Part shown: positions 1 to 64,000 of the stretch, piece after piece
Layout: each line of letters starts with the position of its first letter
Numbering within the stretch: position 1 is the first letter of the stretch
Source: Minisyncoccota bacterium
Lineage (GTDB): Bacteria > Patescibacteriota > Minisyncoccia > Phycocordibacterales > JABAAK01
Length of the DNA: 64,000 nt
NCBI GenBank assembly: GCA_963668425.1
Contig: OY764332.1
Coordinates: forward strand, 259,903-323,902
Direction: 5' to 3'
Program-made: the position numbers and the translations under genes
The notes under the pieces: model-generated
What the model was told of the DNA's origin: nothing
What the model saw: only the letters and a program-made list of their open reading frames with translations
Databases searched by the model: none

Positions 1-972
1 GTGATATCTGACTGGCTACCACAGTCAGCGTGGGTGCTTGATTTCCCCGGTCCGTACAGAGAGTACACACCACCGGAAAGTAATCCCGAGGACTTCGTCG
101 GTCGGGTGTGTATGGAGGTTCCACGTGGTAATGACGACTGGGCTAACGTGGACTACATAGCACCAGTGTCTCTTGCCGTTGTGACCATAACACATGGCCC
201 AAGAAAAGGAGAACAAGTAACTACCGACGAAGGTGGCTACTTCCACTTTCCAAATGTAAAAGGAGACAAGATGTACCTCCGGGTACAGCGGGCATACCTT
301 GAACCAAAAGAGGTTATAGTACACCGCAATAAACCTACCGAACTTCAGCAACTAAGACCGAACGAGGTCTTTGACGCTGAGCATCAAAATCGAGAACGAC
401 CACAAAACGCCCCGGGTATAATTCTAGTAGGGATACGGTGGCCAGATGCAGTCCGCTCCATCCTAGAATCTGAGCCACTCCCGCATGATCTGTTGCTTAC
501 AATAGGTCCTGCGTTCTTTTATGATGATGATAGCGGGTTAATGACTGCTGGGTATTATATAGGGCATGTGGCTTCGGTCTACTATACATTCCCTGAGGAA
601 GAAGGTCGAATTTATCACCCTACCCTCGTCCACGAGCTCGCCCATGCACGGCAACACGCAGTTGCCATTATGCATGGTGACAATAGTTTGTTTGATTGGG
701 AAAAAACCCCTGAGGGTAAAGAGTACCAGGCGGCGTTGGAGAAAGATTTGGCAGAGATTCCGTACAAACACTGGATTGGCACGCTTGATAAGAACGAATA
801 CCTTGGATCAAGCATGCTTGAAAACGCCGCTGAGCTTTACGTTATGTACTGGTATTTTGGGATCGAAGAATTCCTAGGAGGTTCTGAGACACCTGGAGAC
901 GGCGGCATACGAGCAAGAGCCCCCAACCGCTTTAAATGGTGCCAAAAGTATATTAGAGCAAGGCACAACTGA
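1..972 (+). CDS. Zinc metallopeptidase paralog (HExxH motif VHELAHARQH; carboxypeptidase-regulatory-like beta domain), 5' end cut by the window edge
   Basis: The ORF runs from the window start. About 85-90% aa identity to residues about 216-534 of the 7564..9168 peptidase. HELAH zinc-binding motif present. Confidence 0.6.
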   Translation: MISDWLPQSAWVLDFPGPYREYTPPESNPEDFVGRVCMEVPRGNDDWANVDYIAPVSLAVVTITHGPRKGEQVTTDEGGYFHFPNVKGDKMYLRVQRAYLEPKEVIVHRNKPTELQQLRPNEVFDAEHQNRERPQNAPGIILVGIRWPDAVRSILESEPLPHDLLLTIGPAFFYDDDSGLMTAGYYIGHVASVYYTFPEEEGRIYHPTLVHELAHARQHAVAIMHGDNSLFDWEKTPEGKEYQAALEKDLAEIPYKHWIGTLDKNEYLGSSMLENAAELYVMYWYFGIEEFLGGSETPGDGGIRARAPNRFKWCQKYIRARHN

Positions 973-986
973 CCTTTAGTAAACAA

Positions 987-1021
987 GACGACCAACATTT
1001 TTTGCGTTGGTCGTTTTTTTC
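987..1021 (+). terminator. Rho-independent terminator (gacgaccaac...gttggtcgt plus T-run)
   Basis: GC stem-loop followed by 7 T residues, immediately after the peptidase stop codon. Confidence 0.6.
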
Positions 1022-1519
1022 ATCTATACAAACCAGTACACCACCACCAAAGATACACTCAAAACAAAAGGAAGTCATTTTCAATGTATAAGGGGTACAA
1101 AAGAGAGTACGGTTTAGTTGTGGTACCAAGTCATGGAGACAGACATATTCCGATCGGAACAATGCGCGCTATTGTGAGACAATCCGACATTCCGAGAGAA
1201 CAATGGGAAAAATGATTTTCTTTGTGTGTACTGTGAATCACTATTCATACTAGATTATCTGCAATGCAAAACACTATTTGTGCTACTCACGAAGCGGAGA
1301 AAAATGGTAGAAATATGTACAGCAAATTAAGTCCTTTTTTTAAGAATAAGGTGGAGTACTGTAATGTTTTTCCGACTGCAGATAGGTGACTTATTCAGTA
1401 TTTTCCGCATAATTTGGTATGGTATGTACATACTACCTGTTGCTTTTTTAAGAATACGGGTGCTGCTTATTATCCACTAGAATTATGGACAAAGTATCAG
1501 CAGCGTGGGTATACTGTGA

Positions 1520-1771
1520 TTGTGTATGCAAAACGAGATAGATAAAAATTATGAGGCATTTCTGAAGGAATTGCCTGAATTGCTGAAAGATAAAAACAAT
1601 CTTAATAAGTTTTCTCTTTGGCATGATGGTAGCATGGTTGGTATTTTTGACACGGAGTCGGATGCTATTAACATTGGAAAGGAAAAGTATAAGGAGTTTG
1701 GAAATTTTTCTATTCAGCAAATAACAAATAATGATGGGCTTGATCTTGGTTTTATCTCCTTATGTCAGTAA
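1520..1771 (+). CDS. Hypothetical small protein (83 aa), overlaps the start of the downstream aspartic protease gene
   Basis: ORF only. The 10-bp overlap with the next gene suggests translational coupling. No recognizable motif. Confidence 0.3.
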   Translation: MCMQNEIDKNYEAFLKELPELLKDKNNLNKFSLWHDGSMVGIFDTESDAINIGKEKYKEFGNFSIQQITNNDGLDLGFISLCQ

Positions 1772-2148
1772 TATCTTCAGATTTTCGTATCCCGCATGAC
1801 AATAGACCTCATTTACATGTTGATGTTTTGTATGGTGAGAAACACATTACTGTGGTTGCCTTGATTGACACAGGAGCACAGAATTGTTGTATTTCAAATG
1901 AAAAAGCGGCAGAGTTAGGTCTTCCTGTGTTAGGAAAGACAGTCATGCAAGGATCCGCAGGAGAGACACCAACAAATATCTATAAAATTGATTCTATTGT
2001 GTTACCAAACGGGTTTGTTTATAGGAAGGCTGGTATTGTTGGTTATACGAAATGTGCTGCTACTGCTGACATTATCTTAGGGATGGATTTGTTAGGATTG
2101 GGATTCTTCTCTGTTTCTTTTGACGGAACGATGATTATTGCGCTATAA
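1762..2148 (+). CDS. Retropepsin-like (clan AA) aspartic protease, 128 aa
   Basis: Catalytic motif hhhALIDTGAQ (VVALIDTGAQNCCIS) and a C-terminal IILGMDLL motif typical of dimeric retropepsin-type proteases. Confidence 0.6.
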   Translation: MSVISSDFRIPHDNRPHLHVDVLYGEKHITVVALIDTGAQNCCISNEKAAELGLPVLGKTVMQGSAGETPTNIYKIDSIVLPNGFVYRKAGIVGYTKCAATADIILGMDLLGLGFFSVSFDGTMIIAL

Positions 2149-2187
2149 GGTATTCCTATTTTCTAAGGAATATTGGATGAATTCGCA

Positions 2188-2292
2188 GAAGGTGAAATTT
2201 ATTACCCTGTCCTCGTCCACGAGCTCGCCCATGCACGGCAACACGCAGTTGCCATTATGTATGGTGGTAATAATTTGGACACTATTACTTAA
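2188..2292 (+). pseudogene. About 100-bp fragment of the zinc metallopeptidase gene (HELAHARQHAVAIM region)
   Basis: Matches 625..700 and the reverse complement of 7860..7930 at the DNA level. Translates to YYPVLVHELAHARQHAVAIMYGG followed by a stop. No start codon or upstream coding sequence. Confidence 0.55.
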
Positions 2293-2304
2293 AACATAGG
2301 AGGT

Positions 2305-5300
2305 TTAGTGCCTTTTGTGACTACACCCACCACTTGAGTGGTTGTGTCCGGTACTGCCATAACATGATCCTGACTTCACTCCATCATGCCAATGACAACA
2401 AGAAGAAGGAGAAGAAGATCTACAACTACCACCTGAACAACCGTTAGAGCAGCTTGACGTACTCCATGCCTTTACACATGAGCCACTTCGTGTTGTACAG
2501 TAACACCGTTTAGTGCCGCCGTTATGACACCATGGTGATTGTGAACCGCAACCGCACTCATTGCCGCTACACGAAACAGATCCTCCCCCCGTAGAACACC
2601 CCGAAGTAGTACAAGAGCGAGAAGAAGGTCCTGAAGGAGGAACCACCACAGGAAGCACCGTTACAGGAGCGACTCTGGGTACCTGCGGTAGAGCTGTCAG
2701 AGGTGCTGGAAGTACAACTACAGGAACTCCAACTTCCGTAGGTTCCGTCGACACGGGTGCAAGAAGGTTTACAACTACCATTAGAGCAACCGTTAGGGCA
2801 GTTTGACGTACTCCATGCCTTTACACATGAACCACTTCGTATTCTACAGTAACACTGTTTCGTTTGAGTGCTGGTATTACACCATGGTGATGTGTTACCG
2901 CAACCGCACTCATTGCCGCTACACGAAACAGATCCTCCCCCCGTAGAACACCCCGAAGTAGTACAAGAGCGAGAAGAAGGTCCTGAACAGGAACCACCAC
3001 AGGAAGCACCGTTACAGGAGCGACTCTGGGTACCTGCGGTAGAGCTGTCAGAGGTGCTGGAAGTACAACTACAGGAACTCCAACTTCCGTAGGTTCCGTC
3101 GACACGGGTGCAAGAAGGTTTACAACTACCATTAGAGCAACCGTTAGGGCAGTTTGACGTACTCCATGCCTTTACACATGAACCACTTCGTATTCTACAG
3201 TAACACTGTTTCGTTTGAGTGCTGGTATTACACCATGGTGATGTGTTACCGCAACCGCACTCATTGCCGCTACACGAAACAGATCCTCCCCCCGTAGAAC
3301 ACCCCGAAGTAGTACAAGAGCGAGAAGAAGGTCCTGAACAGGAACCACCACAGGAAGCACCGTTACAGGAGCGACTCTGGGTACCTGCGGTAGAGCTGTC
3401 AGAGGTGCTGGAAGTACAACTACAGGAACTCCAACTTCCGTAGGTTCCGTCGACACGGGTGCAAGAAGGTTTACAACTGCCAGAAGTACACGTCTGTCCG
3501 CTGGGGCATTTGGTGCCGGCGGGGCAGGATTTTTTGCTTCCAGAGCAGTTAATCTCGGAGCAATCTGCCTTTTCTCCTTTTTTGCAGGTAGCAGAAATAG
3601 GAGAATTACAGGAAACAGAGGAAGGACTCGGGCAAGTCCAGGAAGGAGTACGGTATTGACATAATGCAGAGCAAGAATTACTCTTCTTTGTCCAAGAGCC
3701 GTTGTCGCAGGTGTAGGAACAAGAGCCGTTAGAAACGGAACAAGATCCTACTGATTGACCATGACTGGCTGTAGGTAATGAACAATTTGACACTTTTCCC
3801 CCTTGACAAGATGTACGACTGCAACCGCCATTCCGAGACCAAGAGCCGTTGTTGCATGAATATTGACAGGCACCACTATAGCCATCGGCACACGCCAACC
3901 ATTGTGTAGTATTACCATGTTCGACTGCAGGCAAGGGGCAACCTGACACTGTTTTTGCGGGGCAAGATTTTTTTGAGGTTGCGCCAAAACAAGAATTACT
4001 GTTCTTTTTCCAAAGGCCGTTATTATTGCAGGTGTAGGAACAAGAGCCAGTGGAGACACAAGAACCTGCTGATTGACCATATTTGGTTACCGGCAATGCA
4101 CAACCTGTTATTGTTTTGCCCCCGCAAGATGTTTTTACTGAGGATAAACAAGAATTATTGATCTTTATCCAAGAACCGTTATTGCATCTGTAGTTACAAA
4201 AATATACAGGAGCCACAGAAGATTTCTCAATACAACTTCCAGTTTTGCCGTCACCATGTTGTGCTACCCCTAAAGTGCAATTTGACAGTATCTTGGGAGC
4301 ACAGGATGATTGTGCTTTTGAGTCGCAGTGGTACCGTGAGAATTCACATTCTTGACCAGCAGGACAGTGAGAATGTGTGGTACATTCCTTACATAGTACT
4401 CGATTAAGTATGGTCCTATAACATCCGAGGGCACAAGTTTCAACATCTCTTGACTTAACAACAGTACCATTTTTTTTGCAGTTCTGACGGATGTTTCCAT
4501 TATTAGCACAAAAACGACCACCCCAATTTGAGCAAGAAGCGGGACTAGATTTACACGTACCACTTGAACTTGCACAACCGTTAGAGCAGTTTGTCGTAGT
4601 AAACGCCTTTACACACGTATTGTTTTTTTCAACGCAACTACACGATAACGAATTATTACCCTGACAGAATGGTTGTTTTGGTCCACAGTTGCAGTCATTT
4701 TTTCCATCACGGCAATGACGCTCTGGTTTTTTTTCACACTTACCACCCTTACAAGTACCCTCGGAACACTTCGTACCCGTCACGCTTGGTGGAGGACCAC
4801 TACACTGCACGGGGTTACAGTTACTATCTTGTCCAGTGTTACAAGAGGCATAACCTGTCTTACCGCAGTCAATGGAAGATTTTGAAGGGGTGCTCCAAGA
4901 GGCAGGTTTAGAAGGGCAGATTTTGTTTTTTGTACAATCCTTCGTACCCGTCACGCTTGGTGGAGGACCACTACACTGCACGGGGTTACAGTTACTATCT
5001 TGTCCAGTGTTACAAGAGGCATAACCTGTCTTACCGCAGTCAATGGAAGATTTTGAAGGGAGAATCCAAGAGGCAAGTTTAGAAGGGCAGATTTTCTCTT
5101 TTGTACAATCCTTCGTACCCGTCACACTTGGTGAAGAACCACTACACTGCACGGTGTTACAGTTACTATCTTGTCCAGTGTTACAAGAGGCACTACGTGT
5201 CTTACCGCAGTCAATGGAAGATGCCGAAGGGGTGCTCCAATAGGCAGCTCTAGGAGGACAGGATCTACTTGTACAATCTTTCGTACCCGTCACACTTGGT

Positions 5301-7216
5301 GAAGAACCACTACACTGCACGGTGTTACAGTTACTATCTTGTCCAGTGTTACAAGAGGCACTACGTGTCTTACCGCAGTCAATGGAAGATGCCGAAGGTA
5401 GAGCACTCCAAGAGGCAGATCTGGGAGAACAGGATCTACTTCCACAACCCTTCGTACCCGTTACGCTTGGTGAAGAACCACTGCACTGCACGGTGTTACA
5501 GTTACTATCTTGTCCAGTGTTACAAGAGGCACTACGTGTCTTACCGCAGTCAATGGAAGATGCCGAAGGTAGAGCACTCCAAGAGGCAGATCTAGGAGAA
5601 CAGGATCTACTTCCACAACCCTTCGTACCCGTTACGCTTGGCGAAGAACCACCACACTGCACGGTGTTACCACAGCTATCAACACCAGGAATGCAAGATG
5701 CACTCTTAGTAACACCACAGGCAACAGTAGATGCTGCAGGAAGGTCAGTCCAGGAAGGAGTGCGGGGAGTGGTGTTGCAGGCAGGAGTAACAACACAACG
5801 ATCGCCAGAGCATTTTCCACTTGCACACTTCGTACCCGTTACCGTTGGTGAAGAACCACTACACGACAAACCACCACATGAAGGACTTGGGTCATTGCAA
5901 GTTGCCGTCTCTGTAGTACCACAGGCAATGGAAGACGCCGAAGGTAGAGCACTCCACCCTCCATTCACAGGAGAGCAACCTCCCGTAACACAACTCCCCC
6001 CAGAGCATGTTTGCCCTGCGGCGCACGCTGTACCAGTACCAGTACAGGTTCTAGTAGGTCCAGCACCACTACACCCTATAGCAGAACAGGTAGTAGTTAC
6101 TCCAATACGGCAGTTGTCAGAGGCGGTGTTAGGTATAGCAGTACCACAGGCAACAGAAGAAGCACTTGCACAGTCCGGAGCAGGATACCAAGAAGCAGCA
6201 CGGTAGGTACAGGTTAGACTCGGTACAACACTTACGCTACGATACGCAGACCAAGCAGTGCAGGAATGTTTGCCCTGCGGCGCACGCTGTACCTTGTTCT
6301 TGCGCCTGAGACAAACATAGTAGGTACTACCGTTGGTGAGACCACCATAGGACTTGGATCGGGTTGTTTGTGTAGCGTAGGAGCCACCAGCACAGGTACT
6401 GGAGGTGGTAATCTTTGCTTGGTAGTCGTATAAAGCGATGTTGGTGAAACCAAAGTTGGTGGAACCAAAGTCAGCAATCGCTCCAGTGTTTTGTGGGCGT
6501 GTGGAAAAAAGCGATGGCTGTGGTGCAGTAGTGCAGGAGGTAACACAACTCCCCCCAGAGCATGTTTGCCCTGCGGCACATGAGAGGTACTGCGTCTTTT
6601 TGATGACAGATCCTACTCTGCAATAACGAACACGTCTGTTGTTGTCACTGCAAGTGTAGGCATCGTCCCACGTGCAGGGTATGCACCTCTGCTCTGCCTT
6701 GTTACAGAAAGTGGCACCAGAGCAGTGGCTGTCTTGCGTACACTGCACACATCTGCCGATAGCAGTATTACAAGCCGGAGTTGGTACAGCACAGTCACTG
6801 TCACGTTTACAAGGACTGCCAACACACTTAAGCCCCAAAGTGGTCAAAGCAGCAAACTCACCCACACTACAGCAGTCAGCACAGTCGGTGATATAGGTGC
6901 TTGCTCTGTTGGTAAGCGGAAAGCACGAAAGCCCTGTTGGAGTAATCTTTAGAAACTCCCCAGAATTACAGCACTCAGATGGGGTGTCACATTCATTACT
7001 CCATGTGTCAGTCGGTGCGGCGCAGACGATACCTTGGTGGGTGAGTGTGGCATACTCGTCAGTAGCACAGGTTGTCACCACATCAAGAGGGCTTTGACGA
7101 GTGGTCGGCGAGCGTGCCTCTACCGCCACACTTCCGACGAGTAAAGCATGAATAACCATCGCAATAAGCAACGCCGACAGTAGCACAAACCTAGTAGAAA
7201 AAATAAACAAAGGCAT
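2305..7216 (-). CDS. Giant secreted Cys-rich repeat protein (about 1630 aa if continuous) with thrombospondin-type-1-like (TSP1) repeats. An apparent +1 frameshift near 2625-2640 splits it into ORFs 2567..7216 and 2305..2781
   Basis: N-terminal signal peptide (MPLFIFSTRFVLLSALLIAMVIHALLVGSVAVEA). Repeated W-S-x-W-S...C...C-G-x-x-x-x-R/S-x-C modules, for example SWSSCSCTSSTSDSSTAGTQSRSCNGASCGGSCSGPSSRSC. The C-terminal repeat copy differs from the upstream copies by one inserted base, and the sequence continues in the 2305..2781 frame. Confidence 0.7.
2440..3490. repeat. Three tandem 351-bp intragenic repeats inside the giant gene
   Basis: Shadow ORFs 2821..3132 and 3172..3456 are identical. 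The DNA period is 351 bp. Confidence 0.85.
4775..5900. repeat. Six to seven tandem intragenic repeats of about 160-175 bp encoding a repeated 55-57-aa Cys module
   Basis: The motif cttcgtacccgt(c/t)acgcttggtg(g/a)ag recurs at 4775, 4931, 5101, 5279, 5451, 5626 and 5826. Confidence 0.8.
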
Positions 7217-7311
7217 ACTGTGTTTATTGTACTACTGCAAAAATATAAAGAAAGAGATAATGCACATACTGTTCTTTGAGTAAGCAATCTCTATGAAGAA
7301 TGGCTCACCTT

Positions 7312-8523
7312 ACACACAAAGAAAATCATTTTTCCCATTGTTCTCTCGGAATGCCGGATTGTCTCACAATAGCGCGCATTGTTCCGACCAGAATATGTCT
7401 GTCTCCATGACTTGGCACCACAACTAAACCGAACTCTCTTTTGTACCCCTTATACATTGAAAATGACTTCCTCTTGTTTTGAGTGTATCTTTGGTGGTGG
7501 TGTACTGGTTTGTATATATGAAAAAAACGACCAACGTGGTTTGTTGGTCGTTTTTGGTAAGGTTCAGTTGTACTTTACTTTAAGATACTTTTGGCACCAT
7601 TTGTAACGGTTTGGAGCTCTTGCTCGTATGCCGCCGTCTCTGGTTGCTTCATGGACTCCCAGGTTTCCTTCCCTCTCAACATCCCAGTAATAAACGTGAA
7701 ACTCAGCGGCGTTTTCAAGCATGTCTGATTCAGTGTGTTCGCTCTTGTCAAGCGTACCGATCCAGTGTTTGTGCGGAATCTCTGCCAAGTCCTTCTCCCA
7801 CGCCGCCTGGTACTCTTTACCCTCAGGGGTTTTTTCCCAATCAAACAAACTATTGTCACCATGCATAATGGCAACTGCGTGTTGCCGTGCATGGGCGAGC
7901 TCGTGGATGAGGACAGGGTGATAAATTTCACCTTCTTCCTCAGGGAATGCATAGTAGACCCCAACCTCATGCGATCCATAAGTCCCAAAAGTCATTCCTT
8001 CCCCATGATCAACGAACGCAGGACCTATTACAAGAAACAGATCATGCGGGAGTGGCTCAGATTCTAGGATGGAGCGGACTGCATCTGGCCACCGTAGCCC
8101 TACTAGAATCATACCCGGGGCGTTTTGTGGTTGTTCTCGATTTTGATACTCAGCGTCAAAGACCTCGTTCGGTCTTAGTTGCTGAAGTTCGGTAGGACGA
8201 GAGCGATAGGCGATTACCTCTTTTGGTTCAAGGTATGCCCGCTGTACCCGGAGGTACATTTTGTCTCCTTTTACATTTGGAAAGTGGAAGTAGCCACCTT
8301 CGTCGGTAGTTACTTGTTCTTCTTTTCTTGGACCATGTGTTATGGTCACAAGAGCGTTCTGCACTGGTGCTATGTAGTCCCCGCCAACCCATTCGTCATT
8401 ACTAGCATCTGGAACCTTCATACACACCCGACCGACAAAGTCCTCGGGATTACTCTCTGGTGGTGCGTACTCTCTGTACGGACCGGGGAAATCAAGCACC
8501 CACGCTGACTGTGGCAGCCAGTC
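7312..8523. repeat. Right arm of the about 1.2-kb inverted repeat (partner 1..1229)
   Basis: See the left arm. Confidence 0.8.
7521..7558 (-). terminator. Rho-independent terminator downstream of the peptidase gene (minus strand)
   Basis: Hairpin cgaccaac...gttggtcg followed by a T-run on the minus strand. Counterpart of the 987..1021 terminator. Confidence 0.6.
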
Positions 8524-9168
8524 AGATGCCACAGTGCCGTTATAGTATCCGTGGGTGATCGGCTCTTCTACTAGACCTGGTAGCCCTATCGTATCGGACT
8601 GTGTTACCTGCAGTTTCTTTGGGTGATGGTAAAACTTTGTGAGCGTGTTACCATCAAGGTCTGCTGATAATTTGCCGACCATGATGGACACCGCTTTGTC
8701 TGGCATTACGTACCTACAAATGTAGTCGTCTGTGCCAGAACCTAATGGCTTTGCATAGCCATGGATCAATTTTTCTTTGGGCGAGGTAACCTTGAAGCGT
8801 TCCATCGGGCTACCTCTTTCTTTGTACCAAAGCACCGGTCTACCGCTACCCTCGCCTGTAACAATATGCTCCATTGGCTCAGAGAAAACGATCTTAATAA
8901 AAACTGTTTCTCCTGCTTCAGCCGATTGTATCTCCTTGGTGAGTTTCCAGTCACTGTAGTAGCCGACTGATATTACCCTCGGAGTACCTATCGCCACGTT
9001 CATTGGAGCACTTGGAGCGTTTTCTGGAGTTCTTAGAGAGCCCAGCAAACCAAGTGTTTCATTATCGTCCAATACCAGTCCGTCTGGCTCCTCACCACAA
9101 CCCATGAGCAGAGCAATGGTTAGCACTGCAATTGCAATGTTCGCCACATGTTTCAATACATGTTTCAA
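7564..9168 (-). CDS. Lipoprotein zinc metallopeptidase (HExxH) with a carboxypeptidase-regulatory-like domain, 534 aa
   Basis: Lipobox signal (ALLMGCGEE). HELAHARQH motif. Beta-sandwich TITHGPRKEEQVTTDEGGYFHFPNVKGDKMY resembles the CarboxypepD_reg-like fold. Confidence 0.7.
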   Translation of the reverse strand: MKHVLKHVANIAIAVLTIALLMGCGEEPDGLVLDDNETLGLLGSLRTPENAPSAPMNVAIGTPRVISVGYYSDWKLTKEIQSAEAGETVFIKIVFSEPMEHIVTGEGSGRPVLWYKERGSPMERFKVTSPKEKLIHGYAKPLGSGTDDYICRYVMPDKAVSIMVGKLSADLDGNTLTKFYHHPKKLQVTQSDTIGLPGLVEEPITHGYYNGTVASDWLPQSAWVLDFPGPYREYAPPESNPEDFVGRVCMKVPDASNDEWVGGDYIAPVQNALVTITHGPRKEEQVTTDEGGYFHFPNVKGDKMYLRVQRAYLEPKEVIAYRSRPTELQQLRPNEVFDAEYQNREQPQNAPGMILVGLRWPDAVRSILESEPLPHDLFLVIGPAFVDHGEGMTFGTYGSHEVGVYYAFPEEEGEIYHPVLIHELAHARQHAVAIMHGDNSLFDWEKTPEGKEYQAAWEKDLAEIPHKHWIGTLDKSEHTESDMLENAAEFHVYYWDVEREGNLGVHEATRDGGIRARAPNRYKWCQKYLKVKYN

Positions 9169-9506
9169 TTCTGTATCCTCCTTTTTTTACTGTGAAAGGT
9201 CTGTATTCAACGCCTCAAATCCTAACTTATACTATACAACAATATTACTCTCTCGTCAAATATCTTTTCAGGCATTTTTCAATACCTGATCTAGTAACTA
9301 GTATACTGCATTTCATACTATCTATGTCCTTTTTGTCAACATCCATAGTGTATATCTATTAACCTTACAGCAAAACACTTTACATGTACTATGAAAATAA
9401 ACATCGTAAAAAACCCTTATCTTAAAAGGCATTTGAGCATTTTCCTCTTTATTTTCATATAGCACCTTTGAAAATATAATTTTCTTGTTCTTGCTAGGAC
9501 TTATTC

Positions 9507-9728
9507 CTATCCTTGCACTAATGCATACCCACTACATGAGGAACCTCCATAATCAGGAGAAGGGTTGGTGCAGGTAACGGTCTGTGTAGTACCACAGGCA
9601 ACAGAGGAATCCGAAGGAAGAGATTTCCAGGAAGCAGAAGAAGTAGAACAGGTGCGGGTGTTTGTGCAAGGGGTAGAACAACTCCCCCTGAGCAAACACC
9701 AGCAGAACAGTAGGTGCCAGTACCACAA
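9507..9728 (-). pseudogene. Isolated fragment of a TSP1-like Cys-rich repeat module (remnant of a giant-protein paralog)
   Basis: Translation SWKSLPSDSSVACGTTQTVTCTNPSPDYGGSSCSG matches the repeat modules of 2305..7216 and 37564..40293. It has no signal peptide and no flanking coding sequence. Confidence 0.5.
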
Positions 9729-9970
9729 CTTGGACTATTGCTTGATGAGCAGCTGATGGAGGTGCCGTCAGTATCAATTAGAAAACACCATTGACTGATG
9801 CGATCAACACTAACTTCTCAAAATCTTCAACTGATCCTCAGATGCTTTTCTGATAACTCGCTTCATCATTCTTTTACGTTTTTTTGAACTCATATTTGCA
9901 AAATCTCTGGAAGCCTGCTCTGCAGGTGATATAGTTTCATTATTTTTATTTTTCCAGAAAAAAGAGAAAA

Positions 9971-10693
9971 TCATGATATTATACGCAGTATTTCTTCGCT
10001 ATCACTATACACTTTAGTGTACATCTTTTTTATATAGTCATCAACATTTTGTACATTAAACTCAAACTTCTCCTGCATCGCTTCGTTTCCTTCAGAAACT
10101 GTCTTCAAGACAAAATGAATCTTGATTTTTTCTTCAAATGTATTTTTAATTTCATTCACCACCTCCCGAGAACCGATAAACTGCCTGGCAAATGATTCCT
10201 TTGGTACTACTCTTCCTTCCACTTGTTCTCGTTTTTTTACAAATTTCCACGCACTCTTCGGTTCTTGATACACAAAAAACACTTCCACCCGGCACCCTCT
10301 TTTTAAAGATCGTTCTACATTACTTCTCGCTTTCTTAAAATTTGAAAATGTTGAATCTAACACAAAGTTATACCCCTTCTTGAAAATATGATCCAAGACC
10401 TTTTCCACTCCCAAGGATGCCGCTCCGTGATATTTCTCCGCATTATTCCCCGAGTATCCAGGTAACAACGACTTAATCACATCTTGGTCAATGTGAACAA
10501 AGGAGGTGTCAGAAATCTCTTCTATCAGACGTCTCGCTGTCTCAGTCTTTCCTGCACCTGGAGAACCAGACATAAACAACGCATTCTTTGTTTTCACTGA
10601 CTCACAATCCTTGCATACTTCTTCTATAATCTGATGAGCATTCTTTTTGACCCAATCCTTCAACGATTCTTCTGCTTGTTCCATGCTATCCAT
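9971..10693 (-). CDS. Zeta-toxin-like P-loop kinase (zeta toxin / AAA_33 superfamily). The true start is likely the Met at 10693; the 10786 start overlaps a peptidase-gene remnant
   Basis: Walker A motif FMSGSPGAGKTE near the N-terminus. Size and layout typical of zeta/PezT-type UNAG kinases. No epsilon-like antitoxin ORF nearby. Confidence 0.6.
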   Translation of the reverse strand: MDSMEQAEESLKDWVKKNAHQIIEEVCKDCESVKTKNALFMSGSPGAGKTETARRLIEEISDTSFVHIDQDVIKSLLPGYSGNNAEKYHGAASLGVEKVLDHIFKKGYNFVLDSTFSNFKKARSNVERSLKRGCRVEVFFVYQEPKSAWKFVKKREQVEGRVVPKESFARQFIGSREVVNEIKNTFEEKIKIHFVLKTVSEGNEAMQEKFEFNVQNVDDYIKKMYTKVYSDSEEILRIIS

Positions 10694-10803
10694 TATCCCA
10701 TACTCCTTATAACTCTCATACCATCTCGTGATCTGAATCAAACATGCTTGAAAACGCGGCTGAGTTTTGTGCCATGCATTGGACATTACAATGGAAAAAT
10801 AGT

Positions 10804-10930
10804 GCGCAAGGAATTTGTAAAAATACCCTTATTTCATAGGATATTTTGTCAAAATTCATTCCTTGTATATTGTAATTGACAAGGAATGCTACTTACTTGT
10901 ATATCGTAATATACAAGGAATTATTTTAGG
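10804..10930. promoter_or_regulatory. Conserved divergent promoter/operator cassette with the palindrome TTCCTTGTATA-N-TGACAAGGAA; copy 1, between the zeta-like kinase gene and Fic-1
   Basis: An about 130-bp stretch near-identical to 20677..20838. It contains the inverted repeat ttccttgtatattgtaattgacaaggaa plus a degenerate second copy. Confidence 0.55.
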
Positions 10931-11006
10931 TAAGGATATATTGCACTTTACAAAAAACAGATTTACGGCATTGTTTTAGTTTATATTGCGAGTTTTTGCC
11001 TAACAT

Positions 11007-11017
11007 TGTGATATAAT
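11007..11017 (+). promoter_or_regulatory. Extended -10 promoter element TGTGATATAAT upstream of Fic-1
   Basis: TGn plus TATAAT. The same element sits upstream of Fic-2 at 21035..21045. Confidence 0.4.
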
Positions 11018-11037
11018 ATTATTATGAGAAAAACATA

Positions 11038-12177
11038 GTGGGAGAACGCATATTTGCGTTTTTGGACATAATTGGATATAATTGGACATATATACCTATA
11101 TCCATATGTATGCAAGAAGATAGATTTATTAAACGAATCCCCATCACTTCTGAGATTATGCAAAAAATCTCTCGCATTGATGCTTTTAAGGGTTTTTGGG
11201 AGGGTGGACTGCGTTTGCATCCACGTGTTTTGACACAGCTGAAGAAGTGGGTTATCATCACCTCAACAGGTGCATCAACGCGTATTGAGGGGTCAAAAAT
11301 GAGCGATGCAGACGTTACAATGTTTCTACGTGGTTTACGTGTAAAGTCACCAAAAAATAGGGATGAGCAAGAGGTTGCGGGGTATGCTGACCTTGCCGCA
11401 AGAGTATTTGACAACTATACAATATTACAACTGACAGAAGGATATATTTTGCAGTTTCATAAGATTTTATTGCAGTTCTCAAAAAAAGATCAAAAGCATT
11501 TTGGGAAGTATAAAGCATCAGACAACATTGTCATTGCCCGCACTGATGATGGTGAGGAGAAGGTTCTTTTCAGACCAACTCAACCATACTTAGTAAAAAA
11601 AGAGATGGATGATGTGCTTGAGTGGACACGATCAACGCTTGCATCTGAAACACTGCACCCTATTCTTGTTATCTGTAACTTCATTTTTGAATTTCTTGCG
11701 ATTCACCCGTTTGTAGACGGTAATGGACGACTTTCTCGTATTTTAACAAATATGCTCCTGTTGCAGGCAGGATATGCTTATGTACCGTATGTTTCTTTAG
11801 AAGAAATTATTGAAAATCATCAGGTAGCATACTATAGGTCACTACGGGAAACACAAGTCAAGCATAAAACAGGGCATGAAGATATCGCTCCGTGGGTACA
11901 CTTTATGCTTGATATACTACTTGAACAATCTGAAAAAGCACAATCTGTTATGCAATCCGAGCATCCGGAGAAAATGCTATCAGAAAGCCAAACGACTATA
12001 TATACTCTGTTCACCGCCGACGAAGAGCTTGCCATTGCTGATATTGCTATGAAACTTCGTGATACTATTCCTCGGACAACTATAAAGCAAGCTGTGTTCC
12101 GCCTTATGCGACTTAATTTGTTGGAGCGAATCGGGAGCGGGAGAGGGACGCGATACCGTCGTATTATTCAACCATAG
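11038..12177 (+). CDS. Fic family protein (AMPylation-type Fic motif HPFVDGNGRLSR) with a C-terminal winged-helix region
   Basis: Canonical HPFx[DE]GNGR motif. N-terminal IEGS region as in the Fic_N domain. GTG start at 11038. A homologous ATG at 11024 is followed by a stop after 4 codons. Confidence 0.8.
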   Translation: MGERIFAFLDIIGYNWTYIPISICMQEDRFIKRIPITSEIMQKISRIDAFKGFWEGGLRLHPRVLTQLKKWVIITSTGASTRIEGSKMSDADVTMFLRGLRVKSPKNRDEQEVAGYADLAARVFDNYTILQLTEGYILQFHKILLQFSKKDQKHFGKYKASDNIVIARTDDGEEKVLFRPTQPYLVKKEMDDVLEWTRSTLASETLHPILVICNFIFEFLAIHPFVDGNGRLSRILTNMLLLQAGYAYVPYVSLEEIIENHQVAYYRSLRETQVKHKTGHEDIAPWVHFMLDILLEQSEKAQSVMQSEHPEKMLSESQTTIYTLFTADEELAIADIAMKLRDTIPRTTIKQAVFRLMRLNLLERIGSGRGTRYRRIIQP

Positions 12178-12384
12178 CACTTCCTCTTTTTTATGGTGTT
12201 GTTGTAGTGAGATACTTAAAAAGTGTCAGCTACCGTAAGTACTGTGCGAGGAATATATGGTGTACTTTAGAGATCTTTTCTGATGTATCTTTCTATATAT
12301 GCACCTGAACTTATGTAGTTTTGCTTGTTTGTGTTTTTTTGGCGCGGTACAAAGTAAAAGTAGCGGTGAAATCAATATGTTTAT

Positions 12385-13875
12385 TTACTCAGACACTATC
12401 ACTACCCCCCTTGCCTGCGGGTTGATGTGGTCGTGGTACTGCCACTCCCCTACTTCGTTAAACCGAAACGCATACACCGCACCGGTACCCATTGCCTCAC
12501 AAGCATCAAAAATCATCGCTCGTTCATCGGTGGCACATTTCATGATATTTGATCCGGGATACTGCTTGTGTGTTGGGTGAAGATTTGCTGCAGGCCAGAA
12601 CACCTGATCTTCGTTCCTCCACATTACCACCTGCCCGGGTTGTATAGACACTGTGTTTGGTTGGAACTGTCTCTCCCGATACGTAATAACCTCCGCATCA
12701 GACCCGATAGTGTCAGGAATCATGCCTCCTCTGGGAAATGCAAAAGACACTGCGCTATCTTTTGTTGACATCTCATCATGCGTATGCTCGGTTTCATCAT
12801 GGTGCTCACCACCTTCCTCCGCACCTCCAAACAAACCAGCAAAGAACGATTTGATGCCATCAAGCAATTTCTGCAACCATGATCTTGAGACATCATGTTT
12901 CTCATCTACCATTACCTCCTCAGACAGTGCCTTGACAGCGCTGTGATGATGCTCAATGCCGGAGCGTGCGTTGCGCACTGATTGCCGACACACTTCCTCA
13001 TACACCCCTGCACCGACACACTTATCAGCAATAGGAAACGACTCGTCGCCAAATCGATGTAATAGATACTTTCCATGGTTTTTGTAGCATTTCTCACGGT
13101 ACTGCTCCTCTATTGTGTTGCACGGAGCAGATGCATCATCGTCAATGAAGCCATCACCGCCACCAGACGCAATATACTCATTCACATTCTCCATAAACAC
13201 ACCATCCCAACAATGCGATTGAAACTCCGGGGGTAATGCGTCGCACACCGCAAGCGCAGGAGCGAGTACGTGGTTGTTGCGTTTCATAAACATATGCCCC
13301 ATTTGGTGGTAGCATGCCTCTTGCTCGGCAACATCGGCATCTGTGGTAGTGACACAAATGGTTTCCGCGAAAAAATTATCTGGCTCAACACCATCAGCAG
13401 TTGAGGAGAATGCCTCAAAGAAGCCATATGCACATCCGTAGTCAAAATCATTCCCACACAACCCAAACTGGTTCTCTCTGTCTGCAAGCAGTTGCTCTCC
13501 AAGCACACGCCCTATTCTCTGAGCGAGTGCATATGCATCAACATCAAATGCTTGCACAGACACCAAGTCAGCCAATACTGCCTTTGCAAACTTTGGACCA
13601 GATCCCGCTATCGCCGCATCAACAATATCTTCCATGCATTCCTCTACCACACCACCTTCGCAAAGAGCAAGATAGCATGCCTCCTGCTCACCCGATGAGA
13701 TCACATGACAAATATTTACCTCAGATGGCAAGTTGTCATGTTTTTCATCACCATGCGCAAACACCACATTTACAGAAGAGAGCATGCCAAGCAAAAAGAG
13801 AAGAAAGGCAGTGATAACAATAGTACGTGTTGCCATGTTAGTAGCAGTATATAGTAATACAGCATTCATACACAA
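12385..13875 (-). CDS. Secreted Cys/His-rich modular protein (one M module, a His/acidic linker, and a cupredoxin-like C-terminal domain), 496 aa
   Basis: Signal peptide (MATRTIVITAFLLFLLGMLSSVNVVFAHG). The M module (ACYLALCEGG...FGLCGNDFDYGCAYGFFEAF...CYHQMGHMF...GVFMENV...PCN) is shared with the two downstream genes. The C-terminal V-x-W-x-NED...HPTH...YHDH...GVVIV follows cupredoxin spacing. Confidence 0.6.
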   Translation of the reverse strand: MCMNAVLLYTATNMATRTIVITAFLLFLLGMLSSVNVVFAHGDEKHDNLPSEVNICHVISSGEQEACYLALCEGGVVEECMEDIVDAAIAGSGPKFAKAVLADLVSVQAFDVDAYALAQRIGRVLGEQLLADRENQFGLCGNDFDYGCAYGFFEAFSSTADGVEPDNFFAETICVTTTDADVAEQEACYHQMGHMFMKRNNHVLAPALAVCDALPPEFQSHCWDGVFMENVNEYIASGGGDGFIDDDASAPCNTIEEQYREKCYKNHGKYLLHRFGDESFPIADKCVGAGVYEEVCRQSVRNARSGIEHHHSAVKALSEEVMVDEKHDVSRSWLQKLLDGIKSFFAGLFGGAEEGGEHHDETEHTHDEMSTKDSAVSFAFPRGGMIPDTIGSDAEVITYRERQFQPNTVSIQPGQVVMWRNEDQVFWPAANLHPTHKQYPGSNIMKCATDERAMIFDACEAMGTGAVYAFRFNEVGEWQYHDHINPQARGVVIVSE

Positions 13876-13931
13876 ATATTATACAGAACATTTCCTTCCT
13901 ATACCCATCTATCCATAACTCCTTCTGCACT

Positions 13932-15179
13932 TTATTCAGAAACTACCACCACACCGGTCGCCCGTGGGTTGCTATGGTCGTGATAGCGCCACCGCCCAGG
14001 TTCAGTAAAGACAAATGAATACTCAGTGCCATAGGGTAACTCTTTGCATGCATCAAAAATACTTTCCTGTTCTGCTGTCCCACATTTTTTAATATCTGAC
14101 CCAGGATATGCTGCATGAGTTGGGTGGATGTTGGATGCTGGCCAAAACGACTCTTCAGTGTCTTCATTCACCCACGTTACTTCTTGCCCGACTGCTATGT
14201 GTATAACATCTGGCATATACTCCCCTCCTTGGTAGCGTATCACTGCGTTTTCAGTCTTCTGAACGGTAGAGTAAGGTGTCTGTGTAGTACCGACATCCGT
14301 AACAGATAACGAAACAGCTTTTGGTGTTTTGCGTTCCATACATTCTGACTGATATCGATCTGGTAATGTCCGGCAGAAATCAGGTAACCCATCTGTTGAG
14401 ATAACCTCTGTCGCCTGTGTCATAAGACGATCATAACAAATTTCTTCAAAAGAAGAATCCGAAGACAGCGCGCAAAATGCGACCGCGCCCGTCTCCTGTG
14501 ATGGATCCCAAAATAAATTATTCAATGCCCCCTCCAAACACCCATTTCTACCGGGTACATACGCTATACGCATACACACCTTCCTACTTTGCACTGGATC
14601 CAGCAGCATCTGACCGGACACCGTCCGCCCCATGCTATGAAAACAAGCAAACCGAAAATGCTCCGGTGCATCAGCACACGCGATACCAACTGCATCAAAA
14701 TCACCGAGCAATCGGTGCATATGATCGGTTTGTAGCCAATAACACTCATGCTTATACTTCTCCTTTACTGCATTACACGGATAGTGTGGGTCATCATTTA
14801 GATACTGCGTATAGTGGACACCACCTTCTGCTTGCTCATCTTGCACGATACCACCGACAACATTCTCCATGAACACGCCGGAATAACAGGATTTCTGATG
14901 ATACTGTTGACGAATTAAATCACACGCCTCCAGCGCATCATATATCTTATAGTCATACCACGCCATCAGCCCATGTCCAATACCGTGAATACACTGGTGC
15001 ATATGAAACCTATTCCCTGCCTCATCACCACAGAGTGTATGCAAACTGTCAATTAAGTCAGTAGTGCCATTTGCCGCAAAAAATGCCTCAGTTGCTCCGT
15101 GTCGGCATCCAGAGTGACACTCTATCCCACAACTCTTAAACGACTCACCACCGAACAAATCATACGCCCGCCGACCCAT
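13932..15179 (-). CDS. Secreted Cys/His-rich modular protein, paralog (M module plus cupredoxin-like domain). It probably starts at about 15349 with a frame disruption near 15180-15250
   Basis: Same M-module motifs (CIHGIGHG, GVFMENV, PCN) and the same C-terminal domain (TWVNEDTEESFWPASNIHPTH...RYHDHSNPRATGVVVVSE). The ORF 15122..15349 encodes a signal-peptide-like N-terminus (MGKDVRFAVFVLAIFCGAMA) in another frame. Confidence 0.55.
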   Translation of the reverse strand: MGRRAYDLFGGESFKSCGIECHSGCRHGATEAFFAANGTTDLIDSLHTLCGDEAGNRFHMHQCIHGIGHGLMAWYDYKIYDALEACDLIRQQYHQKSCYSGVFMENVVGGIVQDEQAEGGVHYTQYLNDDPHYPCNAVKEKYKHECYWLQTDHMHRLLGDFDAVGIACADAPEHFRFACFHSMGRTVSGQMLLDPVQSRKVCMRIAYVPGRNGCLEGALNNLFWDPSQETGAVAFCALSSDSSFEEICYDRLMTQATEVISTDGLPDFCRTLPDRYQSECMERKTPKAVSLSVTDVGTTQTPYSTVQKTENAVIRYQGGEYMPDVIHIAVGQEVTWVNEDTEESFWPASNIHPTHAAYPGSDIKKCGTAEQESIFDACKELPYGTEYSFVFTEPGRWRYHDHSNPRATGVVVVSE

Positions 15180-15437
15180 CTCATGCGCTCTGTTGTGGCA
15201 ATCAATCCCCTTTGAGTATTCAAGTCAGGGGTTAGTGCTGTAGTCGGCTTCTCCTGCCACCCGTCAAAACTAAACATTGCCATAGCACCACAGAATATAG
15301 CCAACACAAAAACAGCAAAACGGACATCTTTACCCATGTGGAGCAACATACTTCACCCCAAACAGCATTACTGCCTTAGATTTGACTTATCTGCATACAG
15401 ACATCTTGATACATCCCTTTTGGTATTTGACACCTAT

Positions 15438-18400
15438 CTATTTTTTAAACATGTTGATCAGGTATCTCACTACCCTGCTGAACAGATTGAGATGATCTTC
15501 ATACTCTTCCTCATTGATACGATTCACCTCATCGGTGCTTGCAGTCCATTCAGCCACAAACGTAACACTTTCTTCACCATTATGATATGGATGCAAGCAA
15601 TCATTATAATATATCTCCGGCACCTGATTGCAAAATTTGTACAGATCTGTCTCATCTTTCACCTTACCCCCGACATTCCTCCCGATGACCTTCCAGCATC
15701 TACTCCTATATCTTTCGTTCAATTTTCCGCAAAATTCCTTTGTGTTCTCTATCCCATAATAAGTAAAATTCTGATCAATTGCCGGTTCGTAGCATCGCAT
15801 ATGATATTCTTCGCTAAATTGATTACAAATGAAAATGGTTTTGTCTATGAGGTTTCCTGAAATACTGTCATCCAACAACACATCCTGGGTACTTGCATAG
15901 ATAGACTGTGCGCCAAGGTTATATACACAGTCCTGCACATAGCCGTCTTCAACCTTGTTGCACATATCAATCATTTTTTTTAAATCCCATTGTAGTGCAT
16001 ACAACCAATACGATACTTGAGATTGATAGCAGAGTGTTTTATACCGCTCATTAAGATTGTTACATGGAGCAAAAGGGTCTTCAGTGCGAAACCCATTATC
16101 AATTTCATCATTTGTTTTCCTGCCTTGTGCACCACTTACATTTTCCATAAATACTCCACTATAGCAATCCCATTTTCGATGCTCCCTCTCCAACAAATCA
16201 CACTGTTCTAATGGCTTATACAGTCCATAACTGTAATTCATTACCAATGCGTGACCTGATCCGTGATAGCATGCAGTTTTTGCATATGGTGGAGTGTCCG
16301 GCATATTACTACAGGTATTTTCTATGAACTCGGCGGGGCTAGGAACAACAGCAAGACCGGCTTCAAAAAATCCATGATGGCAACCGTAGTCAAAATCAAT
16401 TGGACACTTGAGAAATGCTTCTCCGGTTAACCCAAATTTCTCTCCTGTTGATCTTCCTATAGTGTGTGTTATTTGATGTGCAGATGACGGCTCAAACAAA
16501 AACTCTCCCTCCCATGTCATGTCATGTAGTGCCCTGATGGACTCTTTCGGACCTGATCCAAAAACTAGTTGGGTAACAATTTCTTCTGCACAGAGATATC
16601 CTGGCTCATATTCACACAACGATGCGTAGCAACCTGCTCTCCCCACATCCAAAGCTGCACACTCCTGCGCACTATCAAATAAATTTTTGTTAAACTTTTC
16701 TTCCTGCAGGTGTTGCTGCCAATCCTGTGCAGATGCCGGTAAAGTAACTGCGCTTACCGCACTCTTAACTGCATCTAAAATACTTTGTGTGATTTTTTTA
16801 AATAAAGAAACCAGGTTTCTCTCCTTCTCTATTTTTGTTACTGGTAATTCTCCATATACATCTTCACCATGCTGAATATCTGCACTTACGTTATTATCAA
16901 GTCGATATCCAAACAAACATTCATTTCTATACTCATCCGGCACATCTACACACTTTTCTGTTTTCTCCTCTTCATGCACAACCATATCCTGTAACCTTCT
17001 ACCCATCTCTCGATAACAATTTCGTTCATACTTTTTATCAATTTTTACACAAAACTCAGATGTTTTTTTTGCTCCGTAGAATATGAAGGTTTGATTTATT
17101 GCCCAGAGATAACATGTCTCACGGTACTTTTCTGGAAAATGATTGCATAGATATATTGTTTTATCTATAAAGTTTCCTTCTATGTGTGGCATCAGTTTTT
17201 CTTGAATCTCTTTATACATCCCATACCCTCCAACGCCATGTGCACATGATTCTGCCTCTTCACCGGCGTCTAGACATGTATCAACGACACCTTGAATATC
17301 ATAGTCAAAATACCATGCTAAATATGGCAAATGTGTTTCATAACATACATCTCGATATCCGTACCCCTCTCCATCCTCCACCAATGTGTCGCATGGAGCG
17401 TGTGGATTATTTTCATCAAAACTGTTATTTTCTGTATATATCTCTTGTATCCTTCCTGATACAAAAGCGTCTACGTTTTCCATGGTCACGCCGGAGAAAC
17501 ATGTAAATGGCTGTGGTAACGCCTTGCAAATATCCAGTGCCTCATAGAGATCATAGCTTGTGTTCATGAGTATGCCGTGACCAGCACCATGATAACAATT
17601 CACCTTATCAAGTGACGGCTGATCGGGCAAGGTTTCACATATCTGTTTTACTGCCTCAGCAGGTGATTGTGCCTCTACAAGCGCAACCTCAAGAAACCCA
17701 TGGTGGCAACCTGAATCAAATGATGTTGGACATCTCAGAAATGCTTCTCCTGAACCATTGAACCTTTTTGCTGTTTTTCTCCCAACAACATGTGCAAGTC
17801 CATGCCCCTCATCTGCCGAAGAGAATGAAAAGGGGGTTGATGGTATAATTTCTCTGAGTATCTGCATACCTAACTCCGGACCATTGTGTTCAACTGCTGT
17901 TTCTACTATTTTCTCTGCACACAAATATCCAGGTTCATATTCACACAGAGAAGCGTAGCATTCCGCACGACCATCCTGCTGGTTGATGCACCGCTCAATT
18001 GCGAAAAAACTGGTATCAGGTGCATCAACAGAATCCTTGACACTTTGTGCAGAAACAGGTCCAGCAAATAGAGCGGAGAGGTTTCTGAAAAGGGTAACAA
18101 AAAAATCTTTAACCTTTATGAGTAAGTAGTCATTCTGATCAACATCATCTGCCATCGCCTTATTTACAGCAGTGGTGGCACTTTCCTCAAAATCTGAAAT
18201 AACAACCTCAGCATGCCTTGTATACGGATCTAAACAATCCTGCTGATATATGGTAGGGATCTCGGCACATGCTGACTGTTTCACCTCCTCACTCCCTAAA
18301 TGATTTAAATATGAGCCGGCTTGTTTGAAACATGCTGCTCTGTGTCTCATTTCAATGCTACCACAAAACGTGCTAACTCGATGCATGGAGGGGTAATCAA

Positions 18401-19436
18401 AGTTCAACAACGCACCAACTAGCGGAATATAGCACGATGCCTTGTAGCCATCTGGGAATTCACTACACAAAAAAATAACTTTTTCCATGTATGGACGATC
18501 GGTAATACCAAAGCTATCAAAAACAATATTGGTTCGCTGTGCATTCTGCAACATTAAGCCGATACCAGAGAGACAATCAGCAGTATGATTTCCCGCCTGT
18601 AAACATATCGCGACCAATCCATCAAATGAAGTGGTATGCTCATGCATCAGATACCCATAGTGCTCCATATAGCATGTCGGTCTGAAATCTGCATCAAGCG
18701 CGTTGCATGGATAGAGAGGGTCGTCCTTGCGAAAGTTATTGCTCTTCTCTTCCCATGCTCTCGTTGGCCACGCATTTTCCATGAACACACCACTCAGGCA
18801 CACCGTGTGCCACCGATCAGGAACAGCGGTACAGGCATCTATACTGGCATCAAGATTATAATTTTCATTCATGAGGAACACATGTCCAGCGCCGTGATAA
18901 CAGTACGACTTCTCTTTATCTGAAGTCGTTTCTGACGGCATGTCTTCACATATACTGATTGCGACAGTCACTGGGTCATCAACCTTCACTAACGTATCTT
19001 CAAAAAACCCGTGATAACAGCCATCATTAAAATCATGTGGGCATCGTAGAAAGTTCTCCCCCGAAGAGCCAAATACTCGTGAAGTCGTCCGCCCAATAAC
19101 ATGCGACAGTAAGTGCCCGTCGGTAGTAATGGCAAATGCCGGGCTCGCCATAATATCATGTAGCACTTCCATTGCTCGTGCAGGGCCGGCAACCTCAACC
19201 GCCACATCCGACAACTCCTCCGCGCACAAATATCCAGGTTCATAGGTACACAAATCCGCATAGCATGTGTCGTTCCAAGTATCCTGCAAACACACTTCAA
19301 TTCCTTCGAGCATCGCTTCTCGTGCATCACCACTGACCTCCTCTGTCGCCGAAACATTCTGCATAGTAAGTATCACAAGAAGTAAAAAAATGGGCAGAAT
19401 AAAACCAAAAAACAAGAATATTTTGCGAACAAGCAT
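15438..19436 (-). CDS. Giant secreted Cys/His-rich protein with three tandem M modules and no cupredoxin-like domain, 1332 aa
   Basis: Signal/TM N-terminus. Three about 400-aa repeats, each with CYA(D/S)LC(T/E)YEPGYLCAE, GH-x-L-x-H-x-x-GR, GE(A/N)FL(K/R)CP-x-(D/S)FD-x-GC-x-HGF(F/L)E, CYHG(A/S)GH, GVFMEN and PCN motifs. Confidence 0.65.
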   Translation of the reverse strand: MLVRKIFLFFGFILPIFLLLVILTMQNVSATEEVSGDAREAMLEGIEVCLQDTWNDTCYADLCTYEPGYLCAEELSDVAVEVAGPARAMEVLHDIMASPAFAITTDGHLLSHVIGRTTSRVFGSSGENFLRCPHDFNDGCYHGFFEDTLVKVDDPVTVAISICEDMPSETTSDKEKSYCYHGAGHVFLMNENYNLDASIDACTAVPDRWHTVCLSGVFMENAWPTRAWEEKSNNFRKDDPLYPCNALDADFRPTCYMEHYGYLMHEHTTSFDGLVAICLQAGNHTADCLSGIGLMLQNAQRTNIVFDSFGITDRPYMEKVIFLCSEFPDGYKASCYIPLVGALLNFDYPSMHRVSTFCGSIEMRHRAACFKQAGSYLNHLGSEEVKQSACAEIPTIYQQDCLDPYTRHAEVVISDFEESATTAVNKAMADDVDQNDYLLIKVKDFFVTLFRNLSALFAGPVSAQSVKDSVDAPDTSFFAIERCINQQDGRAECYASLCEYEPGYLCAEKIVETAVEHNGPELGMQILREIIPSTPFSFSSADEGHGLAHVVGRKTAKRFNGSGEAFLRCPTSFDSGCHHGFLEVALVEAQSPAEAVKQICETLPDQPSLDKVNCYHGAGHGILMNTSYDLYEALDICKALPQPFTCFSGVTMENVDAFVSGRIQEIYTENNSFDENNPHAPCDTLVEDGEGYGYRDVCYETHLPYLAWYFDYDIQGVVDTCLDAGEEAESCAHGVGGYGMYKEIQEKLMPHIEGNFIDKTIYLCNHFPEKYRETCYLWAINQTFIFYGAKKTSEFCVKIDKKYERNCYREMGRRLQDMVVHEEEKTEKCVDVPDEYRNECLFGYRLDNNVSADIQHGEDVYGELPVTKIEKERNLVSLFKKITQSILDAVKSAVSAVTLPASAQDWQQHLQEEKFNKNLFDSAQECAALDVGRAGCYASLCEYEPGYLCAEEIVTQLVFGSGPKESIRALHDMTWEGEFLFEPSSAHQITHTIGRSTGEKFGLTGEAFLKCPIDFDYGCHHGFFEAGLAVVPSPAEFIENTCSNMPDTPPYAKTACYHGSGHALVMNYSYGLYKPLEQCDLLEREHRKWDCYSGVFMENVSGAQGRKTNDEIDNGFRTEDPFAPCNNLNERYKTLCYQSQVSYWLYALQWDLKKMIDMCNKVEDGYVQDCVYNLGAQSIYASTQDVLLDDSISGNLIDKTIFICNQFSEEYHMRCYEPAIDQNFTYYGIENTKEFCGKLNERYRSRCWKVIGRNVGGKVKDETDLYKFCNQVPEIYYNDCLHPYHNGEESVTFVAEWTASTDEVNRINEEEYEDHLNLFSRVVRYLINMFKK

Positions 19437-19494
19437 ATCAGTAGTATAAAATACAAAAAATGCGTTTAATATCCGCCTTTCCTGTATATACTAG

Positions 19495-19553
19495 TGGCAC
19501 CTGTTTTCATTGACCTGAACTATAAGCTGGATTCTGTACTCGCTTTACGTGGG
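19495..19553 (-). repeat. Partial duplicate of the RNase P RNA 3' end plus terminator flank (about 60 nt); left direct repeat of a 3.0-kb islet
   Basis: tggcacctgttttcattgacctgaactataagctggattctgtactcgctttacgtggg is about 92% identical to 22495..22554, exactly 3000 bp away. Confidence 0.65.
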
Positions 19554-19766
19554 CAGAGACGTACCTCAACAAACAGTACGACTGATCTTTAACTCTTACA
19601 TAAAACGATCAACAGCATGTTGGTCGTTTTATTTTGCTACATAGCGCCTTGCAAATAAAGCGTAAAATACCCCGTAGAACAAGAGTTACTGATTGCAGCG
19701 TGAATAACTTATTGACAAAAGTAAAGATCTTGGGATACACTATTCTTATGAAAGAGGTTCCGGGCC

Positions 19767-20483
19767 CTAGAGGACATCCGGGCCTCTTTCGCTTTGCAAT
19801 GATACCGCTGGTATAGAAACACATAAGCGACTCATATCACAGACACTTTTAGCGCGTTGAATAATATCAAGCATCTGTATTGGCAAGCAGTATCTTGAAT
19901 CTACTTGCACAACATGCGTGGGGAGAATTTTTGGTAAATTAATTTGATGCCTGTGTGAAAATATATCTTCTTTAGTGCGTGAAAGAGTTTTCTCAGTAAG
20001 ATATTTTCTCAAATTATCTGAATCTTTTTTGTTTTCAGCATAGCGGTCTATAATCAACTCTATCGGCTTTCCGAATGTAAATAATAATTCTTTTGCTGAT
20101 ATATACTCCAATGCTTTCTTTAAAACAAAGTTCCTGAACCAAAGAGGGTTTCTTTGGTACTTACCATCTCTGAGATATGGACCGATATATTTTGTTTTAT
20201 CTATCATCATTTCATAAAATTGCACATCGTTCAGATATGGTATTTTTTCTACAAGGTTTTTTAAATTTTTTCCACTGAGTTTTTTCAATTCTTTTTTATG
20301 ACCGTTAAAAAATTTAAACCCTGCAATGAGGTATTCTATATCTCCAACCCCTTGTTCAGTCGCTATGCCTATATTTATAGTAAAATGCTGACTTGATGAC
20401 CGATGTGCAACTGGATCACCGGCATCACCGCTCTCATCTATAAACACAAAAAGTTTTTTGGCTTTACTGTAATCCATATTCAT
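19767..20483 (-). CDS. DUF3800-like protein (N-terminal FIDESGD motif), 238 aa
   Basis: KLFVFIDESGDAGD near the N-terminus matches the DUF3800 (PF12686) signature as recalled from memory. No other recognizable domain. Confidence 0.55.
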   Translation of the reverse strand: MNMDYSKAKKLFVFIDESGDAGDPVAHRSSSQHFTINIGIATEQGVGDIEYLIAGFKFFNGHKKELKKLSGKNLKNLVEKIPYLNDVQFYEMMIDKTKYIGPYLRDGKYQRNPLWFRNFVLKKALEYISAKELLFTFGKPIELIIDRYAENKKDSDNLRKYLTEKTLSRTKEDIFSHRHQINLPKILPTHVVQVDSRYCLPIQMLDIIQRAKSVCDMSRLCVSIPAVSLQSERGPDVL

Positions 20484-20676
20484 TCATTATACTTTGCTCG
20501 TTTTTTTGTGACACGCACTAGTATACCTCCTGAAACTTAATACTTTTTGTTTGAACAGTAGGAGTGCGTTATTCCGAAAGATTGCCATATTATACCCGCT
20601 TTTTGTCAAAAAAGCGGGTACAAAATTTGTAATACATAAAAAAACGGGTATACCATGTGTACTGTAGAAGACAAAT

Positions 20677-20838
20677 GCGCAAGGAATTTGTAAAAAACTC
20701 CTTATTTTATAAGATATTTTACCAAAATTTATTCCTTGTATACTGTAATTGACAAGGAATGCTATTTCCTTGTATATTGCAACTGACAAGGAATACTACT
20801 TCCTTGTATAGTGCAATTGACAAGGAATTATTTTAGGC
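20677..20838. promoter_or_regulatory. Divergent promoter/operator cassette, copy 2 (three TTCCTTGTATA-N-TGACAAGGAA palindromes), between the DUF3800 gene and Fic-2
   Basis: Near-identical to 10804..10930 but with an expanded palindrome array at about 20732, 20766 and 20800. Confidence 0.55.
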
Positions 20839-20888
20839 AGAGATCTATTATACTTTACAAAAAGTAGATATGTTGTATTATCTTGGTT

Positions 20889-21010
20889 TATATTATTAGT
20901 TTTGCTTAAAAGTTGCAATATGAAAATTTATATTATTAGTTTTGCTTAAAAGTTGCAATATGGAAATTTATATTATTAGTTTTGCTTAAAAGTTGCAACA
21001 TGGAAATGTA
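20889..21010. repeat. Three tandem 40-bp repeats (tattattagttttgcttaaaagttgcaatatg(a/g)aaattta)
   Basis: Direct repeats with the block tattattagt at 20891, 20931 and 20971. Confidence 0.8.
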
Positions 21011-21050
21011 TATTGCAAGTATTTATCTAAAATTGTGATATAATAGTACT

Positions 21051-22220
21051 ATGATAAAAACAAGAGAAAAGGGATATGGTGATTTTACGGCAGGAATACA
21101 TAAAAAACACTTTTATAACAAAGAGTATGCATATGAGAGTTTTGTTCCACATTCTGTGAACAGAGAGTATGCTTTTCAAGATTCCAGAATACTTACCCTC
21201 CTTGAAGAGGCGACTAGACATCTTGCGGAATTAAACGCATATTCTGATTTGGTTCCTGATGTTGATTTCTTTATTCAAATGCATGTACGAAATGAGGCGG
21301 TGAAATCAAGTAAAATTGAAGGCACACATACAGACATTAGTGAAGCTGTTCTCTCAGAAAAAGAGATTGAGCCAGAGAAAAGAAATGATTGGCAGGAGGT
21401 TCAAAATTATATAACCGCAATGAATTATGGAATAAAAAAGTTGGAGAAACTGCCTTTGTGTATGCGTCTGTTGTGTGAGACGCATGCAAAGCTGATGCAC
21501 GGTGTTAGAGGGGAGAACAAACAGCCGGGAGAGGTGCGATTAAAGCAGAACTGGATTGGTGGTGTCAGTATTAAAACAGCGTCTTTTATACCACCCCATC
21601 AGGACGATGTCCCCGAACTGTTGAAAGATTTAGAGAAGTTTTGGAATGATAAAAATAATCTTATCATGCCGGATCTGATAAAAGTTGCTATTTCTCATTA
21701 CCAATTTGAAACAATTCATCCGTTTAATGATGGTAACGGCAGGATAGGTCGTATATTAATAGTACTCCATCTTATGCAGATGGGTATATTAAGCAAGCCA
21801 ACGCTTTACCTATCTGATTTCTTTGACAAGCACAAGAGTGCCTACTATGATGCGCTGATGTTTGTAGGAGAGAGAGATGACCTTGATCAATGGATACTCT
21901 TTTTTCTGTCGGGCGTTGTTGAAACTGCAAAAAAAGGAAGAAGTATTTTTCAAGACATTATTGAGTTACGGAGTCAATATGAACAAAAATTGCTTAACCT
22001 TGGCGGTCGCGCGAAAACAGCGAATAAATTACTTCAGTTTTCCTTCTCTCATCCTGCATTTGATACTGTGACAGTATCAGATTACCTTAATATATCACGC
22101 AGTTCAGCAAACATACTTGTGAAACAGATGTCAAGCATGGGCATATTAAAAGAATCAACTGGTTTTTCAAGGAACAGAATCTTTACATTACATCAATATC
22201 TTGACCTGTTTAACACGTAA
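21051..22220 (+). CDS. Fic family protein (HPFNDGNGRIGR) with a C-terminal winged helix. The ATG is only 5 nt after the TGTGATATAAT -10 element, so the mRNA may be leaderless
   Basis: Canonical Fic motif. IEGTHT in the N-terminal domain. Promoter element at 21035..21045. Confidence 0.8.
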   Translation: MIKTREKGYGDFTAGIHKKHFYNKEYAYESFVPHSVNREYAFQDSRILTLLEEATRHLAELNAYSDLVPDVDFFIQMHVRNEAVKSSKIEGTHTDISEAVLSEKEIEPEKRNDWQEVQNYITAMNYGIKKLEKLPLCMRLLCETHAKLMHGVRGENKQPGEVRLKQNWIGGVSIKTASFIPPHQDDVPELLKDLEKFWNDKNNLIMPDLIKVAISHYQFETIHPFNDGNGRIGRILIVLHLMQMGILSKPTLYLSDFFDKHKSAYYDALMFVGERDDLDQWILFFLSGVVETAKKGRSIFQDIIELRSQYEQKLLNLGGRAKTANKLLQFSFSHPAFDTVTVSDYLNISRSSANILVKQMSSMGILKESTGFSRNRIFTLHQYLDLFNT

Positions 22221-22277
22221 TATATCTCTGTATATACACCGGCAATGCATGAGGATAATGTATTGTATTGAAAAGAT

Positions 22278-22450
22278 GTGAGGGTGTTTTTGGACATAAT
22301 TGGATACAATTGGACATATATACCTATATCCATATGTAGGCAAGAAGGTGGATTTATTAAACGAACCTTACTTGTGCTTCTGAGATTGTGTAAAATTTTT
22401 GCACTGATGCTTTCAAAGGGCTTGTATGCTGGCGCTTTTGTTTGTTGTGG
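22278..22450 (+). pseudogene. Degraded copy of a Fic-1-type 5' end (95-bp direct-repeat/palindrome element plus diverged N-terminal coding sequence)
   Basis: tttttggacataattggata(c/t)aattggacatatatacctatatccatatgta...gatttattaaacgaa matches 11040..11130. The downstream sequence still aligns loosely to the Fic-1 codons, then stops. Confidence 0.45.
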
Positions 22451-22476
22451 CAAGGTTTAGATTGTGTCCTTATGTG

Positions 22477-22505
22477 AAAACAAGGTGCCGATTTGGCACC
22501 TTGTT
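22477..22505 (-). terminator. Terminator hairpin (caaggtgcc...ggcaccttg plus U-run) at the 3' end of RNase P RNA
   Basis: Perfect 9-bp stem followed by TTTTC on the minus strand. Confidence 0.6.
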
Positions 22506-22855
22506 TTCATTGACCTGAACTATAAGCCGGATTCTGTACCCACTTTACGTGGGTGGTAATCATTTATCTTGACACGCCGTTGCCGGCGTGTTCTTTGCGG
22601 CACTCCGTTGCATTGCTGCCTCGGCACGACCTTGCACTCAGGTAGGAATTTAGCCGTTTCACCACCGCGTTGCCACGGTATTCACCTCAGAGAGGTGCCC
22701 TCACTTCTCAGATTGGGCGTCACTGCTCGCATCCCTCGGTTTTCACCAGACGGGCGTTACCCGCTACCCTGCTCCACCAAAGAGTGGGAGTGTCCGGACT
22801 TTCCTCTCGTTGCTTGTTACAACGAGCGATTACCTGTTCGGGTAGTTATAGTATA
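22506..22855 (-). ncRNA. rnpB: RNase P RNA (bacterial type A), about 350 nt
   Basis: The minus strand carries the universally conserved P4 strands: AGGAAAGUCCGGAC near the 5' end and ACAGAAUCCGGCUUAUAGUUCAGGUCA at the 3' end. P1 pairing ACUAUAA/UUAUAGU. ORFs 22569..23440(+) on the opposite strand are spurious. Confidence 0.85.
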
Positions 22856-22914
22856 TCTTTTTACCTCACTATGTAAAGTTTTACTTGTTTGTGTTTTTTT
22901 TGGCGTGGTTATCC

Positions 22915-23403
22915 TTACTTTTCTTGCAGTAGGAGTGTGTCGTTGATAGCTATTCTGCCGTTTGTATACCCTGCCGGCACCTCTAGTACATACCGTGCGG
23001 GAGTGGGCGAGCGAAACGGCTTTGGATATGTTTCTGGTGTTACTGTTTGTTCAATGTGTACTACTCTCATTGCCACGTCTATCCAAACGATATCTATCGG
23101 AAACTGCATATCTTTCATCCACATTGAATGTTTGCCGTCGGTGTTAAATATAAATAACATTCCTTTCCCCTGCTTAAGTGATTTTCTGTGTGAGAGTCCG
23201 ATTTTTTGCTGTTGTGGTGTTTCTGCTATCTCAACTTGTAGTACTGTGTTACCTACTGTCAGTGTCCTTTCTTGTAGCCCGCTGTTTTGCAGTGGGTTTG
23301 GTTGTATGGTGTGTTCTTTTTGCTGTTGTAGCGCAATGCCGATTCCTACGAGCAGTATAATGCTACCAGTAATGAACAGCATGTTACTCTTTTTCTTTAT
23401 CAT
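22915..23403 (-). CDS. DUF192 (COG1430) family protein, signal-anchored
   Basis: Motifs GMLFIF, MWMKDMQFPIDIVWID and YVLEVPAG are typical of DUF192. Confidence 0.6.
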   Translation of the reverse strand: MIKKKSNMLFITGSIILLVGIGIALQQQKEHTIQPNPLQNSGLQERTLTVGNTVLQVEIAETPQQQKIGLSHRKSLKQGKGMLFIFNTDGKHSMWMKDMQFPIDIVWIDVAMRVVHIEQTVTPETYPKPFRSPTPARYVLEVPAGYTNGRIAINDTLLLQEK

Positions 23404-23813
23404 TTTTCCCGCTTCTGTAGTGATAGTGCGCAGGAGTTAATGCAGTAACGCTCTCCGGTGGGGGTGCTTGGTGCGTCATTGAACACGTGCCCGAGGTGTG
23501 CGTCGCATTTTCTACAGGACACTTCGGTACGTACCATGTCGTTTGAGTCGTCTGGTGTAAGCTTTAATGTGTCCGTGCCAGTTGTTTCATAAAAGCTTGG
23601 CCACCCTGTGCCTGAGTCAAACTTTGTGCCTGAGTCAAATAGTGCCGCTCCGCACACTGCACAATGGTACATGCCGTCATCTTTTGTTTTGTAATATTCC
23701 CCAGTGAATGGTGGCTCGGTCCCTTTCTCTTGTGTTACTTTGTATGTTTCCTCTGATAGTTGCTCCTGCAAGTTTTCTTTATTCTTATGAGCATCATTGC
23801 TAACCATCATCAT
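23400..23813 (-). CDS. msrB: Peptide methionine-(R)-S-oxide reductase MsrB
   Basis: Motifs GTEPPFTGEY, CAVCG, GWPSF and RTEVSCRKCDAHLGHVF (SelR domain with CxxC zinc site). Confidence 0.85.
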   Translation of the reverse strand: MMMVSNDAHKNKENLQEQLSEETYKVTQEKGTEPPFTGEYYKTKDDGMYHCAVCGAALFDSGTKFDSGTGWPSFYETTGTDTLKLTPDDSNDMVRTEVSCRKCDAHLGHVFNDAPSTPTGERYCINSCALSLQKREK

Positions 23814-24035
23814 ATATTTTTATTATATCACTAGAACCTCCCCTCTACGTTCTTATGTTTTTGCATAATTCTGGTTGGTGAGTATACCGTAATGTGGTGT
23901 CAAGGGATAGTCGCCAAATATTTAAACGGACTGACTTGAATTATAAAGGTAGCAGTGGAAAACAGCAAACAGAGTATGACGACTATATTACATATCTCCG
24001 TGATACTATTGACTAATACTCTGCCTCGTAACCAG

Positions 24036-25613
24036 CTACTTGAGCACCCTTTTGAGCCGTCCCATCATTCCTTTTGCCCTCTCTTGTGCTGTTTTTACAT
24101 AGTGTTCAATATCTTCTATTTTTTGTATTGCGCCATTTGCAACTTCGTAGCATGATCCAATTTCTAATCCTTCAAGAAACCAACGGTTGTGTGAAACCAA
24201 CAATACGATGCCGGTGTATTTTTTTAACATTTCTTTGAGAGCGGTTACTGCTTCCATGTCCAGATGATTGGTCGGTTCATCTAGTATCAAGACATTTACT
24301 CCGAGCGCGATGAATACCGCGAATAGCAGTCGTGCGCGCATACCGGAAGAGAGTCCTCCTACTTTTTGTTGCATCATCTGTTCATTGAATCCGGCTTTTT
24401 TCAGCATATATATTGTTTCTTCATCGTTTTTGTTGGTTTGTGTTGTGAAAAAATGTGTTGCTTTTTCATCTCTGCTCGCCCGTTCGTGTTGTTGTAGTAA
24501 ATCACCTACTATAACTCCTTCAGTTTTGGTAACAGCTCCGCTTACCGGCGGTATCGTGCCGGTTATTGTTTTTAAGATGGTGCTTTTTCCTTCACCATTC
24601 ATTCCCATCAGGCATATCCTGTCTCCCATCTTTAGAGTCAGCGATGTTGGAGATAGTGTGATCCCGTCTGTATACCCCGCAACTACTTCATCAAGTACTA
24701 TTTCAATATCTCCCTCTGACTGTCGCGCCTCTAAGGTAAGCGTGAATGGCTCTTCCTCAAATGGCTTCTCTACTGCTTTCATTCTTTCAACGCGTCGCTT
24801 CATCACTTTTGCCCGTCGTTGACTTGCCGATGCTTTGTCCATTCCTGCTCGCGCGATATATTTATCGCTGTCAGATAACTCAAGCGCATCTCCTCTTTCA
24901 ACCTGTTTTGCTGCCGTTTTGCTTGATTTTTCAATTCGTTCTATCTCCTCTGTGTATCGTGCATGCTCTTTCATCTGTCGATCAAATTCTTTCTTTTTTC
25001 GCTCTAAATAGTCGCCGTAGGTACCACGCTCCATGGTAAGTGAGCCGTTTTTTAATTCAAGTACTCGGTTGGTAATATTGTTCAAAAATACTAAATCATG
25101 GGAGATACTAATCATTGCTTTTTTTGATTCTGCGAGAAATGCTTCCAGCCATAGTAGTGCTGGGATGTCAAGGTTGTTTGTTGGCTCGTCTAATAAAAGA
25201 ATGTCAGATGGCTCTAGCAGGAAGCGTGTGAGTACTATCTTGGTCTGTTGTCCCCCGCTCATTTTTGAAAGTTGCTGCGCGGCAATTTGCTGTGATACCC
25301 CTAACCCTTCCAAGATAGGAAAGAATTGATGTGGTTTGAGGTCGGTGCCGTTCTGTATGTATGCCACCCCTGTTTGGCTGTCTTTTACCACCATCTCTTG
25401 TGGTAGATATGCTATTGATCGACCGCTTGTTATAGCTACCTCTCCGTTATCCGGCTCAATAAGCCCTGCAATAATCTTCATTATAGTGCTTTTCCCCGCT
25501 CCGTTTCTTCCTACTAACGCAACTTTATGTCCTTCATCAAGCGTGAATGAGATATCACTAAAAATTTGCTCTCCGCCGAAACGTTTTTCAATTTTTTGTA
25601 CTGACAGTAACAT
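24036..25613 (-). CDS. ABC-F family ATPase (two tandem ABC domains, no TMD)
   Basis: Two Walker A motifs (GRNGAGKST, GMNGEGKST) and two LSGG signatures, with an inter-domain linker. Confidence 0.8.
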   Translation of the reverse strand: MLLSVQKIEKRFGGEQIFSDISFTLDEGHKVALVGRNGAGKSTIMKIIAGLIEPDNGEVAITSGRSIAYLPQEMVVKDSQTGVAYIQNGTDLKPHQFFPILEGLGVSQQIAAQQLSKMSGGQQTKIVLTRFLLEPSDILLLDEPTNNLDIPALLWLEAFLAESKKAMISISHDLVFLNNITNRVLELKNGSLTMERGTYGDYLERKKKEFDRQMKEHARYTEEIERIEKSSKTAAKQVERGDALELSDSDKYIARAGMDKASASQRRAKVMKRRVERMKAVEKPFEEEPFTLTLEARQSEGDIEIVLDEVVAGYTDGITLSPTSLTLKMGDRICLMGMNGEGKSTILKTITGTIPPVSGAVTKTEGVIVGDLLQQHERASRDEKATHFFTTQTNKNDEETIYMLKKAGFNEQMMQQKVGGLSSGMRARLLFAVFIALGVNVLILDEPTNHLDMEAVTALKEMLKKYTGIVLLVSHNRWFLEGLEIGSCYEVANGAIQKIEDIEHYVKTAQERAKGMMGRLKRVLK

Positions 25614-25718
25614 AATACGTACTATACCATTTTGAAATGATTGTTCGTACCATTACTCTTTGAACAGGGCTTGCTTTTATTCGCCAATAATTGATTTCTC
25701 CTGTATTATAAGGAGTAT

Positions 25719-27878
25719 ATGAAACATCTTGTGATTGTTGAGTCCCCTACAAAAGTTAAAACTATACAGCAATATCTCGGCAAGGACTATGCTGTTATTG
25801 CATCAGTTGGTCATATTCGTGACCTGCCGAAGAGTGAAAAAGATGCTGTAGACATTGAAGGCGGATTTGCGCCAAAATATATCATTAGCGCTGATAAGAA
25901 AAAGGTGGTGAATGCTATTGTGAAGCAGGCGGATGCTGCTGATCATGTTATCCTTGCCACCGACCCTGACCGCGAAGGGGAGGCAATCGCTTGGCACATT
26001 CAACAGGCAGCAAAGCTTAAAGACCCTGACCGCATTGTTTTTAATGAAATTACTAAGGATGCGGTACAGGAAGCATTGCGACATCCACGCAAAATAGATG
26101 AGTCATTGCGCAAGTCGCAGGAAGCTCGTCGCGTGCTGGATCGTCTTTTCGGATACACTCTCAGCAAGCTCATTTGGACAAAGGTGCGCTATGGTCTTTC
26201 GGCGGGACGTGTGCAGTCCCCCGCTCTTCGTATTTTGCTGGAACGTGAGCGTGAGATTAGAAAATTTAAGCCGGTTACGTATTGGGAACTGGGAAGTGTT
26301 TTTAAGCGAGATGACGGCACTGAACATATTGCTGAATGTGAGAAGATCTTTGAGGATAAGAAAGAGGTTGCCGCTATCCTTGCACAAGCAAAAAAATCTC
26401 GCTGGACAGTTGCTGATATACAGGAGAAGACACAAAAACGAAACCCGCGTGCGCCGTTTACCACCTCAACCCTGCAGCAGGCGGCAAATACGGTATACGG
26501 CTGGTCTCCTTCTAATACTATGCGTGTTGCCCAAAAATTATATGAAGCAGGGCAGATCACGTACATGCGCACGGACTCAACCAATCTTTCTAAGACCGCG
26601 CACGCTGCTATTAAAAAACGTATTGTGAATGAGTATGGTGACAGGTATTATAAACAGACCTTTTACAAGACAAAGAGTAAGGCGGCACAGGAAGCACATG
26701 AGGCGATCCGACCGACTAACCTTACTAACCTGTTCTGTGGTGTTACTAAGGAGCAAAAAGTGCTTTACGAACTTATTTTCAGAAGGACTGTTGCTAGTCA
26801 GATGATCCCTGCGGAGATGCTTCGCACTGTTGTGTCATTTCAGGCGGATGCCATACCGTTGTTTTTGATTCGTGGTGTTACTATTAAAGAAGAGGGGTGG
26901 TTTAAGGCAGATCCGCACGCGGTCGGGCAGGAGGTGCTACTACCTTCTTTTCAAAAAAATGAGCAGGTTATTTGTACTGATATTCAGTCAATAGAAAAAC
27001 AAACATCTCCGCCGCCACGTTACTCGGAAGCTGGTTTGGTGAAAGAGCTGGAGGCGCGTGGTATCGGTAGACCTTCTACCTATGCCTCCACTATCCAAAC
27101 ACTTGTGAGCCGGCAGTATGTTGAGAAGGAGCAGCGGGCGTTGATGCCGACTGATCTTGGTGATGTAGTGAGTAGTTTTGTGGAGCGAAACTTTGAAACC
27201 TATATCAGTGATTCGTTCACTGCTGATATGGAACAAATACTTGATGACATTGCCTCTGGTACTAAAGAGTATGAAAGCACACTTACTGATTTTTACTTTC
27301 CATTTCGTGATGCAGTGGAAGCAAAGAAAGATGTGCCAAAATTGACCTCTCTTGGTCCAGCGCCAAAAGATTTTCCCTGTCCGGTTTGTGATGCACCGAT
27401 GGAGTTTAAGCTTTCAAAGACCGGCACTTTTATGAGCTGTACAAAGTTTCCTGAGTGCCAAGGGGGGCGCACTAAAGAAGGTGAGGAGATTAAACCACCA
27501 ACACCGATTGGCAAGCCGTGCCCTGAGTGTGGAGAGCCGCTGGTATCCCGTACTGGACGATTTGGTGACTTTGTCAGCTGTCAATCGTATCCCAAGTGCA
27601 AACATATTGAAGAAGATCCTGAGGAGAAGAAGCGTCGTGATACTGGTGTGCAATGTAATACATGCAAACAGGGGACTATTATAGAGCGACAAGGTCGTTT
27701 CGGTCCGTTTTGGGGATGTTCAGAATACCCAAAATGCAAGAATACCATGCGCGCAAAACCTACTGGAGACAAGTGTCCGGAATGTGGCGCGCTTATGATG
27801 GAGGGCACTAAAACTATTCCCGATCGTTGCTCTGTTAAAACTTGTCCGATGCATAATCCTCACAAGTTGGATAAGTAA
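25719..27878 (+). CDS. topA: DNA topoisomerase I with C-terminal zinc-ribbon repeats
   Basis: TOPRIM N-terminus (IVESPTKVKTI...GHIRDLP), active-site region, and four C4 zinc-finger repeats (CPVCDAPM..., CPECGEPL...). Confidence 0.9.
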   Translation: MKHLVIVESPTKVKTIQQYLGKDYAVIASVGHIRDLPKSEKDAVDIEGGFAPKYIISADKKKVVNAIVKQADAADHVILATDPDREGEAIAWHIQQAAKLKDPDRIVFNEITKDAVQEALRHPRKIDESLRKSQEARRVLDRLFGYTLSKLIWTKVRYGLSAGRVQSPALRILLEREREIRKFKPVTYWELGSVFKRDDGTEHIAECEKIFEDKKEVAAILAQAKKSRWTVADIQEKTQKRNPRAPFTTSTLQQAANTVYGWSPSNTMRVAQKLYEAGQITYMRTDSTNLSKTAHAAIKKRIVNEYGDRYYKQTFYKTKSKAAQEAHEAIRPTNLTNLFCGVTKEQKVLYELIFRRTVASQMIPAEMLRTVVSFQADAIPLFLIRGVTIKEEGWFKADPHAVGQEVLLPSFQKNEQVICTDIQSIEKQTSPPPRYSEAGLVKELEARGIGRPSTYASTIQTLVSRQYVEKEQRALMPTDLGDVVSSFVERNFETYISDSFTADMEQILDDIASGTKEYESTLTDFYFPFRDAVEAKKDVPKLTSLGPAPKDFPCPVCDAPMEFKLSKTGTFMSCTKFPECQGGRTKEGEEIKPPTPIGKPCPECGEPLVSRTGRFGDFVSCQSYPKCKHIEEDPEEKKRRDTGVQCNTCKQGTIIERQGRFGPFWGCSEYPKCKNTMRAKPTGDKCPECGALMMEGTKTIPDRCSVKTCPMHNPHKLDK

Positions 27879-28030
27879 CTTGCGTGCTTCTTCACAGTAT
27901 GTGCTACACTGGCAGTGAAAGTTGTTGAGGAGGTGTTTTAATTGGCTTTGACCTTATTGGTTGTTTCTGTTGTTTATTATATTTTGTGTCGATCTCTTAA
28001 TTGACGTTGCAAAAAAGAGTAGGGGGAGGT

Positions 28031-28171
28031 ATGCTGGTTATCACTGTTTCTATAGCAACAGTTTGTTTTATTGTAATCGTATCGCAAGTGCTATACAAGG
28101 TGCGGAACAGGTGGAACAAAAAGTTTGTAAAAAAGAGAGTTGGTAAACTGAAAAACAAAAGCCCCAAGTAA
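28031..28171 (+). CDS. Possible small membrane protein (46 aa) with a strong SD (GGGGGAGG); its stop lies inside the terminator stem
   Basis: SD 5 nt upstream of the ATG. One hydrophobic helix plus a basic tail. Not in the supplied ORF track (too short). Confidence 0.3.
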   Translation: MLVITVSIATVCFIVIVSQVLYKVRNRWNKKFVKKRVGKLKNKSPK

Positions 28172-28181
28172 GGGGCTTTTC
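28157..28181 (+). terminator. Rho-independent terminator (gcccc aagtaa ggggc plus TTTT) after topA and the small ORF
   Basis: GC hairpin plus T-run. A second, bidirectional hairpin lies at about 28249..28280 (aaaaaagccacc...ggtggcttttt). Confidence 0.55.
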
Positions 28182-28320
28182 ATTGTGTGTATGTGTTTGA
28201 TGCAAGGTGCCGACTATACCTACACTTTACATTTACTACCATTATGAAAAAAGCCACCTTTTTGTTGGTGGCTTTTTGTGTTAGTGTGTAGAACATTGTC
28301 CTCTTGATTGTAAATACGAC

Positions 28321-28632
28321 CTAATGGGACTTGTAGTATCTCCCCCCTGTCCTTGCCTCCTGGCGCTTCTGGCGTAACAGCAACAACTGAAATGCGTAGA
28401 TTCGGTTGCTAATAGATGTCTTTTCTGACTCAATCTCATACGGTGTCTTTCCCATATCTAACTCAACAGCCACAAGTAGCGACTGCAATCTGGCTATTTC
28501 CGCCTCCAAGTCAGTAATGACATACCTGGCGCTGTTCTTTTCAGCAATTGTATTTGTCTTGACTGTTGTAACACCACAGCCAGAAACCAAAATGACGATT
28601 AGCACTGCCAATGGCAGAAAAATGTACCGCAT
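28321..28632 (-). CDS. Small lipoprotein (likely start MRYIFLPLAVLIVILVSGCG)
   Basis: Lipobox LVSGC after a hydrophobic h-region. No other homology recognized. Confidence 0.4.
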   Translation of the reverse strand: MRYIFLPLAVLIVILVSGCGVTTVKTNTIAEKNSARYVITDLEAEIARLQSLLVAVELDMGKTPYEIESEKTSISNRIYAFQLLLLRQKRQEARTGGRYYKSH

Positions 28633-28875
28633 TTTTTTCACCTCCATTAAAGAGATTACTATGGAACATTGACTGTTTTTATTGTACCACATAATGCGTC
28701 GTGAACACACTACTATTTGTTGCCGTCTATACTACACCGCCTACAGTGAGTTCCTTGGCACTGAAGCCACTGTCGCGTTTTCTTTGCTATATCCTGTGCG
28801 TTATCTTTGTCAGAGCCAACCCAAAGACAGCATGGATTCACACAGCATGTAAATGCATAGTAAAAGATGTGTGTA

Positions 28876-29220
28876 TTATTCCTGCTCTATGACGTTGAAT
28901 CGTATTTCATTTTTTGAAAATGGTTTGTTTTTGTTCGGTGATAACTCAACACCACGCAATTCAATCTTTTTCAGTCGATCAACTGCTGTTGTGCCGGTGT
29001 TTTCTGAGTCATACATTTGTTTTTGTGTGTGTGTTTGTAAATTTTCCAGTTGTGCTTCAACATATGTCTTCTCGTTGTGTGTACTTTTCAATCTTTCTTG
29101 TGCCGCACGGTAAACAAAAAATGATTTTTGTAGGTGTAGTATACTCACCGAAGTGAAGAGCAGTAACACAAAACCAAGCCCCCAAAACAAAAACAATTTT
29201 TTACCCTTTTTCCTCTTCAT
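28876..29220 (-). CDS. Membrane-anchored coiled-coil protein, possibly FtsB/DivIC-like septum initiator
   Basis: N-terminal TM helix followed by a heptad-like segment (AAQERLKSTHNEKTYVEAQLENLQ). About 100 aa, as for FtsB. Confidence 0.35.
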   Translation of the reverse strand: MKRKKGKKLFLFWGLGFVLLLFTSVSILHLQKSFFVYRAAQERLKSTHNEKTYVEAQLENLQTHTQKQMYDSENTGTTAVDRLKKIELRGVELSPNKNKPFSKNEIRFNVIEQE

Positions 29221-29540
29221 GCGCCTATGTAGTAGTATATACTTATAGTAATATGGCTAAAAAAATGAACTATATGAGGCGACAGGCGCATGCGTTGAAG
29301 AGTTTGCTGACAAGACGTGTTGATCTGTTTTCTTCTTTGCGGGGCGTATTACCTTCGGTGTTTTTTAAGGAGATTACGTATCTCCCTTACCTCAAAAAAA
29401 TACCTGTTTTCCTCCTCACTGGTCTTGTTATTGTCTCATTTATTGTTACTTCATTGCCTCATATTTTCCTTGCATAGAGGTGCTGTTTGAAAAAATAAAC
29501 AGGCATACCGTGGTATGCCTGTCTTTGAGATGTGAGGCGC

Positions 29541-30287
29541 TTATTCTATAACGTTGTATGGCTCACCCACCTCGTAAGGTATGCTTAATGTGTTTGATGA
29601 GATCTCATAGTCACCAATTTCTGTCATCAAAACTGCTGCTATGGTGATTTCACTGGATCCTCCTGGGACATATTTTCCAAAGTATATACTCCAAACACTT
29701 TTCATGTTCCCTTTACTTGACCACGTTGCCCATTGGGTATACGTGGCATCATTGACACTTGTTCTATGCTTCAGCCCAAGGGTTCTTCTTGACTCATCGG
29801 ATCTTTCAAAATAGATATCAATTCCGTCTGTGTATTCATTGATTGCAAATCCATGAATACCGGGGGCTGGGATTTTTTTGAATTCTTCTACATGCTCTCC
29901 CAGAGTGTACTCTGGGGATGTCCAGTAGAAATCATACACTAATCCTGACTTAATGTCATTGACATTAGCCACAGCAAGATAAAAGCGTTTTATTTTCTCA
30001 CCCTTGGAGAACCACTCTGGCTCCCTCTGAATCAAGGTACCGCCCTGTGCTGTCAGAATGACAATCTCTGGGTTTCCGGACTCATCGGCGAAACGCTCCA
30101 TCATATCCACTGTTCCCATGTGTTCAGGGATCATAAGCTGGTCGCTCTCATAGATATGCGACCTTTCTATATGTGTCATGAAAACATCCTGAACCGGGTT
30201 GGAAACTCCATCACACCCAATAACAATAATGGTTGCGAGAAACATAATTCCTAATGCAATGTGCTCAAAGATACGTATATTCTTCAT
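29541..30287 (-). CDS. Lipoprotein of unknown function (248 aa)
   Basis: Signal sequence with lipobox VIGCDG. Confidence 0.45.
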   Translation of the reverse strand: MKNIRIFEHIALGIMFLATIIVIGCDGVSNPVQDVFMTHIERSHIYESDQLMIPEHMGTVDMMERFADESGNPEIVILTAQGGTLIQREPEWFSKGEKIKRFYLAVANVNDIKSGLVYDFYWTSPEYTLGEHVEEFKKIPAPGIHGFAINEYTDGIDIYFERSDESRRTLGLKHRTSVNDATYTQWATWSSKGNMKSVWSIYFGKYVPGGSSEITIAAVLMTEIGDYEISSNTLSIPYEVGEPYNVIE

Positions 30288-30524
30288 TTCTATCTCCTTA
30301 AGAATATGGCACTATTGTGCCGCTAGGGTTAGTAAAAAGGTACGTGCAGAATTATTTTTATACACCCCTTTAAACTGTAAAGGTTACCATTACTATACCG
30401 TTCAAACTCATATGAGTCAACTCTCTCTCTAACATATCTTGTAAAATAAGGTTTTTTTGGAAAATATTCATTAATGAGTAAGATGCTGATCTTGCTGATA
30501 CGGTGTGTTTTCTAAGGTGGTTTG

Positions 30525-32282
30525 TTATGGATATATGGTGTTTTTCTCGTTTAGTATGCGTACGCATTCGTTACTATCTACTACTTGTTTTTTGTCATCC
30601 ATCTCAAGGGTTACTGTGTTATCTGCGACTTCTTTTTTTCCGATAACCACCCGAGTTGGAACTTTTTCTGCGTGTGCTCGTGCGATTTTTTTGCCAATGC
30701 TTTCATTTCGCTTGTCAATTGCCGCGCGCAATCCTGCGGTGCGTAGTGTATCTACTACTTTTTGTGCATACTGATGCTCATCTGCACCGATTGGTAGTAC
30801 TAGTACCTGTACTGGGCATAGAAAGAACGGAAAGTTTCCGGCAAAATGCTCTATCATGATACTCAAGAACCGTTCTAATGATCCAGAAATGGCACGATGT
30901 ATCATTACTGGTGTTTTCTTTTTGCCATCAGAATCGGTATATGTTAATCCAAACCTCTCAGGCATTACAAAATCAAGCTGCACTGTTGCTAGTTGTCGTT
31001 TTCTTCCGAGCGAATCACGAAAATGAAAATCAATTTTCGGTCCGTAGAATGCTGCTTCGCCTTTTTCAACGGCATAGGTTACTTTTGCCTCCCGCAATGC
31101 ACTCTCTAGCACTTTTTCTGCCTGATCCCATATTGCATCAGCACCGAGATACTTTGTTTTATCTTCACCACGCACTGACAGGAACACCTCACAATCATCT
31201 CCTTTGAAAAATCCAAGTGCGGTATAGAATTCAATGATGAGAGCGATGGTTTGAGATACCTCTTCGGCGATTTGATCTTTTGTGCAAAAAATATGCCCAT
31301 CATCCTGGGTGATACTTAACACTCGTGACAAGCCGAGTAGCTCACCTTTCTGTTCGTCACGATACACGGTAGTAAACTCTGCGTATCGTACTGGTAGGTC
31401 GTGATAACTTTTTGGTGTTGACGCATATATTTGTGTATGATGTGGGCAATTCATTGGCTTCATCACAAACTCTTCGTTTTTTCCGCGCACTTTAAATAAT
31501 TCATCTTCAAATTTTTCCCAATGCCCTGATGTTTTGTAAAGATCGGGTTTTGCTATGTGTGGTATCCATACTTTTTCATACCCATATTTGTCCAGCAATT
31601 GTGATAGTGCATTTTCAAGTGCGGCTCGTAGTGCCGCACCCTTTGGGGTGAATAATGGCAACCCCGCCCCGACCAATGGTGAGAAAGAAAATAGCCCTAA
31701 CTCTTTACCAATTTTTCGATGATCCCGCTCTTTTGCCATCTCTAACATTGCCTTGTGTGCGTCCAGTTCTTTCTTGGAGTCAAATGCCAGACCATATATT
31801 CGTGTTACCATCTTGTTTTTCTCATCACCCCTCCAATATGCCCCTGCGACGGCATTGAGGGTAAACCCATCCAGCGCTACCTCTTTCATGTCTTTTACAT
31901 GTCCGCCGCCACAAAGATCAATGAATTCACCTGATTGATATAGGGTGATTTCCTGTCCTTCGTTGGCAAATTGCTCAATGAGTTCGCTTTTATAAGGGTT
32001 GTCTTTGAAGTGCGCCAATGCTTCCTTTTTTGATACAACCTTTTTTTCAAAAGACGACCACTCTTTTACTAATTCTCGCATTTTTTTTTCTATCGTCGGC
32101 AAATCATCGGTAGATATTGTCGTCGGTATTTCCGCATCGTAGTAAAATCCATCATCTATTGCGGGTCCAATGGCTAATTTTGTGTCAGGATAGAGCGCAA
32201 TCAGTGATGCGCCGAGTAGATGTGCTAATGAATGTCGTTTTCGCACCAATGCATCATCTTTGCTGTTCATATAGTTTAGCAT
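30525..32282 (-). CDS. thrS: Threonine--tRNA ligase, short form lacking N-terminal TGS/editing domains. The annotated upstream start at 32432 would overlap uvrC by about 120 bp, so an internal Met at about 32282 is more likely
   Basis: Class II core motifs (HRKIGKELGLF, FTTVYRDEQKGELLGLSRVLSITQDDGHIF) and a C-terminal anticodon-binding domain. Confidence 0.85.
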   Translation of the reverse strand: MLNYMNSKDDALVRKRHSLAHLLGASLIALYPDTKLAIGPAIDDGFYYDAEIPTTISTDDLPTIEKKMRELVKEWSSFEKKVVSKKEALAHFKDNPYKSELIEQFANEGQEITLYQSGEFIDLCGGGHVKDMKEVALDGFTLNAVAGAYWRGDEKNKMVTRIYGLAFDSKKELDAHKAMLEMAKERDHRKIGKELGLFSFSPLVGAGLPLFTPKGAALRAALENALSQLLDKYGYEKVWIPHIAKPDLYKTSGHWEKFEDELFKVRGKNEEFVMKPMNCPHHTQIYASTPKSYHDLPVRYAEFTTVYRDEQKGELLGLSRVLSITQDDGHIFCTKDQIAEEVSQTIALIIEFYTALGFFKGDDCEVFLSVRGEDKTKYLGADAIWDQAEKVLESALREAKVTYAVEKGEAAFYGPKIDFHFRDSLGRKRQLATVQLDFVMPERFGLTYTDSDGKKKTPVMIHRAISGSLERFLSIMIEHFAGNFPFFLCPVQVLVLPIGADEHQYAQKVVDTLRTAGLRAAIDKRNESIGKKIARAHAEKVPTRVVIGKKEVADNTVTLEMDDKKQVVDSNECVRILNEKNTIYP

Positions 32283-32313
32283 ACCACATTTCAAAAAATG
32301 ACTTTTGCTTTTT

Positions 32314-33558
32314 TTATGTAAACATCGCCTTAGATCTTTTTCTCTTATGTCGTGCGGTAGCGAAGCGGTGTGCTTCGGCATTTGCCGTGATAATTTCTTT
32401 TTCATGTGCTTGCGTATACTCTGTTGGACCAAGAACCTCTCTTGGTGTGTGTTTTTCTGTTTTTACTACCGACACAACTGGAATCTGTATTTCATTACCT
32501 TTTAGTACCGCTTCAGCGGCAGTGATGTGCGTTTTCCCTCCATCAACAACAATAAGGTTTGGCATTTTCCATTCTGGATGCCCAAGTCGTCGTGATAGTA
32601 TTTCTCGTAGCGCTCCGACATCATCACCTTCTGTTGCATTGCGTACTGTAAAAACTCTATATTCGCTCGGTGTTGTTTCGCCATCAACAAGCACCACCAT
32701 CGCTCCGACGGTCTGTGTTCCTGCTGTGTGTGCGATGTCATATGCTTCTATTCGAAATGACGTGTTGTTATTTTCTGTTTCTGTGTTGTCTTTTTTTAAG
32801 AGTGAGACATCCTGTATGTGCTGTAGTGCGAATATGCGTTTCCTTATACTTTCTGCCTCTTCAAATTCTTGCTTTTGCGCATATTGCTTCATATCTTTCT
32901 CCAACATTCTGATTAATTGCTTTTTTTTGCCGCCTAAAAACAAACGTATCTCCCTTATCCGTTTTTTGTATCCTTCTTTATCCATTGTCCCGTCGCAGAC
33001 ACTGGGGCATAGCCCTATTTGTGCTTGGAAACATTTTTTCTGTTGTTTCTTTCTTTGTGGATTGTATGATGCACACTTGTCATGAAATGGCAGTATTTTA
33101 CGCAGGATGCGGAGCGCTTCTTTTAGGATCGCACCCTTTGGGAATGGTCCGAAAATATCTGAAAATGTTGCCTCTATTGTCCCCTGCTCTAATTCTCGTC
33201 CTCGTATTACTAGTACGCGCGGAAAGTCCTCCTTTGTAATGCCAATAAATTGAAAGCTTTTGTTATCTTTATCAATCACATTAAACGTCGGCTGGTATTT
33301 TTTGATCAGATTTGCTTCTAGAATATATGCTTCAAGCACACTGTCGGTTTCTATTGTTTCTATGTGCTTTGTCTGTTTTACCGCCTCTGTTAGTCGCTGG
33401 CCTCTGTCAACAGCTAATCTATCAGAAAAATAGCTTCGTACCCTGCTTCGCAAATCAGTTGCTCGTCCCACATACAGCACGATATTTTTTGTGCTGCGAA
33501 ATATATATACTCCTGGCACTTCTGGCATTGCCTTAAGATTGCTATCTTCCCGCTTCAT
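32314..33558 (-). CDS. uvrC: UvrC-like excinuclease subunit (GIY-YIG, UvrBC-interaction and RNase-H-like endonuclease domains; no C-terminal HhH)
   Basis: GIY-YIG (PGVYIFRS...LYVGRATDLRSRVRSY), a Cys-rich region after it, and the C-terminal motif NLIVVDGGKTHI. At 414 aa it is shorter than canonical UvrC. Confidence 0.7.
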   Translation of the reverse strand: MKREDSNLKAMPEVPGVYIFRSTKNIVLYVGRATDLRSRVRSYFSDRLAVDRGQRLTEAVKQTKHIETIETDSVLEAYILEANLIKKYQPTFNVIDKDNKSFQFIGITKEDFPRVLVIRGRELEQGTIEATFSDIFGPFPKGAILKEALRILRKILPFHDKCASYNPQRKKQQKKCFQAQIGLCPSVCDGTMDKEGYKKRIREIRLFLGGKKKQLIRMLEKDMKQYAQKQEFEEAESIRKRIFALQHIQDVSLLKKDNTETENNNTSFRIEAYDIAHTAGTQTVGAMVVLVDGETTPSEYRVFTVRNATEGDDVGALREILSRRLGHPEWKMPNLIVVDGGKTHITAAEAVLKGNEIQIPVVSVVKTEKHTPREVLGPTEYTQAHEKEIITANAEAHRFATARHKRKRSKAMFT

Positions 33559-33611
33559 ATAGCTATATAGTACATAGAAAATGGTGGTATTCAGAAGGTG
33601 ATATTCGGCGA

Positions 33612-36377
33612 CTACATCAACTGCTCTCTCGGAGAGGCATACTTTTCTCTCAGTAATATCTTTTTAATGATCTCTATTACGGTGATATGGTAGAATGCAC
33701 TGATTGGTATTACCCAGAAAACCCAGGTTGGTACCGGCACCACTTTCAGTACGGCAGCAAGTGGCGGTACCGCAAAGACAATCCCGAGTAGTAGTATGCT
33801 GATGACAATAGCGGCAATAAGCCATTTATTGTCAAGCAGATTGGTGGTGAAGATGCTTTTATTCAGTCGCTTGAGTGATATTGCCATAAATACAGAATCA
33901 ATGGAAACGGTTAAAAACATTACGGTTTGTACTTGTTCGTGTGAGAGAGTGGTGAACTTGTCCAGAAATATGTACATGCCAAATAAAAACAATCCGGTCA
34001 TGATGGCAATGATGATGATAGAGTGTTTGATATTTTTGCTTATGATATTCCCCTTCGGATCATTTTTCGTATCATATTTTATACTACCTGTATCTCCTTT
34101 TTCAAAAGCAAAGGAAAATGCCATAAATGCTTCCTCTATGATGTTTGCCCACAATATTTGTATAGGATGTATCGGCAGTACTGCGGTTGCTAGCAAACCA
34201 CCTGCTACTAAAATTGCTTCACTGAATGAAGTTGAAAGTAAATAGATTAAAATCTTTTTTAGATTTCCTATAATCTTTTTTCCTTCAAGTATGGATGCGG
34301 TGATAGTGGAGAAGGAGTTTTTAAGTAGAATTAGATCGGATGCCTCTTTCGCTACATCAGTCCCTGATGCAACTGCTATACCTATAGATGCTCGGTGCAA
34401 TGATGGTGCATCATTTACCCCATCGCCGGTCATGGCAACCACTTCCTTTCGGTCTAATAATACCCGCAGTAGGCGTGATTTTTGGTCTGGTGCCATGCGC
34501 GCAAATACCCGTACCGTTCTTGCTTTTGCAAACAATTCTTCATCAGATAGACCTTCCACATCCTCTCCAGTGAGTGTTTCTTGTGAGTCACCCGTGCTAA
34601 TGATGCCTGCCTTCTGAGCAATATGTAGTGCGGTGTATTGGTTGTCGCCAGTTACCATCGTGAGTGTTACGTGTGAGCTGCGAATTTGTCGTATTGCATC
34701 TGGTACGTCAGCACGTACTGTATCTTCTAAAGATAGCATTGCCAGAAATGCAATGTTGTGATTATCCTGCTCAACGACTGACTGTGTTTGTTCTTTTGTA
34801 TCCGCTACATTGTCTGTGCCGGTCTCTATTTTTGCGGAACCGATGGCAATGACCCGTCGCCCCTTCCCTGCTTCTTCAGCAAGTGTTGTTTGTAACTTTT
34901 TTCTATCTGTATCTGTTAGTGTCACCACCTTTCCCTGTTTATGTACTCTTTCTGATTGTTTAAGCACCACTTCTGGTGCTCCAATTATGTAATAATACTG
35001 TTCTCCGCTTTGTTCTTTGGTGATTGCACAGGAGTATTTTTTTATGGAAGTAAACGGTACATATGCGACTCGTTTATCTCGACTTGGTGTTTCTGTGCAC
35101 ACTGCTTCGCATGCCCGCACTAATGCCTGCTCAATAGCTGTTCCACTGAATACAATTTCATCTGAATCTGTATCTTCATGGCTGTGTTTGCGGTCAAGGC
35201 GTCTGCCATCTGTGGTCAAAAAGGCATTGTGTACAATACCCCGTCCGAATGATGAAATTGTCTCATCCGAAACCTCCTCTCGCTTGTCGGCGTAGAGTAT
35301 TTCGGCGAGTACCATGTTTCCATTTGTCAGTGTGCCGGTCTTGTCCATCAATATCCACGATGTTCCGCCGAGTGTTTCAGCTGCGAGCATGTTTCGTACT
35401 AATCCGTTGTTTTGCAGTACTGAGCGCATTCCTAGTACCAGCACTACTGTAATTGCTGCTGGTAAGCCGGATGGAATGCCGGCAATTGCAACGGCGATCG
35501 CGGTAATTATTACTTCGTTAATCTCTATACCCTTCAGCACTCCTATCACAATGATACCTACCACCGCTAAAACTACCAACCCCATGATCCATTGCGCTAA
35601 TTTTTGGATTTGCTGTTGGAGCGGTGTCTTTGCCTCTTCTTCGTATAATTCTTTTGCTATGTTGCCGACTGCAGTTCGCTCGCCAGTATTTACCACAATA
35701 CCACTGCCGTTGCCGGTAATCACTGTCGTCCCCTTCCACGCCATATTTGTTTGCTCCGCGAGCATTTTTTTGTTGGCAAGTGTGATGACCTGCTTATTTA
35801 TCGGCGCCCACTCTCCGGTGAGTATTGATTCATTGATTTGTAAATTATTTTCGCTCAATATTCGTATGTCAGCGGGGATTTTTGATCCGGCTTTAAAGAA
35901 TACAATGTCTCCTGGTACCAGGTTGTTTGCTGCAATTTCTATTTGCTTTCCGTCACGCAATACTGATGCATATTGCCGATCTATCTTTCGCAGCTGCTCA
36001 AATGCTCGTGATACTTTGCCTTCCTGCAAAAAGGCGATTGTTACGTTGATAATCAATACCGCTAGAATGATATATGCATCTGCCGCAAAATCAATGATAT
36101 ATAGCACGACGCTTGCTAGTAGTAAAATTGAGACGATTGGATTTTTGATTTGTGCTATAATTCGTCGTAGTCGCACAAAATACTTCTTACGTTGAATTTT
36201 ATTTTGACCGTATGTTTCTAGTCGTGTGTTTACCTCCTGTTGTGTTAGCCCTTTTTTAGAGGATTTAAATGTTTTCAACACCTCACCTTCTGAGTATTCG
36301 GAAAAATGCCCAGCTTGTGAAGAAATATCTTTACCTGTATGTAATACTGGTTCCACTTTAAGTAGTATACAATACAT
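33612..36377 (-). CDS. P-type cation-transporting ATPase (P2-type, Ca2+/Mg2+-like)
   Basis: Phosphorylation motif DKTGTLT, TGDN (MVTGDNQ) and hinge GDGVNDAP, with 8-10 predicted TM helices. Confidence 0.85.
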   Translation of the reverse strand: MYCILLKVEPVLHTGKDISSQAGHFSEYSEGEVLKTFKSSKKGLTQQEVNTRLETYGQNKIQRKKYFVRLRRIIAQIKNPIVSILLLASVVLYIIDFAADAYIILAVLIINVTIAFLQEGKVSRAFEQLRKIDRQYASVLRDGKQIEIAANNLVPGDIVFFKAGSKIPADIRILSENNLQINESILTGEWAPINKQVITLANKKMLAEQTNMAWKGTTVITGNGSGIVVNTGERTAVGNIAKELYEEEAKTPLQQQIQKLAQWIMGLVVLAVVGIIVIGVLKGIEINEVIITAIAVAIAGIPSGLPAAITVVLVLGMRSVLQNNGLVRNMLAAETLGGTSWILMDKTGTLTNGNMVLAEILYADKREEVSDETISSFGRGIVHNAFLTTDGRRLDRKHSHEDTDSDEIVFSGTAIEQALVRACEAVCTETPSRDKRVAYVPFTSIKKYSCAITKEQSGEQYYYIIGAPEVVLKQSERVHKQGKVVTLTDTDRKKLQTTLAEEAGKGRRVIAIGSAKIETGTDNVADTKEQTQSVVEQDNHNIAFLAMLSLEDTVRADVPDAIRQIRSSHVTLTMVTGDNQYTALHIAQKAGIISTGDSQETLTGEDVEGLSDEELFAKARTVRVFARMAPDQKSRLLRVLLDRKEVVAMTGDGVNDAPSLHRASIGIAVASGTDVAKEASDLILLKNSFSTITASILEGKKIIGNLKKILIYLLSTSFSEAILVAGGLLATAVLPIHPIQILWANIIEEAFMAFSFAFEKGDTGSIKYDTKNDPKGNIISKNIKHSIIIIAIMTGLFLFGMYIFLDKFTTLSHEQVQTVMFLTVSIDSVFMAISLKRLNKSIFTTNLLDNKWLIAAIVISILLLGIVFAVPPLAAVLKVVPVPTWVFWVIPISAFYHITVIEIIKKILLREKYASPREQLM

Positions 36378-36428
36378 GTTGCTTGGTAACGGGGTATACT
36401 ACTGATACACTAATGTTGTGGTGTGTGG

Positions 36429-36519
36429 GAGAGGTGGCTGAGCGGTCGAAGGCGCTCCCCTGCTAAGGGAGTAGGGGGTTTAATAGCCCCCTCGAGGGTT
36501 CGAATCCCTCCCTCTCCGC
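36429..36519 (+). tRNA. tRNA-Ser(GCT), long variable arm
   Basis: Hand-folded cloverleaf: acceptor GGAGAGG/CCTCTCC, anticodon loop CUGCUAA, T-loop GGTTCGAATCC, no encoded CCA. Confidence 0.85.
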
Positions 36520-37017
36520 AGGTAAAAATATTGGTTTTTAAAAAAAGAAGAAGAAAGGAGGGGGAGTAGCGTGCATAGTAATGCACGCTACGTTGGGATT
36601 CGAAAGGCGGAGGCGGTCTACGATTTTGCGAAGCAGGGCGAAGCAAAATTGTCGCCGAGCCCGGGCAGGAAGTTCTTAGTGAGCGATAGCGAGCTTAGAA
36701 ACTTGACGCCGAATCCCTCCCTCTCCGCAGGTAAAAAATAGTAGTTTTTAAAAAGGAGAGGGAGTAGTGTGCATAGTAATGCACACTACGTTGGGATTTG
36801 AAAGGCGGAGGCGGTCTACGATTTTGCGAAGCAGGGCGAAGCAAAATTGTCGCCGAGCCCGGGCAGGAAGTTCTTAGTGAGCGATAGCGAGCTTAGAAAC
36901 TTGACGCCGAATCCCTCCCTCTCCGCAGGTAAAAAATATTGGTTTTTAAAAAAGGATGGGGAGTAAGGAGGGGGAGTAGTGTGCATAGTAATGCACGCTA
37001 CGTTGGGATTTGATATA
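36503..37017. repeat. Tandem array (2.5 copies, period 198-209 bp) immediately downstream of tRNA-Ser(GCT); each unit ends with a copy of the tRNA 3' terminal about 27 nt
   Basis: gaatccctccctctccgcaggtaaaaa recurs at 36503, 36712 and 36910. Each unit contains a perfect 9-bp palindrome (agcgtgcat-agtaa-atgcacgct) and an SD-like aaaggaggggga followed by GTG. Confidence 0.85.
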
Positions 37018-37022
37018 CCCTG

Positions 37023-37484
37023 TTATAACTCAGATACAAGATGTAGTGCTTCCTGTGCGTGTCCTTGTGCTTGCACACTCTTCCAGTGTTTTACTACTAC
37101 ACCGCTTTCATCTATTAGCACTGTGCTACGGATAATACCCATGGATTTTTTGCCGAATTTGTTTTTTTCTCCCCATGCGCCGTATGCTTCAAGCATTTTG
37201 CCATCTTCATCACTTAATAAATCAATGCTGAGTCCGTGCTTACTACAAAACTGTTTGTGTGATTCAACGGTATCTTTGGAGATACCAAATATACTAGTGT
37301 TGTACTTTTCAAATTCTTCACGTAATGCTGAAAACTCCAACCCTTCGGTTGTACATCCGGGAGTATCGTCTTTTGGATAAAAATATAACACCGCTCGCTT
37401 CCCTACTAAGTTGGTAAGTGACACCATCTCTCCGTTTTGATTTCTTACTGAAAATGTTGGTGCCCTTTCGCCTTCTGTGATCAT
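37023..37484 (-). CDS. bcp: Thiol peroxidase, Bcp-type peroxiredoxin
   Basis: Motif YFYPKDDTPGCTTE (peroxidatic Cys in the T/S-x-x-C context). Start probably MITEGERAPTF. Confidence 0.8.
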   Translation of the reverse strand: MITEGERAPTFSVRNQNGEMVSLTNLVGKRAVLYFYPKDDTPGCTTEGLEFSALREEFEKYNTSIFGISKDTVESHKQFCSKHGLSIDLLSDEDGKMLEAYGAWGEKNKFGKKSMGIIRSTVLIDESGVVVKHWKSVQAQGHAQEALHLVSEL

Positions 37485-37563
37485 TGATGAAAGTGTAGCA
37501 TATTTTCTTGTGCATGTTTGTTGTGCTTGCATGAGAGGTATTTTTACCCTTTATAATGAGGTT

Positions 37564-40293
37564 ATGTTGCTTTTTAATCATAAGACACTTGCCCGTCGCA
37601 TTGTTTTGATTGTGTCTGTTGTTCTTGTTGTGTTTGCTTACTTGACTGATGCCCAGGTGCAGGATGGTGTACACACCCTTGGTTCAACCTCCCCTCCTTC
37701 CTACCCTAGCCACACTTCTGTCTCCTGCAGCGACAATGAGTGCGGTTGCAGTTCACAATCACCATATTGTGCTAGCAGTAGCGTAAAAAAGAGATGTTAC
37801 TGTACAACACGAAATGGCTCATGTGTAAAGGCGTGGAGTACAATATCTTGTTCTAACGGCTGTTCAGATGGCAGGTGTAAATCTCGACCTTCTACTCCTA
37901 CCTACTCCTCTCCTTCTTACTCTTCTCCTTCCTATCCTAGCTACACTTCGGCCTCCTGCACTACCGCACCACAGCCATCGCTTTTTTCCACTCGCCCACA
38001 AAGCACCGGAGCGGTTGCTGACTTTGGTTTCACCAACATCGCGCTATACGACTACCAATCAAAGATTACCACTTCCAGTACCTGTGCTGGTGGCTCCTAC
38101 GCTACACAAACAACCCGATCCAAGAGCTATAGCGGTCTCACCAACGGTAGTACCTACTATGTTTGTCTCAGGCGCAAGAACAAGAGCGGTTCCTGCAACG
38201 ACTGGTCTACGTATCGTAGCGTAAGTGTTGTACCGAGTCGAACCTGTGCCTATCGTGCTGCTTCTTGGTATCCTGCTCCATCTTGTGCAAGTGCTTCTTC
38301 TGTTGCCTGTGGTACTGCTATACCTAACACCACCTCTGACAACTGCCGTAGTGGAACAGATACTGACTGTTCTGCTATAAGTTGTAGTGGTAATGCACCT
38401 ACCAGAACCTGTACTGGTACCGGTACAGCATGTACCGCAGGGCAAACATGCTCTGGAGGGAGATGTGTTACCTCCTGCACTACCGCACCACCAACATTTA
38501 CCATAACTGAAGGTAACACAACACTGAGAGCAACCTTTACATTGGACACGAGAAACTATGATTACGATCGGGCGATAAGTAGTTCTTCTTCAACCTGTGC
38601 TGGTAGTACCTGGAGAATTGAAAGTAATGGCTACCAAAACTACAGTAACCTTACCAACGACACCACCTACTATGTCTGTCTCAGACGCAGAAACAATAGT
38701 GGTTCCTGTATCAGTTGGTCATCTTCTCGTGTAGTCAGTGGTACACCTTCTGCTCCTTCCTCTCCTCCTTCCTATCCTAGCTACACTTCTGTCTCTTGCA
38801 GCGACAATGAATGCGGTTGCGATTCACAATCACCATGGTGTGCTAGCAGTAGCGTGAAAAAGAGATGTTACTGTACAACACGAAGTGGCTCATGTGTAAA
38901 GGCATGGAGTACAATATCTTGTTCTAACGGTTGTTCAGGTGGTAGGTGTAAATCTCGACCTTCTTCTCCTTCTGGCTCTTCGTGTACTGCTGTTAACGGA
39001 GGATGGTCTACTTGGAGTTACTGTAGGTGTACTCCCAGTACCTCTGATGCTTCTACTGTAGGTGAGCAGACTCGTCGCTGTAACAATCCTTCTCCTTCTT
39101 GTGGTGGATCCTCATGTTCAGGTCGCTCTTATCGCAGTTGTAATACTTCAGGGTGTGCTGTCCCTTTTAGAAGATGTAGTAGCTGTGTAGGAGGGACAAC
39201 TACATGTTCAGGCAATAAAGTCGTATCTTCGGGTTGGAAGAGTGCATATGATAATTCGGACTGTGGAGGTTGTGGGAAGAGTACTACCTGCTCTAACGGT
39301 TGTTCAGGTGGCAGTTGTAAATTGGGCTCCTGTAAGACTGGACACGTCCTGGATAACGGTGCCTGTTGGTCTTCATGGAGTTACTGTGCTTGCACTTCCG
39401 ACAAATCTGATTCTGCTACAAGTGGTGTACGGTACCGTCACTGTCGCAGTGGTGCTTGCCAGGGATCCCAAACTAAATCCTGTACTGTCTCAGGAGGGCT
39501 GTGTTCTACTTCCACTTCTCCTTCTAACACCGGAATCTGGTCTGATTGGTCTCGTTGTGGGTGTACCTATGATAAAAGTGATTCTGCTACAAGTGGTGTA
39601 CGGTCCCGTACTTGTATTGGTGGTCGTTCTTGCGTTGGTGATACTTATGAATATTGTACCACCTCAGGGTGTGCTGTCTCTTCTTCTCCCACCTACTCTT
39701 CTCCTACCTATTCTACCTCTGGTTCCTGTAGGAGTAACAGTGATTGTGGCGGTGATACGTGCTCTGGAGGAGTGTGTTGGGTTTGTGTAAAGTGCAATAC
39801 ATGTACACATGGGTACGATTGTACACGGAAGTCTGGGTCATCATCTCCTTCCTACTCTTCTCCTTCCTATTCTCCAACGTATTCACCAACATACTCCCCT
39901 ACGTATTCTCCAACGTATTCACCAACCTACTCCTCTCCTACCTATCCTTCTTACTCTTCTTCTTGTTGTCATTGGCATAGGGGAGGGATAACAAGATCAT
40001 GCTCTTCTACTAGGTCGTCCGAACACAACCACCCAGGTAGTGGACGTTCGGATTGTAATCACGTAAGCCACAACAATCTCACCTCCCCTCCTTCCTATCC
40101 TTCTTACTCCTCTCCTACCTACTCCTCTCCTACCTACTCTTCTCCTACCTACTCTTCTCCTTCCTATCCTTCCTATTCTCCTAGTTCCTGTAGCAGTAAC
40201 AGTGATTGTAGTGATATATGCTCTAGCGGGGTGTGTTGGGCTTGTACAAAGTGCAGTACATGTACACATGGGTGGGATTGTAAACGGGAGTGA
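37564..40293 (+). CDS. Giant secreted Cys-rich TSP1-repeat protein, paralog of 2305..7216. Likely start MLLFNHKTLARRIVLIVSVVLVVFAYL, about 910 aa
   Basis: It shares long blocks with gene 1 (CTTAPQPSLFSTRPQ...YYVCLRRKNK..., SCSDNECGCSSQSPYCASSSVKKRCYCTTR..., CCHWH C-terminal motif). TSP1-like units WSTWSYCRCTPSTSDASTVGEQTRRCNNPSPSCGG. Ser/Pro/Thr/Tyr heptad-like linkers (YSPTYSPTYSPTYS). Two C-terminal CWxCxKCxTCTHGxDC knots. Confidence 0.7.
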   Translation: MLLFNHKTLARRIVLIVSVVLVVFAYLTDAQVQDGVHTLGSTSPPSYPSHTSVSCSDNECGCSSQSPYCASSSVKKRCYCTTRNGSCVKAWSTISCSNGCSDGRCKSRPSTPTYSSPSYSSPSYPSYTSASCTTAPQPSLFSTRPQSTGAVADFGFTNIALYDYQSKITTSSTCAGGSYATQTTRSKSYSGLTNGSTYYVCLRRKNKSGSCNDWSTYRSVSVVPSRTCAYRAASWYPAPSCASASSVACGTAIPNTTSDNCRSGTDTDCSAISCSGNAPTRTCTGTGTACTAGQTCSGGRCVTSCTTAPPTFTITEGNTTLRATFTLDTRNYDYDRAISSSSSTCAGSTWRIESNGYQNYSNLTNDTTYYVCLRRRNNSGSCISWSSSRVVSGTPSAPSSPPSYPSYTSVSCSDNECGCDSQSPWCASSSVKKRCYCTTRSGSCVKAWSTISCSNGCSGGRCKSRPSSPSGSSCTAVNGGWSTWSYCRCTPSTSDASTVGEQTRRCNNPSPSCGGSSCSGRSYRSCNTSGCAVPFRRCSSCVGGTTTCSGNKVVSSGWKSAYDNSDCGGCGKSTTCSNGCSGGSCKLGSCKTGHVLDNGACWSSWSYCACTSDKSDSATSGVRYRHCRSGACQGSQTKSCTVSGGLCSTSTSPSNTGIWSDWSRCGCTYDKSDSATSGVRSRTCIGGRSCVGDTYEYCTTSGCAVSSSPTYSSPTYSTSGSCRSNSDCGGDTCSGGVCWVCVKCNTCTHGYDCTRKSGSSSPSYSSPSYSPTYSPTYSPTYSPTYSPTYSSPTYPSYSSSCCHWHRGGITRSCSSTRSSEHNHPGSGRSDCNHVSHNNLTSPPSYPSYSSPTYSSPTYSSPTYSSPSYPSYSPSSCSSNSDCSDICSSGVCWACTKCSTCTHGWDCKRE

Positions 40294-40554
40294 CAATGGG
40301 ATGCATAGGGGGTGGGTGGACATTGGGGTATCGAGGTATAAGTGCTTCCGTTCCTTGTTCTTGTTAAGGACATATTGTGGTTTTTGTGATTGATATACTT
40401 GTAGTATTTTATTAAAAGTTTTACCACTTAGAAGGTGATACTTAAGAATGTTGTGGCTGTATTGCTTTGAAAAAAAGAACTGTCCAGCGTGGCGTTGTTC
40501 GTTTTTGTTGTGCTTGCATGAGAGGTACTTAGTGGTGGTGTACAATTTAGTCAT

Positions 40555-40626
40555 CTCCCCGTAGTTTAACGGATAGAACGCGGGCTTGCGGAGCTCGAAA
40601 TGTAGGTTCGATTCCTGCCGGGGAGG
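40555..40626 (+). tRNA. tRNA, anticodon apparently GCG (Arg)
   Basis: Hand fold: acceptor CTCCCCG/CGGGGAG, anticodon stem CGGGC/GCTCG, loop TTGCGGA, T-loop TTCGATT. The GCG anticodon is unusual for bacteria, so treat the isotype as provisional. Confidence 0.55.
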
Positions 40627-40644
40627 CAAGATGGGGTTATAGTT

Positions 40645-41090
40645 ATTTTTTACCTGCGGAGAGGGAGGGATTCGGCGTCAAGTTTCTAAGCTCGCTATCG
40701 CTCACTAAGAACTTCCTGCCCGGGCTCGGCGACAATTTTGCTTCGCCCTGCTTCGCAAAATCGTAGACCGCCTCCGCCTTTCGAATCCCAACGTAGCGTG
40801 CATTACTATGCACGCTACTCCCCCTCCTTTCTTCTTCTTTTTTTAAAAACCAATATTTTTACCTGCGGAGAGGGAGGGATTCGGCGTCAAGTTTCTAAGC
40901 TCGCTATCGCTCACTAAGAACTTCCTGCCCGGGCTCGGCGACAATTTTGCTTCGCCCTGCTTCGCAAAATCGTAGACCGCCTCCGCCTTTCGAATCCCAA
41001 CGTAGCGTGCATTACTATGCACGCTACTCCCCCTCCTTTCTTCTTCTTTTTTTAAAAACCAATATTTTTACCTGCGGAGAGGGAGGGATT
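40645..41090. repeat. Inverted copy of the about 209-bp tandem repeat array (2 units), downstream of tRNA-Ser(CGA) on the minus strand
   Basis: The reverse complement of the 36503..36920 units. acctgcggagagggagggattcggcgtcaag recurs at 40652 and 40861. Confidence 0.85.
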
Positions 41091-41165
41091 CGAACCCTCG
41101 ATACGAGTTTGAAATCGTATACCAGTTTTCGAGACCGGCGCTTTCAACCACTCAGCCACCCCTCC
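41075..41165 (-). tRNA. tRNA-Ser(CGA), long variable arm
   Basis: Minus-strand fold: acceptor GGAGGGG/CCTCTCC (one GU pair), anticodon loop CUCGAAA, variable hairpin GATACGA/TCGTATC, T-loop GGTTCGAATCC. Confidence 0.8.
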
Positions 41166-41188
41166 AGTGTGTATGATAGCGTACTTGA

Positions 41189-42259
41189 TTATTGCTTTTC
41201 TTGTTTTTCTGTGGCGATTTTCTCTAATGATTGTATTACTGCTTCGTTGGTGAGTAGTGAGGTGACATAGGTGTGGATTTGGTCATCATCCATATCGGTT
41301 TGTTTTTTCTTGAAGCGCTCAACCTCTTTTTGCACTTCATCTATGTTAGCGTGTATGTTTTCTTGTGTGCTTACGGCATTCATGATGAGTTGTATTTTTG
41401 CTCGTTTCCTTGCATCATCCCGCAACTGTTCCCATAACTTCCCTTCTGACATGTTTTGTGCTTTGAGGTATTCCTCTATTGTGGTATTAAAATGGCTTGC
41501 TTGTGATTTCATTTCTTCATATGCTCGCTTACTCTCCTCTTCAATCATTATCTCCGGTATAGTGATGGTAGTATTCTCCGCAATGGTATCTATTATTTTT
41601 TGTCGAAATAGTGCCCGTGCTTGCAGTGCTTTTTCCTGTGTTATGGATTCCTGTATTCCTTTTTTAAAGCTTTCTATGTCTTTATGCTGTTGCGATATCT
41701 CTTGTATATATATATCGGTGAGCTCTGGCAAATCGTCTTCGTCTTTTGGAAAATCTTTTTCTGGGTGTGCTTTTTTATATAATCCCTTTCGTACATCCAG
41801 TAATACCTGTTGCACTTCGTCATCGGTCGCACTTTTCGGCTCTTCTGGCTTTTCTATTTTCTGTAAGAGATCTTTATACTCTGGCAGGGTTACTTCTGGC
41901 ATTACATAGAATTGAATTTGAAATGAAACATTACCCTTGTCAGCAATACTTGTTATTTGGAGTTGTGGCTGCCCTAGCGGCACCACTCCCTCTCCTGCTA
42001 CTATTTCGGCAAAGTGTTTTGTTATTACTTCTTGCGCGCCTTGTCGCCAAACCTCCAGCGACCCAACTTCTCGCTCTACAACTTCTGTCGGAGCGGTTCC
42101 TTCTCTGAATCCATCTATTTTTTTATTTTTTCCGATTTTTTGCAATACTTCACTATATACTTTGCTGATCATGTCTTTCGGCACCACACCTTCAATTTTG
42201 GTGTGTGCTTTTTTGCTGTCTTTTTGTGTTTGTATTGAAAATTGTTCTTGTGTAGTCAT
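41189..42259 (-). CDS. tig: Trigger factor, short form
   Basis: N-terminal ribosome-binding signature KKIDGFREGTAP (consensus GFRxGxxP). The acidic, helical remainder is consistent with a reduced Tig. Confidence 0.55.
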   Translation of the reverse strand: MTTQEQFSIQTQKDSKKAHTKIEGVVPKDMISKVYSEVLQKIGKNKKIDGFREGTAPTEVVEREVGSLEVWRQGAQEVITKHFAEIVAGEGVVPLGQPQLQITSIADKGNVSFQIQFYVMPEVTLPEYKDLLQKIEKPEEPKSATDDEVQQVLLDVRKGLYKKAHPEKDFPKDEDDLPELTDIYIQEISQQHKDIESFKKGIQESITQEKALQARALFRQKIIDTIAENTTITIPEIMIEEESKRAYEEMKSQASHFNTTIEEYLKAQNMSEGKLWEQLRDDARKRAKIQLIMNAVSTQENIHANIDEVQKEVERFKKKQTDMDDDQIHTYVTSLLTNEAVIQSLEKIATEKQEKQ

Positions 42260-42265
42260 GATGTT

Positions 42266-42634
42266 TTATTCTTCCCTGATTGGTAAAATTTCCATTTCAA
42301 GTTTTTTCAGTTTTTCTTGATTTTTTTCCCCTGACTGTAGTAATGTATCTATTATTCTCACTGCCTCGTCATTGGTCAGATTTTCATAGAGTATGGTGCC
42401 TTGTGGTGCTATGTCCTTGTTTCCCGGTAATCCTTCTACCACAATACTTTTCTGTGCTCGTTCATCTCTTGTCTCTCTACTATCACTGAGAATTTTCTTT
42501 ATTGCATTATATGCCATTGCGACAATGATCAATACTATCAATATCATTGCGAAAATCGCACCATATGTTGAGCTGTTTTTCTGGCTACCCTCCATAATCG
42601 CACGATACACTGTTCTGTTAGTTTGTGCAACCAC
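42266..42634 (-). CDS. Hypothetical membrane-anchored protein (122 aa)
   Basis: ORF with one TM helix. Codon usage matches its neighbours. Confidence 0.35.
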   Translation of the reverse strand: MVAQTNRTVYRAIMEGSQKNSSTYGAIFAMILIVLIIVAMAYNAIKKILSDSRETRDERAQKSIVVEGLPGNKDIAPQGTILYENLTNDEAVRIIDTLLQSGEKNQEKLKKLEMEILPIREE

Positions 42635-42652
42635 GCACTACCCTAACCCCAC

Positions 42653-43300
42653 TTAACGATTTTGTGTTATTGAGTTTATCTTGGTGTAGAGTAGTGCTAT
42701 CTCTTTTCTTAGTGCGTATGACTCCTCCTGTATTTCATTCAGATCACTAATAATACCCTTTCTGTTGATGTGATGGAGTAGCCACTCAGTAAATGAAGTG
42801 TAGAGATTATACTTTTCAACTACCGCATAGCTAAGGGTCGCATCGTTTTCTATGTGTGGGAAAATTGCTATTTTTAACCTCTCTGCTTCAGTATTATGTT
42901 GATCTATCTCCTCTCGGTAGCCATTTTCCAGTTTTTTGGGAAATTTCTCAATAAGGGTATATAGTATTTGTGTTAATTCGTTGTTTTCTCTTATTCCCTG
43001 CGCGATTCGTACTCGGTATTCGTCAACATCCTGTATGTAATTATATGCACCTTCCGGCACTTGTTTTCTCACCTTCCCAAAGAGTGATGAGAGTAATACG
43101 TTGTAATCCTTTTCTGCTATAGATATAATCAGTTGACTATCTGTTACACGTGTTTCTGCGGCAACGTGCCAGAGCGGAAATGATACTGCTACAATGCACA
43201 ATAGTATTGTTATTAATAGCACTAATGCATCAGCTTTACCACCGCTTTTTCTTGTTCCAAGATTTTCATCAATACTATTGTTCTGTGGTGTAAAATACAT
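42653..43300 (-). CDS. Hypothetical membrane-anchored protein (215 aa)
   Basis: ORF with an N-terminal TM segment (ALVLLITILLCIVAVSFPLW). Confidence 0.4.
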   Translation of the reverse strand: MYFTPQNNSIDENLGTRKSGGKADALVLLITILLCIVAVSFPLWHVAAETRVTDSQLIISIAEKDYNVLLSSLFGKVRKQVPEGAYNYIQDVDEYRVRIAQGIRENNELTQILYTLIEKFPKKLENGYREEIDQHNTEAERLKIAIFPHIENDATLSYAVVEKYNLYTSFTEWLLHHINRKGIISDLNEIQEESYALRKEIALLYTKINSITQNR

Positions 43301-43303
43301 ATG

Positions 43304-43840
43304 TTAATCTTGCTTATTGAATTTTTCTTTGTACATCCTACGTGACCGCTCAAATGCTTCTTTTGCTTCTTTTGCTGTGCCAACACCCTGTATTTCTACT
43401 GCCTTGTTTTGAATCTTTTTGTAGGTTTCAAAGAAGTGTTGTATCTCTTTTATTGTGTGTTTGTTCACATCATTAATATCTTGCACTTCACTAAAGCGTG
43501 GATCATTTGCTGGCACGCTGAGAATCTTATCGTCGCTTTCTCCATCATCTATCATTTTGAAAATGCCAACTGGTCGCACAGGAACGAGAATACCGGGATA
43601 TAGCGGGTAGGTAGTAATGACAGCAATATCCAGTGCGTCGTCGTCGTCCCATAAGGTTTGTGGGACAAATCCATAGTCAACTGGATAATCTTGAGCGGTA
43701 TGCATCGCACGATCAAGTGCAATGATGCCTGTCTCTTTGTCTATCTCATATTTGTTCTTTGATCCACATGGTATCTCTATAATGGCGTGCATTACATCGG
43801 CATTACCGGGATCAATATCGTGTAATAAATTCATACACAC
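43304..43840 (-). CDS. ppa: Inorganic pyrophosphatase (family I)
   Basis: Motifs EIPCGSKNKYEID and DDDALD... typical of soluble PPase. Confidence 0.85.
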   Translation of the reverse strand: MCMNLLHDIDPGNADVMHAIIEIPCGSKNKYEIDKETGIIALDRAMHTAQDYPVDYGFVPQTLWDDDDALDIAVITTYPLYPGILVPVRPVGIFKMIDDGESDDKILSVPANDPRFSEVQDINDVNKHTIKEIQHFFETYKKIQNKAVEIQGVGTAKEAKEAFERSRRMYKEKFNKQD

Positions 43841-43978
43841 TTATATTTACTCTTCCATTGTACCCTAAAAAATATATTGTGCAAGCGGGTCATTCTCTTG
43901 CCTCTTTGGTATTTTTTTATCCATATTTTTGACTTTTTTTTCTTATGTGATTTTGTTTTTTGATGCCGCTGCTGGTGT

Positions 43979-45292
43979 CTACTCTTTATCACTCATCTCT
44001 TTTTCAATATCCTTAGTATCTGTTATTTCTTCTGTTTCGGTACGTTCGTTGTCCTTGCTGCCCGTTACTTCTTCCACTTCAGCATGTTCGTTGTCCTTTG
44101 TTATTTTTTCGCCTTCGTTATTTTCTCTTCTCTGCTCTTGATTATCTCTTTTAAATATTGTTATCTCTCCTTCTTGTGTTGCTTGTGCTATCTCGGTGCC
44201 GTTTGGGTCGGTAATGACAATTTTCCAGCCGGTGAGTTTTGATGCAAGTTTTAGGTTTTGCCCGCCACGTCCGATGGCGACTGGTATTTGATCATCGCTT
44301 GTTTTTACTAACGCTCTTTTTTCTTTCTCATTGATATTTACTTCCATTACTTCTGCCGGCAGCAACGCTTCGCCGATAAATTCTGCTATATTACTCGGCC
44401 AGTTGATGATGTCAATTTGTTCACCGTTTAGTTCACTCTTTACCGTCATTACTCGCACTCCTCGTTGCCCGACAAATGCTCCTACAGGGTCTACTGACGT
44501 ACTTTTGCTTTCAACCGCTACTTTAGTGCGGACACCTGGGTCTCGTGCAATTGCTTTTATTTCAAGCACTCCTTCAGTGAGTTCTGGCACTTCTGTTTCA
44601 AACAGTCGTATTACAAATCGTTCGTCAGATCGAGATAGTCGCACGAAGCCACCGCTACGTCGCTCGGTGTTTATTGATTGCACAAATGCCCGAATAGTGT
44701 CTCCCTGATTAAATCGTTCGCCGCGAATCTGTTCTGAGAATGGTAGTATTGCCACAGTTCTTCCGAGATCTATAAACACGTTCCCTCGTTCAATGCGTTG
44801 CACCTGTCCGTGTACCAATTTCCCTTCTTTTCCTTGAAATTCTGTCATCGCCGCCTCTCGTTCTGCTTCGTGTATTTTTTGGGTAATTGCCTGCCGTGCT
44901 GACTGTGCTGCAATTCTACCGAAATTAGTTTTTGATTCTAAAGGAAACAAAATTTCTTCGCCCTGTGTGACACCTTGTCGCACTAATTGTGCATCATCTA
45001 CCATCATATGTCGTTCAGGGTTAAATCGTACCCGCTCTTCACCTTCTTCTTTTGGTGTTTCGTCTTCTGGTAGTATGTGTGCCTCATCCAACACCTGCTT
45101 TACCTGAAAAAAATTTGCATCTCCGCTTTCTTGATTGATTCTGCATCGGATGATTTGGTCATTTTTACCGTATTCTCGCTTATATGCTGTTGCGAATGCT
45201 ATTTCAAGTGCTTCCCATAGGGCATTTTCCGGTAAGTGTCGTGCTTCTGCTATTTGTTGTACAACTGTTTTTATTTCTTTGATGTCAAACAT
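43979..45292 (-). CDS. nusA: Transcription termination/antitermination factor NusA with an acidic C-terminal tail
   Basis: N-terminal domain, S1 (GEILFPLES...), two KH domains (GQRGVRV..., IGRGGQNLKLAS). Confidence 0.85.
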   Translation of the reverse strand: MFDIKEIKTVVQQIAEARHLPENALWEALEIAFATAYKREYGKNDQIIRCRINQESGDANFFQVKQVLDEAHILPEDETPKEEGEERVRFNPERHMMVDDAQLVRQGVTQGEEILFPLESKTNFGRIAAQSARQAITQKIHEAEREAAMTEFQGKEGKLVHGQVQRIERGNVFIDLGRTVAILPFSEQIRGERFNQGDTIRAFVQSINTERRSGGFVRLSRSDERFVIRLFETEVPELTEGVLEIKAIARDPGVRTKVAVESKSTSVDPVGAFVGQRGVRVMTVKSELNGEQIDIINWPSNIAEFIGEALLPAEVMEVNINEKEKRALVKTSDDQIPVAIGRGGQNLKLASKLTGWKIVITDPNGTEIAQATQEGEITIFKRDNQEQRRENNEGEKITKDNEHAEVEEVTGSKDNERTETEEITDTKDIEKEMSDKE

Positions 45293-45595
45293 GGTATTTC
45301 TTTCTTACTAGTTGCCGATTCTTAATAAAAAATTCCGCCCAAGGCGGAATACTTACATCAGATGTTACAAGTATATCTCTTTTCCCCTGCTGTGTCAACT
45401 GACCTTTCCACTGTATCGTTGCATATATGACACTCTTTTTTCTACAATGTTATACTGCTCCTGTGGCAGATATATACTAGAAAATATATTCTGTACGCTT
45501 GTCCATTTCGCGAGATATATGCGTAGAGCATATACTCATTTGTTCGTAGCACAAACAAAATAAAAGGTGTTTTCTTTTGTTTGTTTGCTCACTAT

Positions 45596-45666
45596 GCGAG
45601 TATAGTTTAGTGGTAGAACGCGGCCTTGCCATGGCTGAGACGGGAGTTCGATTCTCCCTACTCGCA
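45596..45666 (+). tRNA. tRNA-Gly(GCC)
   Basis: Hand fold: acceptor GCGAGTA/TACTCGC, anticodon loop TTGCCAT, T-arm GGGAG-TTCGATT-CTCCC. Confidence 0.85.
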
Positions 45667-45871
45667 CTCTGGAATAATAGATGATGCATCCCTAACAAAC
45701 CTTTTAATCAATAAAAGCACGCCTTTTGAAAGTGTGAGTAAAATTACATCACACAATCTTTCCGCTCCACTCCTATACCAAAAGGTTTTTTGCCTACTAT
45801 GAATTTTAGAATTTTATATAAAACCTGAAAAATGGCAAAGGTTGCGTTTATATTTTAATTTGTATCCTGTC

Positions 45872-47680
45872 TTACCACATAAACATGTCTTTGCTATAGC
45901 GTAATAGATCTTGTGTGTCGGTGAATGGGTCTTCTGATCTGAGAATGATTGTTATAATGTGTCCTTCTTGTTTTGGCGATTTGAAAACTGTCGCGAGGTT
46001 GCGCTTTGCCCTCAGTGTTGTTCCTGTTTTACCACCCAATACCTGTTCTGCTATCTCTTGGTTGTTTAGTAACCTGTTGGTGGTTTTTATTGGTATTATC
46101 CGTCTGGTGTTGCCTGTGGTAATGATGTGATTTGGTTTTTTTAGAATGGCAAATATATCTTTTTTGTTTTCAAGCATGAAATGCAATAGTTTGGTTATAT
46201 CTGCTGTGGTTGCATAGTTCATTTCTTCACTGCCTACCTCTGGGTCAAGTCCGGTTACATTAGCGAAGTATGTATCATGCATACTCAGCTTGTGTGCTTG
46301 TTTGTTCATTTTTTGTATAAAGGTTTCTATGCCCACCACCTCTGCTACTGCTGTGGCGATTTCATTATTTGATTCTATTAATATTGCATGCAGTGCATCA
46401 TCAAACGTTATTGTTTCTCCTGCGACAAATTTCCCTGATATGCCCTTGCTGTTTAATGCACTCTGATTAATGGTGATGTGGTCATCAGGTTGTAGTGTTT
46501 CAGATGCAACCAACGCAGTCATTAGTTTGGTTATACTGGCGATTGGCATTTTTCTTTTTCTGTTTTTTTGTAGTAGTGTATGAACTTCCCCATCTGTGTT
46601 TACGAACACTGCTAGGGCGGCATTTGCTGATAGTGCAAGTCCTTCTTTGTCGTCATACTTTGGAGTTGGATATGTGCTGTTTTGCTTTTTTATTGTGATG
46701 TCATTAAATCCTTTTTGTTGTTTGTATAATGCTGTTGCAATAGTAACTCCGACAAAGCGCCACTGCCAGGGCTTTGGCTGTTGAGCGATGCTATCTATTT
46801 CTTTCGGATAACTCATTACAAATCCATATTTGTGTGCATTTTTTTTCATCCACCTACCGCCGGCACTTTTGTTAAAGCGTTTATCTAGAGCAGTGTATTT
46901 GATTGATGCGTCTGTTATGTTGATTGTGGTACCGAGCTGATGTTCTGATTTACCCGGCTCAGCAATGATATCTTCTGGCATTGATCTATCTTTATATTTT
47001 GCGCGCCAATATCTATAGAGGTATTGTTGCACTTCGTATTCTCTGTATCCTGATGAGATCGCAAGGTGCACGCCATCTTTTTTTGCTTTTTGAAACATTT
47101 GTTTCACACTTGGTATTATGTCTGTGTGCAAACATACAGTGCCGTTTGTTTTTACTTCACTTGCTATATTCTCAAGCATTGGTGGAATATAGTTTGCTGG
47201 AAGTGATGTTGTCTGTTCGGTTATCTTTTTTAATGAGAAATCTGGGTATATACTTTTTTGTTCTGGGCAAAGGTGTATTGATAGCACTTTGTTTATTTTA
47301 TTTTTGGTTGCTTCATCAAGCTTGCCTGTTTTTTGGATATTGTGGATTTCTTGAAATTTTTCTACTGCTGCTCTGGTTGTGTTTCCATAGTACCCTGTTA
47401 TCTTTTTTTCTGGATAGATATTTTTATCTTGTGCTAGTATTTGTTGTAGTAATATTACACTTGGTCCAGTCATGTTAGGGGATACTATTTGTTTTAATCT
47501 GTTTGCCCATCGCTGTGTTTTGATTGCTTCTATTTCAATTTTTGTGATCTGTGCGCGGTCAGTATGACCGTGTGTTTTGAAGTAGTGTGGTGCGTTGTTG
47601 ACGTATTGTAGAAACAATATTATGATGATGAAAATCGCAATGGTGGTGGTGATGTGTTTTTTGTCTATGTTCTTTTTCAT
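45872..47680 (-). CDS. Multi-domain D-alanyl-D-alanine carboxypeptidase: PG-binding domain, VanY-like M15 domain and PBP5-like S11 domain
   Basis: PG_binding_1-like segment (ILLQQILAQDKNIYP...TRAAVEKFQ). VanY motifs (SGYREYEVQ..., EPGKSEHQLGTTINI). S11 motifs SITKLM (SxxK), ESNNE (SxN) and GGKTGT (KTG). Confidence 0.75.
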   Translation of the reverse strand: MKKNIDKKHITTTIAIFIIIILFLQYVNNAPHYFKTHGHTDRAQITKIEIEAIKTQRWANRLKQIVSPNMTGPSVILLQQILAQDKNIYPEKKITGYYGNTTRAAVEKFQEIHNIQKTGKLDEATKNKINKVLSIHLCPEQKSIYPDFSLKKITEQTTSLPANYIPPMLENIASEVKTNGTVCLHTDIIPSVKQMFQKAKKDGVHLAISSGYREYEVQQYLYRYWRAKYKDRSMPEDIIAEPGKSEHQLGTTINITDASIKYTALDKRFNKSAGGRWMKKNAHKYGFVMSYPKEIDSIAQQPKPWQWRFVGVTIATALYKQQKGFNDITIKKQNSTYPTPKYDDKEGLALSANAALAVFVNTDGEVHTLLQKNRKRKMPIASITKLMTALVASETLQPDDHITINQSALNSKGISGKFVAGETITFDDALHAILIESNNEIATAVAEVVGIETFIQKMNKQAHKLSMHDTYFANVTGLDPEVGSEEMNYATTADITKLLHFMLENKKDIFAILKKPNHIITTGNTRRIIPIKTTNRLLNNQEIAEQVLGGKTGTTLRAKRNLATVFKSPKQEGHIITIILRSEDPFTDTQDLLRYSKDMFMW

Positions 47681-47780
47681 TGTCTTGCAGGTTCAGCGTG
47701 CTACATGTTATTGATGTCGTTTGGTTTGATAAGAATAATACACTTTAAGCATTTCATTTTTGTAGTATAGCATTATACTG

Positions 47781-48086
47781 ATGACCATGTTTAAGAAAAA
47801 AGTACTTGCCATTGTCTCTAGCATTCCGAGAGGATCGGTGATGACGTACAAGGGGGTTGCTATGTTGGCAGGGTCACCAGATGCGGCACGAGCTGTTGGT
47901 CATATTATGGCGAACAACTTTGATCCGTCAGTTCCCTGCCATCGGGTTGTGCGATCTGATGGTAGTGTTGGGGCATATAACCGAGGTGGCATTTCTCAGA
48001 AAAAACAACTTTTACATCGTGAGGGTGTACAGATGGAAAATGATTGTGTCGTTCCCCTATCTATTATAAAAAGTGTTTCTATGTGA
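47781..48086 (+). CDS. MGMT-family protein (O6-alkylguanine-DNA alkyltransferase DNA-binding domain only), 101 aa
   Basis: Motifs YKGVAMLAGSPDAARAVG and PCHRVV (active-site Cys). Confidence 0.7.
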   Translation: MTMFKKKVLAIVSSIPRGSVMTYKGVAMLAGSPDAARAVGHIMANNFDPSVPCHRVVRSDGSVGAYNRGGISQKKQLLHREGVQMENDCVVPLSIIKSVSM

Positions 48087-48560
48087 AACATGTTTCACGT
48101 GAAACGTTTTTTTGACTTTTCTATGTGAAACACTTTGGTCGTTTTAATTGAAAAACCTTGATTTCTTGTATAATAATGTGCTCAGAGTGTTTCACGTGAA
48201 ACGTTTTTGTGCTTTTTTTTGTGAAATGTGTTTCACGTGAAACGTTTTTTTGACTTTTCTATGTGAAACACTTTGGTCATTTTTATTGAAAAACCTTGAT
48301 TTCTTGTATAATAATGTGCTCAGAGTGTTTCACGTGAAACGTTTTTGTGCTTTTTTTGTGAAATGTGTTTCACGTGAAACGTTTTTTTGACTTTTCTATG
48401 TGAAACACTTTGGTCATTTTTATTGAAAAACCTTGATTTCTTGTATAGTAATGTGCTCAGAGTGTTTCACGTGAAACGTTTTTGTGCTTTTTTTTGTGAA
48501 ATGTGTTTCACGTGAAACGTTTTTTTGACTTTTCTATGTGAAACACTTTGCTGTTTTGTT
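48078..48560 (+). promoter_or_regulatory. Tandem array (3.5 units of 138 bp) of promoter/operator modules. Each has an extended -10 (cttgTATAATaatg) and two copies of the palindrome GTTTCACGTGAAAC 41 bp apart
   Basis: The 14-bp palindrome occurs at 48093, 48190, 48231, 48328, 48368, 48465 and 48505. The motif ttgacttttctatgtgaaacactttggtc recurs. The array lies upstream of yraN. Confidence 0.75.
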
Positions 48561-48631
48561 GTATAATCATTATTTGACGTGTATGTCAAATTATGTTTTA
48601 ACTGCTCTCTTTTTCTCATTTAGATTGTATA

Positions 48632-49009
48632 GTGTGTATAACTATGTTTATACTGTGTAAATTTTTTGGAAATATTGGGGAGAAGTATGCTGAAAAGTAT
48701 TTAAAAAGTTGTGGATATACGATTATTGCTAGGCAGTATCATGCAAAATTTGTGGAAATTGATATTTTGGCAAAACGGGGAAATACTCTGTATGTTTTTG
48801 AGGTAAAAAGTGTTTCACATAGAAACAATAGCCATGCGCCATTTCACCCCATTCATCGTGTCAGCCGTCGCAAGATTAAGAAAATGAATATGTTCGCTGA
48901 TTATTATTTGAACAGACATCAGGAATATGCCACTGCCTCGGTTGGGGTTGTTATTGTCTTTCTCGCTGAAGAGTTGTCGCACCCAGAGATTGAGATTATC
49001 TGGCTTTGA
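48632..49009 (+). CDS. yraN: YraN-family (UPF0102) endonuclease-like protein. Probable start at the Met of MFILCKFFGNIGEKY
   Basis: Motifs GEKYAEKYLKSCGYTII...EIDILAKRGNTLYVFEVK match the UPF0102 signature. Confidence 0.7.
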   Translation: MCITMFILCKFFGNIGEKYAEKYLKSCGYTIIARQYHAKFVEIDILAKRGNTLYVFEVKSVSHRNNSHAPFHPIHRVSRRKIKKMNMFADYYLNRHQEYATASVGVVIVFLAEELSHPEIEIIWL

Positions 49010-49067
49010 CCTCAAGTTTGAGGTTTTGGTTTTATGTTACAATTCTTGTTGTGATGGTTTCATCATA

Positions 49068-49143
49068 CGGGGAATGGTGTAACGGCTAACATGCCCGCTT
49101 TGGGAGCGGGTGATTCCGGGTTCGAATCCCGGTTCCCCGACCA
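49068..49143 (+). tRNA. tRNA-Pro(TGG) with encoded CCA
   Basis: Hand fold: acceptor CGGGGAA/TTCCCCG, anticodon stem CCCGC/GCGGG, loop TTTGGGA, T-loop GGTTCGAATCC, 3' ACCA. Confidence 0.85.
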
Positions 49144-49376
49144 CATTACTTTAGATGCCTATTGTATTGTTTGTTGCTGTGGTGTTTTGGTGCTTGACTC
49201 TTCTTGAGAGAGGTTGAGTGTTGGGTGAGGTTGGATATTGTAGGGTGTGTTTCTTGTTGGATGGATGTGTGACTTGCTCATTTATTCGGAGAAGTGAGTT
49301 TTTTATTGTTCGCTTGGATGTGGTCTTGGAGGCGGTGATGCAGGTAGTGGATTTAGTTGTATAGTGTTTTTGTGGA

Positions 49377-49448
49377 CGGAGGGTGATGCAAGGGCACCGC
49401 ACACGATGTAGGTTCGTGTGACTCTGGGTTTAAATCCCGGTTCTCCGA
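49377..49448 (+). ncRNA. tRNA-like element, aberrant (72 nt): acceptor and T-arm good, D-arm weak, 7-bp anticodon-like stem with loop UGUAGGU and G at position 33
   Basis: Acceptor CGGAGGG/TTCTCCG (two GU pairs). T-arm CTGGG-TTTAAAT-CCCGG. Preceded by a 230-nt G+T-rich spacer. Could be a pseudo-tRNA or a non-canonical tRNA. Confidence 0.3.
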
Positions 49449-49891
49449 CGGGCCGGTTTGCACCTTTGTTGTATGTTGGATTTGTTGTTTTTGTGGGTAG
49501 AGATGTTGCTGATATTTGTATGATTACTATTGCTCATCTTACTTCTTTTTAAAGAAAATGGCTGTTATACCAAGGTCTGTTGGTTTAGTGGGTGTAGTAA
49601 TATAATAAAATTGGGTTTTGGCAAGATTTTTATCCCCTTGCCTTTTTCTGAAAAATTGTTGTATTATATATATGTCGCCTGTAGGCGACTGATTATCAAC
49701 TAAACAAAATATTTTATGTTTATCTACAACAACGATAACTCTGGCATGGGTGGCGACGGCATGGAGAAAAAGGATGAGAATGCGTAGTGTATAGATTCGA
49801 CCTACAGAATAGTTTATTCACAAAAGCGAGGCATTATGCTTCGCTTTTGTGTTTTTATTATTTTCTTGATGCGGTATACTGCGTGTGTTCA

Positions 49892-49962
49892 GCGGGCGTA
49901 GTTTAGTGGTAGAACATCCGCCTTCCAAGCGGAAAATGAGAGTTCGATTCTCTCCGTCCGCA
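49892..49962 (+). tRNA. tRNA-Gly(TCC)
   Basis: Hand fold: acceptor GCGGGCG/CGTCCGC, anticodon loop CTTCCAA, T-arm GAGAG-TTCGATT-CTCTC. Confidence 0.85.
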
Positions 49963-50052
49963 CTACTCACCAAATGTTTTCTTTGTGAGCGGCATTTTGC
50001 AACCTTTGCTTATATACTGTAGCATTCAATATATCTTGCCCCTTGATATTGT

Positions 50053-51726
50053 TTACTTTGGCTGGTTGAGGAGATTGAGTATTGTCTGTTTTGGAAGTGC
50101 CCAGAGAAATGTACTGATGCGAGGTCCACTATCTTTGGTGATGAGGAGTTGATAGAGATGTTTGAAAAGTGTTCGTTGTGCTTTTTTTAATTCTTTTTCT
50201 TCAGTGTAGTTTTTTTTGGGAAGGGAATAGATATATTCTTCTAAGTCGTGTACTGATGGTTTTTGGTTTTCTTTCAGATACTCGTGTATATTTTTGATAT
50301 ATTGCTTGTTTTTATTATCTATCACTTGCCAATGTGCGGTATTTTGATTTTCACGTAGTGCTATTATTGCTTCTTTGTTGTGTTCAGTCAGCCATATTCT
50401 TGCTTTAGGAAGGCGGTATTTGATGGATTTTGTATCAAAGGAGAGATTTGATGCCCTGAGCATTGTGTTAAGTTTGTTCTCATCCCACTGTGCGATTTGT
50501 GCAAATCCGATGAGGTTGCGGAATGATATTGGGTTTTTATAGATATTGTGTGGATATATACCTTTAACCACTTCGGCGATTCTTTTTTCTGTATTGTTTT
50601 CTGCTGTTTGCTTTTTGAACAGTTTGGCAAGGAAGCTTTTTGGCTGTTTTGTAAGAACTCTATCTAATTCGTCATATTGACGATATACTTCCGTATCAAG
50701 GGCGATGGAAAATGTTTGAGAGGGAAGTCGGCGTAGATACATCCACAAGAGCAATGCCGGCTCATAGACGGAGAGGAGGGTTTGTGGGGTGACTACTATA
50801 CCTTTTGATCCAGACATTTTGGTTGATCCACCTTGTATACCAACAAAGCCGTATTCAGTGAATATTGGTGGTTCAATATTGAATATTTTCTTTGCAATGG
50901 CTGATGAGACATCATAGCTACTGCCTGGAGCCGCGTGATCGTTGCCGCCTGGCTCAAAGCAAACATCTTCGTGCTTCCAACGCATTGCCCAATCCACCTT
51001 CCAATTCAGTTTTGCGATTCGTGTTTTTGACAGATCTACCTCTTCTTCTTTTTTGGTTATTTTACAACGATAACGAATTGTTTTTTTGCCGTCGTAATTG
51101 AGTATCTCAGTCGCATCTTTGTTGGTGAAGCGGGAATAGAGCGAAATAGGGAAGTATGACTTACAATATTCACTGTCTACTATATTTCTATTCTTTTTTC
51201 CTTTTTCGGTCATGAAAGAGAGAAGGATGTTGGCTATCTCTTTCCTCTTGTGGAGTGCTTCAAAGATGTATTCATCATATATGCCTGATTTGTATAGATT
51301 TGTTTGGTATTTATAGGTCGGAGTGATGTTGAATGTTTTTAGAGATTTTTCAAATTCTTGCTGGTACTGTTCCGCATATGATTTTTTTTTGTCTTGTGGT
51401 GAGGGTATATTTGATAGTGCTTTTCCGATGTGTTCTTTGTATGTTTGTTCAATGTCTGCGGGTACTTTTCTAAAACGATCAAAGTCGTCCCATGAGTATA
51501 GGAACTCTGCCTGTTTTCCTCTGTCCTGTAGTGCTTTTACTACGGCAAAAGTGGTGATGACTTCTCGGAAGTTGCCAAAATGGATTGGTCCTGATGGGCT
51601 GATACCGGACGCACAGACGAATTTTTGTTTGTTTGGGTACTTTTGTATGAGATATTCAGCGATACCATCTGCCCAGTATGCTGTTTTTCCATACTCCTCT
51701 CCTCCTATTCTGGTACCGTGTTTCAT
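50053..51726 (-). CDS. lysK: Lysine--tRNA ligase, class I (LysK-type)
   Basis: Class I motifs GISPSGPIHFGNFRE (HIGH-like) and KMSGSKG (KMSKS variant). Archaeal-type class I LysRS layout. Confidence 0.8.
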   Translation of the reverse strand: MKHGTRIGGEEYGKTAYWADGIAEYLIQKYPNKQKFVCASGISPSGPIHFGNFREVITTFAVVKALQDRGKQAEFLYSWDDFDRFRKVPADIEQTYKEHIGKALSNIPSPQDKKKSYAEQYQQEFEKSLKTFNITPTYKYQTNLYKSGIYDEYIFEALHKRKEIANILLSFMTEKGKKNRNIVDSEYCKSYFPISLYSRFTNKDATEILNYDGKKTIRYRCKITKKEEEVDLSKTRIAKLNWKVDWAMRWKHEDVCFEPGGNDHAAPGSSYDVSSAIAKKIFNIEPPIFTEYGFVGIQGGSTKMSGSKGIVVTPQTLLSVYEPALLLWMYLRRLPSQTFSIALDTEVYRQYDELDRVLTKQPKSFLAKLFKKQTAENNTEKRIAEVVKGIYPHNIYKNPISFRNLIGFAQIAQWDENKLNTMLRASNLSFDTKSIKYRLPKARIWLTEHNKEAIIALRENQNTAHWQVIDNKNKQYIKNIHEYLKENQKPSVHDLEEYIYSLPKKNYTEEKELKKAQRTLFKHLYQLLITKDSGPRISTFLWALPKQTILNLLNQPK

Positions 51727-51810
51727 AGAGGTAGTGTAACATAGGCAAGGTTTGCTGCTTTGTATATAAAAATATGCCCCGAGATAGAGTTCTCGGGGCA
51801 GGGGGAGGGT

Positions 51811-52251
51811 TTAGCGACGGCGCTTGGTTCGTTTCGTCGTCCGCTTTCGCTCTTTCACCCTTTCTTGGGTGGTTGAACGAGAGCTGGCACGACGAGTTGT
51901 CGTCTGTCGTGTGACTGACTGGCGACTGCGGCTCACCTGCCTCCGTTGTTGTGGTTGGTAGGATTGTTGTACCACCCGCTGTGGGGCTGCTGGTACTGAC
52001 CTCACTGACCTTCCTTGGTGGTGGTGGTGTGAAGAAGTTGAGGTACTGCGATACCTTGCTTCCTGCACTACCACCTCTCGGTAGTGGTAGTTGTGATGCC
52101 CATACACGCACCCATAACCATAACATATCTCGCAGTATATGCGAGTGTACGTTTGGTGGTATGACGGTGCGGTATCTTGCATCACCACCACACATCCGCT
52201 TACTAGTAGCGGAAAGATGATCGCCATCATGGCGATCGTGGCTTTTTTCAT
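51811..52251 (-). CDS. Small lipoprotein with a basic, Ser/Arg-rich C-terminal tail (start MKKATIAMMAIIFPLLVSGC)
   Basis: Lipobox LVSGC. No other homology. Confidence 0.4.
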   Translation of the reverse strand: MKKATIAMMAIIFPLLVSGCVVVMQDTAPSYHQTYTRIYCEICYGYGCVYGHHNYHYREVVVQEARYRSTSTSSHHHHQGRSVRSVPAAPQRVVQQSYQPQQRRQVSRSRQSVTRQTTTRRASSRSTTQERVKERKRTTKRTKRRR

Positions 52252-52581
52252 CGCGCTTTCCTCCTGTTCTGTTGTTCTGTTGTTCTGTCTAAAAATATTA
52301 AAGGACCTTGACACCTATTGGCATCTGTTATATTATACCATATTGATATATTTCTGTCAATGCACACCCGGTAGGAACCTCACTTGACGGTGCCAAAACC
52401 ATCAGAAAACTATCTGCGGAGCGCAGTGTATATTTTTCTGATGGTTCTCGGCGTTCCGCTACGCTCCACTTACTCCACCCGTCAAGTTTTTGCTTTGCAA
52501 AAACCTATCGGCTATCGCCGATGTTCTTGTTGCCTGCTTATACAGTTACCATCTTACTCTTATTACTGTTTGGTTTTCTAG

Positions 52582-52655
52582 CACACCCGGTAGGATTCGA
52601 ACCCACGACCTCCCGGTCCGAAGCCGGGCGCTCTATCCAGCTGAGCTACGGGTGC
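52582..52655 (-). tRNA. tRNA-Arg(TCG)
   Basis: Minus-strand fold: acceptor GCACCCG/CGGGTGT (G1-U72), D-arm GCTCAGCTGGATAGAGC, anticodon stem CCCGG/CCGGG, loop CTTCGGA, T-loop GGTTCGAATCC. Confidence 0.8.
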
Positions 52656-52777
52656 ATAGTAGGATTGTAGCACGAAGGGTGACTCAGGTATCTGCTGAAC
52701 ATGCTTATTCTGAAGGAAGTGCTACGCAATCCTTTATTTTAAGTAACCAGACCTAACTGCCATCTGAATTGTGTTAG

Positions 52778-54343
52778 TTGCCTTGTCTACTAAAGTCGCT
52801 CAAAATAAAGATGGAGTACTTGTTGGTGGTGGGGTATATACTGTTGGTAACTATGGCTGAAAAAAACATGCTTTCTCTGTCAGTTCCTGATTTTGTTGTG
52901 GCGGTTGCACAGACCTTGCATGATGCTGGGTTTGAGGTGTATCTCGTTGGTGGTTGTGTTCGTGGACTAATCATGGGACGGGAGATCGCTGACTGGGATT
53001 TCACCACCAATGCAACGCCTGAGCAAATACAAGGACTTTTTGAGCATACTGTATATGAGAATGATTTTGGCACTGTTGGTGTTGTGCTGGATGAAGTGCC
53101 TGATGGTGACACAGATCATACAGTTGTTGAGGTTACGCCATACCGCAAGGAGAAGGGGTACAGTGATAATCGTCGCCCTGATGAGGTAGTTTTTTGTGAT
53201 TCTCTTGATGAGGATTTGTCGCGACGGGATTTTACCATTAATGCGTTGGCGTATAATCCGGTTACAAAGGAGCTGATTGATCGGTATGGTGGTATTGCTG
53301 ACTTGCATCTTGGTGTTATTCGTTCTGTTGGTGATCCTGCGGAGCGGTTTGAGGAAGATGCATTGCGACTTATGCGCGCGGTGCGGATTGCCACACAGTT
53401 AAATGGCACCGTTGAAGAAGGAACTTTGCGTGTCATACATGAGAAATCTGACTCGCTTACATCTATTGCTGCGGAGCGTGTGCGTGATGAGTTTGTAAAA
53501 ATTATTATGGCTGATACACCTGATATTGGTATTCGTCTACTCTTGCAAACCGGACTATTGACATATATTGTACCTGAATTGCTGCAGGGCGATGGTGTAG
53601 AACAGAGTCAGGCGCATCGATATGATGTGCTGGAGCATAGTATACGAACACTCGCACATAGTGGTGTGAAGCAGTTTCGTCTTGAGGTGCGGCTTGCGGC
53701 ACTGCTGCACGACATTGGCAAACCGAAGACGCGGGAGTGGCATAAGGAACGAGGTGACTGGAGCTTTCATGCACATGAGGTTGTTGGTGCGCGGATGGTG
53801 AAAAAGATTTTGCTACGATTGAAATTTTCAAAAGAAATTGTTGATACAGTTACATTGTTTGTGCGGTGGCATATGTTCTTTTCTGATCCTGATAAAGTTT
53901 CTCTTTCTGGGGTGCGACGAATGGTTGCACGGGTTGGTGAGCAACACATTTGGGATTTGATTGATTTGCGGATGTGTGATCGTATTGGCACTGGCAGACC
54001 AAAAGAGCAGCCATATCGCTTGCGGAAGTATATTGCTTTTGTGGAGGAGGTTTTGCGGGAGCCAGTTACACCTGGCACTCTTGTTATAGATGGCACAACA
54101 TTGATGCGGGATCTTGATTTACAACCCGGGCCGAGGATTGGACATATTTTGCATATTTTGCTTGCGGAGGTGTTGGATGATCCTAATAAAAATGTTGCGG
54201 ATGTTTTGCTCGTGCGGGCAAAAGAGTTGTTACAGTTGTCTGAGGCAGACCTTGTGGCACTTGGCAAGAAAGGGAAGGTGCGACGGTTTGAGGAGGAGGA
54301 AGGTCAGGTTGCGGAGATACGGAAGAAATATCACGTTGATTAA
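52778..54343 (+). CDS. cca: CCA-adding enzyme / tRNA nucleotidyltransferase with HD domain. Likely start MAEKNMLS at about 52853
   Basis: Pol-beta head (YLVGGCVRGLIMGREIADWDFTT, catalytic DxD), RLMRAVRIA, HD motif LLHDIGK. Confidence 0.75.
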   Translation: MPCLLKSLKIKMEYLLVVGYILLVTMAEKNMLSLSVPDFVVAVAQTLHDAGFEVYLVGGCVRGLIMGREIADWDFTTNATPEQIQGLFEHTVYENDFGTVGVVLDEVPDGDTDHTVVEVTPYRKEKGYSDNRRPDEVVFCDSLDEDLSRRDFTINALAYNPVTKELIDRYGGIADLHLGVIRSVGDPAERFEEDALRLMRAVRIATQLNGTVEEGTLRVIHEKSDSLTSIAAERVRDEFVKIIMADTPDIGIRLLLQTGLLTYIVPELLQGDGVEQSQAHRYDVLEHSIRTLAHSGVKQFRLEVRLAALLHDIGKPKTREWHKERGDWSFHAHEVVGARMVKKILLRLKFSKEIVDTVTLFVRWHMFFSDPDKVSLSGVRRMVARVGEQHIWDLIDLRMCDRIGTGRPKEQPYRLRKYIAFVEEVLREPVTPGTLVIDGTTLMRDLDLQPGPRIGHILHILLAEVLDDPNKNVADVLLVRAKELLQLSEADLVALGKKGKVRRFEEEEGQVAEIRKKYHVD

Positions 54344-54397
54344 TTTTTATTCGGACTCTTATAATGACAAACCAGAATTTTTATATTACTGCTTGGT

Positions 54398-54829
54398 GTG
54401 TATTGTATACTGCAGGCAATGGAGAAAACTATTTTTCAAAAAATTATTGATGGGGAAGTGCCAGCTGACAAGGTGCATGAGACGGATCACGTGTTAGCGT
54501 TTTTGGATATTAAGCCGGTGCATAAAGGTCACACACTTGTGATACCAAAGGTGGCAGTGCAAGACATCTTTACTCTCGGCAGTGAAGATGCAACACATTT
54601 GATGCGAGCAATCGTGGTGGTTGCTAATGCAGTGAGGGAAGTGACTGGTGCGCTTGGGATAAATATTGTCTCAAACAATGGTGCGGCGGCAGGGCAGGAG
54701 GTGTTTCATTTACATTTTCATATCATTCCGCGATTTGAAAAAGGTGAATTTCATCCGTTACCGCACACAGGGTATGAAAATGATGATGAGCGGGTAGAGT
54801 ATGCGAGAAGAATTATGAGCGTGATATAG
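54398..54829 (+). CDS. HIT-family (histidine triad) nucleotide hydrolase
   Basis: HxHxH motif in VFHLHFHIIPR. Start likely MEKTIFQKII. Confidence 0.75.
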   Translation: MYCILQAMEKTIFQKIIDGEVPADKVHETDHVLAFLDIKPVHKGHTLVIPKVAVQDIFTLGSEDATHLMRAIVVVANAVREVTGALGINIVSNNGAAAGQEVFHLHFHIIPRFEKGEFHPLPHTGYENDDERVEYARRIMSVI

Positions 54830-54843
54830 GGTTTCAAATTTTT

Positions 54844-55410
54844 TTATAGTAATACCGCACCTTGTCGCACCACTTTCAAAATAGCGTCACGTGCGTCCAC
54901 GACAGTGCTCGCCGGTCCGTGCAATTCTCCTGCATCAACTGCTATTGTAATGCCGTCTGGAATCTGTTCTAGTATTTCATGTATGGTGCATGCATCTTTT
55001 TCACCACTGATATTTGCGCTGGTTGCAGTAATCGGTCCGTACGTGGCGGCAAGTGTGCGGCAAAAATTACTATCAGGAATACGCACGCCAATTGTCTCTC
55101 CTGCATCTTTTTTGCTTTTTAGTATGATGGTTAGTTTGCCCGGCAGGTACTTGGATAGTGATTTTGCGGTGTTGGTGAGGTGTGCGTATTGACTGACTTG
55201 ATTTAGGTCGGAAAAAATGTATGATATTTTTTTCTCTGATGATCGTTTTTTGAGTGCAAATAGTTTTTTTATGGCATCTGCCTGCTTTGGATCTGCTCCG
55301 AGTGCGTAGAGTGTGTCAGTTGGGTATACAATCACCTCGCCTTTTGCAAGCACTTTGCACACTTTTTCAATCGGTGTATTTTTTTCGGTATAGACATTCG
55401 GCTTACTCAT
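54844..55410 (-). CDS. tsaC: L-threonylcarbamoyladenylate synthase (TsaC/YrdC family)
   Basis: YrdC motifs VYPTDTLYALGAD, IKKLFALKKRS, RIPD, TSANISGE. Confidence 0.7.
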   Translation of the reverse strand: MSKPNVYTEKNTPIEKVCKVLAKGEVIVYPTDTLYALGADPKQADAIKKLFALKKRSSEKKISYIFSDLNQVSQYAHLTNTAKSLSKYLPGKLTIILKSKKDAGETIGVRIPDSNFCRTLAATYGPITATSANISGEKDACTIHEILEQIPDGITIAVDAGELHGPASTVVDARDAILKVVRQGAVLL

Positions 55411-55417
55411 AGTAACA

Positions 55418-55975
55418 TCACACGTCGCCTTCAGTGATTTCTGTGAGTGGCTTTCTTGGTGTTCGCTCTTCTGCTTCGCTCGCCTGTTGTGTTGGTTTGC
55501 CCACTGCTATTGCAGCAAAGATTTCGTACTCATTTTTCTTGATACCTAGCACTTCATATGCCTGCTCTTCATTAAAGCCACCCATTGCATGCGCATTCAG
55601 TCCGATCAGATGTGCTTGTAGCGCAAGTGCCATCCATGCGGACCCTGTGTCAAATGCATAGTGGCGATTTTGTTCACCGGTTTCGCTTAGTGTTCGTTTT
55701 GCTGCGAGGAAAAAAAGTGCTCCTGCGTTTTTTGCCCACTTTTGATTCCCTTCAGCGAGTAAGGTGAGATAGTTTTCTCGTTGCGCTTCTGTTTTTGGGT
55801 AGTAAAATTTCCATGGCTGCTCATTGTAACTGGAGGATGTCCATCGCGCTGCTTCAATGAGTATGTTTATTTGCTCTTGTGTGAGTGGTGCACCATCAAG
55901 GTCGCGACTGCTCCATCGCTCAATAAATTGCTGTGCGACACCTTTTGTGTTTGTTTTTCTCATTACTTTCAGCAT
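55418..55975 (-). CDS. Nitroreductase-family protein
   Basis: N-terminal RWSSRDL..., NEQPW(K/R)F and the general fold signature of the NfsB/NfnB-like family. Confidence 0.7.
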   Translation of the reverse strand: MLKVMRKTNTKGVAQQFIERWSSRDLDGAPLTQEQINILIEAARWTSSSYNEQPWKFYYPKTEAQRENYLTLLAEGNQKWAKNAGALFFLAAKRTLSETGEQNRHYAFDTGSAWMALALQAHLIGLNAHAMGGFNEEQAYEVLGIKKNEYEIFAAIAVGKPTQQASEAEERTPRKPLTEITEGDV

Positions 55976-55984
55976 ATCAGATTT

Positions 55985-56085
55985 TTGTTTCTGTGAAACA
56001 GTGTGGCAATTTTATCCTTTAATAGCAAGAAAAAATTTTCTGTGAAACGTGTGAAACAGTGTTTCACGTGTTTCACAGAGCCATC
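55985..56085. promoter_or_regulatory. Cluster of GTGAAAC/GTTTCAC heptads (ctgtgaaacgtgtgaaacagtgtttcacgtgtttcacag) in the nitroreductase promoter region
   Basis: Same heptad unit as the 48078..48560 array. Overlaps the last codons of pgk. Confidence 0.5.
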
Positions 56086-57245
56086 TGTTTGGCAGTGGAT
56101 GGCTCTGGTTGTTTGATTTTCTTTTTGAATGCTTCAATAACAGGCAATGTTCCTTCCGCTAGATACGTGAGTAGTGAGCCACCACCGGTTGAAACGAACT
56201 TCCAATTGTTCAGAAGGTCTCGCTGCTCCAATAGTGCAACTGTTTCACCGCCACCTACAAATGAATACGTTTGTGTATTGGCAACTAATTCCGAGAGTAT
56301 TGCAGTTTGCGCACAAAACCCTTTTTCACACCAGCCGAGTGGTCCGTTTAGCAACATTGTTTTTGCGTCCTCAATATGATGTTGTATTGCTTTGAGTGTT
56401 TTATCACCAACATCAACAATTACTTCATCAGATTCAATTTCTTGTACTGGTATTGTTCTTACTTTTGAAAAATCTTTTTTGGCAACTATGACATCGTATG
56501 GGGTTATGATATTTCTACTCTCCAGAATGTTTTTTGTGATAGGCGTGTCATCCACTTTTGATGCACCGATGTGAAAACCTCGTTGTTTGAGAATGGAGTT
56601 GGCAATTACACCACCAACAAATATCACCTTGTATGTATTCAGTAGATTTTCAATGAGTGGTATTTTTGTGTTGCATTTTGCACCACTGACAATAGCAATT
56701 GCCGGCTTTTCCAGTCGTTCAGTTAGGCGAAGAACTGCTGTTACCTCTTCGTAGAATAGAATACCTGCATATGACGGTAGTGCATTGATGAGTCCAACGG
56801 TTGATGCATGCTCTCGGTGTGCTGCAGAAAAGTCATCAAAAACAAACATGTCGGTTTGTGCCATAATCTCTTCAACAAAAAGATCATCGTTTTCCATCTC
56901 TCTCGGATCAATTCTGGTATTTTCAAGTAATACCGCCTTGCCTGGTTGTAGATTTTTTCGTGCGGCATACGGCACTTCGCCGACTATGTGTGGAATAAAT
57001 GAAAGTGGTGTCAGTTTGTTTAGTGCTTGATGTACTGCTGTGAGTGACTCTTGGTTTCTTCCGAGATGTCCGATTACTGTTATTCGTACCCCTTTTTGTT
57101 TGAGAAATTCAATTGTCCGTGCGGTTTGTTGTAGGCGAAATATTCCGGCAACCTCACCGTCTTGTATTGGTACATTGAGACAGGCGCGTAGCAGGACTCG
57201 AGTGCCATGTGGAATGTGTGTCTGATGTATTGATGAAAACAGCAT
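56073..57245 (-). CDS. pgk: Phosphoglycerate kinase (start at the internal Met, which abuts the tpiA stop)
   Basis: PGK N-terminal RVLLRACLNVP and C-terminal GGGSLLTYLAEG. A start at 57245 leaves a 1-nt gap after tpiA. Confidence 0.85.
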   Translation of the reverse strand: MLFSSIHQTHIPHGTRVLLRACLNVPIQDGEVAGIFRLQQTARTIEFLKQKGVRITVIGHLGRNQESLTAVHQALNKLTPLSFIPHIVGEVPYAARKNLQPGKAVLLENTRIDPREMENDDLFVEEIMAQTDMFVFDDFSAAHREHASTVGLINALPSYAGILFYEEVTAVLRLTERLEKPAIAIVSGAKCNTKIPLIENLLNTYKVIFVGGVIANSILKQRGFHIGASKVDDTPITKNILESRNIITPYDVIVAKKDFSKVRTIPVQEIESDEVIVDVGDKTLKAIQHHIEDAKTMLLNGPLGWCEKGFCAQTAILSELVANTQTYSFVGGGETVALLEQRDLLNNWKFVSTGGGSLLTYLAEGTLPVIEAFKKKIKQPEPSTAKQMAL

Positions 57246-57246
57246 G

Positions 57247-57978
57247 CTATAGATATTGAAGGATTGTGTTGGCAGTGTTTGCATTTGTGCTTGCTCTCCC
57301 AAGTAGAAAGCCATTGATGTCGGCGATCTCTATTATTCCCTCGGCGTTTTCTGGATTTACTGCGCCGCCGTATATGATTGGTGTGTCTTGTAATTTGTGT
57401 TGTTGTATTGTTTCGCGTAATATTTTAACAATGTGTTTCACTTTTTCTGGGGCGAGTGCGTCTTGCGCACCGATGTGCTGTGTTGGTTCGTATGCAATGA
57501 TGATGCGTTGTTCGTTACTGAGTTTTTGTATTTCTTCTTTATTTTGTTGCAAAACCTCTTCTAACTGCTGCACAATCTCTTTGTCGTCTTTGTGCTCACT
57601 GTCACCCTGTTCACTTAGGCATAGTATTGGTATTAGATTGGATAGGAGTGCGTGGTGCACTTTGTCGGCAACCATAGCGTTTGTAACGCCGGCTGCGCGA
57701 GTTTCTGCGTGTCCGACGATGGCATACGTTGCACCTGCATCAGCTGCCTGTGCTCCTGATATATTTCCGGTTCGTGGATTGTCAGCGGCAGTGGAAATAT
57801 CCTGTATGCCGAGTGAAATATTTTTTTTATGAATTGTTTTTGCAACGACAAGAGAGTGTAGTGCGGAGGGACACACCACAACTTCTACACTGTCGGAGCC
57901 CTCTAGTGTATTTGCAAGTGTAACTGCTTCATCGTTTGAGGTTATGTAGGTTTTCCAATTATAGACAAGAACAGGTTT
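57247..57978 (-). CDS. tpiA: Triosephosphate isomerase
   Basis: Motif LVYNWKTY (NWK). Catalytic His region (AIVGHAETR), IIIAYEP, GGAVNPENA. Start likely MKPVLVYNWK. Confidence 0.8.
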   Translation of the reverse strand, partial: KPVLVYNWKTYITSNDEAVTLANTLEGSDSVEVVVCPSALHSLVVAKTIHKKNISLGIQDISTAADNPRTGNISGAQAADAGATYAIVGHAETRAAGVTNAMVADKVHHALLSNLIPILCLSEQGDSEHKDDKEIVQQLEEVLQQNKEEIQKLSNEQRIIIAYEPTQHIGAQDALAPEKVKHIVKILRETIQQHKLQDTPIIYGGAVNPENAEGIIEIADINGFLLGRASTNANTANTILQYL

Positions 57979-58060
57979 CATGCTGTTTATTGTACCATTC
58001 AGTGATATTGCCTTCGTGTTGGTTTGCAGGCGGGACAAGTTTGGGGTATAGTGTAGATAT

Positions 58061-58306
58061 ATGGCTAAGAAATGTCCGATTACTCAAAAGACCGGTTCTG
58101 TCGGAGGAGGGTATAGTAATCGCACCCGCGCAACAAAGTATAATCCGACTGGAAAGGTGCGCAAGCAGACAAATACACAGAAGAAAAAGGTTTTCGTGCC
58201 ATCACTCGGCAAGACCATTACGGTTGCACTTACTGTGAAAGGGCTTCGTATTTTAAAAAAGAAAGGAGTTGAAAAAGGTCTTCGTCAAGCGGGGGTTGTT
58301 TCATAG
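58061..58306 (+). CDS. rpmB: 50S ribosomal protein L28
   Basis: MAKKCPITQKTGSVGGGYSNRTRATKYNPTGKV... matches the L28 pattern M-x-[KR]-x-C-x-x-T-G-K...G...S-x-x...TKR. Confidence 0.7.
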   Translation: MAKKCPITQKTGSVGGGYSNRTRATKYNPTGKVRKQTNTQKKKVFVPSLGKTITVALTVKGLRILKKKGVEKGLRQAGVVS

Positions 58307-58360
58307 CTTTCATTATTGCTGTGCGGTTAGTTTTGTGGTTATGATTTTATGGTCCTATTA

Positions 58361-59041
58361 CTACCACACTATCGGTCGCTTGTTGTGCTGTTTGAGATAT
58401 TCGTTTGTTTGGCTGAAATGTTTGCAGCCGAAAAAGCCACTTGCAGCTGAATATGGAGAAGGGTGAGGTGAGGTGAGAATGAGATGTTTGTTTTTGTCTA
58501 TCAGGCCTTGTTTTTGTTTTGCAAAGTTTCCCCAAAGGAGGAAAATGAGGTTGCTTTGTTTTTCTGAGAGCAGATGTATGACATCGTTGGTAAACTGTTC
58601 CCAACCGATATTTCGGTGTGACGCTGGCTTGCGGGCTTCTACGGTGAGGATGGCGTTGAGCAAAAATACTCCTTGTGTTGCCCAGTGAGTAAGATCACCA
58701 TGTTCTGGGGGTGTGGTTCCAATGTCATTTTGTATTTCCTTGAATATGTTTTGCAGCGATGGCGGTGAACTCTTTCCTTGTGGTACGGAGAACGAAAGTC
58801 CATGCGCCTGTCCTACTCCATGGTATGGATCCTGTCCGAGTATGATAACTGCAACTTTATCAAACGGGCAGGAGTCAAAAGCATTGAAAAGATTTTTTGG
58901 TTCTGGATAAATGGTTTTACTTGGATCTTGATAGTATTGTCGCACTACATGTCGCAGGTTTTGCATATACGGTTCAGTTAATATCGGTGTCAGGTTTTCT
59001 TTCCACGACTGTTCAATTTTTATGTCTAATTTCTCGGTCAT
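58361..59041 (-). CDS. ung: Uracil-DNA glycosylase (family 1). Start likely MTEKLDIK
   Basis: Water-activating motif GQDPYHG. C-terminal HPSPYSA (the His is in the HPSPLS motif). Confidence 0.8.
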   Translation of the reverse strand: MTEKLDIKIEQSWKENLTPILTEPYMQNLRHVVRQYYQDPSKTIYPEPKNLFNAFDSCPFDKVAVIILGQDPYHGVGQAHGLSFSVPQGKSSPPSLQNIFKEIQNDIGTTPPEHGDLTHWATQGVFLLNAILTVEARKPASHRNIGWEQFTNDVIHLLSEKQSNLIFLLWGNFAKQKQGLIDKNKHLILTSPHPSPYSAASGFFGCKHFSQTNEYLKQHNKRPIVW

Positions 59042-59687
59042 TGTACATTTTTGGTAACATTGATCTTGGGTCCCACTGTTTTTGTATGTCGTCAACATTT
59101 GTGGCAGATTGATATTTCCCTTGCTGAGCATAGTCACTCTGGCGAATATCCCCTGTTTCAAAAAAGATAATTTGGGCAATGCGCCTGCCAACAATTAACG
59201 GAATGCGGTATTGTCGCGCGTTGTTCGTAATTTCCATTGTCCATCGGTTGGTATAGCCGACATCTCCCCAGCCGGCACATTTACAAACCTCAATAAAATT
59301 TCTTCCCCACGATGAACGAGCTTTCATCATCGTGGTAATGTGGTTTTTGCCACCAATAAATTCTTCAGTGTGTGCCAAGATGGTTTCTCCCGGCTCTAAT
59401 ATGATTATCAGATCATTCTCATTAATACCAACAAAATCAAACGGTTCGTTCACAAAAACTTCTTTTGCCAATTTTGCCTGCTGTGGTTCTGTTCCCCATA
59501 CGCGTTCTACATCTTTTTGATTGCAGGGGTTGTAGAGTGTATTTGTTATATTTTTTTGTTCGGAGAAATAGTACTTTCCGAGCGATACATCATAGCTTGC
59601 TGTTGAGAGATTTTCCTCTTGAAAGGGGGTGATGACAATATTGCTCCGTCCCATTTCTTCAAGGATTTTTTTATCAGATAGTGCCAT
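59013..59687 (-). CDS. dcd: dCTP deaminase family protein (dUTPase-like fold), long form
   Basis: N-terminal MALSDKKILEEM...IVITP...SYDVSLG matches the Dcd signature. Confidence 0.65.
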   Translation of the reverse strand: MALSDKKILEEMGRSNIVITPFQEENLSTASYDVSLGKYYFSEQKNITNTLYNPCNQKDVERVWGTEPQQAKLAKEVFVNEPFDFVGINENDLIIILEPGETILAHTEEFIGGKNHITTMMKARSSWGRNFIEVCKCAGWGDVGYTNRWTMEITNNARQYRIPLIVGRRIAQIIFFETGDIRQSDYAQQGKYQSATNVDDIQKQWDPRSMLPKMYNDREIRHKN

Positions 59688-59768
59688 ACTGTAGTATACA
59701 ATATGTATGATGTCGGCCTAAGTACCTGTGGTCGTTACACTGCACCACAATGCTGACATTGTTACACA

Positions 59769-59841
59769 CCACCTGTAGCTCAATTGGTAGAGCACTCGTC
59801 TTATACACGGGCGGTTCCTGGTTCGAGTCCAGGCGGGTGGA
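59769..59841 (+). tRNA. tRNA with anticodon TAT (Ile-UAU type)
   Basis: Hand fold: acceptor CCACCTG/CGGGTGG (C1-G72, one UG pair), D-arm GCTCAATTGGTAGAGC, anticodon stem CTCGT/ACGGG, loop CTTATAC, T-arm CCTGG-TTCGAGT-CCAGG. Confidence 0.7.
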
Positions 59842-59900
59842 CTATGTACTGACGCCCTTCCGTCAGTGTTTTGTTTATTAGAGACAACTCTGATGGTGGA

Positions 59901-60296
59901 TTATAGAATATCGGCATATTCAGGATGGTTTTTCTTGACAACACTTTTCCATTGCGTAGTTTCATTGCCAGAGCCAGCAAGGTCTGTCTTGTTGTATACG
60001 AGTAACACTTGTACCTCTTTTTTTTCAGTGTGTACTGCAACTATACACCGATTGCCCGATCCACCTTTTGATTGATTTGTTCCCGCAATACGGAATTTTG
60101 TTTTGCATATTTTAATACCTCTCTTCTCAATAATAGTTTCCGCAGTATTTTCTTCAAAAAGGAGATCAAAAAACTCAAACTCCCTTTGCAGGGCAACTAG
60201 CGTAATATCCCATCCTCTTTTGTATTTTTTTCTAAAGCGTTTTATGTAATGTCGTTCCGTGAAGGGGTGTATATAAACAGTGTATTTAATAGACAT
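59901..60296 (-). CDS. Small basic protein (about 131 aa from MSIKYTVYIHPF), candidate toxin partner of the upstream HTH-Panacea protein
   Basis: Translationally coupled (about 11-nt overlap) to 60286..60996. Motif GNRCIVAVHTEKKEVQVLLVYNKTD is vaguely RelE/HigB-like, but no confident family assignment. Confidence 0.4.
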   Translation of the reverse strand: MSIKYTVYIHPFTERHYIKRFRKKYKRGWDITLVALQREFEFFDLLFEENTAETIIEKRGIKICKTKFRIAGTNQSKGGSGNRCIVAVHTEKKEVQVLLVYNKTDLAGSGNETTQWKSVVKKNHPEYADIL

Positions 60297-60996
60297 ATTC
60301 TGGATCTTCCTGGGTGATGAGTTCGTATGATATATGTGCCCCTTCTTCACAAAACTTATACGGCATTTGGTTGTGCGTAAAGTCAACGATTTCTCGTGTG
60401 TTTTTATTTTTCCATTTTTTTGCTATCTTCGCAATGAATGTCTTTTCTTCTGCTGAAAGCAGGTCGGTTGGCTCATCAGCCCCTTTTCTTGTTTGAGATA
60501 TAAGCATTGCCCCTTCTTCCGTCTGCCGTATATCCAACTTTTTTTGTTCGTATAGGTCATCAATGATACGAAAATATGCATCAGGAACAGGACCATATTG
60601 TATTTTTCGGTACTGCATATCACTCATACTTTTCAGATGTTCGTAGTACCAACCGAAGTCGGCAAGATAGAGAAGTTTTGCAAGTTTTGTTTTTGGCACC
60701 TTTTTGCTTTTTGAAATATCGTTCCGTAGAAATGTAAACAGCATTTGCTTGTACTTCTCAAAGTTCTGCATAGGTTCACCAAGAAAGGTGCTGGCTTGTA
60801 TACCAAGGATATCAGCTAACTTTTTTGCCTCTGCTATGCATAATTCTCGTACACCCTTCTCAAGGGCGATATATGAGGCGCGAGAAATACCTAACTTGTC
60901 GGCAACTTGTTGTTGCGTGAGTTTTTTTTGTTTCCGTAGGTTATTTATAATTGGGCCGTTTGTTTTGTCTTTTTTGTTGCGCATAGTGTATGTCAT
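60286..60996 (-). CDS. HTH (XRE-type) plus Panacea/DUF4065 domain protein (PanA/SocA-like antitoxin architecture)
   Basis: N-terminal Cro/C1 HTH (LRKQKKLTQQQVADKLGISRASYIALEKG). C-terminal KLLYLADFGWY...YGPV block typical of DUF4065. Confidence 0.6.
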   Translation of the reverse strand: MTYTMRNKKDKTNGPIINNLRKQKKLTQQQVADKLGISRASYIALEKGVRELCIAEAKKLADILGIQASTFLGEPMQNFEKYKQMLFTFLRNDISKSKKVPKTKLAKLLYLADFGWYYEHLKSMSDMQYRKIQYGPVPDAYFRIIDDLYEQKKLDIRQTEEGAMLISQTRKGADEPTDLLSAEEKTFIAKIAKKWKNKNTREIVDFTHNQMPYKFCEEGAHISYELITQEDPEYVY

Positions 60997-61091
60997 TCTG
61001 CACTTTTCGGTACAAGAATGATACGAGTATCTTTATTGTACCGAACTTTTAAAATAATGTCAATAAAATTATACACACTCTGTCAAAGATA

Positions 61092-61120
61092 TTGACATCT
61101 AAACCCCAGAATGTTATAAT
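61092..61120 (+). promoter_or_regulatory. Sigma70-like promoter (TTGACA-17-TATAAT) for the 61130 gene; divergent from the HTH-Panacea operon
   Basis: ttgacatctaaaccccagaatgttataat. Upstream direct repeats tgtcaa...tgtcaa may be an operator. Confidence 0.45.
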
Positions 61121-61129
61121 GATGGAGTT

Positions 61130-61582
61130 ATGATTGAAAGAAGTTCATCAACAAATAAAAACACCTTCAAAAAACAGTGGTCTGATTTTTCCCAGGCAGC
61201 GTTTGCGCCAGAAACTGTCTTCTTTGCCGCAATAACACTGTTCTGTCTCCTAACATCCCTTCTCCCATTTGATTCTTCAACTGGTTCTCTGGCGACGTCT
61301 ATTTCCCCCGTTTTGAGAGTGTTGTCTGTTGCCCTTTCCGGTTTCACTGTTGCGGCATTTCAGAAGAACAATAATTCTGTTATAAGCAAGGAGAGTGTTC
61401 TTGGTGATGGCAGAACTGTTATGAGGCGTATTGTAGCTCTGGAATCGGATGTTGATAATCTGTTAGTATTAGCATCTAACAAAAAAGTTAATAAGCAGGA
61501 GCTGGCCAGGCATATCGAATCTTTTCCACGACATATAAAACTAATGAAGGATGATTTATTTGATCTTTTTCTTAGCGACTAG
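61130..61582 (+). CDS. Hypothetical membrane protein (150 aa)
   Basis: ORF with two TM helices, immediately after a good promoter. Confidence 0.35.
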   Translation: MIERSSSTNKNTFKKQWSDFSQAAFAPETVFFAAITLFCLLTSLLPFDSSTGSLATSISPVLRVLSVALSGFTVAAFQKNNNSVISKESVLGDGRTVMRRIVALESDVDNLLVLASNKKVNKQELARHIESFPRHIKLMKDDLFDLFLSD

Positions 61583-61721
61583 TCATGGGAAATGTATGTT
61601 GATCTGTGGGAGGTGTTTTGCTGGTGTACGGGGTGGAATTAAAACTACCGATAGGGTATTATTCTGGTCAGCAGCAGGATCTTCGTCTTTCTTTGATGAG
61701 AAATTGATTATTTGATGTGAG

Positions 61722-62147
61722 TTGTGTTGTGCATTATGTTTTAGTTTTTTATTGGCATACTGTATTTATATGTATATTAGGAAAAATATTGGGGAGGTGG
61801 TGAAGGTGGGACTTATTCCAGCACTTATTGCTTCGTTGTGTTGTTTGTCTCCGGTCTTGCTTGTTTCGCTTGGTGTGGTTTCGGTTAGTGTTGCTGGTGA
61901 TCTTACTGATGTGCTTTATGGAGAGCACAAATGGTTGTTTCGTGCTGCCGGGCTTGTTGCCCTTACTGTTTTTACTGTTTCGTATCTTAAAAGAAAGAAA
62001 AAGATTTGTACACTGAATGATGTGCATAGACGAAGAAATGAGATTATCAACACTGTGTTTCTTATACTCATCGTTAGTATTGTGCTTTATATTATCTTTT
62101 TGTATGGCGTTGTTGAATTAATTGGGTTGGGGTTGGGTATTTGGTAG
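61722..62147 (+). CDS. Hypothetical integral membrane protein (141 aa, 3-4 TM)
   Basis: ORF, strongly hydrophobic. Confidence 0.35.
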   Translation: MCCALCFSFLLAYCIYMYIRKNIGEVVKVGLIPALIASLCCLSPVLLVSLGVVSVSVAGDLTDVLYGEHKWLFRAAGLVALTVFTVSYLKRKKKICTLNDVHRRRNEIINTVFLILIVSIVLYIIFLYGVVELIGLGLGIW

Positions 62148-62241
62148 GGAATTTCTACGCATTAATAGAGTCAGTGTTTTGTAACACTGTTTCTGAAGTT
62201 GTTGTGATTGTATTTTTAGTGAGGGTTTTAATCCTTCTTAC

Positions 62242-62589
62242 TTATTGTGAGAGTTCACGGAGAGTTGTTTCTAGGTCTTCTACTGTTTTGAGACAGAAAC
62301 GATAAATATCTGCAAACAGTTCTTGGTTTTGGGATAATTCTTCTATATCAAGTTTTGGACTGCCTGTTATTTTTTTAATACACTCTCTTACCTCTGTTAC
62401 GTCGGTTACTGGTTCATAGGTGTGTTCAATTCTTTTTGGTTGTATGAATATAATGATTGCCACAATGACAATGATGCCCCCCGCTATTGCTATGCTTGTT
62501 GTTTTATTCTTATTCATTGCTGTAAGTATACAACACCGTTTTGGTGAGATGTGTTGTTTTGTGCTCTTGCGGTGTATAATTAGGAGCAA
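62242..62589 (-). CDS. Hypothetical membrane-anchored protein (115 aa)
   Basis: ORF with one TM helix. Confidence 0.3.
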   Translation of the reverse strand: MLLIIHRKSTKQHISPKRCCILTAMNKNKTTSIAIAGGIIVIVAIIIFIQPKRIEHTYEPVTDVTEVRECIKKITGSPKLDIEELSQNQELFADIYRFCLKTVEDLETTLRELSQ

Positions 62590-62590
62590 T

Positions 62591-62663
62591 GGTGCCTATG
62601 GTGTAATGGTTAGCACTTGGGCTTGTGGAGCCCACAGCGAGGGTTCGAATCCCTCTAGGCACC
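62591..62663 (+). tRNA. tRNA-His(GTG) with encoded G-1
   Basis: Hand fold: extra 5' G, acceptor GTGCCTA/TAGGCAC, anticodon stem TGGGC/GCCCA, loop TTGTGGA, T-arm GAGGG-TTCGAAT-CCCTC. Confidence 0.85.
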
Positions 62664-62923
62664 CCTATACTTACCTACCTGTTATTCCTGTCTTTGCATT
62701 TACTGTACATGTATATGTGATTTTTATTGTGCTGTGTGCTGTTGTGGAGATGATAAAAAATATTTTTCATGGTCTGGCACATTACCACAAAGCGTTGACA
62801 AAACTGTGTTTTGATGTATAGTTTTTGTCAAGATTGTGGATACTGTAAAAATACTTATACTGCCCTGTGATGGTGTGTGGTTTGTGAGTTATTACTAACT
62901 ACTATTTTAACTTACAAATTATT

Positions 62924-63283
62924 ATGACTACAACACAAAGAAAAGGACGACTGGTGATATTGTTTGTCATTTGTACTCTTGCCTGCATAACTCTCTTATG
63001 TATTACTACTTTTGTTGATGGTACTGTTCTGGCAACAACCTACTCTCCTGACCAGATGCATACTGGTCGCAGTTGGCAAATAGCACAGGTGGATGATGTG
63101 TTTGCTAACACGGTTTTGGTAGAGGATTCAATGGCGTATGTGCCGATTACTACAGGTGTCCAATGGTCAGGTGATTCACCTGACGTGGAAGCACAACACA
63201 CCGAATTTGGAGTTGTGTTGATACCTTATAAGTTGCACCCCCTACATTCTGGTCGCACCTTACAATTTGCACATATACGTTAA
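62924..63283 (+). CDS. Hypothetical secreted/membrane protein (119 aa)
   Basis: ORF with an N-terminal signal/TM segment. Confidence 0.3.
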   Translation: MTTTQRKGRLVILFVICTLACITLLCITTFVDGTVLATTYSPDQMHTGRSWQIAQVDDVFANTVLVEDSMAYVPITTGVQWSGDSPDVEAQHTEFGVVLIPYKLHPLHSGRTLQFAHIR

Positions 63284-63487
63284 TCTGTTGTGGAAACACA
63301 ACACATTACAATAGGGGTGGTATTGCTATTGAGTTTACACCTATTCTGTAGACAGCGGTCGTGATTGGAATGTATCACATTTTAATTATTGATTGCTATA
63401 CGACATAGAAATACTCGCGCATTTGTTTTGCGCGAGTATTTCTATTTTGTGTGTGAGGTGTTGTTTGCATGATATACTTCCATAGGT

Positions 63488-64000
63488 ATGCGTTTTATTT
63501 CTCGTAAGAATGTGGGTATTGTGTTGGTGGTGATTGTGCTCTTTGTGGGTGCATATCTTATTGTGGTACAACCTATGTCAGAACAAAAAAATCGTACACA
63601 AGTTACGCTCGCTCAACATCAGGATTTTGTGATTGCAACGGGGCGAGTTGAGGCACGGAATGATGTTACTCTTTCGTTTGAAGGAGGAGGATCTGTTTCT
63701 CGTGTCATGTATCAATCTGGCAATGTGGTCTCTAAAGAGGCGGTTATCGCTTCACTGGATGCAGGAGGTCTGCGTGCAGATGTTGAGGCACAGCGATTGC
63801 GGGTTGAGCAGGAATCTATTCGCTTGGACAGTTTTGTTGATGGCCCTGAGGACATTGAGCGGACACGAGTTGAAGCAGACGTTGCTGTTGTTGAGAAAAT
63901 GATGGATCAAGAAGTACATCTTGCTCTTGTTTTGGCACAAAAAATTGCTGGTACTGTTGAGAACATGATACGCACTGAATTTGATACACTCTTTGAGATG
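63488..64000 (+). CDS. Periplasmic adaptor / membrane-fusion protein (HlyD/MacA family), 3'-truncated by the window end
   Basis: Open frame from the ATG at 63488 to the window end. N-terminal TM anchor, then IATGRVEARNDVTLSFEGGGSVSRVMYQSGNVVSKEAVIASLD, typical of the MFP beta-barrel/lipoyl start. Not in the supplied ORF track because it has no stop. Confidence 0.5.
   Translation, partial: MRFISRKNVGIVLVVIVLFVGAYLIVVQPMSEQKNRTQVTLAQHQDFVIATGRVEARNDVTLSFEGGGSVSRVMYQSGNVVSKEAVIASLDAGGLRADVEAQRLRVEQESIRLDSFVDGPEDIERTRVEADVAVVEKMMDQEVHLALVLAQKIAGTVENMIRTEFDTLFEM

Follow-up and report, generated by a model that had tools for sequence, protein, structure and literature searches.

Inverted lipoprotein peptidase modules bracketing a giant cysteine-rich gene: a probable recombination scar in a hypervariable surface-protein locus

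In the window, a 64,000-nt stretch of contig OY764332.1, a giant cysteine-rich repeat gene lies between two inverted stretches of lipoprotein peptidase sequence, raising the question of whether this bracket is an invertible element or the scar of past rearrangement. The original prediction, made from the sequence, was of a long inverted repeat, and this is borne out: in BLASTN comparison, positions 6-1249 (+) match 8527-7292 (-) over 1,247 nt at 88.0% identity (E=0), with inner ends about 20 nt beyond those first proposed (1229/7312). Self-comparison resolves the repeat into four collinear inverted pairs (1-138/8395-8532, 128-526/8004-8402, 525-995/7541-8011 and 1005-1249/7292-7536), which enclose a segment of 6,042 nt (1250-7291); beyond 1249/7292 the repeat is weaker but still traceable to about 1300/7240. 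Arm A, with part of pepA, and arm B, with part of pepB, show differences at about 150 positions and several indels. Their coding parts are about 87-90% identical, with divergent patches at approximately 100-200, 500-600 and 800-1000, while the tail (1000-1249 against its counterpart in arm B) is 93-95% identical. Perfect tracts of 108, 61, 60 and 48 nt are long enough for RecA pairing, which involves tens of nt, but the 12% overall divergence between the repeats would still depress recombination. The features of the locus are collected in Table 1.

Table 1. Features of the bracketed locus and its surroundings (window coordinates)
Feature	Position	Strand	Remarks
pepA, short-form lipoprotein HExxH gene	1..972 (coding part of arm A)	+	window starts at codon 71
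Arm A terminator hairpin	988..1021 (stem-loop 988-1014)	+	ACGACCAAC-loop-GTTGGTCGT then T7; -16 kcal/mol, z -4.6
hicA pseudogene relic, tail A	1022..1216	+	5'-truncated; KGSH motif and 43-aa remainder in different frames
Decayed repeat continuation, junction to next block	1250..1300	+	about 62% identical to 7291-7240 (alignment count)
Relic of HTH_3/Peptidase_M78 gene	1285..1423	+	last 34 codons and downstream DNA; gene intact in L025
Small ORF and retropepsin-like Asp_protease_2 ORF	1520..2148 (1520-1771; 1762-2148)	+	
Relic of putative ancestral convergent peptidase gene, HELAHARQHAVAIM region	2185..2277	+	family-profile E=1.5e-11; 93% to arm B, 90% to arm A
Conserved 40-nt spacer, peptidase terminator to giant-gene stop	2269..2308		100% identical to L025 11634-11673
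Giant cysteine-rich repeat gene 1	2305..7216	-	intact ORF 2567-7216, 1549 aa
Unique spacer upstream of giant gene, inside bracketed segment	7217..7291	-	conserved with L025 (93% block)
hicA pseudogene relic, tail B	7325..7519	-	truncation and frameshift identical to tail A
Arm B terminator hairpin	7527..7551	-	-16.9 kcal/mol, z -6.3
pepB, long-form lipoprotein HExxH gene	7564..9168 (coding part of arm B, 7564-8532)	-	
pepB upstream region	9222..9541	-	88-93% identical to L025 long-form upstream region, inverted relative to giant gene
Short relic like internal piece of giant gene	9522..9629		71-73% to 5849-5956
Fourth peptidase relic, ESNMLENAAEFCAMHW	10735..10806	+	E=3.9e-5; nearer family consensus than pepA or pepB
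Fifth peptidase relic, RFTWAETYLNKQYD and stop	19538..19582	+	last 15 codons; with degenerate family hairpin to 19630

The arms had been described as the duplicated 3' half of one gene. They are instead the C-terminal module of two complete paralogues whose N-terminal halves differ, and copy A resembles a 3' half because the window begins inside pepA. The full pepA protein (P0003, 393 aa) and the pepB protein (P0001, 527 aa, start at 9147) have been deposited as separate proteins from one 696,550-bp contig. Their homology begins at P55/P190 (PGLVEEP) and spans 340 aa at 79%; since this point lies upstream of the window start, the repeat extends approximately 48 nt before position 1, the DNA upstream of pepA being outside the window. 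The homology has its left edge at a domain boundary of the family, in which short and long forms are both widespread, and the N-terminus of pepA matches that of the short form in the related locus L004. In the family tree, the C-modules of pepA and pepB group as sisters despite their different N-terminal architectures.

Members of the family were found only in Poribacteria-type MAGs, and the family probably comprises surface lipoproteins of these sponge symbionts. Both proteins are predicted bacterial lipoproteins by signal peptide and lipobox cysteine (LLMGC/GEE in pepB and VIGC/DEG in pepA, by motif reading), with G16 and C17 nearly invariant in the family. H415, E416, H419 and E478 are invariant in 26 family sequences and likewise in the domain alignment; the HExxH motif is followed, 62 residues downstream, by an invariant Glu (ENAAE) at the third-ligand position. 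The predicted peptidase family resembles the gluzincin-type zincins in this combination of HExxH and downstream Glu, but differs from them in that its catalytic part has no sequence match in Pfam, NCBIfam or PDB and its fold matches are all weak: for a catalytic-domain model with pLDDT 78, the top Foldseek neighbours are zincins (M61, M9 collagenases and anthrax lethal factor), all with E>0.1 and TM<=0.41.

Each arm is a shared module made up of a C-terminal beta-sandwich, the HExxH domain, the family terminator hairpin and a dead hicA fragment. The tails are nearly identical and include the terminator, as originally predicted, but they are not plain non-coding DNA, containing both the hairpin and the hicA relic. 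The hairpin is a family-specific terminator, present behind family genes at about ten further loci, where changes in its stem are compensatory. The 43-aa ORF in the tail matches HicA_toxin with E=1.8e-4, improving to E=1.3e-7 and 32 bits (cut-off 27) once the frameshift is corrected. An intact HicA toxin was considered and rejected, with only profile positions 18-58 of 58 present, split between two frames. The truncation and frameshift of hicA are the same in the two tails, so copying of the unit followed the decay of hicA. In addition to the hicA relic, toxin-antitoxin-type genes nearby include a zeta toxin and a Fic gene.

Within the bracket, the last repeat of the giant gene has been cut off by a frameshift at about 2637, where TGT has become TCCT. 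Its labelling as a TSP1-repeat gene does not hold, as Pfam TSP_1 is unmatched: Pfam scans of the protein, whole and as single repeat units, gave no family match even at E<=10, and only a WSxWSxC...C resemblance is visible. The supposed retropepsin-like pair next to it reduces to one Asp_protease_2 ORF, its smaller partner having no Pfam match of its own and being 37% identical to a DUF5678 protein in the related contig L025. Together the two ORFs occupy the site of the L025 peptidase upstream region and 5' two-thirds of the gene. The third peptidase remnant exists at the 3' end of the giant gene, but abuts it at 2305 only with the frameshift read through, the intact ORF ending at 2567. In this relic of about 91 nt, approximately 360 nt (the 3' third and hairpin) are gone at a 9-11 nt microhomology. 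The predicted remnant at 10735 is also present, extending to 10806, and the scattered fragments prove to be genuine relics of the peptidase family. A further relic, at 19538-19582, had been missed by the first reading, bringing the peptidase relics to three rather than two; family copies and relics together number five within 20 kb.

In each of the relatives L004, L025 and L027, a single peptidase gene converges on the giant gene, at the position where the window has only a relic. The L027 locus is the same chromosomal site, with synteny of RNase P RNA, ABC-F and TopA, and there a single long-form gene converges on a single giant gene. In L004, a single short-form gene lies 95 nt away from the stop codon of a giant-gene homologue, and L025, a long-read metagenome contig, has a long-form gene convergent on its giant-gene homologue. 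In L025 and L027, the giant gene occupies the same site beside the RNase P RNA without a bracket. Compared with the window, L025 has its long-form gene, together with the region upstream of it, on the other side of the giant gene and in reversed orientation. The end of the M78 gene adjoins the peptidase upstream region in L025; in the window, 8 kb separates the two, and one is inverted relative to the other. The tail B hairpin is flanked on one side by sequence corresponding to the L025 peptidase 3' end, and on the other by sequence corresponding to the L025 hicA relic and spacer. A single inversion cannot convert the L025 layout into that of the window. L025 also contains a direct repeat, at least 300 nt long and 100% identical, starting at its second hairpin, and its giant-gene frame is broken, so that its right-hand state is probably derived, or possibly misassembled. 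Comparison with these three relatives bears out the view that the locus has been rearranged.

Divergence within the locus is markedly uneven. The dS between pepA and pepB is 0.14, and that between the giant-gene 5' ends of the window and L025 is 0.146. By contrast, the dS between pepB and the L025 peptidase gene is 0.66 (2.2 in the N-domain), against 0.15 for the flanks, which are 88-95% identical. Mismatched positions in the two arms fall in clusters (index of dispersion 4.3; the longest perfect run is 108 nt, where 41 would be expected), as do the sites at which the L025 gene agrees with arm A or arm B (runs test, p=0.0003). This pattern suggests that the two arms are a mosaic. The dN/dS between pepA and pepB is 0.93 overall and exceeds 1 in some patches, and patchy selection could account for part of the clustering in addition to gene conversion.

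We consider it probable (roughly 0.7) that the bracket is a recombination scar in a hypervariable surface-protein locus, formed by inverted module copying or conversion between pepA and pepB with loss of the resident copy. Ancestrally, a single peptidase gene would have converged on the giant gene, with one terminator hairpin between them. The module may then have been copied or converted, in inverted orientation, between pepA and pepB at about the time when this genome split from its closest available relative, after which the arms would have diverged in patches with exchange continuing. In the window lineage, the resident peptidase copy would have been destroyed, its 3' third being lost by microhomology deletion and its 5' part replaced by the small ORF and the retropepsin-like gene, leaving intact peptidase copies on both outer sides of the giant gene. 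The peptidase gene would thus behave as a hypervariable cassette within conserved flanks, around which homologous and illegitimate recombination, with junctions at the hairpin, may have generated both the bracket and the relics. We infer this order of events, the use of the hairpin as a junction and the action of diversifying selection; the bracket could also have arisen before the lineages of the window and L025 separated, and then have disappeared from L025.

The geometry of the locus invites comparison with a programmed invertible element of the shufflon or hsdS type, in which a 6-kb flip would switch giant-gene expression or shuffle peptidase C-modules. Because the repeats fall within the coding sequences of two convergent genes, a crossover would leave two intact chimeric peptidase genes, and because the arm differences are concentrated in patches with dN/dS >1, these chimeras would be new variants; the three longest perfect tracts, and the reversal of the long-form gene relative to the giant gene in a relative, also fit. 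However, Pfam scans of 20 ORFs (83-1549 aa) in 1-36.4 kb detected no recombinase, invertase or transposase, and the arms, at 1.25 kb and 12% divergence, do not resemble known switches, whose sites are short and nearly identical. Each peptidase gene is complete with its own start, silent cassettes are absent, and a simple flip between the two arms does not account for the difference from L025. Nor would a flip change the upstream context of the giant gene: since the segment includes its proximal upstream spacer (7217-7291) and the tails are 93-95% identical, inversion would leave its expression unaffected. The bracket could in principle invert by RecA-type recombination, as a by-product rather than as a regulated switch, and we regard a programmed element as quite unlikely. 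It is very unlikely that the bracket is old and static, its arms being long-separated paralogues kept alike by purifying selection without recent copying or conversion. The wide occurrence of both forms, and the position of the homology's left edge at a domain boundary, would be expected of such paralogues, but the pepA-pepB dS is far below that between pepB and its positional counterpart in L025, the 250-nt tails share the same pseudogene lesions, and the two arms are sisters in the family tree; the tail identity and dS values already contradict this reading.

A composite mobile element, with the arms as terminal inverted repeats of a transposon carrying the giant gene, would explain the layout of cargo between inverted repeats and would suit the hicA relic, zeta toxin and Fic gene nearby; we find it highly improbable, as no transposase was found among the scanned ORFs in or near the arms, which consist of peptidase genes, terminator and hicA relic, and L025 and L027 have the giant gene at the same site but no bracket. 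Amplification and long-read library preparation are known to produce inverted duplications as artefacts. That the bracket is a chimeric or fold-back duplication of this kind is nevertheless barely credible, given the number of differences between the arms, the different intact proteins that they encode and the separate deposition of these from one contig, and the unique flanks of each arm, which match separate parts of L025, an independent contig of a different sample. A further reading, which we consider unlikely, is that the locus is a recombinase-independent module shuffler, in which recurrent RecA-type crossovers, together with conversion from the relics, would generate chimeric C-terminal modules, with the hairpin as the preferred point of exchange. 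If so, the symbiont could vary a host-facing predicted metallopeptidase functionally tied to the giant cysteine-rich protein.

The reading as a recombination scar can be set against several known systems. The hsdS inversion loci and the R64 shufflon have short repeats, an adjacent tyrosine or serine recombinase and silent partial genes. As in these, the inverted repeats here lie inside coding regions, so that recombination would swap protein modules with the frames staying open; unlike in these, the repeats are long and diverged, no recombinase was found in the scanned ORFs, and both genes are complete, separate expression units. At the pilE/pilS and variable lipoprotein loci, gene conversion between paralogues has shaped hypervariable surface proteins; these loci resemble the present one, with its mosaic surface lipoprotein gene far more diverged than its flanks and its nearby paralogue fragments. 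However, the relics here (45-93 nt) are decayed, and too short and damaged for an organised donor archive, and programmed high-frequency conversion is a feature of those loci of which the sequence gives no sign here. In enterobacterial tufA/tufB-type pairs, inverted duplicates of approximately 1.2 kb undergo RecA-dependent gene conversion and can invert the intervening DNA. The pepA/pepB pair likewise consists of two functional-type paralogues of approximately 1.2 kb in inverted orientation with signs of exchange (mosaic identity and sister relationship), and inversion of the DNA between them is possible in principle. It differs in that the paralogues are 6 kb apart and 12% rather than about 1% diverged, have only the C-terminal module and 3' flank in common, and encode proteins that diverge fast (dN/dS about 0.9) rather than being kept identical. 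Alongside these systems, the pepA/pepB bracket is not a demonstrated genetic switch but probably an ordinary, well-documented recombination scar.

The inverted repeat described in the original prediction is present, with 6-1249 and 8527-7292 forming a single BLASTN match of 1,247 nt at 88.0% identity (E=0), and four collinear inverted pairs spanning 1-1249 and 7292-8532 in a repeat search of the window. Gapped alignment of the two copies (arms A and B), which bracket the cysteine-rich giant gene 1, gave 88.2% identity across 1,256 columns, varying per 100-column bin between 75% and 98% over the coding part and standing at 94-95% in the 3' tail (1000-1249). The segment between the arms (1250-7291) is 6,042 nt long, and past 1249/7292, inside this segment, the alignment persists for ~50 nt at ~62% by manual count. 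The coding part had been described as a duplicated half-gene, which is refuted by the two host genes, the short-form lipoprotein gene pepA in arm A and the long-form gene pepB in arm B. Their proteins P0003 and P0001, deposited from the same 696,550-bp contig, are both complete, each with a signal peptide ending at a lipobox cysteine. In a BLASTP comparison they are homologous from P55 / P190 (PGLVEEPITHGYYNG) through the C-terminus (340 aa, 79% identity) and have nothing in common upstream; the repeat therefore reaches ~48 nt past the window start. The inverted repeat is the common C-terminal module (C-module) of these two genes. At its N-terminus pepA shows homology to the short-form protein at the related locus L004, and pepB contains an additional N-terminal beta-sandwich domain (model pLDDT 80).

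Coordinates of features in the window, with their position relative to neighbours and the supporting evidence
Feature	Position	Strand	Description	Evidence
Arm A host ORF (pepA)	1-972	(+)	cut by window start; full protein P0003, 393 aa	
Hairpin, arm A	988-1021		3' of pepA stop; 9-bp stem + T-run	-16 kcal/mol, z -4.6 (folding)
M78-gene relic	1285-1386		last 34 codons	91% aa identity to L025
Third peptidase relic	2185-2277			E=1.5e-11 (family profile)
Giant gene 1	2305-7216	(-)	cysteine-rich repeats	
Hairpin, arm B	7527-7551		3' of pepB stop; 9-bp stem + T-run	-16.9 kcal/mol, z -6.3 (folding)
Arm B host ORF (pepB)	7564-9168	(-)	start 9147; 527 aa	identical to deposited P0001
Region U	9541-9222		inverted	88-93% identity to L025
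Fourth peptidase relic	10735-10806		ENAAEFCAMHW	E=3.9e-5 (family profile)
ORF, 496 aa	12385-13875	(-)		
ORF, 415 aa	13932-15179	(-)		
ORF, 1332 aa	15438-19436	(-)		
Fifth peptidase relic	19538-19582		followed by a degenerate family hairpin	E=2e-3 (family profile)
tRNA-Ser	36427-36519	(+)		
Giant gene 2 bracket	36492-36938 / 40644-41101		inverted repeat, 459 nt	96% identity
Giant gene 2	37477-40293	(+)	cysteine-rich	
tRNA-Ser	41074-41165	(-)		
tRNA-Ile	59769-59842		anticodon TAT	predicted

The family of pepA and pepB comprises short (~390-430 aa) and long (~520-590 aa) forms and, in a family-alignment scan of genome contigs, was seen solely in MAGs titled Candidatus Poribacteria and in two 'uncultured bacterium' MAGs, with relatives all at <=58% identity; the corresponding scan of metagenome contigs yielded one 3-kb contig. 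The original assignment as a Zn-metallopeptidase is plausible: HExxH and a Glu 62 residues further downstream are invariant in 26 family members, and the nearest structures to the modelled catalytic part (pLDDT 78) are zincins (M61, M9 collagenases, anthrax lethal factor). It falls short of established because the structural neighbours are all at E>0.1, the sole Pfam match (CarboxypepD_reg) is sub-threshold, and NCBIfam and PDB sequence searches with the family gave no match. A six-frame search of the window with a family profile found pepB, pepA and three relics (short decayed fragments), thereby recovering the third and fourth remnants of the original prediction and adding a fifth. The fourth is nearer to the family consensus than to pepA or pepB, and therefore comes from yet another paralogue.

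The two terminator hairpins have identical stems and different loops; both were overlooked on the sense strand by a promoter/terminator scanner and confirmed by direct folding. The stem ACGACCAAC...GTTGGTCGT, or compensatory variants of it, lies behind family genes at ~10 other loci (L005, L007, L019, L020, L025, L008, L027, L004, L018 and L006), 17-26 nt past the stop where measured, and is kept behind members with just 30-60% protein identity. This distribution marks the hairpin as the family's own terminator, moving with the gene. Such stem conservation is unusually strong for an intrinsic terminator, and a TCTTTA motif is often found directly 3' of family stop codons. Beyond the hairpin lies a 5'-truncated and frameshifted hicA gene, with the KGSH motif and the 43-aa remainder in different frames, which matches HicA_toxin at E=1.8e-4 as found and at 1.3e-7 (32 bits, cut-off 27) once the frame is corrected. 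The same lesions occur in both arms, and 4/5 substitutions within the relic ORF are non-synonymous (manual count of the alignment), indicating that the unit was copied after the death of hicA.

Comparison with relatives suggests an ancestral arrangement with one convergent peptidase-giant pair. L027 (P0013, 44% identical to pepB) has RNase P RNA, a DUF192/SelR block, ABC-F and TopA collinear with window 22.5-26.2 kb, and represents the same chromosomal site; here a single long-form gene is convergent on a single giant gene with 45 nt between them. In L004, a single short-form gene and a giant-gene homologue (73% identity over the N-terminal 224 aa) have their stops 95 nt apart, and a second family copy is absent from 10 kb of contig downstream. 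A protein search with the giant-gene N-terminus found three relatives only (L022-L024), on low-coverage contigs with fragmented genes; in L023 a family gene is convergent on the giant-gene homologue, and in L022 and L024 the match is limited to the long-form N-terminal domain, so that these loci give the peptidase-giant linkage only loose support. A metagenome-contig scan with the same query gave no match. In L019 and L020 the family genes sit among unrelated genes, without synteny to the window, and the one copy in L026 lacks a partner inside 10 kb. Literature searches on Poribacteria in combination with thrombospondin or inverted repeats gave no relevant result.

The closest comparison is provided by L025, where a 1,572-nt block is 93% identical to window 5985-7555 (giant-gene 5' end, spacer and tail B), and giant-gene codons 1-381 differ by dS = 0.146 and dN = 0.039. 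The order in L025 is an intact HTH_3/Peptidase_M78 gene (+), upstream region U, a long-form peptidase gene (+), a hairpin, a 40-nt spacer, the giant-gene homologue (-), the giant gene's upstream spacer, a hicA relic, a second hairpin, another giant gene (-) and RNase P. In the window, pepB is on the opposite side of the giant gene, with which it shares its direction of transcription, and the ancestral peptidase position holds the third relic alone, followed immediately by the 40-nt spacer (100% identical to L025 11634-11673). Missing at the relic are ~360 nt, comprising the gene's 3' third and the hairpin, and the junction lies in 9-11 nt of microhomology between AATA[G/A]TTTG inside the gene and AATAATTTG beyond the terminator. 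Tail B is chimeric, with its join at the hairpin, one side of which matches the L025 peptidase 3' end and the other the L025 hicA relic and spacer. The rearrangement originally proposed for this locus is supported by this comparison, region U and the long-form gene being placed otherwise in L025 and a single convergent pair being present in L027 and L004.

The right-hand side of L025 is itself suspect, because a 100%-identical direct repeat (11591-11890 and 16830-17129; >=300 nt, 5,239 nt apart) starts at its second hairpin. This repeat contains the hairpin, the 40-nt spacer and the giant-gene 3' end, probably reaching ~12446/17685, and reflects either duplication or conversion of very recent date or a fault in the assembly. 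Since the hairpin elsewhere always lies behind a family gene, a peptidase copy may have been lost at the second one, and the bracket would then be older than the split from L025. In the L025 peptidase gene the final 31 nt occur as a tandem duplication (11510-11570), giving a C-terminal tail KVHNLVPKAF vs KVKYN in pepB. Two tandem copies of a 63-70-nt sequence, possibly a small mobile element or an intergenic repeat, lie upstream of this gene (L025 9650-9789); the sequence is missing at the matching place in the window, which has a single copy at 20590-20652 (94-95% identity).

The peptidase gene behaves like a hypervariable cassette. Window and L025 flanks are 88-95% identical, but dS between pepB and the L025 gene reaches 0.66 (N-domain 2.2; C-module 0.36), and along the C-module the L025 gene is between 33% and 93% identical to either arm per 60-nt bin. 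Between the arms, dS = 0.142 and dN = 0.132 (dN/dS = 0.93), with dN well over dS in some 40-codon patches and zero synonymous change in others. Arm mismatches are clustered (index of dispersion 4.3), and the longest perfect run of 108 nt (629-736), against a permutation mean of 41, was reached in 0/5,000 permutations. Sites where the L025 gene sides with arm A or arm B are likewise clustered (29 runs/100 sites, p=0.0003). Such a pattern is consistent with segments having been exchanged repeatedly between alleles or paralogues, although patchy selection may also have helped to shape the pattern. In a C-module tree, pepA and pepB are sisters, other within-genome sister pairs occur (P0004/P0006, P0009/P0012 and P0016/P0019), and short and long forms are intermixed.

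Other parts of the window also carry repeats and lesions. The last 351-nt repeat of giant gene 1 contains a frameshift at ~2636-2637, with TCCT where two upstream repeats have TGT, which loses a Cys codon; the 1549-aa ORF 2567-7216(-) stops early, with the true C-terminal 88 aa read in a different frame (ORF 2305-2781(-)). The lesion could be real and pseudogenising, or a sequencing error could account for it. The scanner gave no convincing promoter for the gene. Giant gene 2 is likewise bracketed, by ~200-nt tandem units directly 3' of convergent tRNA-Ser genes, in the same layout of convergent genes with common 3' flanks and a giant gene between. The two giant genes share blocks at 81-85% nt identity (5985-6540 vs 37952-38471; 2404-2580 vs 38788-38973) and, being on opposite strands 30 kb apart, form a further long inverted repeat pair. 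Between pepB and RNase P RNA are one zeta-toxin gene and two Fic/DOC genes (9971-10786(-), 11038-12177(+), 21051-22220(+)), with Fic 5' regions duplicated at 80-87% (10803-10996 vs 20676-20903; 11058-11192 vs 22286-22419); ~15 kb of this region has no counterpart in L025 or L027. The adjacent ORFs of 496, 415 and 1332 aa have no Pfam match and all match a single 507-aa L027 gene in opposite orientation on the other side of RNase P RNA, which points to a probable local gene-family expansion and another inversion. The predicted tRNA-Ile would represent an uncommon bacterial way of reading AUA.

The comparison with relatives supports a reading in which the bracket is the footprint of duplication or conversion and rearrangement at a locus of quick family turnover, the convergent peptidase-giant pair being the probable ancestral state and the window state derived. 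An assembly artefact is excluded by the ~150 differences between the arms, the distinct flanks of each, and independent support from a contig of another sample. A programmed or regulated inversion switch is unlikely, given that the arms are long and 12% diverged, that pepA and pepB are both complete, and that a scan of 20 ORFs (83-1549 aa) up to 36 kb revealed no recombinase; moreover, the giant gene's upstream spacer travels with the segment and the tails are near-identical, so expression is predicted to be unchanged by inversion. Derivation of the window layout from L025 by one or two inversions at the hairpins was rejected, every path leaving the third relic unexplained, and no event path accounting for every junction was found.

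Read as rearrangement, the locus offers a base-pair-level record of the remodelling of a surface-protein region in an uncultured sponge symbiont. Some value for sponge-symbiont biology comes from an uncharacterised HExxH-motif lipoprotein family, specific to these bacteria and probably a zinc peptidase, whose genetic linkage to giant cysteine-rich proteins is seen in at least four genomes. The family evolves at a much higher rate than the DNA around it, and relics and inverted copies remain in its wake. The peptidase and giant adhesin-like protein are suggested as a candidate host-interaction module, and the hypervariable locus would be useful for strain typing. The bracket reveals no new mechanism of genome rearrangement and constitutes a fresh example of an already-known kind of structure.

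What the first reader, a model, noticed from the sequence alone, without database searches (positions are those of the whole stretch)
2305..7216. Two paralogous giant secreted Cys-rich proteins built from thrombospondin-type-1-like repeats
Genes 2305..7216(-) and 37564..40293(+) encode signal-peptide proteins made almost entirely of Cys-rich modules. These match the TSP1 pattern W-S-x-W-S...C-S-x-T/S-C-G...R-x-R-x-C (for example GGWSTWSYCRCTPSTSDASTVGEQTRRCNNPSPSCGG and IWSDWSRCGCTYDKSDSATSGVRSRTCIGG). They also share long domains (CTTAPQPSLFSTRPQ...YYVCLRRKNK; SCS(D/G)NECGC(S/G)SQSP(Y/W)C...RCYCTTR(N/S)GSCVKAWST) and a CCHWH C-terminal motif. TSP1 repeats are a eukaryotic extracellular adhesion module and are rare in bacteria. 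In a reduced-genome organism, large TSP1-like surface proteins are candidates for host or partner-cell attachment. The genes carry perfect intragenic tandem repeats (3 x 351 bp, and 6-7 x about 165 bp), so repeat-number variation or phase variation is plausible.
Basis: partly seen in the sequence, partly recalled or inferred. Interest (0 to 1): 0.75.

Follow-up and report, generated by a model that had tools for sequence, protein, structure and literature searches.

The report
Divergent thrombospondin-type repeats in CPR proteins
A tiny-genome (about 0.7 Mb) Kaiserbacteria-like bacterium encodes two large secreted cysteine-rich mosaic proteins that contain real but unusual thrombospondin type-1 repeats which standard domain databases miss; they are probably used to stick to a partner cell, and one of the two genes is broken by a frameshift.

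Summary
The sequences are there, but with corrections. Gene B (37564..40293, +, 909 aa) is intact. "Gene A" is not one ORF. ORF 2567..7216(-) (1549 aa) stops early because copy 3 of the 351-bp repeat carries CC in place of G (+1) at 2636-2637. The last ~110 codons, down to 2305, are out of frame.

Pfam TSP_1 and NCBIfam find nothing. A profile of seven 55-61-aa modules from this family does match thrombospondin-1 TSRs (1LSL, E 6e-11). All 29 PDB hits are TSR proteins, and a reversed-sequence control finds none. Nearly all of the 109 hits among 5.8 billion proteins carry PF00090. For an AlphaFold model (pLDDT 79), the first 44 Foldseek hits are all TSR or TSR-like folds.

So there are six true, divergent TSRs, three per gene. 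They have CxCT plus a ~10-residue insert where canonical TSRs have CSxTCG. They cover only 10% of A and 18% of B. A further third of A consists of derived "W..LP" modules whose TSR kinship is only probable. The rest is FN3-like, a family-specific 10-Cys module, orphan repeats, SPSY linkers and a His/Cys motif.

The variant occurs only in a few related CPR genomes, where it is also fused to subtilisins. Most likely role: secreted binding or adhesion proteins (inferred). It is a new variant of a known domain.

The parts
2567..7216 (-). Gene A, the open part: 1549-aa ORF ending at a premature stop caused by the frameshift
2305..2637 (-). Out-of-frame continuation of gene A: the rest of TSR 3, the last 10-Cys 'CGC' module and the CCHWH/His-Cys motif. 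It is in frame with ORF 2305..2781. The lesion is CC for G at 2636-2637.
7115..7216 (-). A: N-terminal signal-like segment (aa 1-34). Orthologues keep a V-E-A / A-D-A site in front of R/K/Q.
   Evidence: read from the sequence; no predictor was run
6536..7114 (-). A: conserved Cys-rich N-terminal domain (aa 35-227). It defines the A-type orthologues. No PDB or Pfam match.
6218..6535 (-). A: FN3-like module (CTTAPQPS...GLTNGSTYYVCLRRKNK...)
5789..5977 (-). A: type-2 'GGWSxLP...CNDPSPSCGG...SPTVTGTKC' module, probably TSR-derived
4727..5788 (-). A: six 57-aa 'SWSxLPSASSIDCGKT...SPSVTGTK' modules. TRF finds 171 bp x 5.3 at 92% over 4769..5670.
3662..4303 (-). A: four ~55-aa 'C..LP..HG..SC..SCxYxCxNGxW..SC' repeats. 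They are orphans and only faintly resemble CCP/sushi.
2416..3469 (-). A: 351-bp tandem array of three units, each a strict TSR plus a 10-Cys 'CGC' module. Copies 1 and 2 are identical. Copy 3 carries the +1 lesion.
3293..3466 (-). A: strict divergent TSR 1 (aa 1251-1308)
2942..3115 (-). A: strict divergent TSR 2 (aa 1368-1425)
2590..2764 (-). A: strict divergent TSR 3, interrupted by the frameshift
37564..40293 (+). Gene B: intact 909-aa ORF, from the ATG that is codon 30 of ORF 37477..40293
38980..39162 (+). B: strict divergent TSR 1 (WSTWS...RRCNNPSPSCGG...). This is the module that was modelled.
39343..39510 (+). B: strict divergent TSR 2
39514..39678 (+). B: strict divergent TSR 3
37717..37884 (+). 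B: 10-Cys 'CGC' module, copy 1. Copy 2 is at 38788..38955.
37954..38751 (+). B: FN3-like module, a type-3 'W..aP..ASASSVACG' module, then a second FN3-like module
39958..40077 (+). B: His/Cys-rich motif (SSCCHWH...EHNH...CNHVSHNN) flanked by SPxY linkers made of 12-, 15- and 24-nt tandem repeats
7564..9168 (-). Neighbouring lipoprotein with a CarboxypepD_reg-like domain and an HExxH motif. A paralogue lies at 1..972(+). The pairing with the A-type gene is kept in three other genomes.

Best explanation
The window comes from a Kaiserbacteria-like CPR/Patescibacteria bacterium with a genome of about 0.7 Mb. The two genes are lineage-specific paralogues. They encode exported, disulfide-rich mosaic proteins assembled from small modules by repeated tandem duplication and shuffling.

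Six modules (three in A, three in B) are genuine but divergent thrombospondin type-1 repeats. They keep W-x-x-W, the (Q/R)-x-R-x-C strand, the C-x-N-P-x-P-x-x-G-G-x-x-C-x-G turn and six Cys. The canonical C-S-x-T-C-G-x-G is replaced by C-x-C-T plus a ~10-residue Ser/Thr/Asp-rich insert, which is why Pfam misses them. Nine further modules in A (seven type-2 and 57-aa modules plus two type-3) and one type-3 module in B look like further-derived descendants.

Inferred function: after Sec export and oxidative folding, the proteins form elongated multi-module binders. These would contact the surface of the partner or host cell, or its glycans. The same module set is fused to secreted subtilisins in sister genomes, which suggests a targeting or binding role. 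The architecture appears to change quickly through recombination between near-identical DNA repeats. In this assembly, gene A has lost its last ~110 codons to a +1 lesion.

Shown: the anatomy, the paralogy, the TSR homology, the narrow distribution, and the frameshift as it stands in this assembly. Inferred: export, disulfide bonding, binding or adhesion, and which partner is bound.
For: TSR homology:
- The 7-module profile against PDB gives thrombospondin-1 TSRs (1LSL, 3R6B) at E 6e-11 over positions 6-60 of 61. All 29 hits are TSR proteins. A 5-module profile gave 16 of 16 TSR hits.
- The reversed-sequence control finds no TSR; its best E is 5.
- Against 5.8 billion proteins there are 109 hits, nearly all with precomputed PF00090.
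- An exhaustive search of 1.84 billion representatives gives 2096 hits. Every hit whose Pfam content was checked and that lacks the variant module is a TSP_1 protein.
- The AF2 model has pLDDT 78.9, and Foldseek ranks 1-44 are all TSR or TSR-like, with probability up to 0.98.

Bacterial origin and lineage:
- Both genes sit among CPR housekeeping genes.
- The contig is 696,550 bp, and its topoisomerase clusters at 90% with Candidatus Kaiserbacteria.
- Orthologues lie on circular 647-kb and 662-kb genomes, one of them titled Candidatus Paceibacterota.

Module shuffling:
- Orthologues P0001, P0133, P0003 and the L003 ORF share the N-terminal domain but have very different module arrays.
- There are 351/351-identical DNA copies inside A.

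Binding or targeting role:
- The same modules follow subtilisin S8 + PPC in P0002, P0134, P0141 and P0225.
- In other prokaryote-type proteins, canonical TSRs are attached to a type IV pilin-like N-terminus, cohesin or VWA domains.

Likely source:
- The best-scoring canonical single modules come largely from such prokaryote-type proteins at 39-48 bits, against 72-84 bits for the CPR variant.
Against: - Pfam TSP_1 and NCBIfam give no hit, even on isolated modules.
- The canonical CSxTCG motif is absent.
- The Foldseek E-values are weak (0.018 or worse) and TM-scores are 0.3-0.48.
- Model coordinates could not be inspected, so the disulfide pairing and the Trp-Arg ladder are unverified.
- No cell-wall or membrane anchor other than the N-terminal segment is present, so surface retention is unexplained.
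- The strict modules are not markedly basic, so heparin-like binding cannot be assumed.
- Gene A is disrupted here.
- No expression, localisation or host data exist.
Confidence: 0.6

Rival explanations
1. The proteins are structural components of the bacterium's own envelope or extracellular matrix, not adhesins for a partner cell. They would form a glycosylated, disulfide-cross-linked coat or stalk, with SPxY linkers acting like extensin.
For: - Ser/Thr/Pro/Tyr-rich linkers and very high Ser content.
- No recognisable ligand-binding domain other than the TSR and FN3-like modules.
- A second, unrelated large Cys-rich secreted protein lies nearby at 15438..19436.
Against: - No anchor or S-layer homology motif is present.
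- The architecture differs strongly between close genomes, which is unusual for a core structural layer.
- The same modules are appended to secreted proteases.
Confidence: 0.2
2. Gene A is a decaying pseudogene, and the family is evolving neutrally after duplication. On this reading the repeats and the frameshift are genomic debris rather than a working system.
For: - A +1 lesion at 2636-2637 sits inside otherwise identical repeat sequence and is not at a slippery tract.
- The exact products of A and B are not found in the protein collection, although neighbouring genes of the same contig are.
Against: - 1549 codons remain open with all modules intact.
- B is intact.
- Orthologues in four other genomes are intact, with conserved Cys positions and a conserved neighbour gene.
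- The lesion could be an assembly error within a perfect repeat.
Confidence: 0.15
3. The TSRs were acquired recently from a eukaryotic host and act as molecular mimics of host extracellular-matrix proteins. This would make them a 'eukaryote-like protein' of a symbiont.
For: - TSRs are overwhelmingly eukaryotic.
- Named top hits include Nematostella proteins.
- The contig names of related genomes look like long-read assemblies. That such assemblies come from host-associated samples is my own guess.
Against: - The nearest canonical modules are mostly from prokaryote-type proteins: pilin-like, cohesin, VWA, and bacterial contigs.
- The CPR modules are too divergent for Pfam to recognise.
- Base composition at the genes (GC 0.47-0.48) is only slightly above the window average.
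- The sample origin could not be established.
Confidence: 0.1
4. The TSP1 resemblance is a chance pattern in low-complexity Cys/Ser-rich sequence.
For: - There is no Pfam or NCBIfam hit.
- Composition is strongly biased.
Against: - The profile hits are exclusively TSRs at E 6e-11, and the reversed control is empty.
- There are 2096 database hits, and the ones checked are TSP_1 proteins.
- The fold search returns only TSRs.
Confidence: 0.03

Closest known systems
Thrombospondin type-1 repeat (TSR; Pfam TSP_1 PF00090), for example human thrombospondin-1 TSR2-3 (PDB 1LSL, 3R6B)
   Same: - Module length of about 55-60 aa.
- N-terminal (D/N)GGW-S-x-W-S.
- A (Q/R)-x-R-x-C strand.
- The C-x-N-P-x-P-x-x-G-G-x-x-C-x-G turn.
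- Six Cys in the same order.
- Profile E 6e-11, and only TSR folds retrieved.
   Different: - C-S-x-T-C-G-x-G is replaced by C-x-C-T plus a ~10-residue S/T/D-rich insert.
- Usually one Arg fewer in the central strand.
- Some copies carry an extra Cys pair.
- Not detected by PF00090.
- The host organism is a CPR bacterium.
Canonical TSP_1 repeats in prokaryote-type proteins (P0135 pilin-like + 15-17 TSRs; P0252 cohesin + TSRs; P0148/P0188 VWA + TSRs; P0015 in a MAG)
   Same: - Bacterial context.
- Tandem arrays on exported proteins.
- A shared 'GTQTRTCTNPAPxxGG..CSG' signature.
- They are the highest-scoring canonical modules against the CPR profile.
   Different: - Those modules are recognised by Pfam and keep CSxTCG.
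- The window's modules form a separate, tighter group: 72-84 bits against 48 or fewer.
- The window's modules are combined with family-specific Cys modules.
Apicomplexan TSR adhesins (TRAP, MIC2)
   Same: A microbe that depends on another cell displays TSRs on an exported protein. PDB TRAP and MIC2 TSRs are among the profile and fold hits.
   Different: - TRAP and MIC2 have a transmembrane tail linked to a gliding motor, plus a VWA domain.
- No such anchor or VWA domain is present here.
- The adhesion role here is inferred only.
ADAMTS proteases (metalloprotease + TSR ancillary domains)
   Same: A secreted protease followed by TSR arrays that target it. The sister proteins P0002, P0134, P0141 and P0225 have subtilisin S8 + PPC followed by the same TSR variant.
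   Different: - The catalytic class differs: serine S8 rather than reprolysin.
- The window's two proteins have no catalytic domain.
- The resemblance is by analogy, not shown to be by descent.

Membership tests
Thrombospondin type-1 repeat (Pfam TSP_1, PF00090) | Match to the Pfam PF00090 model at or above its gathering score | tested here: not met
   There is no TSP_1 hit for the whole proteins at E<=1 or for isolated modules at E<=10. Orthologue P0133, with nine such modules, also has no Pfam family.
Thrombospondin type-1 repeat (Pfam TSP_1, PF00090) | Significant sequence-profile similarity to experimentally solved TSRs over the whole module | tested here: met
   The 7-module profile gives 1LSL and 3R6B at E 6e-11 over positions 6-60 of 61, and 29 of 29 hits are TSR proteins. 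The reversed control gives no TSR.
Thrombospondin type-1 repeat (Pfam TSP_1, PF00090) | W-x-x-W (Trp strand) and R-x-R / x-R (Arg strand) motifs | tested here: met
   B has WSTWS, WSSWS and WSDWS. A has YGSWS, with the first Trp replaced by Tyr. All copies have G-x-(Q/R)-x-R-x-C.
Thrombospondin type-1 repeat (Pfam TSP_1, PF00090) | Six conserved Cys including the C-S-x-(S/T)-C-G motif | tested here: not met
   Six Cys are present in the same order, but the first two are C-x-C, followed by T and a ~10-residue insert, instead of C-S-x-T-C-G.
Thrombospondin type-1 repeat (Pfam TSP_1, PF00090) | Elongated three-stranded TSR fold | tested here: inconclusive
   The AF2 model has pLDDT 78.9. Foldseek PDB ranks 1-44 are all TSR or TSR-like, with probability up to 0.98, but E is 0.018 or worse, TM is 0.3-0.48 and rmsd is 4-6 A.
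Thrombospondin type-1 repeat (Pfam TSP_1, PF00090) | Disulfide connectivity and stacked Trp/Arg layers | not testable with these tools
TSR membership of the type-2 and 57-aa 'W..LP' modules of gene A | Detectable homology to TSRs by sequence or fold | tested here: inconclusive
   - hhalign against the strict modules: 70.6%, E 3.8e-5, 42 columns.
- No PDB sequence hit.
- AF2 pLDDT 90.1.
- The Foldseek top 20 are all TSR proteins, but at E 0.4-8.
Fibronectin type III | Pfam fn3 match or significant similarity to FN3 repeats | tested here: inconclusive
   There is no fn3 hit in Pfam. BLASTP of B against P0004, a protein with precomputed PF00041, aligns the '...LTNGSTYYVCLRRKN..G' strands repeatedly, with a best E of 3e-7.
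Sushi/CCP repeat (for the four ~55-aa repeats at 3662..4303) | Four-Cys CCP consensus with significant profile match | tested here: not met
   Only sub-threshold PDB hits were found: HpARI at E 0.2 and factor H at E 1.6. The repeats have six Cys per unit. No homologues were found.
Phase-variable surface genes (slipped-strand switching) | Frameshift located in a homopolymer or short-unit repeat tract whose length is not a multiple of 3 | tested here: not met
   The lesion is CC for G in a non-repetitive context. The short tandem repeats in B have periods of 12, 15 and 24 nt, all in frame.
Sortase-anchored (LPXTG) surface adhesins | C-terminal LPXTG motif followed by a hydrophobic segment and a basic tail | tested here: not met
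   There is no C-terminal LPXTG or hydrophobic segment. The only hydrophobic window is the N-terminal one.

The most novel reading that the evidence does not exclude
The bacterium uses extracellular-matrix-like TSR proteins to attach to a eukaryotic host, which would be a CPR-eukaryote symbiosis mediated by an animal-type adhesion module. Alternatively, and equally unexcluded, TSRs are an old bacterial surface module and this CPR variant, together with the pilin-, cohesin- and protease-linked bacterial TSRs, marks the pool from which eukaryotic TSRs arose.
Probability: 0.15. Interest if true: 0.8.

Novelty: new variant of a known kind. Interest (0 to 1): 0.55.

Why it matters
How CPR/Patescibacteria recognise and hold on to their partner cells is largely unknown, and their large surface proteins are mostly unannotated.

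This work shows that a clade of Kaiserbacteria-like genomes has expanded a cryptic form of the thrombospondin type-1 repeat. The variant is invisible to Pfam. It appears in giant mosaic proteins and on secreted subtilisins.

That gives concrete, testable candidates for the contact machinery. It also gives a profile with which such "dark" TSRs can be found elsewhere.

The result adds to evidence that TSRs, usually treated as an animal and apicomplexan adhesion module, are used by bacteria in several architectures, which bears on where the module originated.

No paper in the searched library links thrombospondin repeats with CPR lineages.

Tried and rejected
- **Pfam and NCBIfam.** Scans of the whole proteins and of nine excised modules gave no meaningful family.
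- **PDB profile searches for the other modules.** The 10-Cys 'CGC' module gave only evasins at E 0.35. The N-terminal domain gave nothing. The four ~55-aa repeats gave only sub-threshold CCP-containing hits.
- **Homologue search with the four-repeat alignment.** Nothing was found.
- **Two-domain alignment (TSR + CGC) for structure prediction.** MAFFT split the TSR fragments, so the alignment was discarded.
- **Search for the same species, to compare repeat number and the frameshift.** An exact 28-mer in JGI metagenomes gave 0 hits. A search of JGI metagenomes with the N-terminal domain gave 0 relatives.
- **Exact look-up of the window's trigger factor.** This was meant to recover the source record, but the protein was not on record in that index.
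- **Literature searches.** Searches for TSRs in bacteria or CPR, and for SRP109090, found nothing relevant.
- **Eukaryotic contamination.** Rejected because of the bacterial gene context and because orthologues lie on circular CPR genomes.
- **Classical phase variation.** Rejected because the lesion is not in a slippery tract.

Full report
**What is at the coordinates**

On the minus strand there is a 1549-aa ORF at 2567..7216 and, in another frame, a 158-aa ORF at 2305..2781. The tail of that second ORF...SCSGNECGCGSQSPWC...CVKAWST...CCHWH..., is the homologue of what follows the thrombospondin-like module in the two upstream repeat copies.

Reading the DNA shows why. The 351-bp units start at 3469, 3118 and 2767. 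Units 1 and 2 are identical at 351/351. Unit 3 is identical for 130 nt and then has TCCTCCTTCAGG where the others have TCCTGTTCAGG, that is, CC for G at 2636-2637. This +1 change leads to a stop at 2567-2569.

Repairing it gives a 1636-aa product. So "gene 2305..7216" is a frameshifted gene in this assembly. The lesion is not in a homopolymer or short repeat, so it is a mutation or an assembly error within a perfect repeat. It is not a classical phase-variation switch.

Gene B is intact: 909 aa from the ATG at 37564. Both proteins have 10-12% Cys and 18-22% Ser. Each has a single N-terminal hydrophobic segment and no C-terminal anchor. The paralogy is clear, with BLASTP E 2e-111.

TRF finds the 351-bp array (3.1 copies, 96%) and a 171-bp array (5.3 copies, 92%) in A. 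In B it finds only in-frame repeats of 12, 15 or 24 nt, which encode SPxY linkers.

**The organism**

The window carries bacterial RNase P RNA, nine tRNAs and ordinary housekeeping genes.

Exact copies of its trigger factor and topoisomerase I are on a 696,550-bp contig. The topoisomerase falls in a 90% cluster with a protein named Candidatus Kaiserbacteria and with one from a 661,662-bp chromosome. That chromosome's record is titled Candidatus Paceibacterota.

This is a CPR/Patescibacteria bacterium.

**Are the modules thrombospondin type-1 repeats?**

Pfam gives no TSP_1 hit for the proteins or for excised modules, and NCBIfam gives nothing. Profiles built from the family itself tell a different story:

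- A 5-module profile retrieved 16 PDB sequences, all of them TSR proteins.
- After adding modules from relatives, a 7-module profile gave thrombospondin-1 TSRs at E 6e-11 over essentially the full module. There were 29 hits and all were TSR proteins: ADAMTS13, C6, C7, UNC5, properdin, BAI1, TRAP and MIC2.
- The same seven sequences reversed, which keeps the composition, gave no TSR and a best E of 5.
- Against 5.8 billion proteins the profile found 109 hits, almost all carrying precomputed PF00090.
- An exhaustive HMMER pass over 1.84 billion representatives found 2096 hits, 520 of them at E<=1e-10.
- Every representative I scanned that lacks the variant module is a Pfam TSP_1 protein.
- An AlphaFold model of B's first module, built only with the seven family sequences, had pLDDT 78.9. 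Its first 44 Foldseek PDB matches are all TSRs or the TSR-like pleiotrophin. The statistics are weak, as expected for a 60-residue rod: E 0.018 or worse and TM 0.3-0.48.

I conclude that six modules are true TSRs: A at 3293..3466, 2942..3115 and 2590..2764, and B at 38980..39162, 39343..39510 and 39514..39678.

They are a distinct variant. W-x-x-W, (Q/R)-x-R-x-C, C-x-N-P-x-P-x-x-G-G-x-x-C-x-G and six ordered Cys are kept. C-S-x-T-C-G-x-G is replaced by C-x-C-T plus a ~10-residue S/T/D-rich insert. That explains the Pfam miss. P0133, an orthologue with nine such modules, also has no Pfam family at all.

**What the rest of the proteins is**

Strict TSRs make up only about 10% of A and 18% of B.

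A also has one "GGWSxLP...CNDPSPSCGG...SPTVTGTKC" module, six 57-aa relatives of it (the 171-bp array), and two looser "type-3" modules. B has one type-3 module.

- A 13-sequence alignment of these modules matches the strict-TSR profile by hhalign at 70.6% probability (E 3.8e-5, 42 columns).
- It finds no TSR in the PDB by sequence.
- It folds confidently, with pLDDT 90.1.
- Its model ranks only TSR proteins in Foldseek, but non-significantly.

I treat these modules as probable TSR derivatives, not proven ones.

The CTTAPQPS...YYVCLRRKNK domain aligns repeatedly with FN3 repeats of a protein annotated PF00041, with a best E of 3e-7. It is FN3-like.

The remaining parts have no detectable relatives outside the family:

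- the SCSGNECGC...CVKAWST module, with 10 invariant Cys;
- the 193-aa N-terminal domain;
- the four ~55-aa repeats at 3662..4303.

A His/Cys-rich motif (CCHWH...HNH...C.H) recurs at A's C-terminus, inside B, and in P0003, P0133 and P0134. Its role is unexplained. A metal site is a guess.

**Distribution and evolution**

A whole-protein search found only five relatives. Two lie on one circular 647-kb contig and one on the 662-kb chromosome. A scan of GTDB species representatives added one more orthologue (L003). JGI metagenomes held none.

Among the best 150 representatives, the C-x-C-T variant occurs only in P0133, P0134, P0141 and P0225, and also in P0001 and P0002. These score 72-84 bits per module, against 48 or fewer for any canonical TSR.

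The A-type orthologues (A, P0001, P0133, P0003 and the L003 ORF) share the N-terminal domain at 51-72% identity. Their arrays differ widely: 0 to 9 strict TSRs, 1 to 6 CGC modules, and different linkers. Together with the 100%-identical internal DNA copies, this shows rapid gain, loss and shuffling of modules.

P0002, P0134, P0141 and P0225 carry the same modules behind a subtilisin S8 + PPC unit.

The best-scoring canonical modules come largely from prokaryote-type proteins:

- a type IV pilin-like protein with 15-17 Pfam TSP_1 repeats;
- cohesin-linked and VWA-linked TSRs;
- short TSP_1 proteins on bacterial contigs.

These are documented. TSRs are therefore not unique to this lineage among bacteria. 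The CPR variant more likely derives from a bacterial TSR pool than from a recent eukaryotic donor. That last point is an inference; no tree was built.

**Context**

The A-type gene is paired in all four genomes with a lipoprotein gene that encodes a CarboxypepD_reg-like domain and an HExxH motif. In the window, paralogues of this gene flank A on both sides, at 7564..9168(-) and 1..972(+).

**How it most likely works**

The following steps are inferred. The proteins are exported by Sec; orthologues conserve a V-E-A or A-D-A site before the mature N-terminus. They are oxidatively folded into chains of small disulfide-locked modules. They then act as extended binders for a partner-cell surface or its glycans.

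The TSRs, and the fusion of the same module set to secreted proteases, point to a targeting or binding role. Recombination among repeats would diversify the binding array.

Rival readings cannot be excluded, and they are scored separately above. The main ones are a self-envelope or matrix role, decay of gene A, and host mimicry after transfer from a eukaryote. The chance-pattern reading is refuted.

**Novelty**

The TSR is a known domain, and canonical copies in bacteria are already annotated by Pfam. Three things appear to be undescribed:

- this cryptic C-x-C-T variant;
- its expansion in giant mosaic proteins and subtilisins of a Kaiserbacteria-like CPR clade;
- the accompanying orphan Cys modules.

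No paper in the searched library links thrombospondin repeats with CPR lineages. I rate it a new variant of a known kind, of moderate to good interest.

Noticed in passing
window 7564..9168(-) and 1..972(+); L001 8695..10560(-), L002 10620..12239(-), L003 11044..12330(-): Paralogous lipoprotein genes (lipobox LMGC, CarboxypepD_reg-like domain, HExxH motif) flank gene A. The pairing of an A-type giant gene with this lipoprotein is kept in three other genomes. It may be a processing metalloprotease or a partner protein.
   Followed up: partly
window 15438..19436(-): A 1332-aa protein with an N-terminal signal-like segment, built from three ~430-aa Cys-rich repeats. It has no Pfam match and is unrelated to the TSR proteins.
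   Followed up: no
window 9971..12177, 19767..22220, 60286..60996: A cluster of toxin or defence-type genes lies between the two TSR genes: a zeta toxin, two Fic/DOC proteins and a DUF3800 protein. Further along there is a SocA/Panacea antitoxin with an HTH domain.
   Followed up: no
window 2308..2406(-), 39958..40077(+); also P0003, P0133, P0134: A recurrent His/Cys-rich motif (CCHWH...C...HNH...C.H) sits at or near the C-termini of family members. It may be a metal-binding site. No database match was found.
   Followed up: no
window 59769..59842(+): A tRNA-Ile with anticodon UAU, which is uncommon in bacteria.
   Followed up: no
window 7325..7455(-): A short ORF in the spacer upstream of gene A (MYKGYKREFGLVVVPSHGDRHILVGTMRAIVRQSGIPREQWEK) looks to me like the C-terminal part of a HicA-type toxin. 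This is a reading by eye only.
   Followed up: no
L005 5001..7960 (MAG GCA_964491365.1, contig CAZBFU010000001.1): A 107-aa protein with one canonical Pfam TSP_1 repeat and an LPTAG-like hydrophobic tail lies directly upstream of PMT-family and GT87 glycosyltransferase genes. This hints that bacterial TSRs may be glycosylated.
   Followed up: no
P0135, P0252, P0248, P0148, P0188 (database proteins): Canonical Pfam TSP_1 arrays are fused to a type IV pilin-like N-terminal methylation motif, a cohesin domain, a cytochrome c domain or VWA domains. TSRs are therefore used in several prokaryote-type architectures.
   Followed up: partly
L003 1..7700: The left part of contig CAZURU010000022.1, upstream of the A-type orthologue, carries genes typical of larger genomes (amidohydrolase, enolase-superfamily, ABC exporter) and a run of X in one ORF. 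The MAG contig may be chimeric.
   Followed up: no

Follow-up and report, generated by a model that had tools for sequence, protein, structure and literature searches.

The window analysed here, a 64-kb stretch of DNA, contains two intergenic cassettes of ~130-160 bp, at 10803-10930 and 20676-20838, and no further copy. The first lies between the minus-strand gene for a zeta-toxin-like kinase (9971..10693; mechanical ORF to 10786) and the plus-strand gene Fic-1 (11110..12177; mechanical ORF 11038..12177), the second between a minus-strand DUF3800 gene (19767..20483; Pfam DUF3800, 1.2e-08) and the plus-strand gene Fic-2 (21051..22220). Pfam analysis returned Zeta_toxin (6.7e-40, with a GSPGAGKT P-loop), Fic, DUF3800, and Fic_N with Fic, respectively, in agreement with the gene identities given in a preliminary description of this DNA. 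The flanking genes were not simple duplicates: Fic-1 and Fic-2 shared 32% identity over 105 residues, and the zeta-like and DUF3800 genes were unrelated to each other.

Both cassettes carry 28-bp palindromes, TTCCTTGTATA-N6-TTGACAAGGAA, repeated with a 34-bp period. The pattern TTCCTTGT-N12-ACAAGGAA matched five times in 64 kb, against 0.02 matches expected by chance, at 10859, 10893 (1 mismatch), 20732, 20766 and 20800, and TRF reported a 34-bp period (x2.9) at 20732-20828. The copies aligned at 10803-10921 and 20676-20794 with 86.6% identity over 119 nt, and also at 10859-10996 and 20766-20903 with 79.7%. The cassette is, as first described, a real, non-random repeat of regulatory appearance present at both sites; its extent had been underestimated, however, as the homology reaches far further to the right (see below). 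Palindrome arms were identical at 49/53 positions between the copies, compared with ~73-75% at surrounding positions, which suggests that the arms may still be used and are perhaps not mere relics.

The palindrome-bearing portion is referred to as the A-element. On the plus strand, copy 1 (10803..10920) comprises a left half-site GCAAGGAAT (10805-10813), an 11-6-11 palindrome AAAATACCCTT-N6-TAGGATATTTT (10820-10847) and two 28-bp palindromes (10859-10886 and 10893-10920), the second with a mutated arm, TTACTTG; its embedded promoter is degraded (TTGACA-N18-TATATC). Copy 2, also on the plus strand (20676..20827), comprises a left half-site (20678-20686), a degenerate palindrome AAAAACTCCTT-N6-TAAGATATTTT (20693-20720) and three 28-bp palindromes (20732, 20766, 20800), with two embedded promoters, TTGACA-18-TATATT (20749-20778) and CTGACA-18-TATAGT (20783-20812). 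The 28-bp palindromes are probably operators, a role already proposed and made plausible by the overlap of their arms with the -35 and -10 boxes. Promoter and operator calls were made at the level of consensus, in a phylum whose promoters are little studied. A search of Rfam gave no match at gathering score in either cassette region, and in E-value mode nothing or hits far below threshold.

The same element was found in related genomes, directly upstream of and co-oriented with an AAA_14/DUF4143 ATPase gene, in seven Kaiserbacteria/Paceibacterota loci. It stands so in L001, L003, L007/L010, L013, L014/L015 and L024, and in diverged form in L016 and L017. The ATPase matched the PADLOC candidate system PDC-S01 (2e-31). 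Its ATG falls 1-30 nt past the last palindrome arm. Palindromes of the form TTCCTTGTATA-N6-TATACAAGGAA recur each 34 bp, with half-sites alternating each 17 bp, and in 8/10 ATPase upstream regions a promoter, TTGACA-17/18-TATACT, lies within adjacent arms, its -10 ending 9-51 nt ahead of the ATG. Across 21 palindromes, half-site positions T2, T5, T6, G7 / C22, A23, A24 were invariant, and symmetry was preserved via changes on both sides in 7/11 pairs; such constant half-site cores, like the promoter overlap, point to a putative protein that binds the palindromes and represses the embedded promoter. Judged from an alignment of 9 elements and a spacing table, both window copies keep this architecture: the left half-site, the AAAATACCCTT palindrome placed 39 bp ahead of the array's first 11-6-11 palindrome, and the 34-bp period.

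No ATPase gene was detected by tblastn within the 64 kb or behind either array, and none of the 120 best ATPase homologues lay on the window's 696,550-bp contig. By these comparisons the arrays are orphaned within the window, a putative AAA_14/DUF4143 operator without its gene, though an ATPase gene or more A arrays may lie elsewhere in the genome. Scans of metagenomes and viral sequences with the arm-junction pattern recovered only a duplicate of L007 and two chance hairpins that follow phage tRNA genes, and no ATPase relatives were found in viral contigs. The palindrome is not the site of a generic global regulator, the reading that had been named as fatal to a dedicated switch: it occurred in exact form at a single locus of the complete 661-kb genome OZ241963.

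A model of the ATPase (pLDDT 88) showed an AAA+ plus winged-helix architecture, and its top Foldseek match was Orc1/Cdc6 bound to origin DNA (2qby_A). Archaeal Orc1/Cdc6 proteins likewise combine an AAA+ ATPase with a winged helix and have inverted-repeat (ORB) arrays and an AT-rich stretch immediately upstream of their own gene. However, TM-scores were low (0.34-0.41), STAND/NLR proteins matched equally well, with NLR and Apaf-1 ranking beside Orc1, and the ATPase has a C-terminal PD-(D/E)XK-like DUF4143 domain (PMC3424549). The modelled winged helix may instead correspond to the WHD of a STAND/NOD module, which does not bind DNA. As binder of the A palindromes it is a candidate, at rather less than even chances. 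Strict co-evolution of palindrome and ATPase divergence was rejected: the L017 array mixes TTCCTTG- and TTTTTG-type arms and therefore provides no clean evidence for the ATPase as binder. A chromosomal origin or iteron array was likewise discarded, the contexts varying by genome (bcp, trigger factor, FtsK, tRNA synthetases) with no dnaA/dnaN-type neighbourhood; these are ordinary chromosomal settings, with no sign of a replication role.

The Fic genes were examined for the motif HPFx[D/E]GN[G/K]R, the inhibitory motif (S/T)xxxE(G/N), as given for CccR (S59ARIEG; PMC9755527), and full-length similarity including the C-terminal winged helix, and all of these were present. Fic-1, which belongs to class II and ends in a wHTH-like tail, has the active site HPFVDGNGR and inhibitory helix STRIEG, and matched Pfam Fic (4.6e-18), PDB 8uqu (4.4e-41) and PADLOC SoFic (8.1e-41, residues 51-349); an identical protein, P0121, begins at the M of 11110. 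Fic-2 is a full-length SoFic-like class II Fic, a predicted AMP-transferase, with a C-terminal wHTH, active site HPFNDGNGR and inhibitory helix SSKIEG. It matched Pfam Fic_N and Fic (Fic 1.4e-18), PADLOC SoFic (8.3e-117, residues 27-388) and PDB 9tch/3eqx (~1e-34), and its residues 26-384 aligned to SoFic 9-359 (E 6.7e-35). Isolated C-terminal tails of the Fic proteins gave sub-threshold wHTH matches only (Pfam).

Each Fic gene proved to have an upstream element of its own. For Fic-2 this is the C-element (20887..21050, plus strand), an array of 40-bp units (x3.2 at 20887-21014; TRF, 96% matches), each a decayed TATATTGCAAGTTT-N6-AAACTTGCAAYAT palindrome. An extended -10 at 21036-21044 is followed 6 nt on by the ATG, which suggests a leaderless-type start. 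Copy 1 retains one decayed C unit (10982..11023, plus strand) with the extended -10 TGATATAAT at 11009-11017, and TTGTGATATAAT occurs exactly at 11006-11017 and 21033-21044, bearing out the shared extended -10 noted previously. The C-element was also present upstream of the Fic-2 orthologues P0243 (81%, L024), there as a 16-6-16 palindrome with 94% complementarity, and P0244 (72%, L025), both of which were without the A TTCCTTGT palindromes. In L025 the left part of the A-element is also found upstream of the orthologue; the A-Fic-2 juxtaposition would be old on this evidence and could be functional. A possible in-frame fusion of Fic-2 to the ATPase N-terminus (MIKTREK vs MDTKTREK) was rejected, because the nearest orthologues of Fic-2 begin with N-termini of the same MxKxRK type and possess a C-element themselves. 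For Fic-1 the element is B (11058..11109, plus strand), a 10-bp direct repeat, TTGGAYATAA (also written GGAYATAATT), x2.9 at 11062-11090 (TRF). Its repeat pattern is unique to 11064 and 22292 in the window. The B-element was found upstream of the Fic-1 orthologues P0122 (85%, L022) and P0125 (68%, L023), again without TTCCTTGT palindromes, and of a Fic-1 stub in L007.

The arrangement of Fic-2 resembles that of wHTH-Fic autorepressors. CccR of Yersinia pseudotuberculosis recognises palindromic sites close to the -35 and -10 of its own promoter (PMC9755527), and the SoFic protein of Shewanella oneidensis attaches to the 100 bp immediately ahead of its own gene (bioRxiv 10.64898/2026.07.09.737422). 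The alignment of Fic-2 with SoFic spans the whole protein, C-terminal domain included, and Fic-2 has palindromic repeats within ~160 bp upstream, over the promoter and conserved in orthologues, to which binding is predicted. It differs from CccR in having 40-bp tandem units rather than one split palindrome, AGATAATCAT-N26-ATGATAATCT, and the 28-bp palindromes are not the Fic-associated ones.

Alignment of the two regions revealed a duplication longer than first noted, 10803-11192 against 20676-22419. To the right of the A-elements lie decayed junctions, 10921..10981 in copy 1 and 20828..20886 in copy 2 (both plus strand), homologous to each other with 57/76 positions identical. That of copy 1 was also homologous to L022 7845-7894 and L024 4843-4865, and contains TTTACAAAAAACAGATTTACGG (10947-10968), which may, weakly, preserve the opening codons of the lost ATPase gene; a test for ATPase 5' relics gave p=0.002-0.01 for L022 and L024, and 0.07-0.2, not significant, for the window copies. 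Homology continues at 10982-11035 against 21009-21062 (85% over 54 nt), covering a four-codon Fic-2 ORF stub in copy 1 (11024..11038, plus strand; ATG AGA AAA ACA TAG). This stub aligns to ATG ATA AAA ACA AGA of Fic-2, and in both copies the ATG lies 6 nt past the -10. Finally, 11058-11192 matched 22286-22419, downstream of Fic-2, with 82.5% identity over 137 nt. This segment of copy 2 (22286..22419, plus strand) holds the B-element and a Fic-1-type pseudogene stub of ~130 bp, with the start codon changed from ATG to AGG, an upstream ATG TAG and one indel. Each Fic gene is thus present as a stub in the other copy; the duplication must therefore have taken in the coding regions, which were afterwards lost reciprocally. 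A longer duplication that included coding regions was the finding named in advance as contradicting a modular cassette, and it is essentially what was observed. In L007 the order is A-ATPase-B-Fic-1 stub. The Fic-1 stubs of L007 and of window copy 2 end at similar places, a coincidence if they decayed independently.

The repeat was also compared with putative mobile promoters, defined as DNA of >50 nt with >=80% identity, flanked by non-aligning CDSs, in which the gene is not co-duplicated (Matus-Garcia, Nijveen & van Passel 2012, PMC3488235). As in those cases, intergenic DNA at least 80% identical (86.6% over 119 nt) stands upstream of non-aligning genes in one genome. The stubs, however, show that promoter and CDS were duplicated together, and the published pipeline excludes segment duplication followed by decay; some of the conserved sequence also falls beyond the -150..-50 range that it considers.

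The minus-strand neighbours lie outside the duplicated segment. The zeta-like gene probably starts at 10693 or 10684: an AAGGAG stands 9 nt ahead of the ATG at 10693, with an extended -10 (TG-GATAAT box), and the protein is 59% identical to its L007 homologue in an alignment starting at residue 39. This start is ~110 bp from the cassette. The intervening DNA contains a fragment (10733..10767, plus strand) similar to the 3' coding end of ORF 7564..9168 (94% over 35 nt to 7733-7699; 88.6% to 804-838), which on this similarity marks a rearrangement scar. The gene resembles zeta/PezT toxin-antitoxin systems in its Zeta_toxin kinase domain but, unlike them, leaves no space for an upstream epsilon/PezA gene: no antitoxin-size ORF was found in those ~110 bp, only the unrelated gene fragment. 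Zeta homologues occur singly in L007 and L022, and are oriented differently there. The DUF3800 gene has its own promoter-like site (20514..20486, GTGTCA-17-TATAAT, 10/12) and is separated from the cassette by ~190 bp and a GC hairpin, ACCCGCTTTTT-GTC-AAAAAGCGGGT (20596..20621); similar TACCCG..CGGGTA hairpins occur upstream of the L024 Fic-2 orthologue. By position and predicted promoters, both genes are bystanders, not linked to the cassette. The upstream neighbour of the element in relatives, moreover, varies and is frequently co-directional, being a bcp/AhpC-TSA gene in L003, L013 and L014; in L007 it is divergent, with its own 11/12 promoter outside the A-element. The notion of a divergent promoter did not hold up.

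Each element goes with one gene family, A with the ATPase, C with Fic-2 and B with Fic-1. Together with the homologies and stubs, this leads us to regard the cassettes as probably being paralogous, differently decayed copies of one longer defence-neighbourhood segment in a Kaiserbacteria-like (CPR) genome, with the A palindromes as residual ATPase operators. The ancestral row in the window lineage would have been A-(ATPase)-C-Fic-2-B-Fic-1. The ATPase ORF would have been lost and the remainder duplicated, after which copy 1 presumably lost Fic-2 and copy 2 lost Fic-1. In the intact arrangement a dimeric DNA-binding protein on the 28-bp palindromes would occlude the ATPase promoter, whose -35 would be supplied by a right arm (TTGACA) and whose -10 by the left arm that follows (TATAnT). 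The palindromes of this genome would be orphaned or residual, at most modulating read-through into the Fic genes, and each Fic gene would be transcribed from the element in front of it and, by way of the wHTH of its product, auto-repressed there, in the manner of CccR and SoFic. The locus is then a cautionary case: a common promoter before different toxin-like genes resembled a modular regulon, and segmental duplication with reciprocal gene loss better explains the sharing, leaving an operator array without its gene.

It is unlikely, although not negligibly so, that a single live regulator on the 28-bp palindromes co-regulates zeta/Fic-1 and DUF3800/Fic-2 as a modular regulon. The arms are near-perfect in both copies and better conserved than their flanks; the near-consensus embedded promoters of copy 2 aim at Fic-2, with no terminator-like site between; L025 carries a partial A-element upstream of a Fic-2 orthologue; and every gene involved is toxin- or defence-like. 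The idea of one switch for interchangeable effectors nevertheless gave way before an element native to the ATPase gene and Fic orthologues in L022, L023 and L024 with different upstream repeats and no such palindromes. The zeta-like and DUF3800 genes fall outside the repeat with promoter-like sites of their own, copy 1 has a mutated embedded promoter and arm, and whole-segment duplication accounts for the common promoter with no need for a promoter module to move.

A hybrid account is somewhat more doubtful. The A array and the Fic-1 leader would bound a Kaiserbacteria hotspot that swaps or loses PDC-S01-like ATPase and SoFic-like Fic genes, and the palindromes would still work as an operator for the Orc1/STAND-like ATPase or some other factor, coupling the expression of whichever defence gene lies behind. 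Were this so, the idea of 'one switch, interchangeable effectors' would hold in modified form.

Cargo swapping by recombination alone is improbable too, and a shade less credible. Here A on the left and B on the right would bound a hotspot for exchange of single-gene defence systems (occupied by the ATPase in L007 and by Fic-2 in copy 2 of the window, and empty in copy 1), with A, C, B and the AAAATACCCTT palindrome shuffling as propagating promoter modules. The same pair of flanks does enclose different contents in three places, module order varies (C precedes A in L024 8750-8915 and follows it in the window), the 11-6-11 geometry is like that of Xer/dif-type core sites, and promoter reuse is documented in prokaryotes (PMC3488235). 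However, within ~8 kb of either copy the ORF list and Pfam results showed neither a recombinase nor a transposase, nor were there terminal inverted repeats or target-site duplications, and no recombinase domain occurred in the seven Pfam-scanned ORFs (9971..10786, 11038..12177, 19767..20483, 21051..22220, 7564..9168, 12385..13875, 13932..15179; ~7.5-22 kb). The palindromes stand in tandem arrays on one side only, unlike the single sites expected to bound each cassette of an integron-like or Xer/dif-module system, tandem recombination sites would be unstable, the exact palindrome is at a single locus in OZ241963, and the loci are too few to tell swapping from deletion.

That the palindromes act as RNA or single-stranded DNA (5'-UTR hairpins, a small RNA or a cruciform) rather than as protein operators is very improbable: arm complementarity survives double changes and adjacent arms could form alternative hairpins, but the best promoter lies inside the array, leaving most palindromes upstream of the predicted start and untranscribed, sequence itself, and not just pairing, is invariant at the outer arm bases, the common TTGACA variant disrupts pairing through A·G and T·T mismatches rather than G·U (pairs 9, 10), and there is the lack of an Rfam match.

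Under the segmental-duplication reading, what remains is a conserved, unusually regular operator-like array tied to uncharacterised AAA_14/DUF4143 (COG1373, PADLOC PDC-S01) ATPases of CPR bacteria, with 11-6-11 palindromes, half-sites alternating per 17 bp and promoter boxes in the arms. Alongside it, distinct conserved repeat arrays precede two SoFic-like Fic families, which fits the recently found binding of wHTH-Fic enzymes to their own promoters and would extend it to CPR. The A, B and C sites provide concrete DNA probes for protein binding. Within PADLOC, the matches of Fic-2 (8e-117) and Fic-1 (8e-41) to SoFic and of the related-locus ATPase to PDC-S01 liken these genes to single-gene defence systems, but PDC-S01 is only a candidate system and a defence role in CPR is predicted. 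AS1 denotes a small anti-Sofic gene (PMC12249575). In L024, SoFic/PDC-S01-type genes form a cluster that also includes a second Fic gene and one encoding AlbA_2/HATPase_c_4.

With up to two mismatches allowed, the palindrome TTCCTTGT-N12-ACAAGGAA occurs five times in the 64-kb window, where chance would give 0.02. Two sites lie in the first cassette (copy 1, at 10859 and 10893) and three in the second (copy 2, at 20732, 20766 and 20800), where TRF reported a 34-bp unit repeated 2.9 times (20732-20828). The enclosing blocks, 10803-10921 and 20676-20794, were 86.6% identical over 119 nt; a second alignment of the intergenic blocks gave 79.7% over 138 nt, and TTGTGATATAAT occurred exactly at 11006 and at 21033. 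These data confirm the repeated, palindrome-bearing cassette of the preliminary description. The four flanking genes were also identified correctly, with Pfam returning Zeta_toxin, Fic, DUF3800, and Fic_N plus Fic. The cores of Fic-1 (11110..12177, plus strand) and Fic-2 (21051..22220, plus strand) share just 32% identity, and the minus-strand zeta-like kinase and DUF3800 protein are unrelated to each other. The window is chromosomal DNA that carries nine tRNA genes and an RNase P RNA, and its closest DNA relatives point to a Kaiserbacteria/Paceibacterota-like CPR bacterium as its source.

Occurrence at many unrelated promoters, which would have spoken for a global regulator, was not seen. When one genome per species was scanned for the exact pattern, three Kaiserbacteria/Paceibacterota genomes had the palindrome, each at a single locus; one of the three is the complete 661-kb chromosome OZ241963, so the site is not a generic one. 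At all three loci the palindrome array (A-element) lies directly 5′ of an ORF starting MDTKTREKIE or MNIETREKIE, as it does at four more loci found through homologues of the encoded protein, an AAA_14 + DUF4143 ATPase. In the window, tblastn found no ATPase of this family. A search for AAA_14/DUF4143 homologues gave 222 hits, and none of the best 120 homologues lay on the window's 696,550-bp contig.

The nine A-elements that were aligned share one layout. The left half-site GCAAGGAAT comes first; an 11-6-11 palindrome, AAAATACCCTT-N6-AAGGRTATTTT, is next, always 39 bp ahead of the first of the 28-bp palindromes, which number from two to three and a half; and the ATG follows 1-30 nt further on. 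As the linkers are also 6 bp, half-site orientation alternates every 17 bp. In 8 of 10 ATPase upstream regions a near-consensus promoter is built into the arms: TTGACA, a variant of the right arm, is followed after an 18-bp spacer by TATACT from the next left arm, and the -10 ends 9-51 nt before the ATG. Comparison of 21 palindromes identified invariant cores (T2, T5, T6, G7 and C22, A23, A24), and symmetry persists through double changes in 7 of 11 pairs of opposing arm positions. This anatomy is that of a predicted operator array laid over a promoter, and as a by-product candidate operators are defined for an uncharacterised ATPase family. The 11-6-11 palindrome is found at 10820-10847 in the window and, with the same spacing, at the related loci L003, L014, L016 and L024; L024 has an additional copy at 8660, and at L025 a version precedes the Fic-2 orthologue. 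This palindrome may be a promoter or a binding site in its own right.

One candidate binder of the A palindromes is the ATPase itself, which was modelled with AlphaFold (pLDDT 88.4). The model comprises an AAA+ core, a winged-helix segment (helix-helix-helix-strand-strand, approximately residues 294-359) and a C-terminal domain rich in beta strands; the last corresponds to DUF4143, a domain that PMC3424549 assigns to PD-(D/E)XK. Foldseek placed Orc1/Cdc6 on origin DNA first, with STAND/NLR, ORC and DnaA close behind and TM-scores low, so the winged helix may be DNA-binding or may just belong to an oligomerisation module. The protein also matches the PADLOC candidate defence system PDC-S01. That the ATPase itself binds the A palindromes is plausible, at somewhat below an even chance.

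The Fic-2 orthologues at L024 (81% identity) and L025 (72%; this locus and L003 are from one genome) lack upstream TTCCTTGT palindromes. They are preceded by the same 40-bp tandem units as Fic-2, with TATATTGCAAGTTT-N6-AAACTTGCAAYAT palindromes, then an extended -10 and, a few bases on, the ATG. This array (C-element) spans 20887-21014 in the window (40 bp × 3.2, 96% matches, TRF), and copy 1 retains one decayed unit. The extended -10 common to both copies is therefore part of Fic-2's own promoter. Fic-1 orthologues at L022 (85%) and L023 (68%) carry GGATATAATTGGATATAATTGG, of the Fic-1 upstream repeats (B-element), just 5′ of the start; the window has this motif at 11064 and 22292 and nowhere else. 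With the palindromes native to the ATPase gene and each Fic family having its own upstream element, the earlier proposal of one switch controlling interchangeable effectors was not supported. Fic-2 is SoFic-like over its full length (PADLOC SoFic, 8e-117), Fic-1 matches PDB 8uqu and the SoFic model, and active-site and inhibitory motifs are intact in both. The wHTH-Fic proteins CccR (PMC9755527) and SoFic (bioRxiv 10.64898/2026.07.09.737422) were each shown to bind palindromes/promoter DNA of their own genes; by analogy, it would be natural to infer that Fic-2 and Fic-1 are auto-repressed through the C- and B-elements. Starts at 21039-21053 and 11012-11026 in the window and at L007 2965-2982 place the ATG 6-9 nt past the predicted -10 with no Shine-Dalgarno sequence, which suggests that the Fic-2 and ATPase mRNAs are leaderless or nearly so. 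At L024 (3575-10365 of an 847-kb contig) a second Fic gene (minus strand), the Fic-2 orthologue, an AlbA_2/HATPase_c_4 gene and the AAA_14/DUF4143 ATPase gene are clustered; all encode wHTH-type or defence-candidate proteins, and the repeat modules between them stand in another order, C then A.

BLAST of both regions against the window and related loci showed that homology extends rightward past the cassettes. Positions 10982-11035 match 21009-21062 at 85%, spanning promoter, ATG and 9-12 further coding bases, and 11058-11192 match 22286-22419, a second stretch 3′ of Fic-2, at 82.5%; 11052-11156 match L007 4476-4580, 3′ of the ATPase gene, at 85.7%. Copy 1 reads ATG AGA AAA ACA TAG at 11024-11038, a four-codon stub aligning to the Fic-2 start. 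The extended -10 of copy 1 now precedes only this stub, and Fic-1's own element lies between stub and ATG. Copy 2 holds the leader and approximately 35 codons of a Fic-1-type gene, its start codon now AGG, with ATG TAG upstream and the frame broken by an indel; L007 has a comparable Fic-1-type stub, MHEDRCIKRIPITPEIV and a stop. From the rightward homology and the stubs, the duplicated segment is 10803-11192 versus 20676-22419, and formerly contained both Fic genes. A longer duplication including coding regions, which the preliminary description had itself set against its reading, is thus in essence what was found, with a Fic-2 stub in copy 1 and a Fic-1 stub in copy 2. The locus is best explained by a segmental duplication with reciprocal loss, plus putatively auto-regulated single-gene defence loci; these processes are already known.

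The palindromes would then be relics in the window, and two other readings are kept alive by three observations: palindrome arms are identical between the window copies at 49 of 53 positions, versus 73-75% nearby; at L025 the Fic-2 orthologue is preceded by the left part of an A-element; and different contents lie between the same A (left) and B (right) flanks in three places. A modified regulon, with the palindromes more than relics, is nonetheless unlikely. Decay is evident in a mutated arm (TTACTTG) and spoiled -10 (TATATC) in copy 1 and in degenerate left arms of the C-type in the window. Exchange of cargo between A and B flanks is considered just as improbable; no recombinase or transposase was found near the cassettes in the ORF list or by Pfam. 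A possible relic of the ATPase 5′ end between A and C was significant in L022 and L024 only. With the best promoter inside the array, action through RNA hairpins is improbable, and no match to a known RNA family was found.

The gene across the A-element is a co-directional bcp at L003, L013 and L014; at L007 it is divergent and has a separate 11/12 promoter beyond the A-element. The A-element is thus directional and not the divergent promoter first described. Comparison of the zeta-like kinase with its L007 homologue (59% identity, alignment starting at residue 39), together with the start signal AAGGAG-N9-ATG at 10693, put 110 bp between the repeat and the start of zeta. The gene has an extended -10-like box at 10719..10692, and a piece of unrelated coding region (10733-10767, 94% identical to 7733-7699) lies between start and repeat. 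DUF3800 has GTGTCA-17-TATAAT at 20514..20486 and is separated from the cassette by approximately 190 bp, including a GC hairpin. Opposite Fic-2, the neighbour differs by genome, being a second Fic in L024 and ParA/CbiA-like in L025. Nothing links the minus-strand genes to the cassette. Overall, operator-like palindromes and a defence-type neighbourhood were upheld, but the divergent promoter, the single switch and the co-regulation of Fic, zeta and DUF3800 genes were not.

The 35-nt fragment (..SDMLENAAEF..) comes from the 3′ end (7699-7733) of a 534-aa ORF (7564..9168) and recurs at 10733-10767 and 804-838, which indicates local rearrangement. Further repeats were found elsewhere in the window. 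A 1549-aa ORF (2567-7216, minus strand) is made of 171-bp and 351-bp tandem coding repeats. At 12385-19436 (minus strand) three neighbouring genes encode secreted Cys-rich paralogues (496, 415 and 1332 aa): the first has no Pfam match, the second a sub-threshold C-terminal Cupredoxin_1 match (E 0.0059), and the third is an internal triplication with repeats approximately 1.3 kb apart. Each unit of an intergenic 138-bp tandem repeat (×3.5, 48076-48560) contains the TGTTTCACGTGAAACG palindrome twice, together with a TTTCTATGTGAAACAC box and a promoter-like TTGATTTCTTGTATAATAAT box. At 36428-37013 and 40555-41165, tRNA-associated repeats have units ending in the tRNA-3′-like GTTGGGATTCGA; tRNA-Ser(gct) is directly followed by tandem repeats of 198-212 bp, and between tRNA-Arg and tRNA-Ser(cga) a 209-bp stretch is perfectly duplicated. 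These repeats may be integration scars. A tRNA-Ile predicted at 59769-59842 has the anticodon TAT, which is unusual in bacteria.
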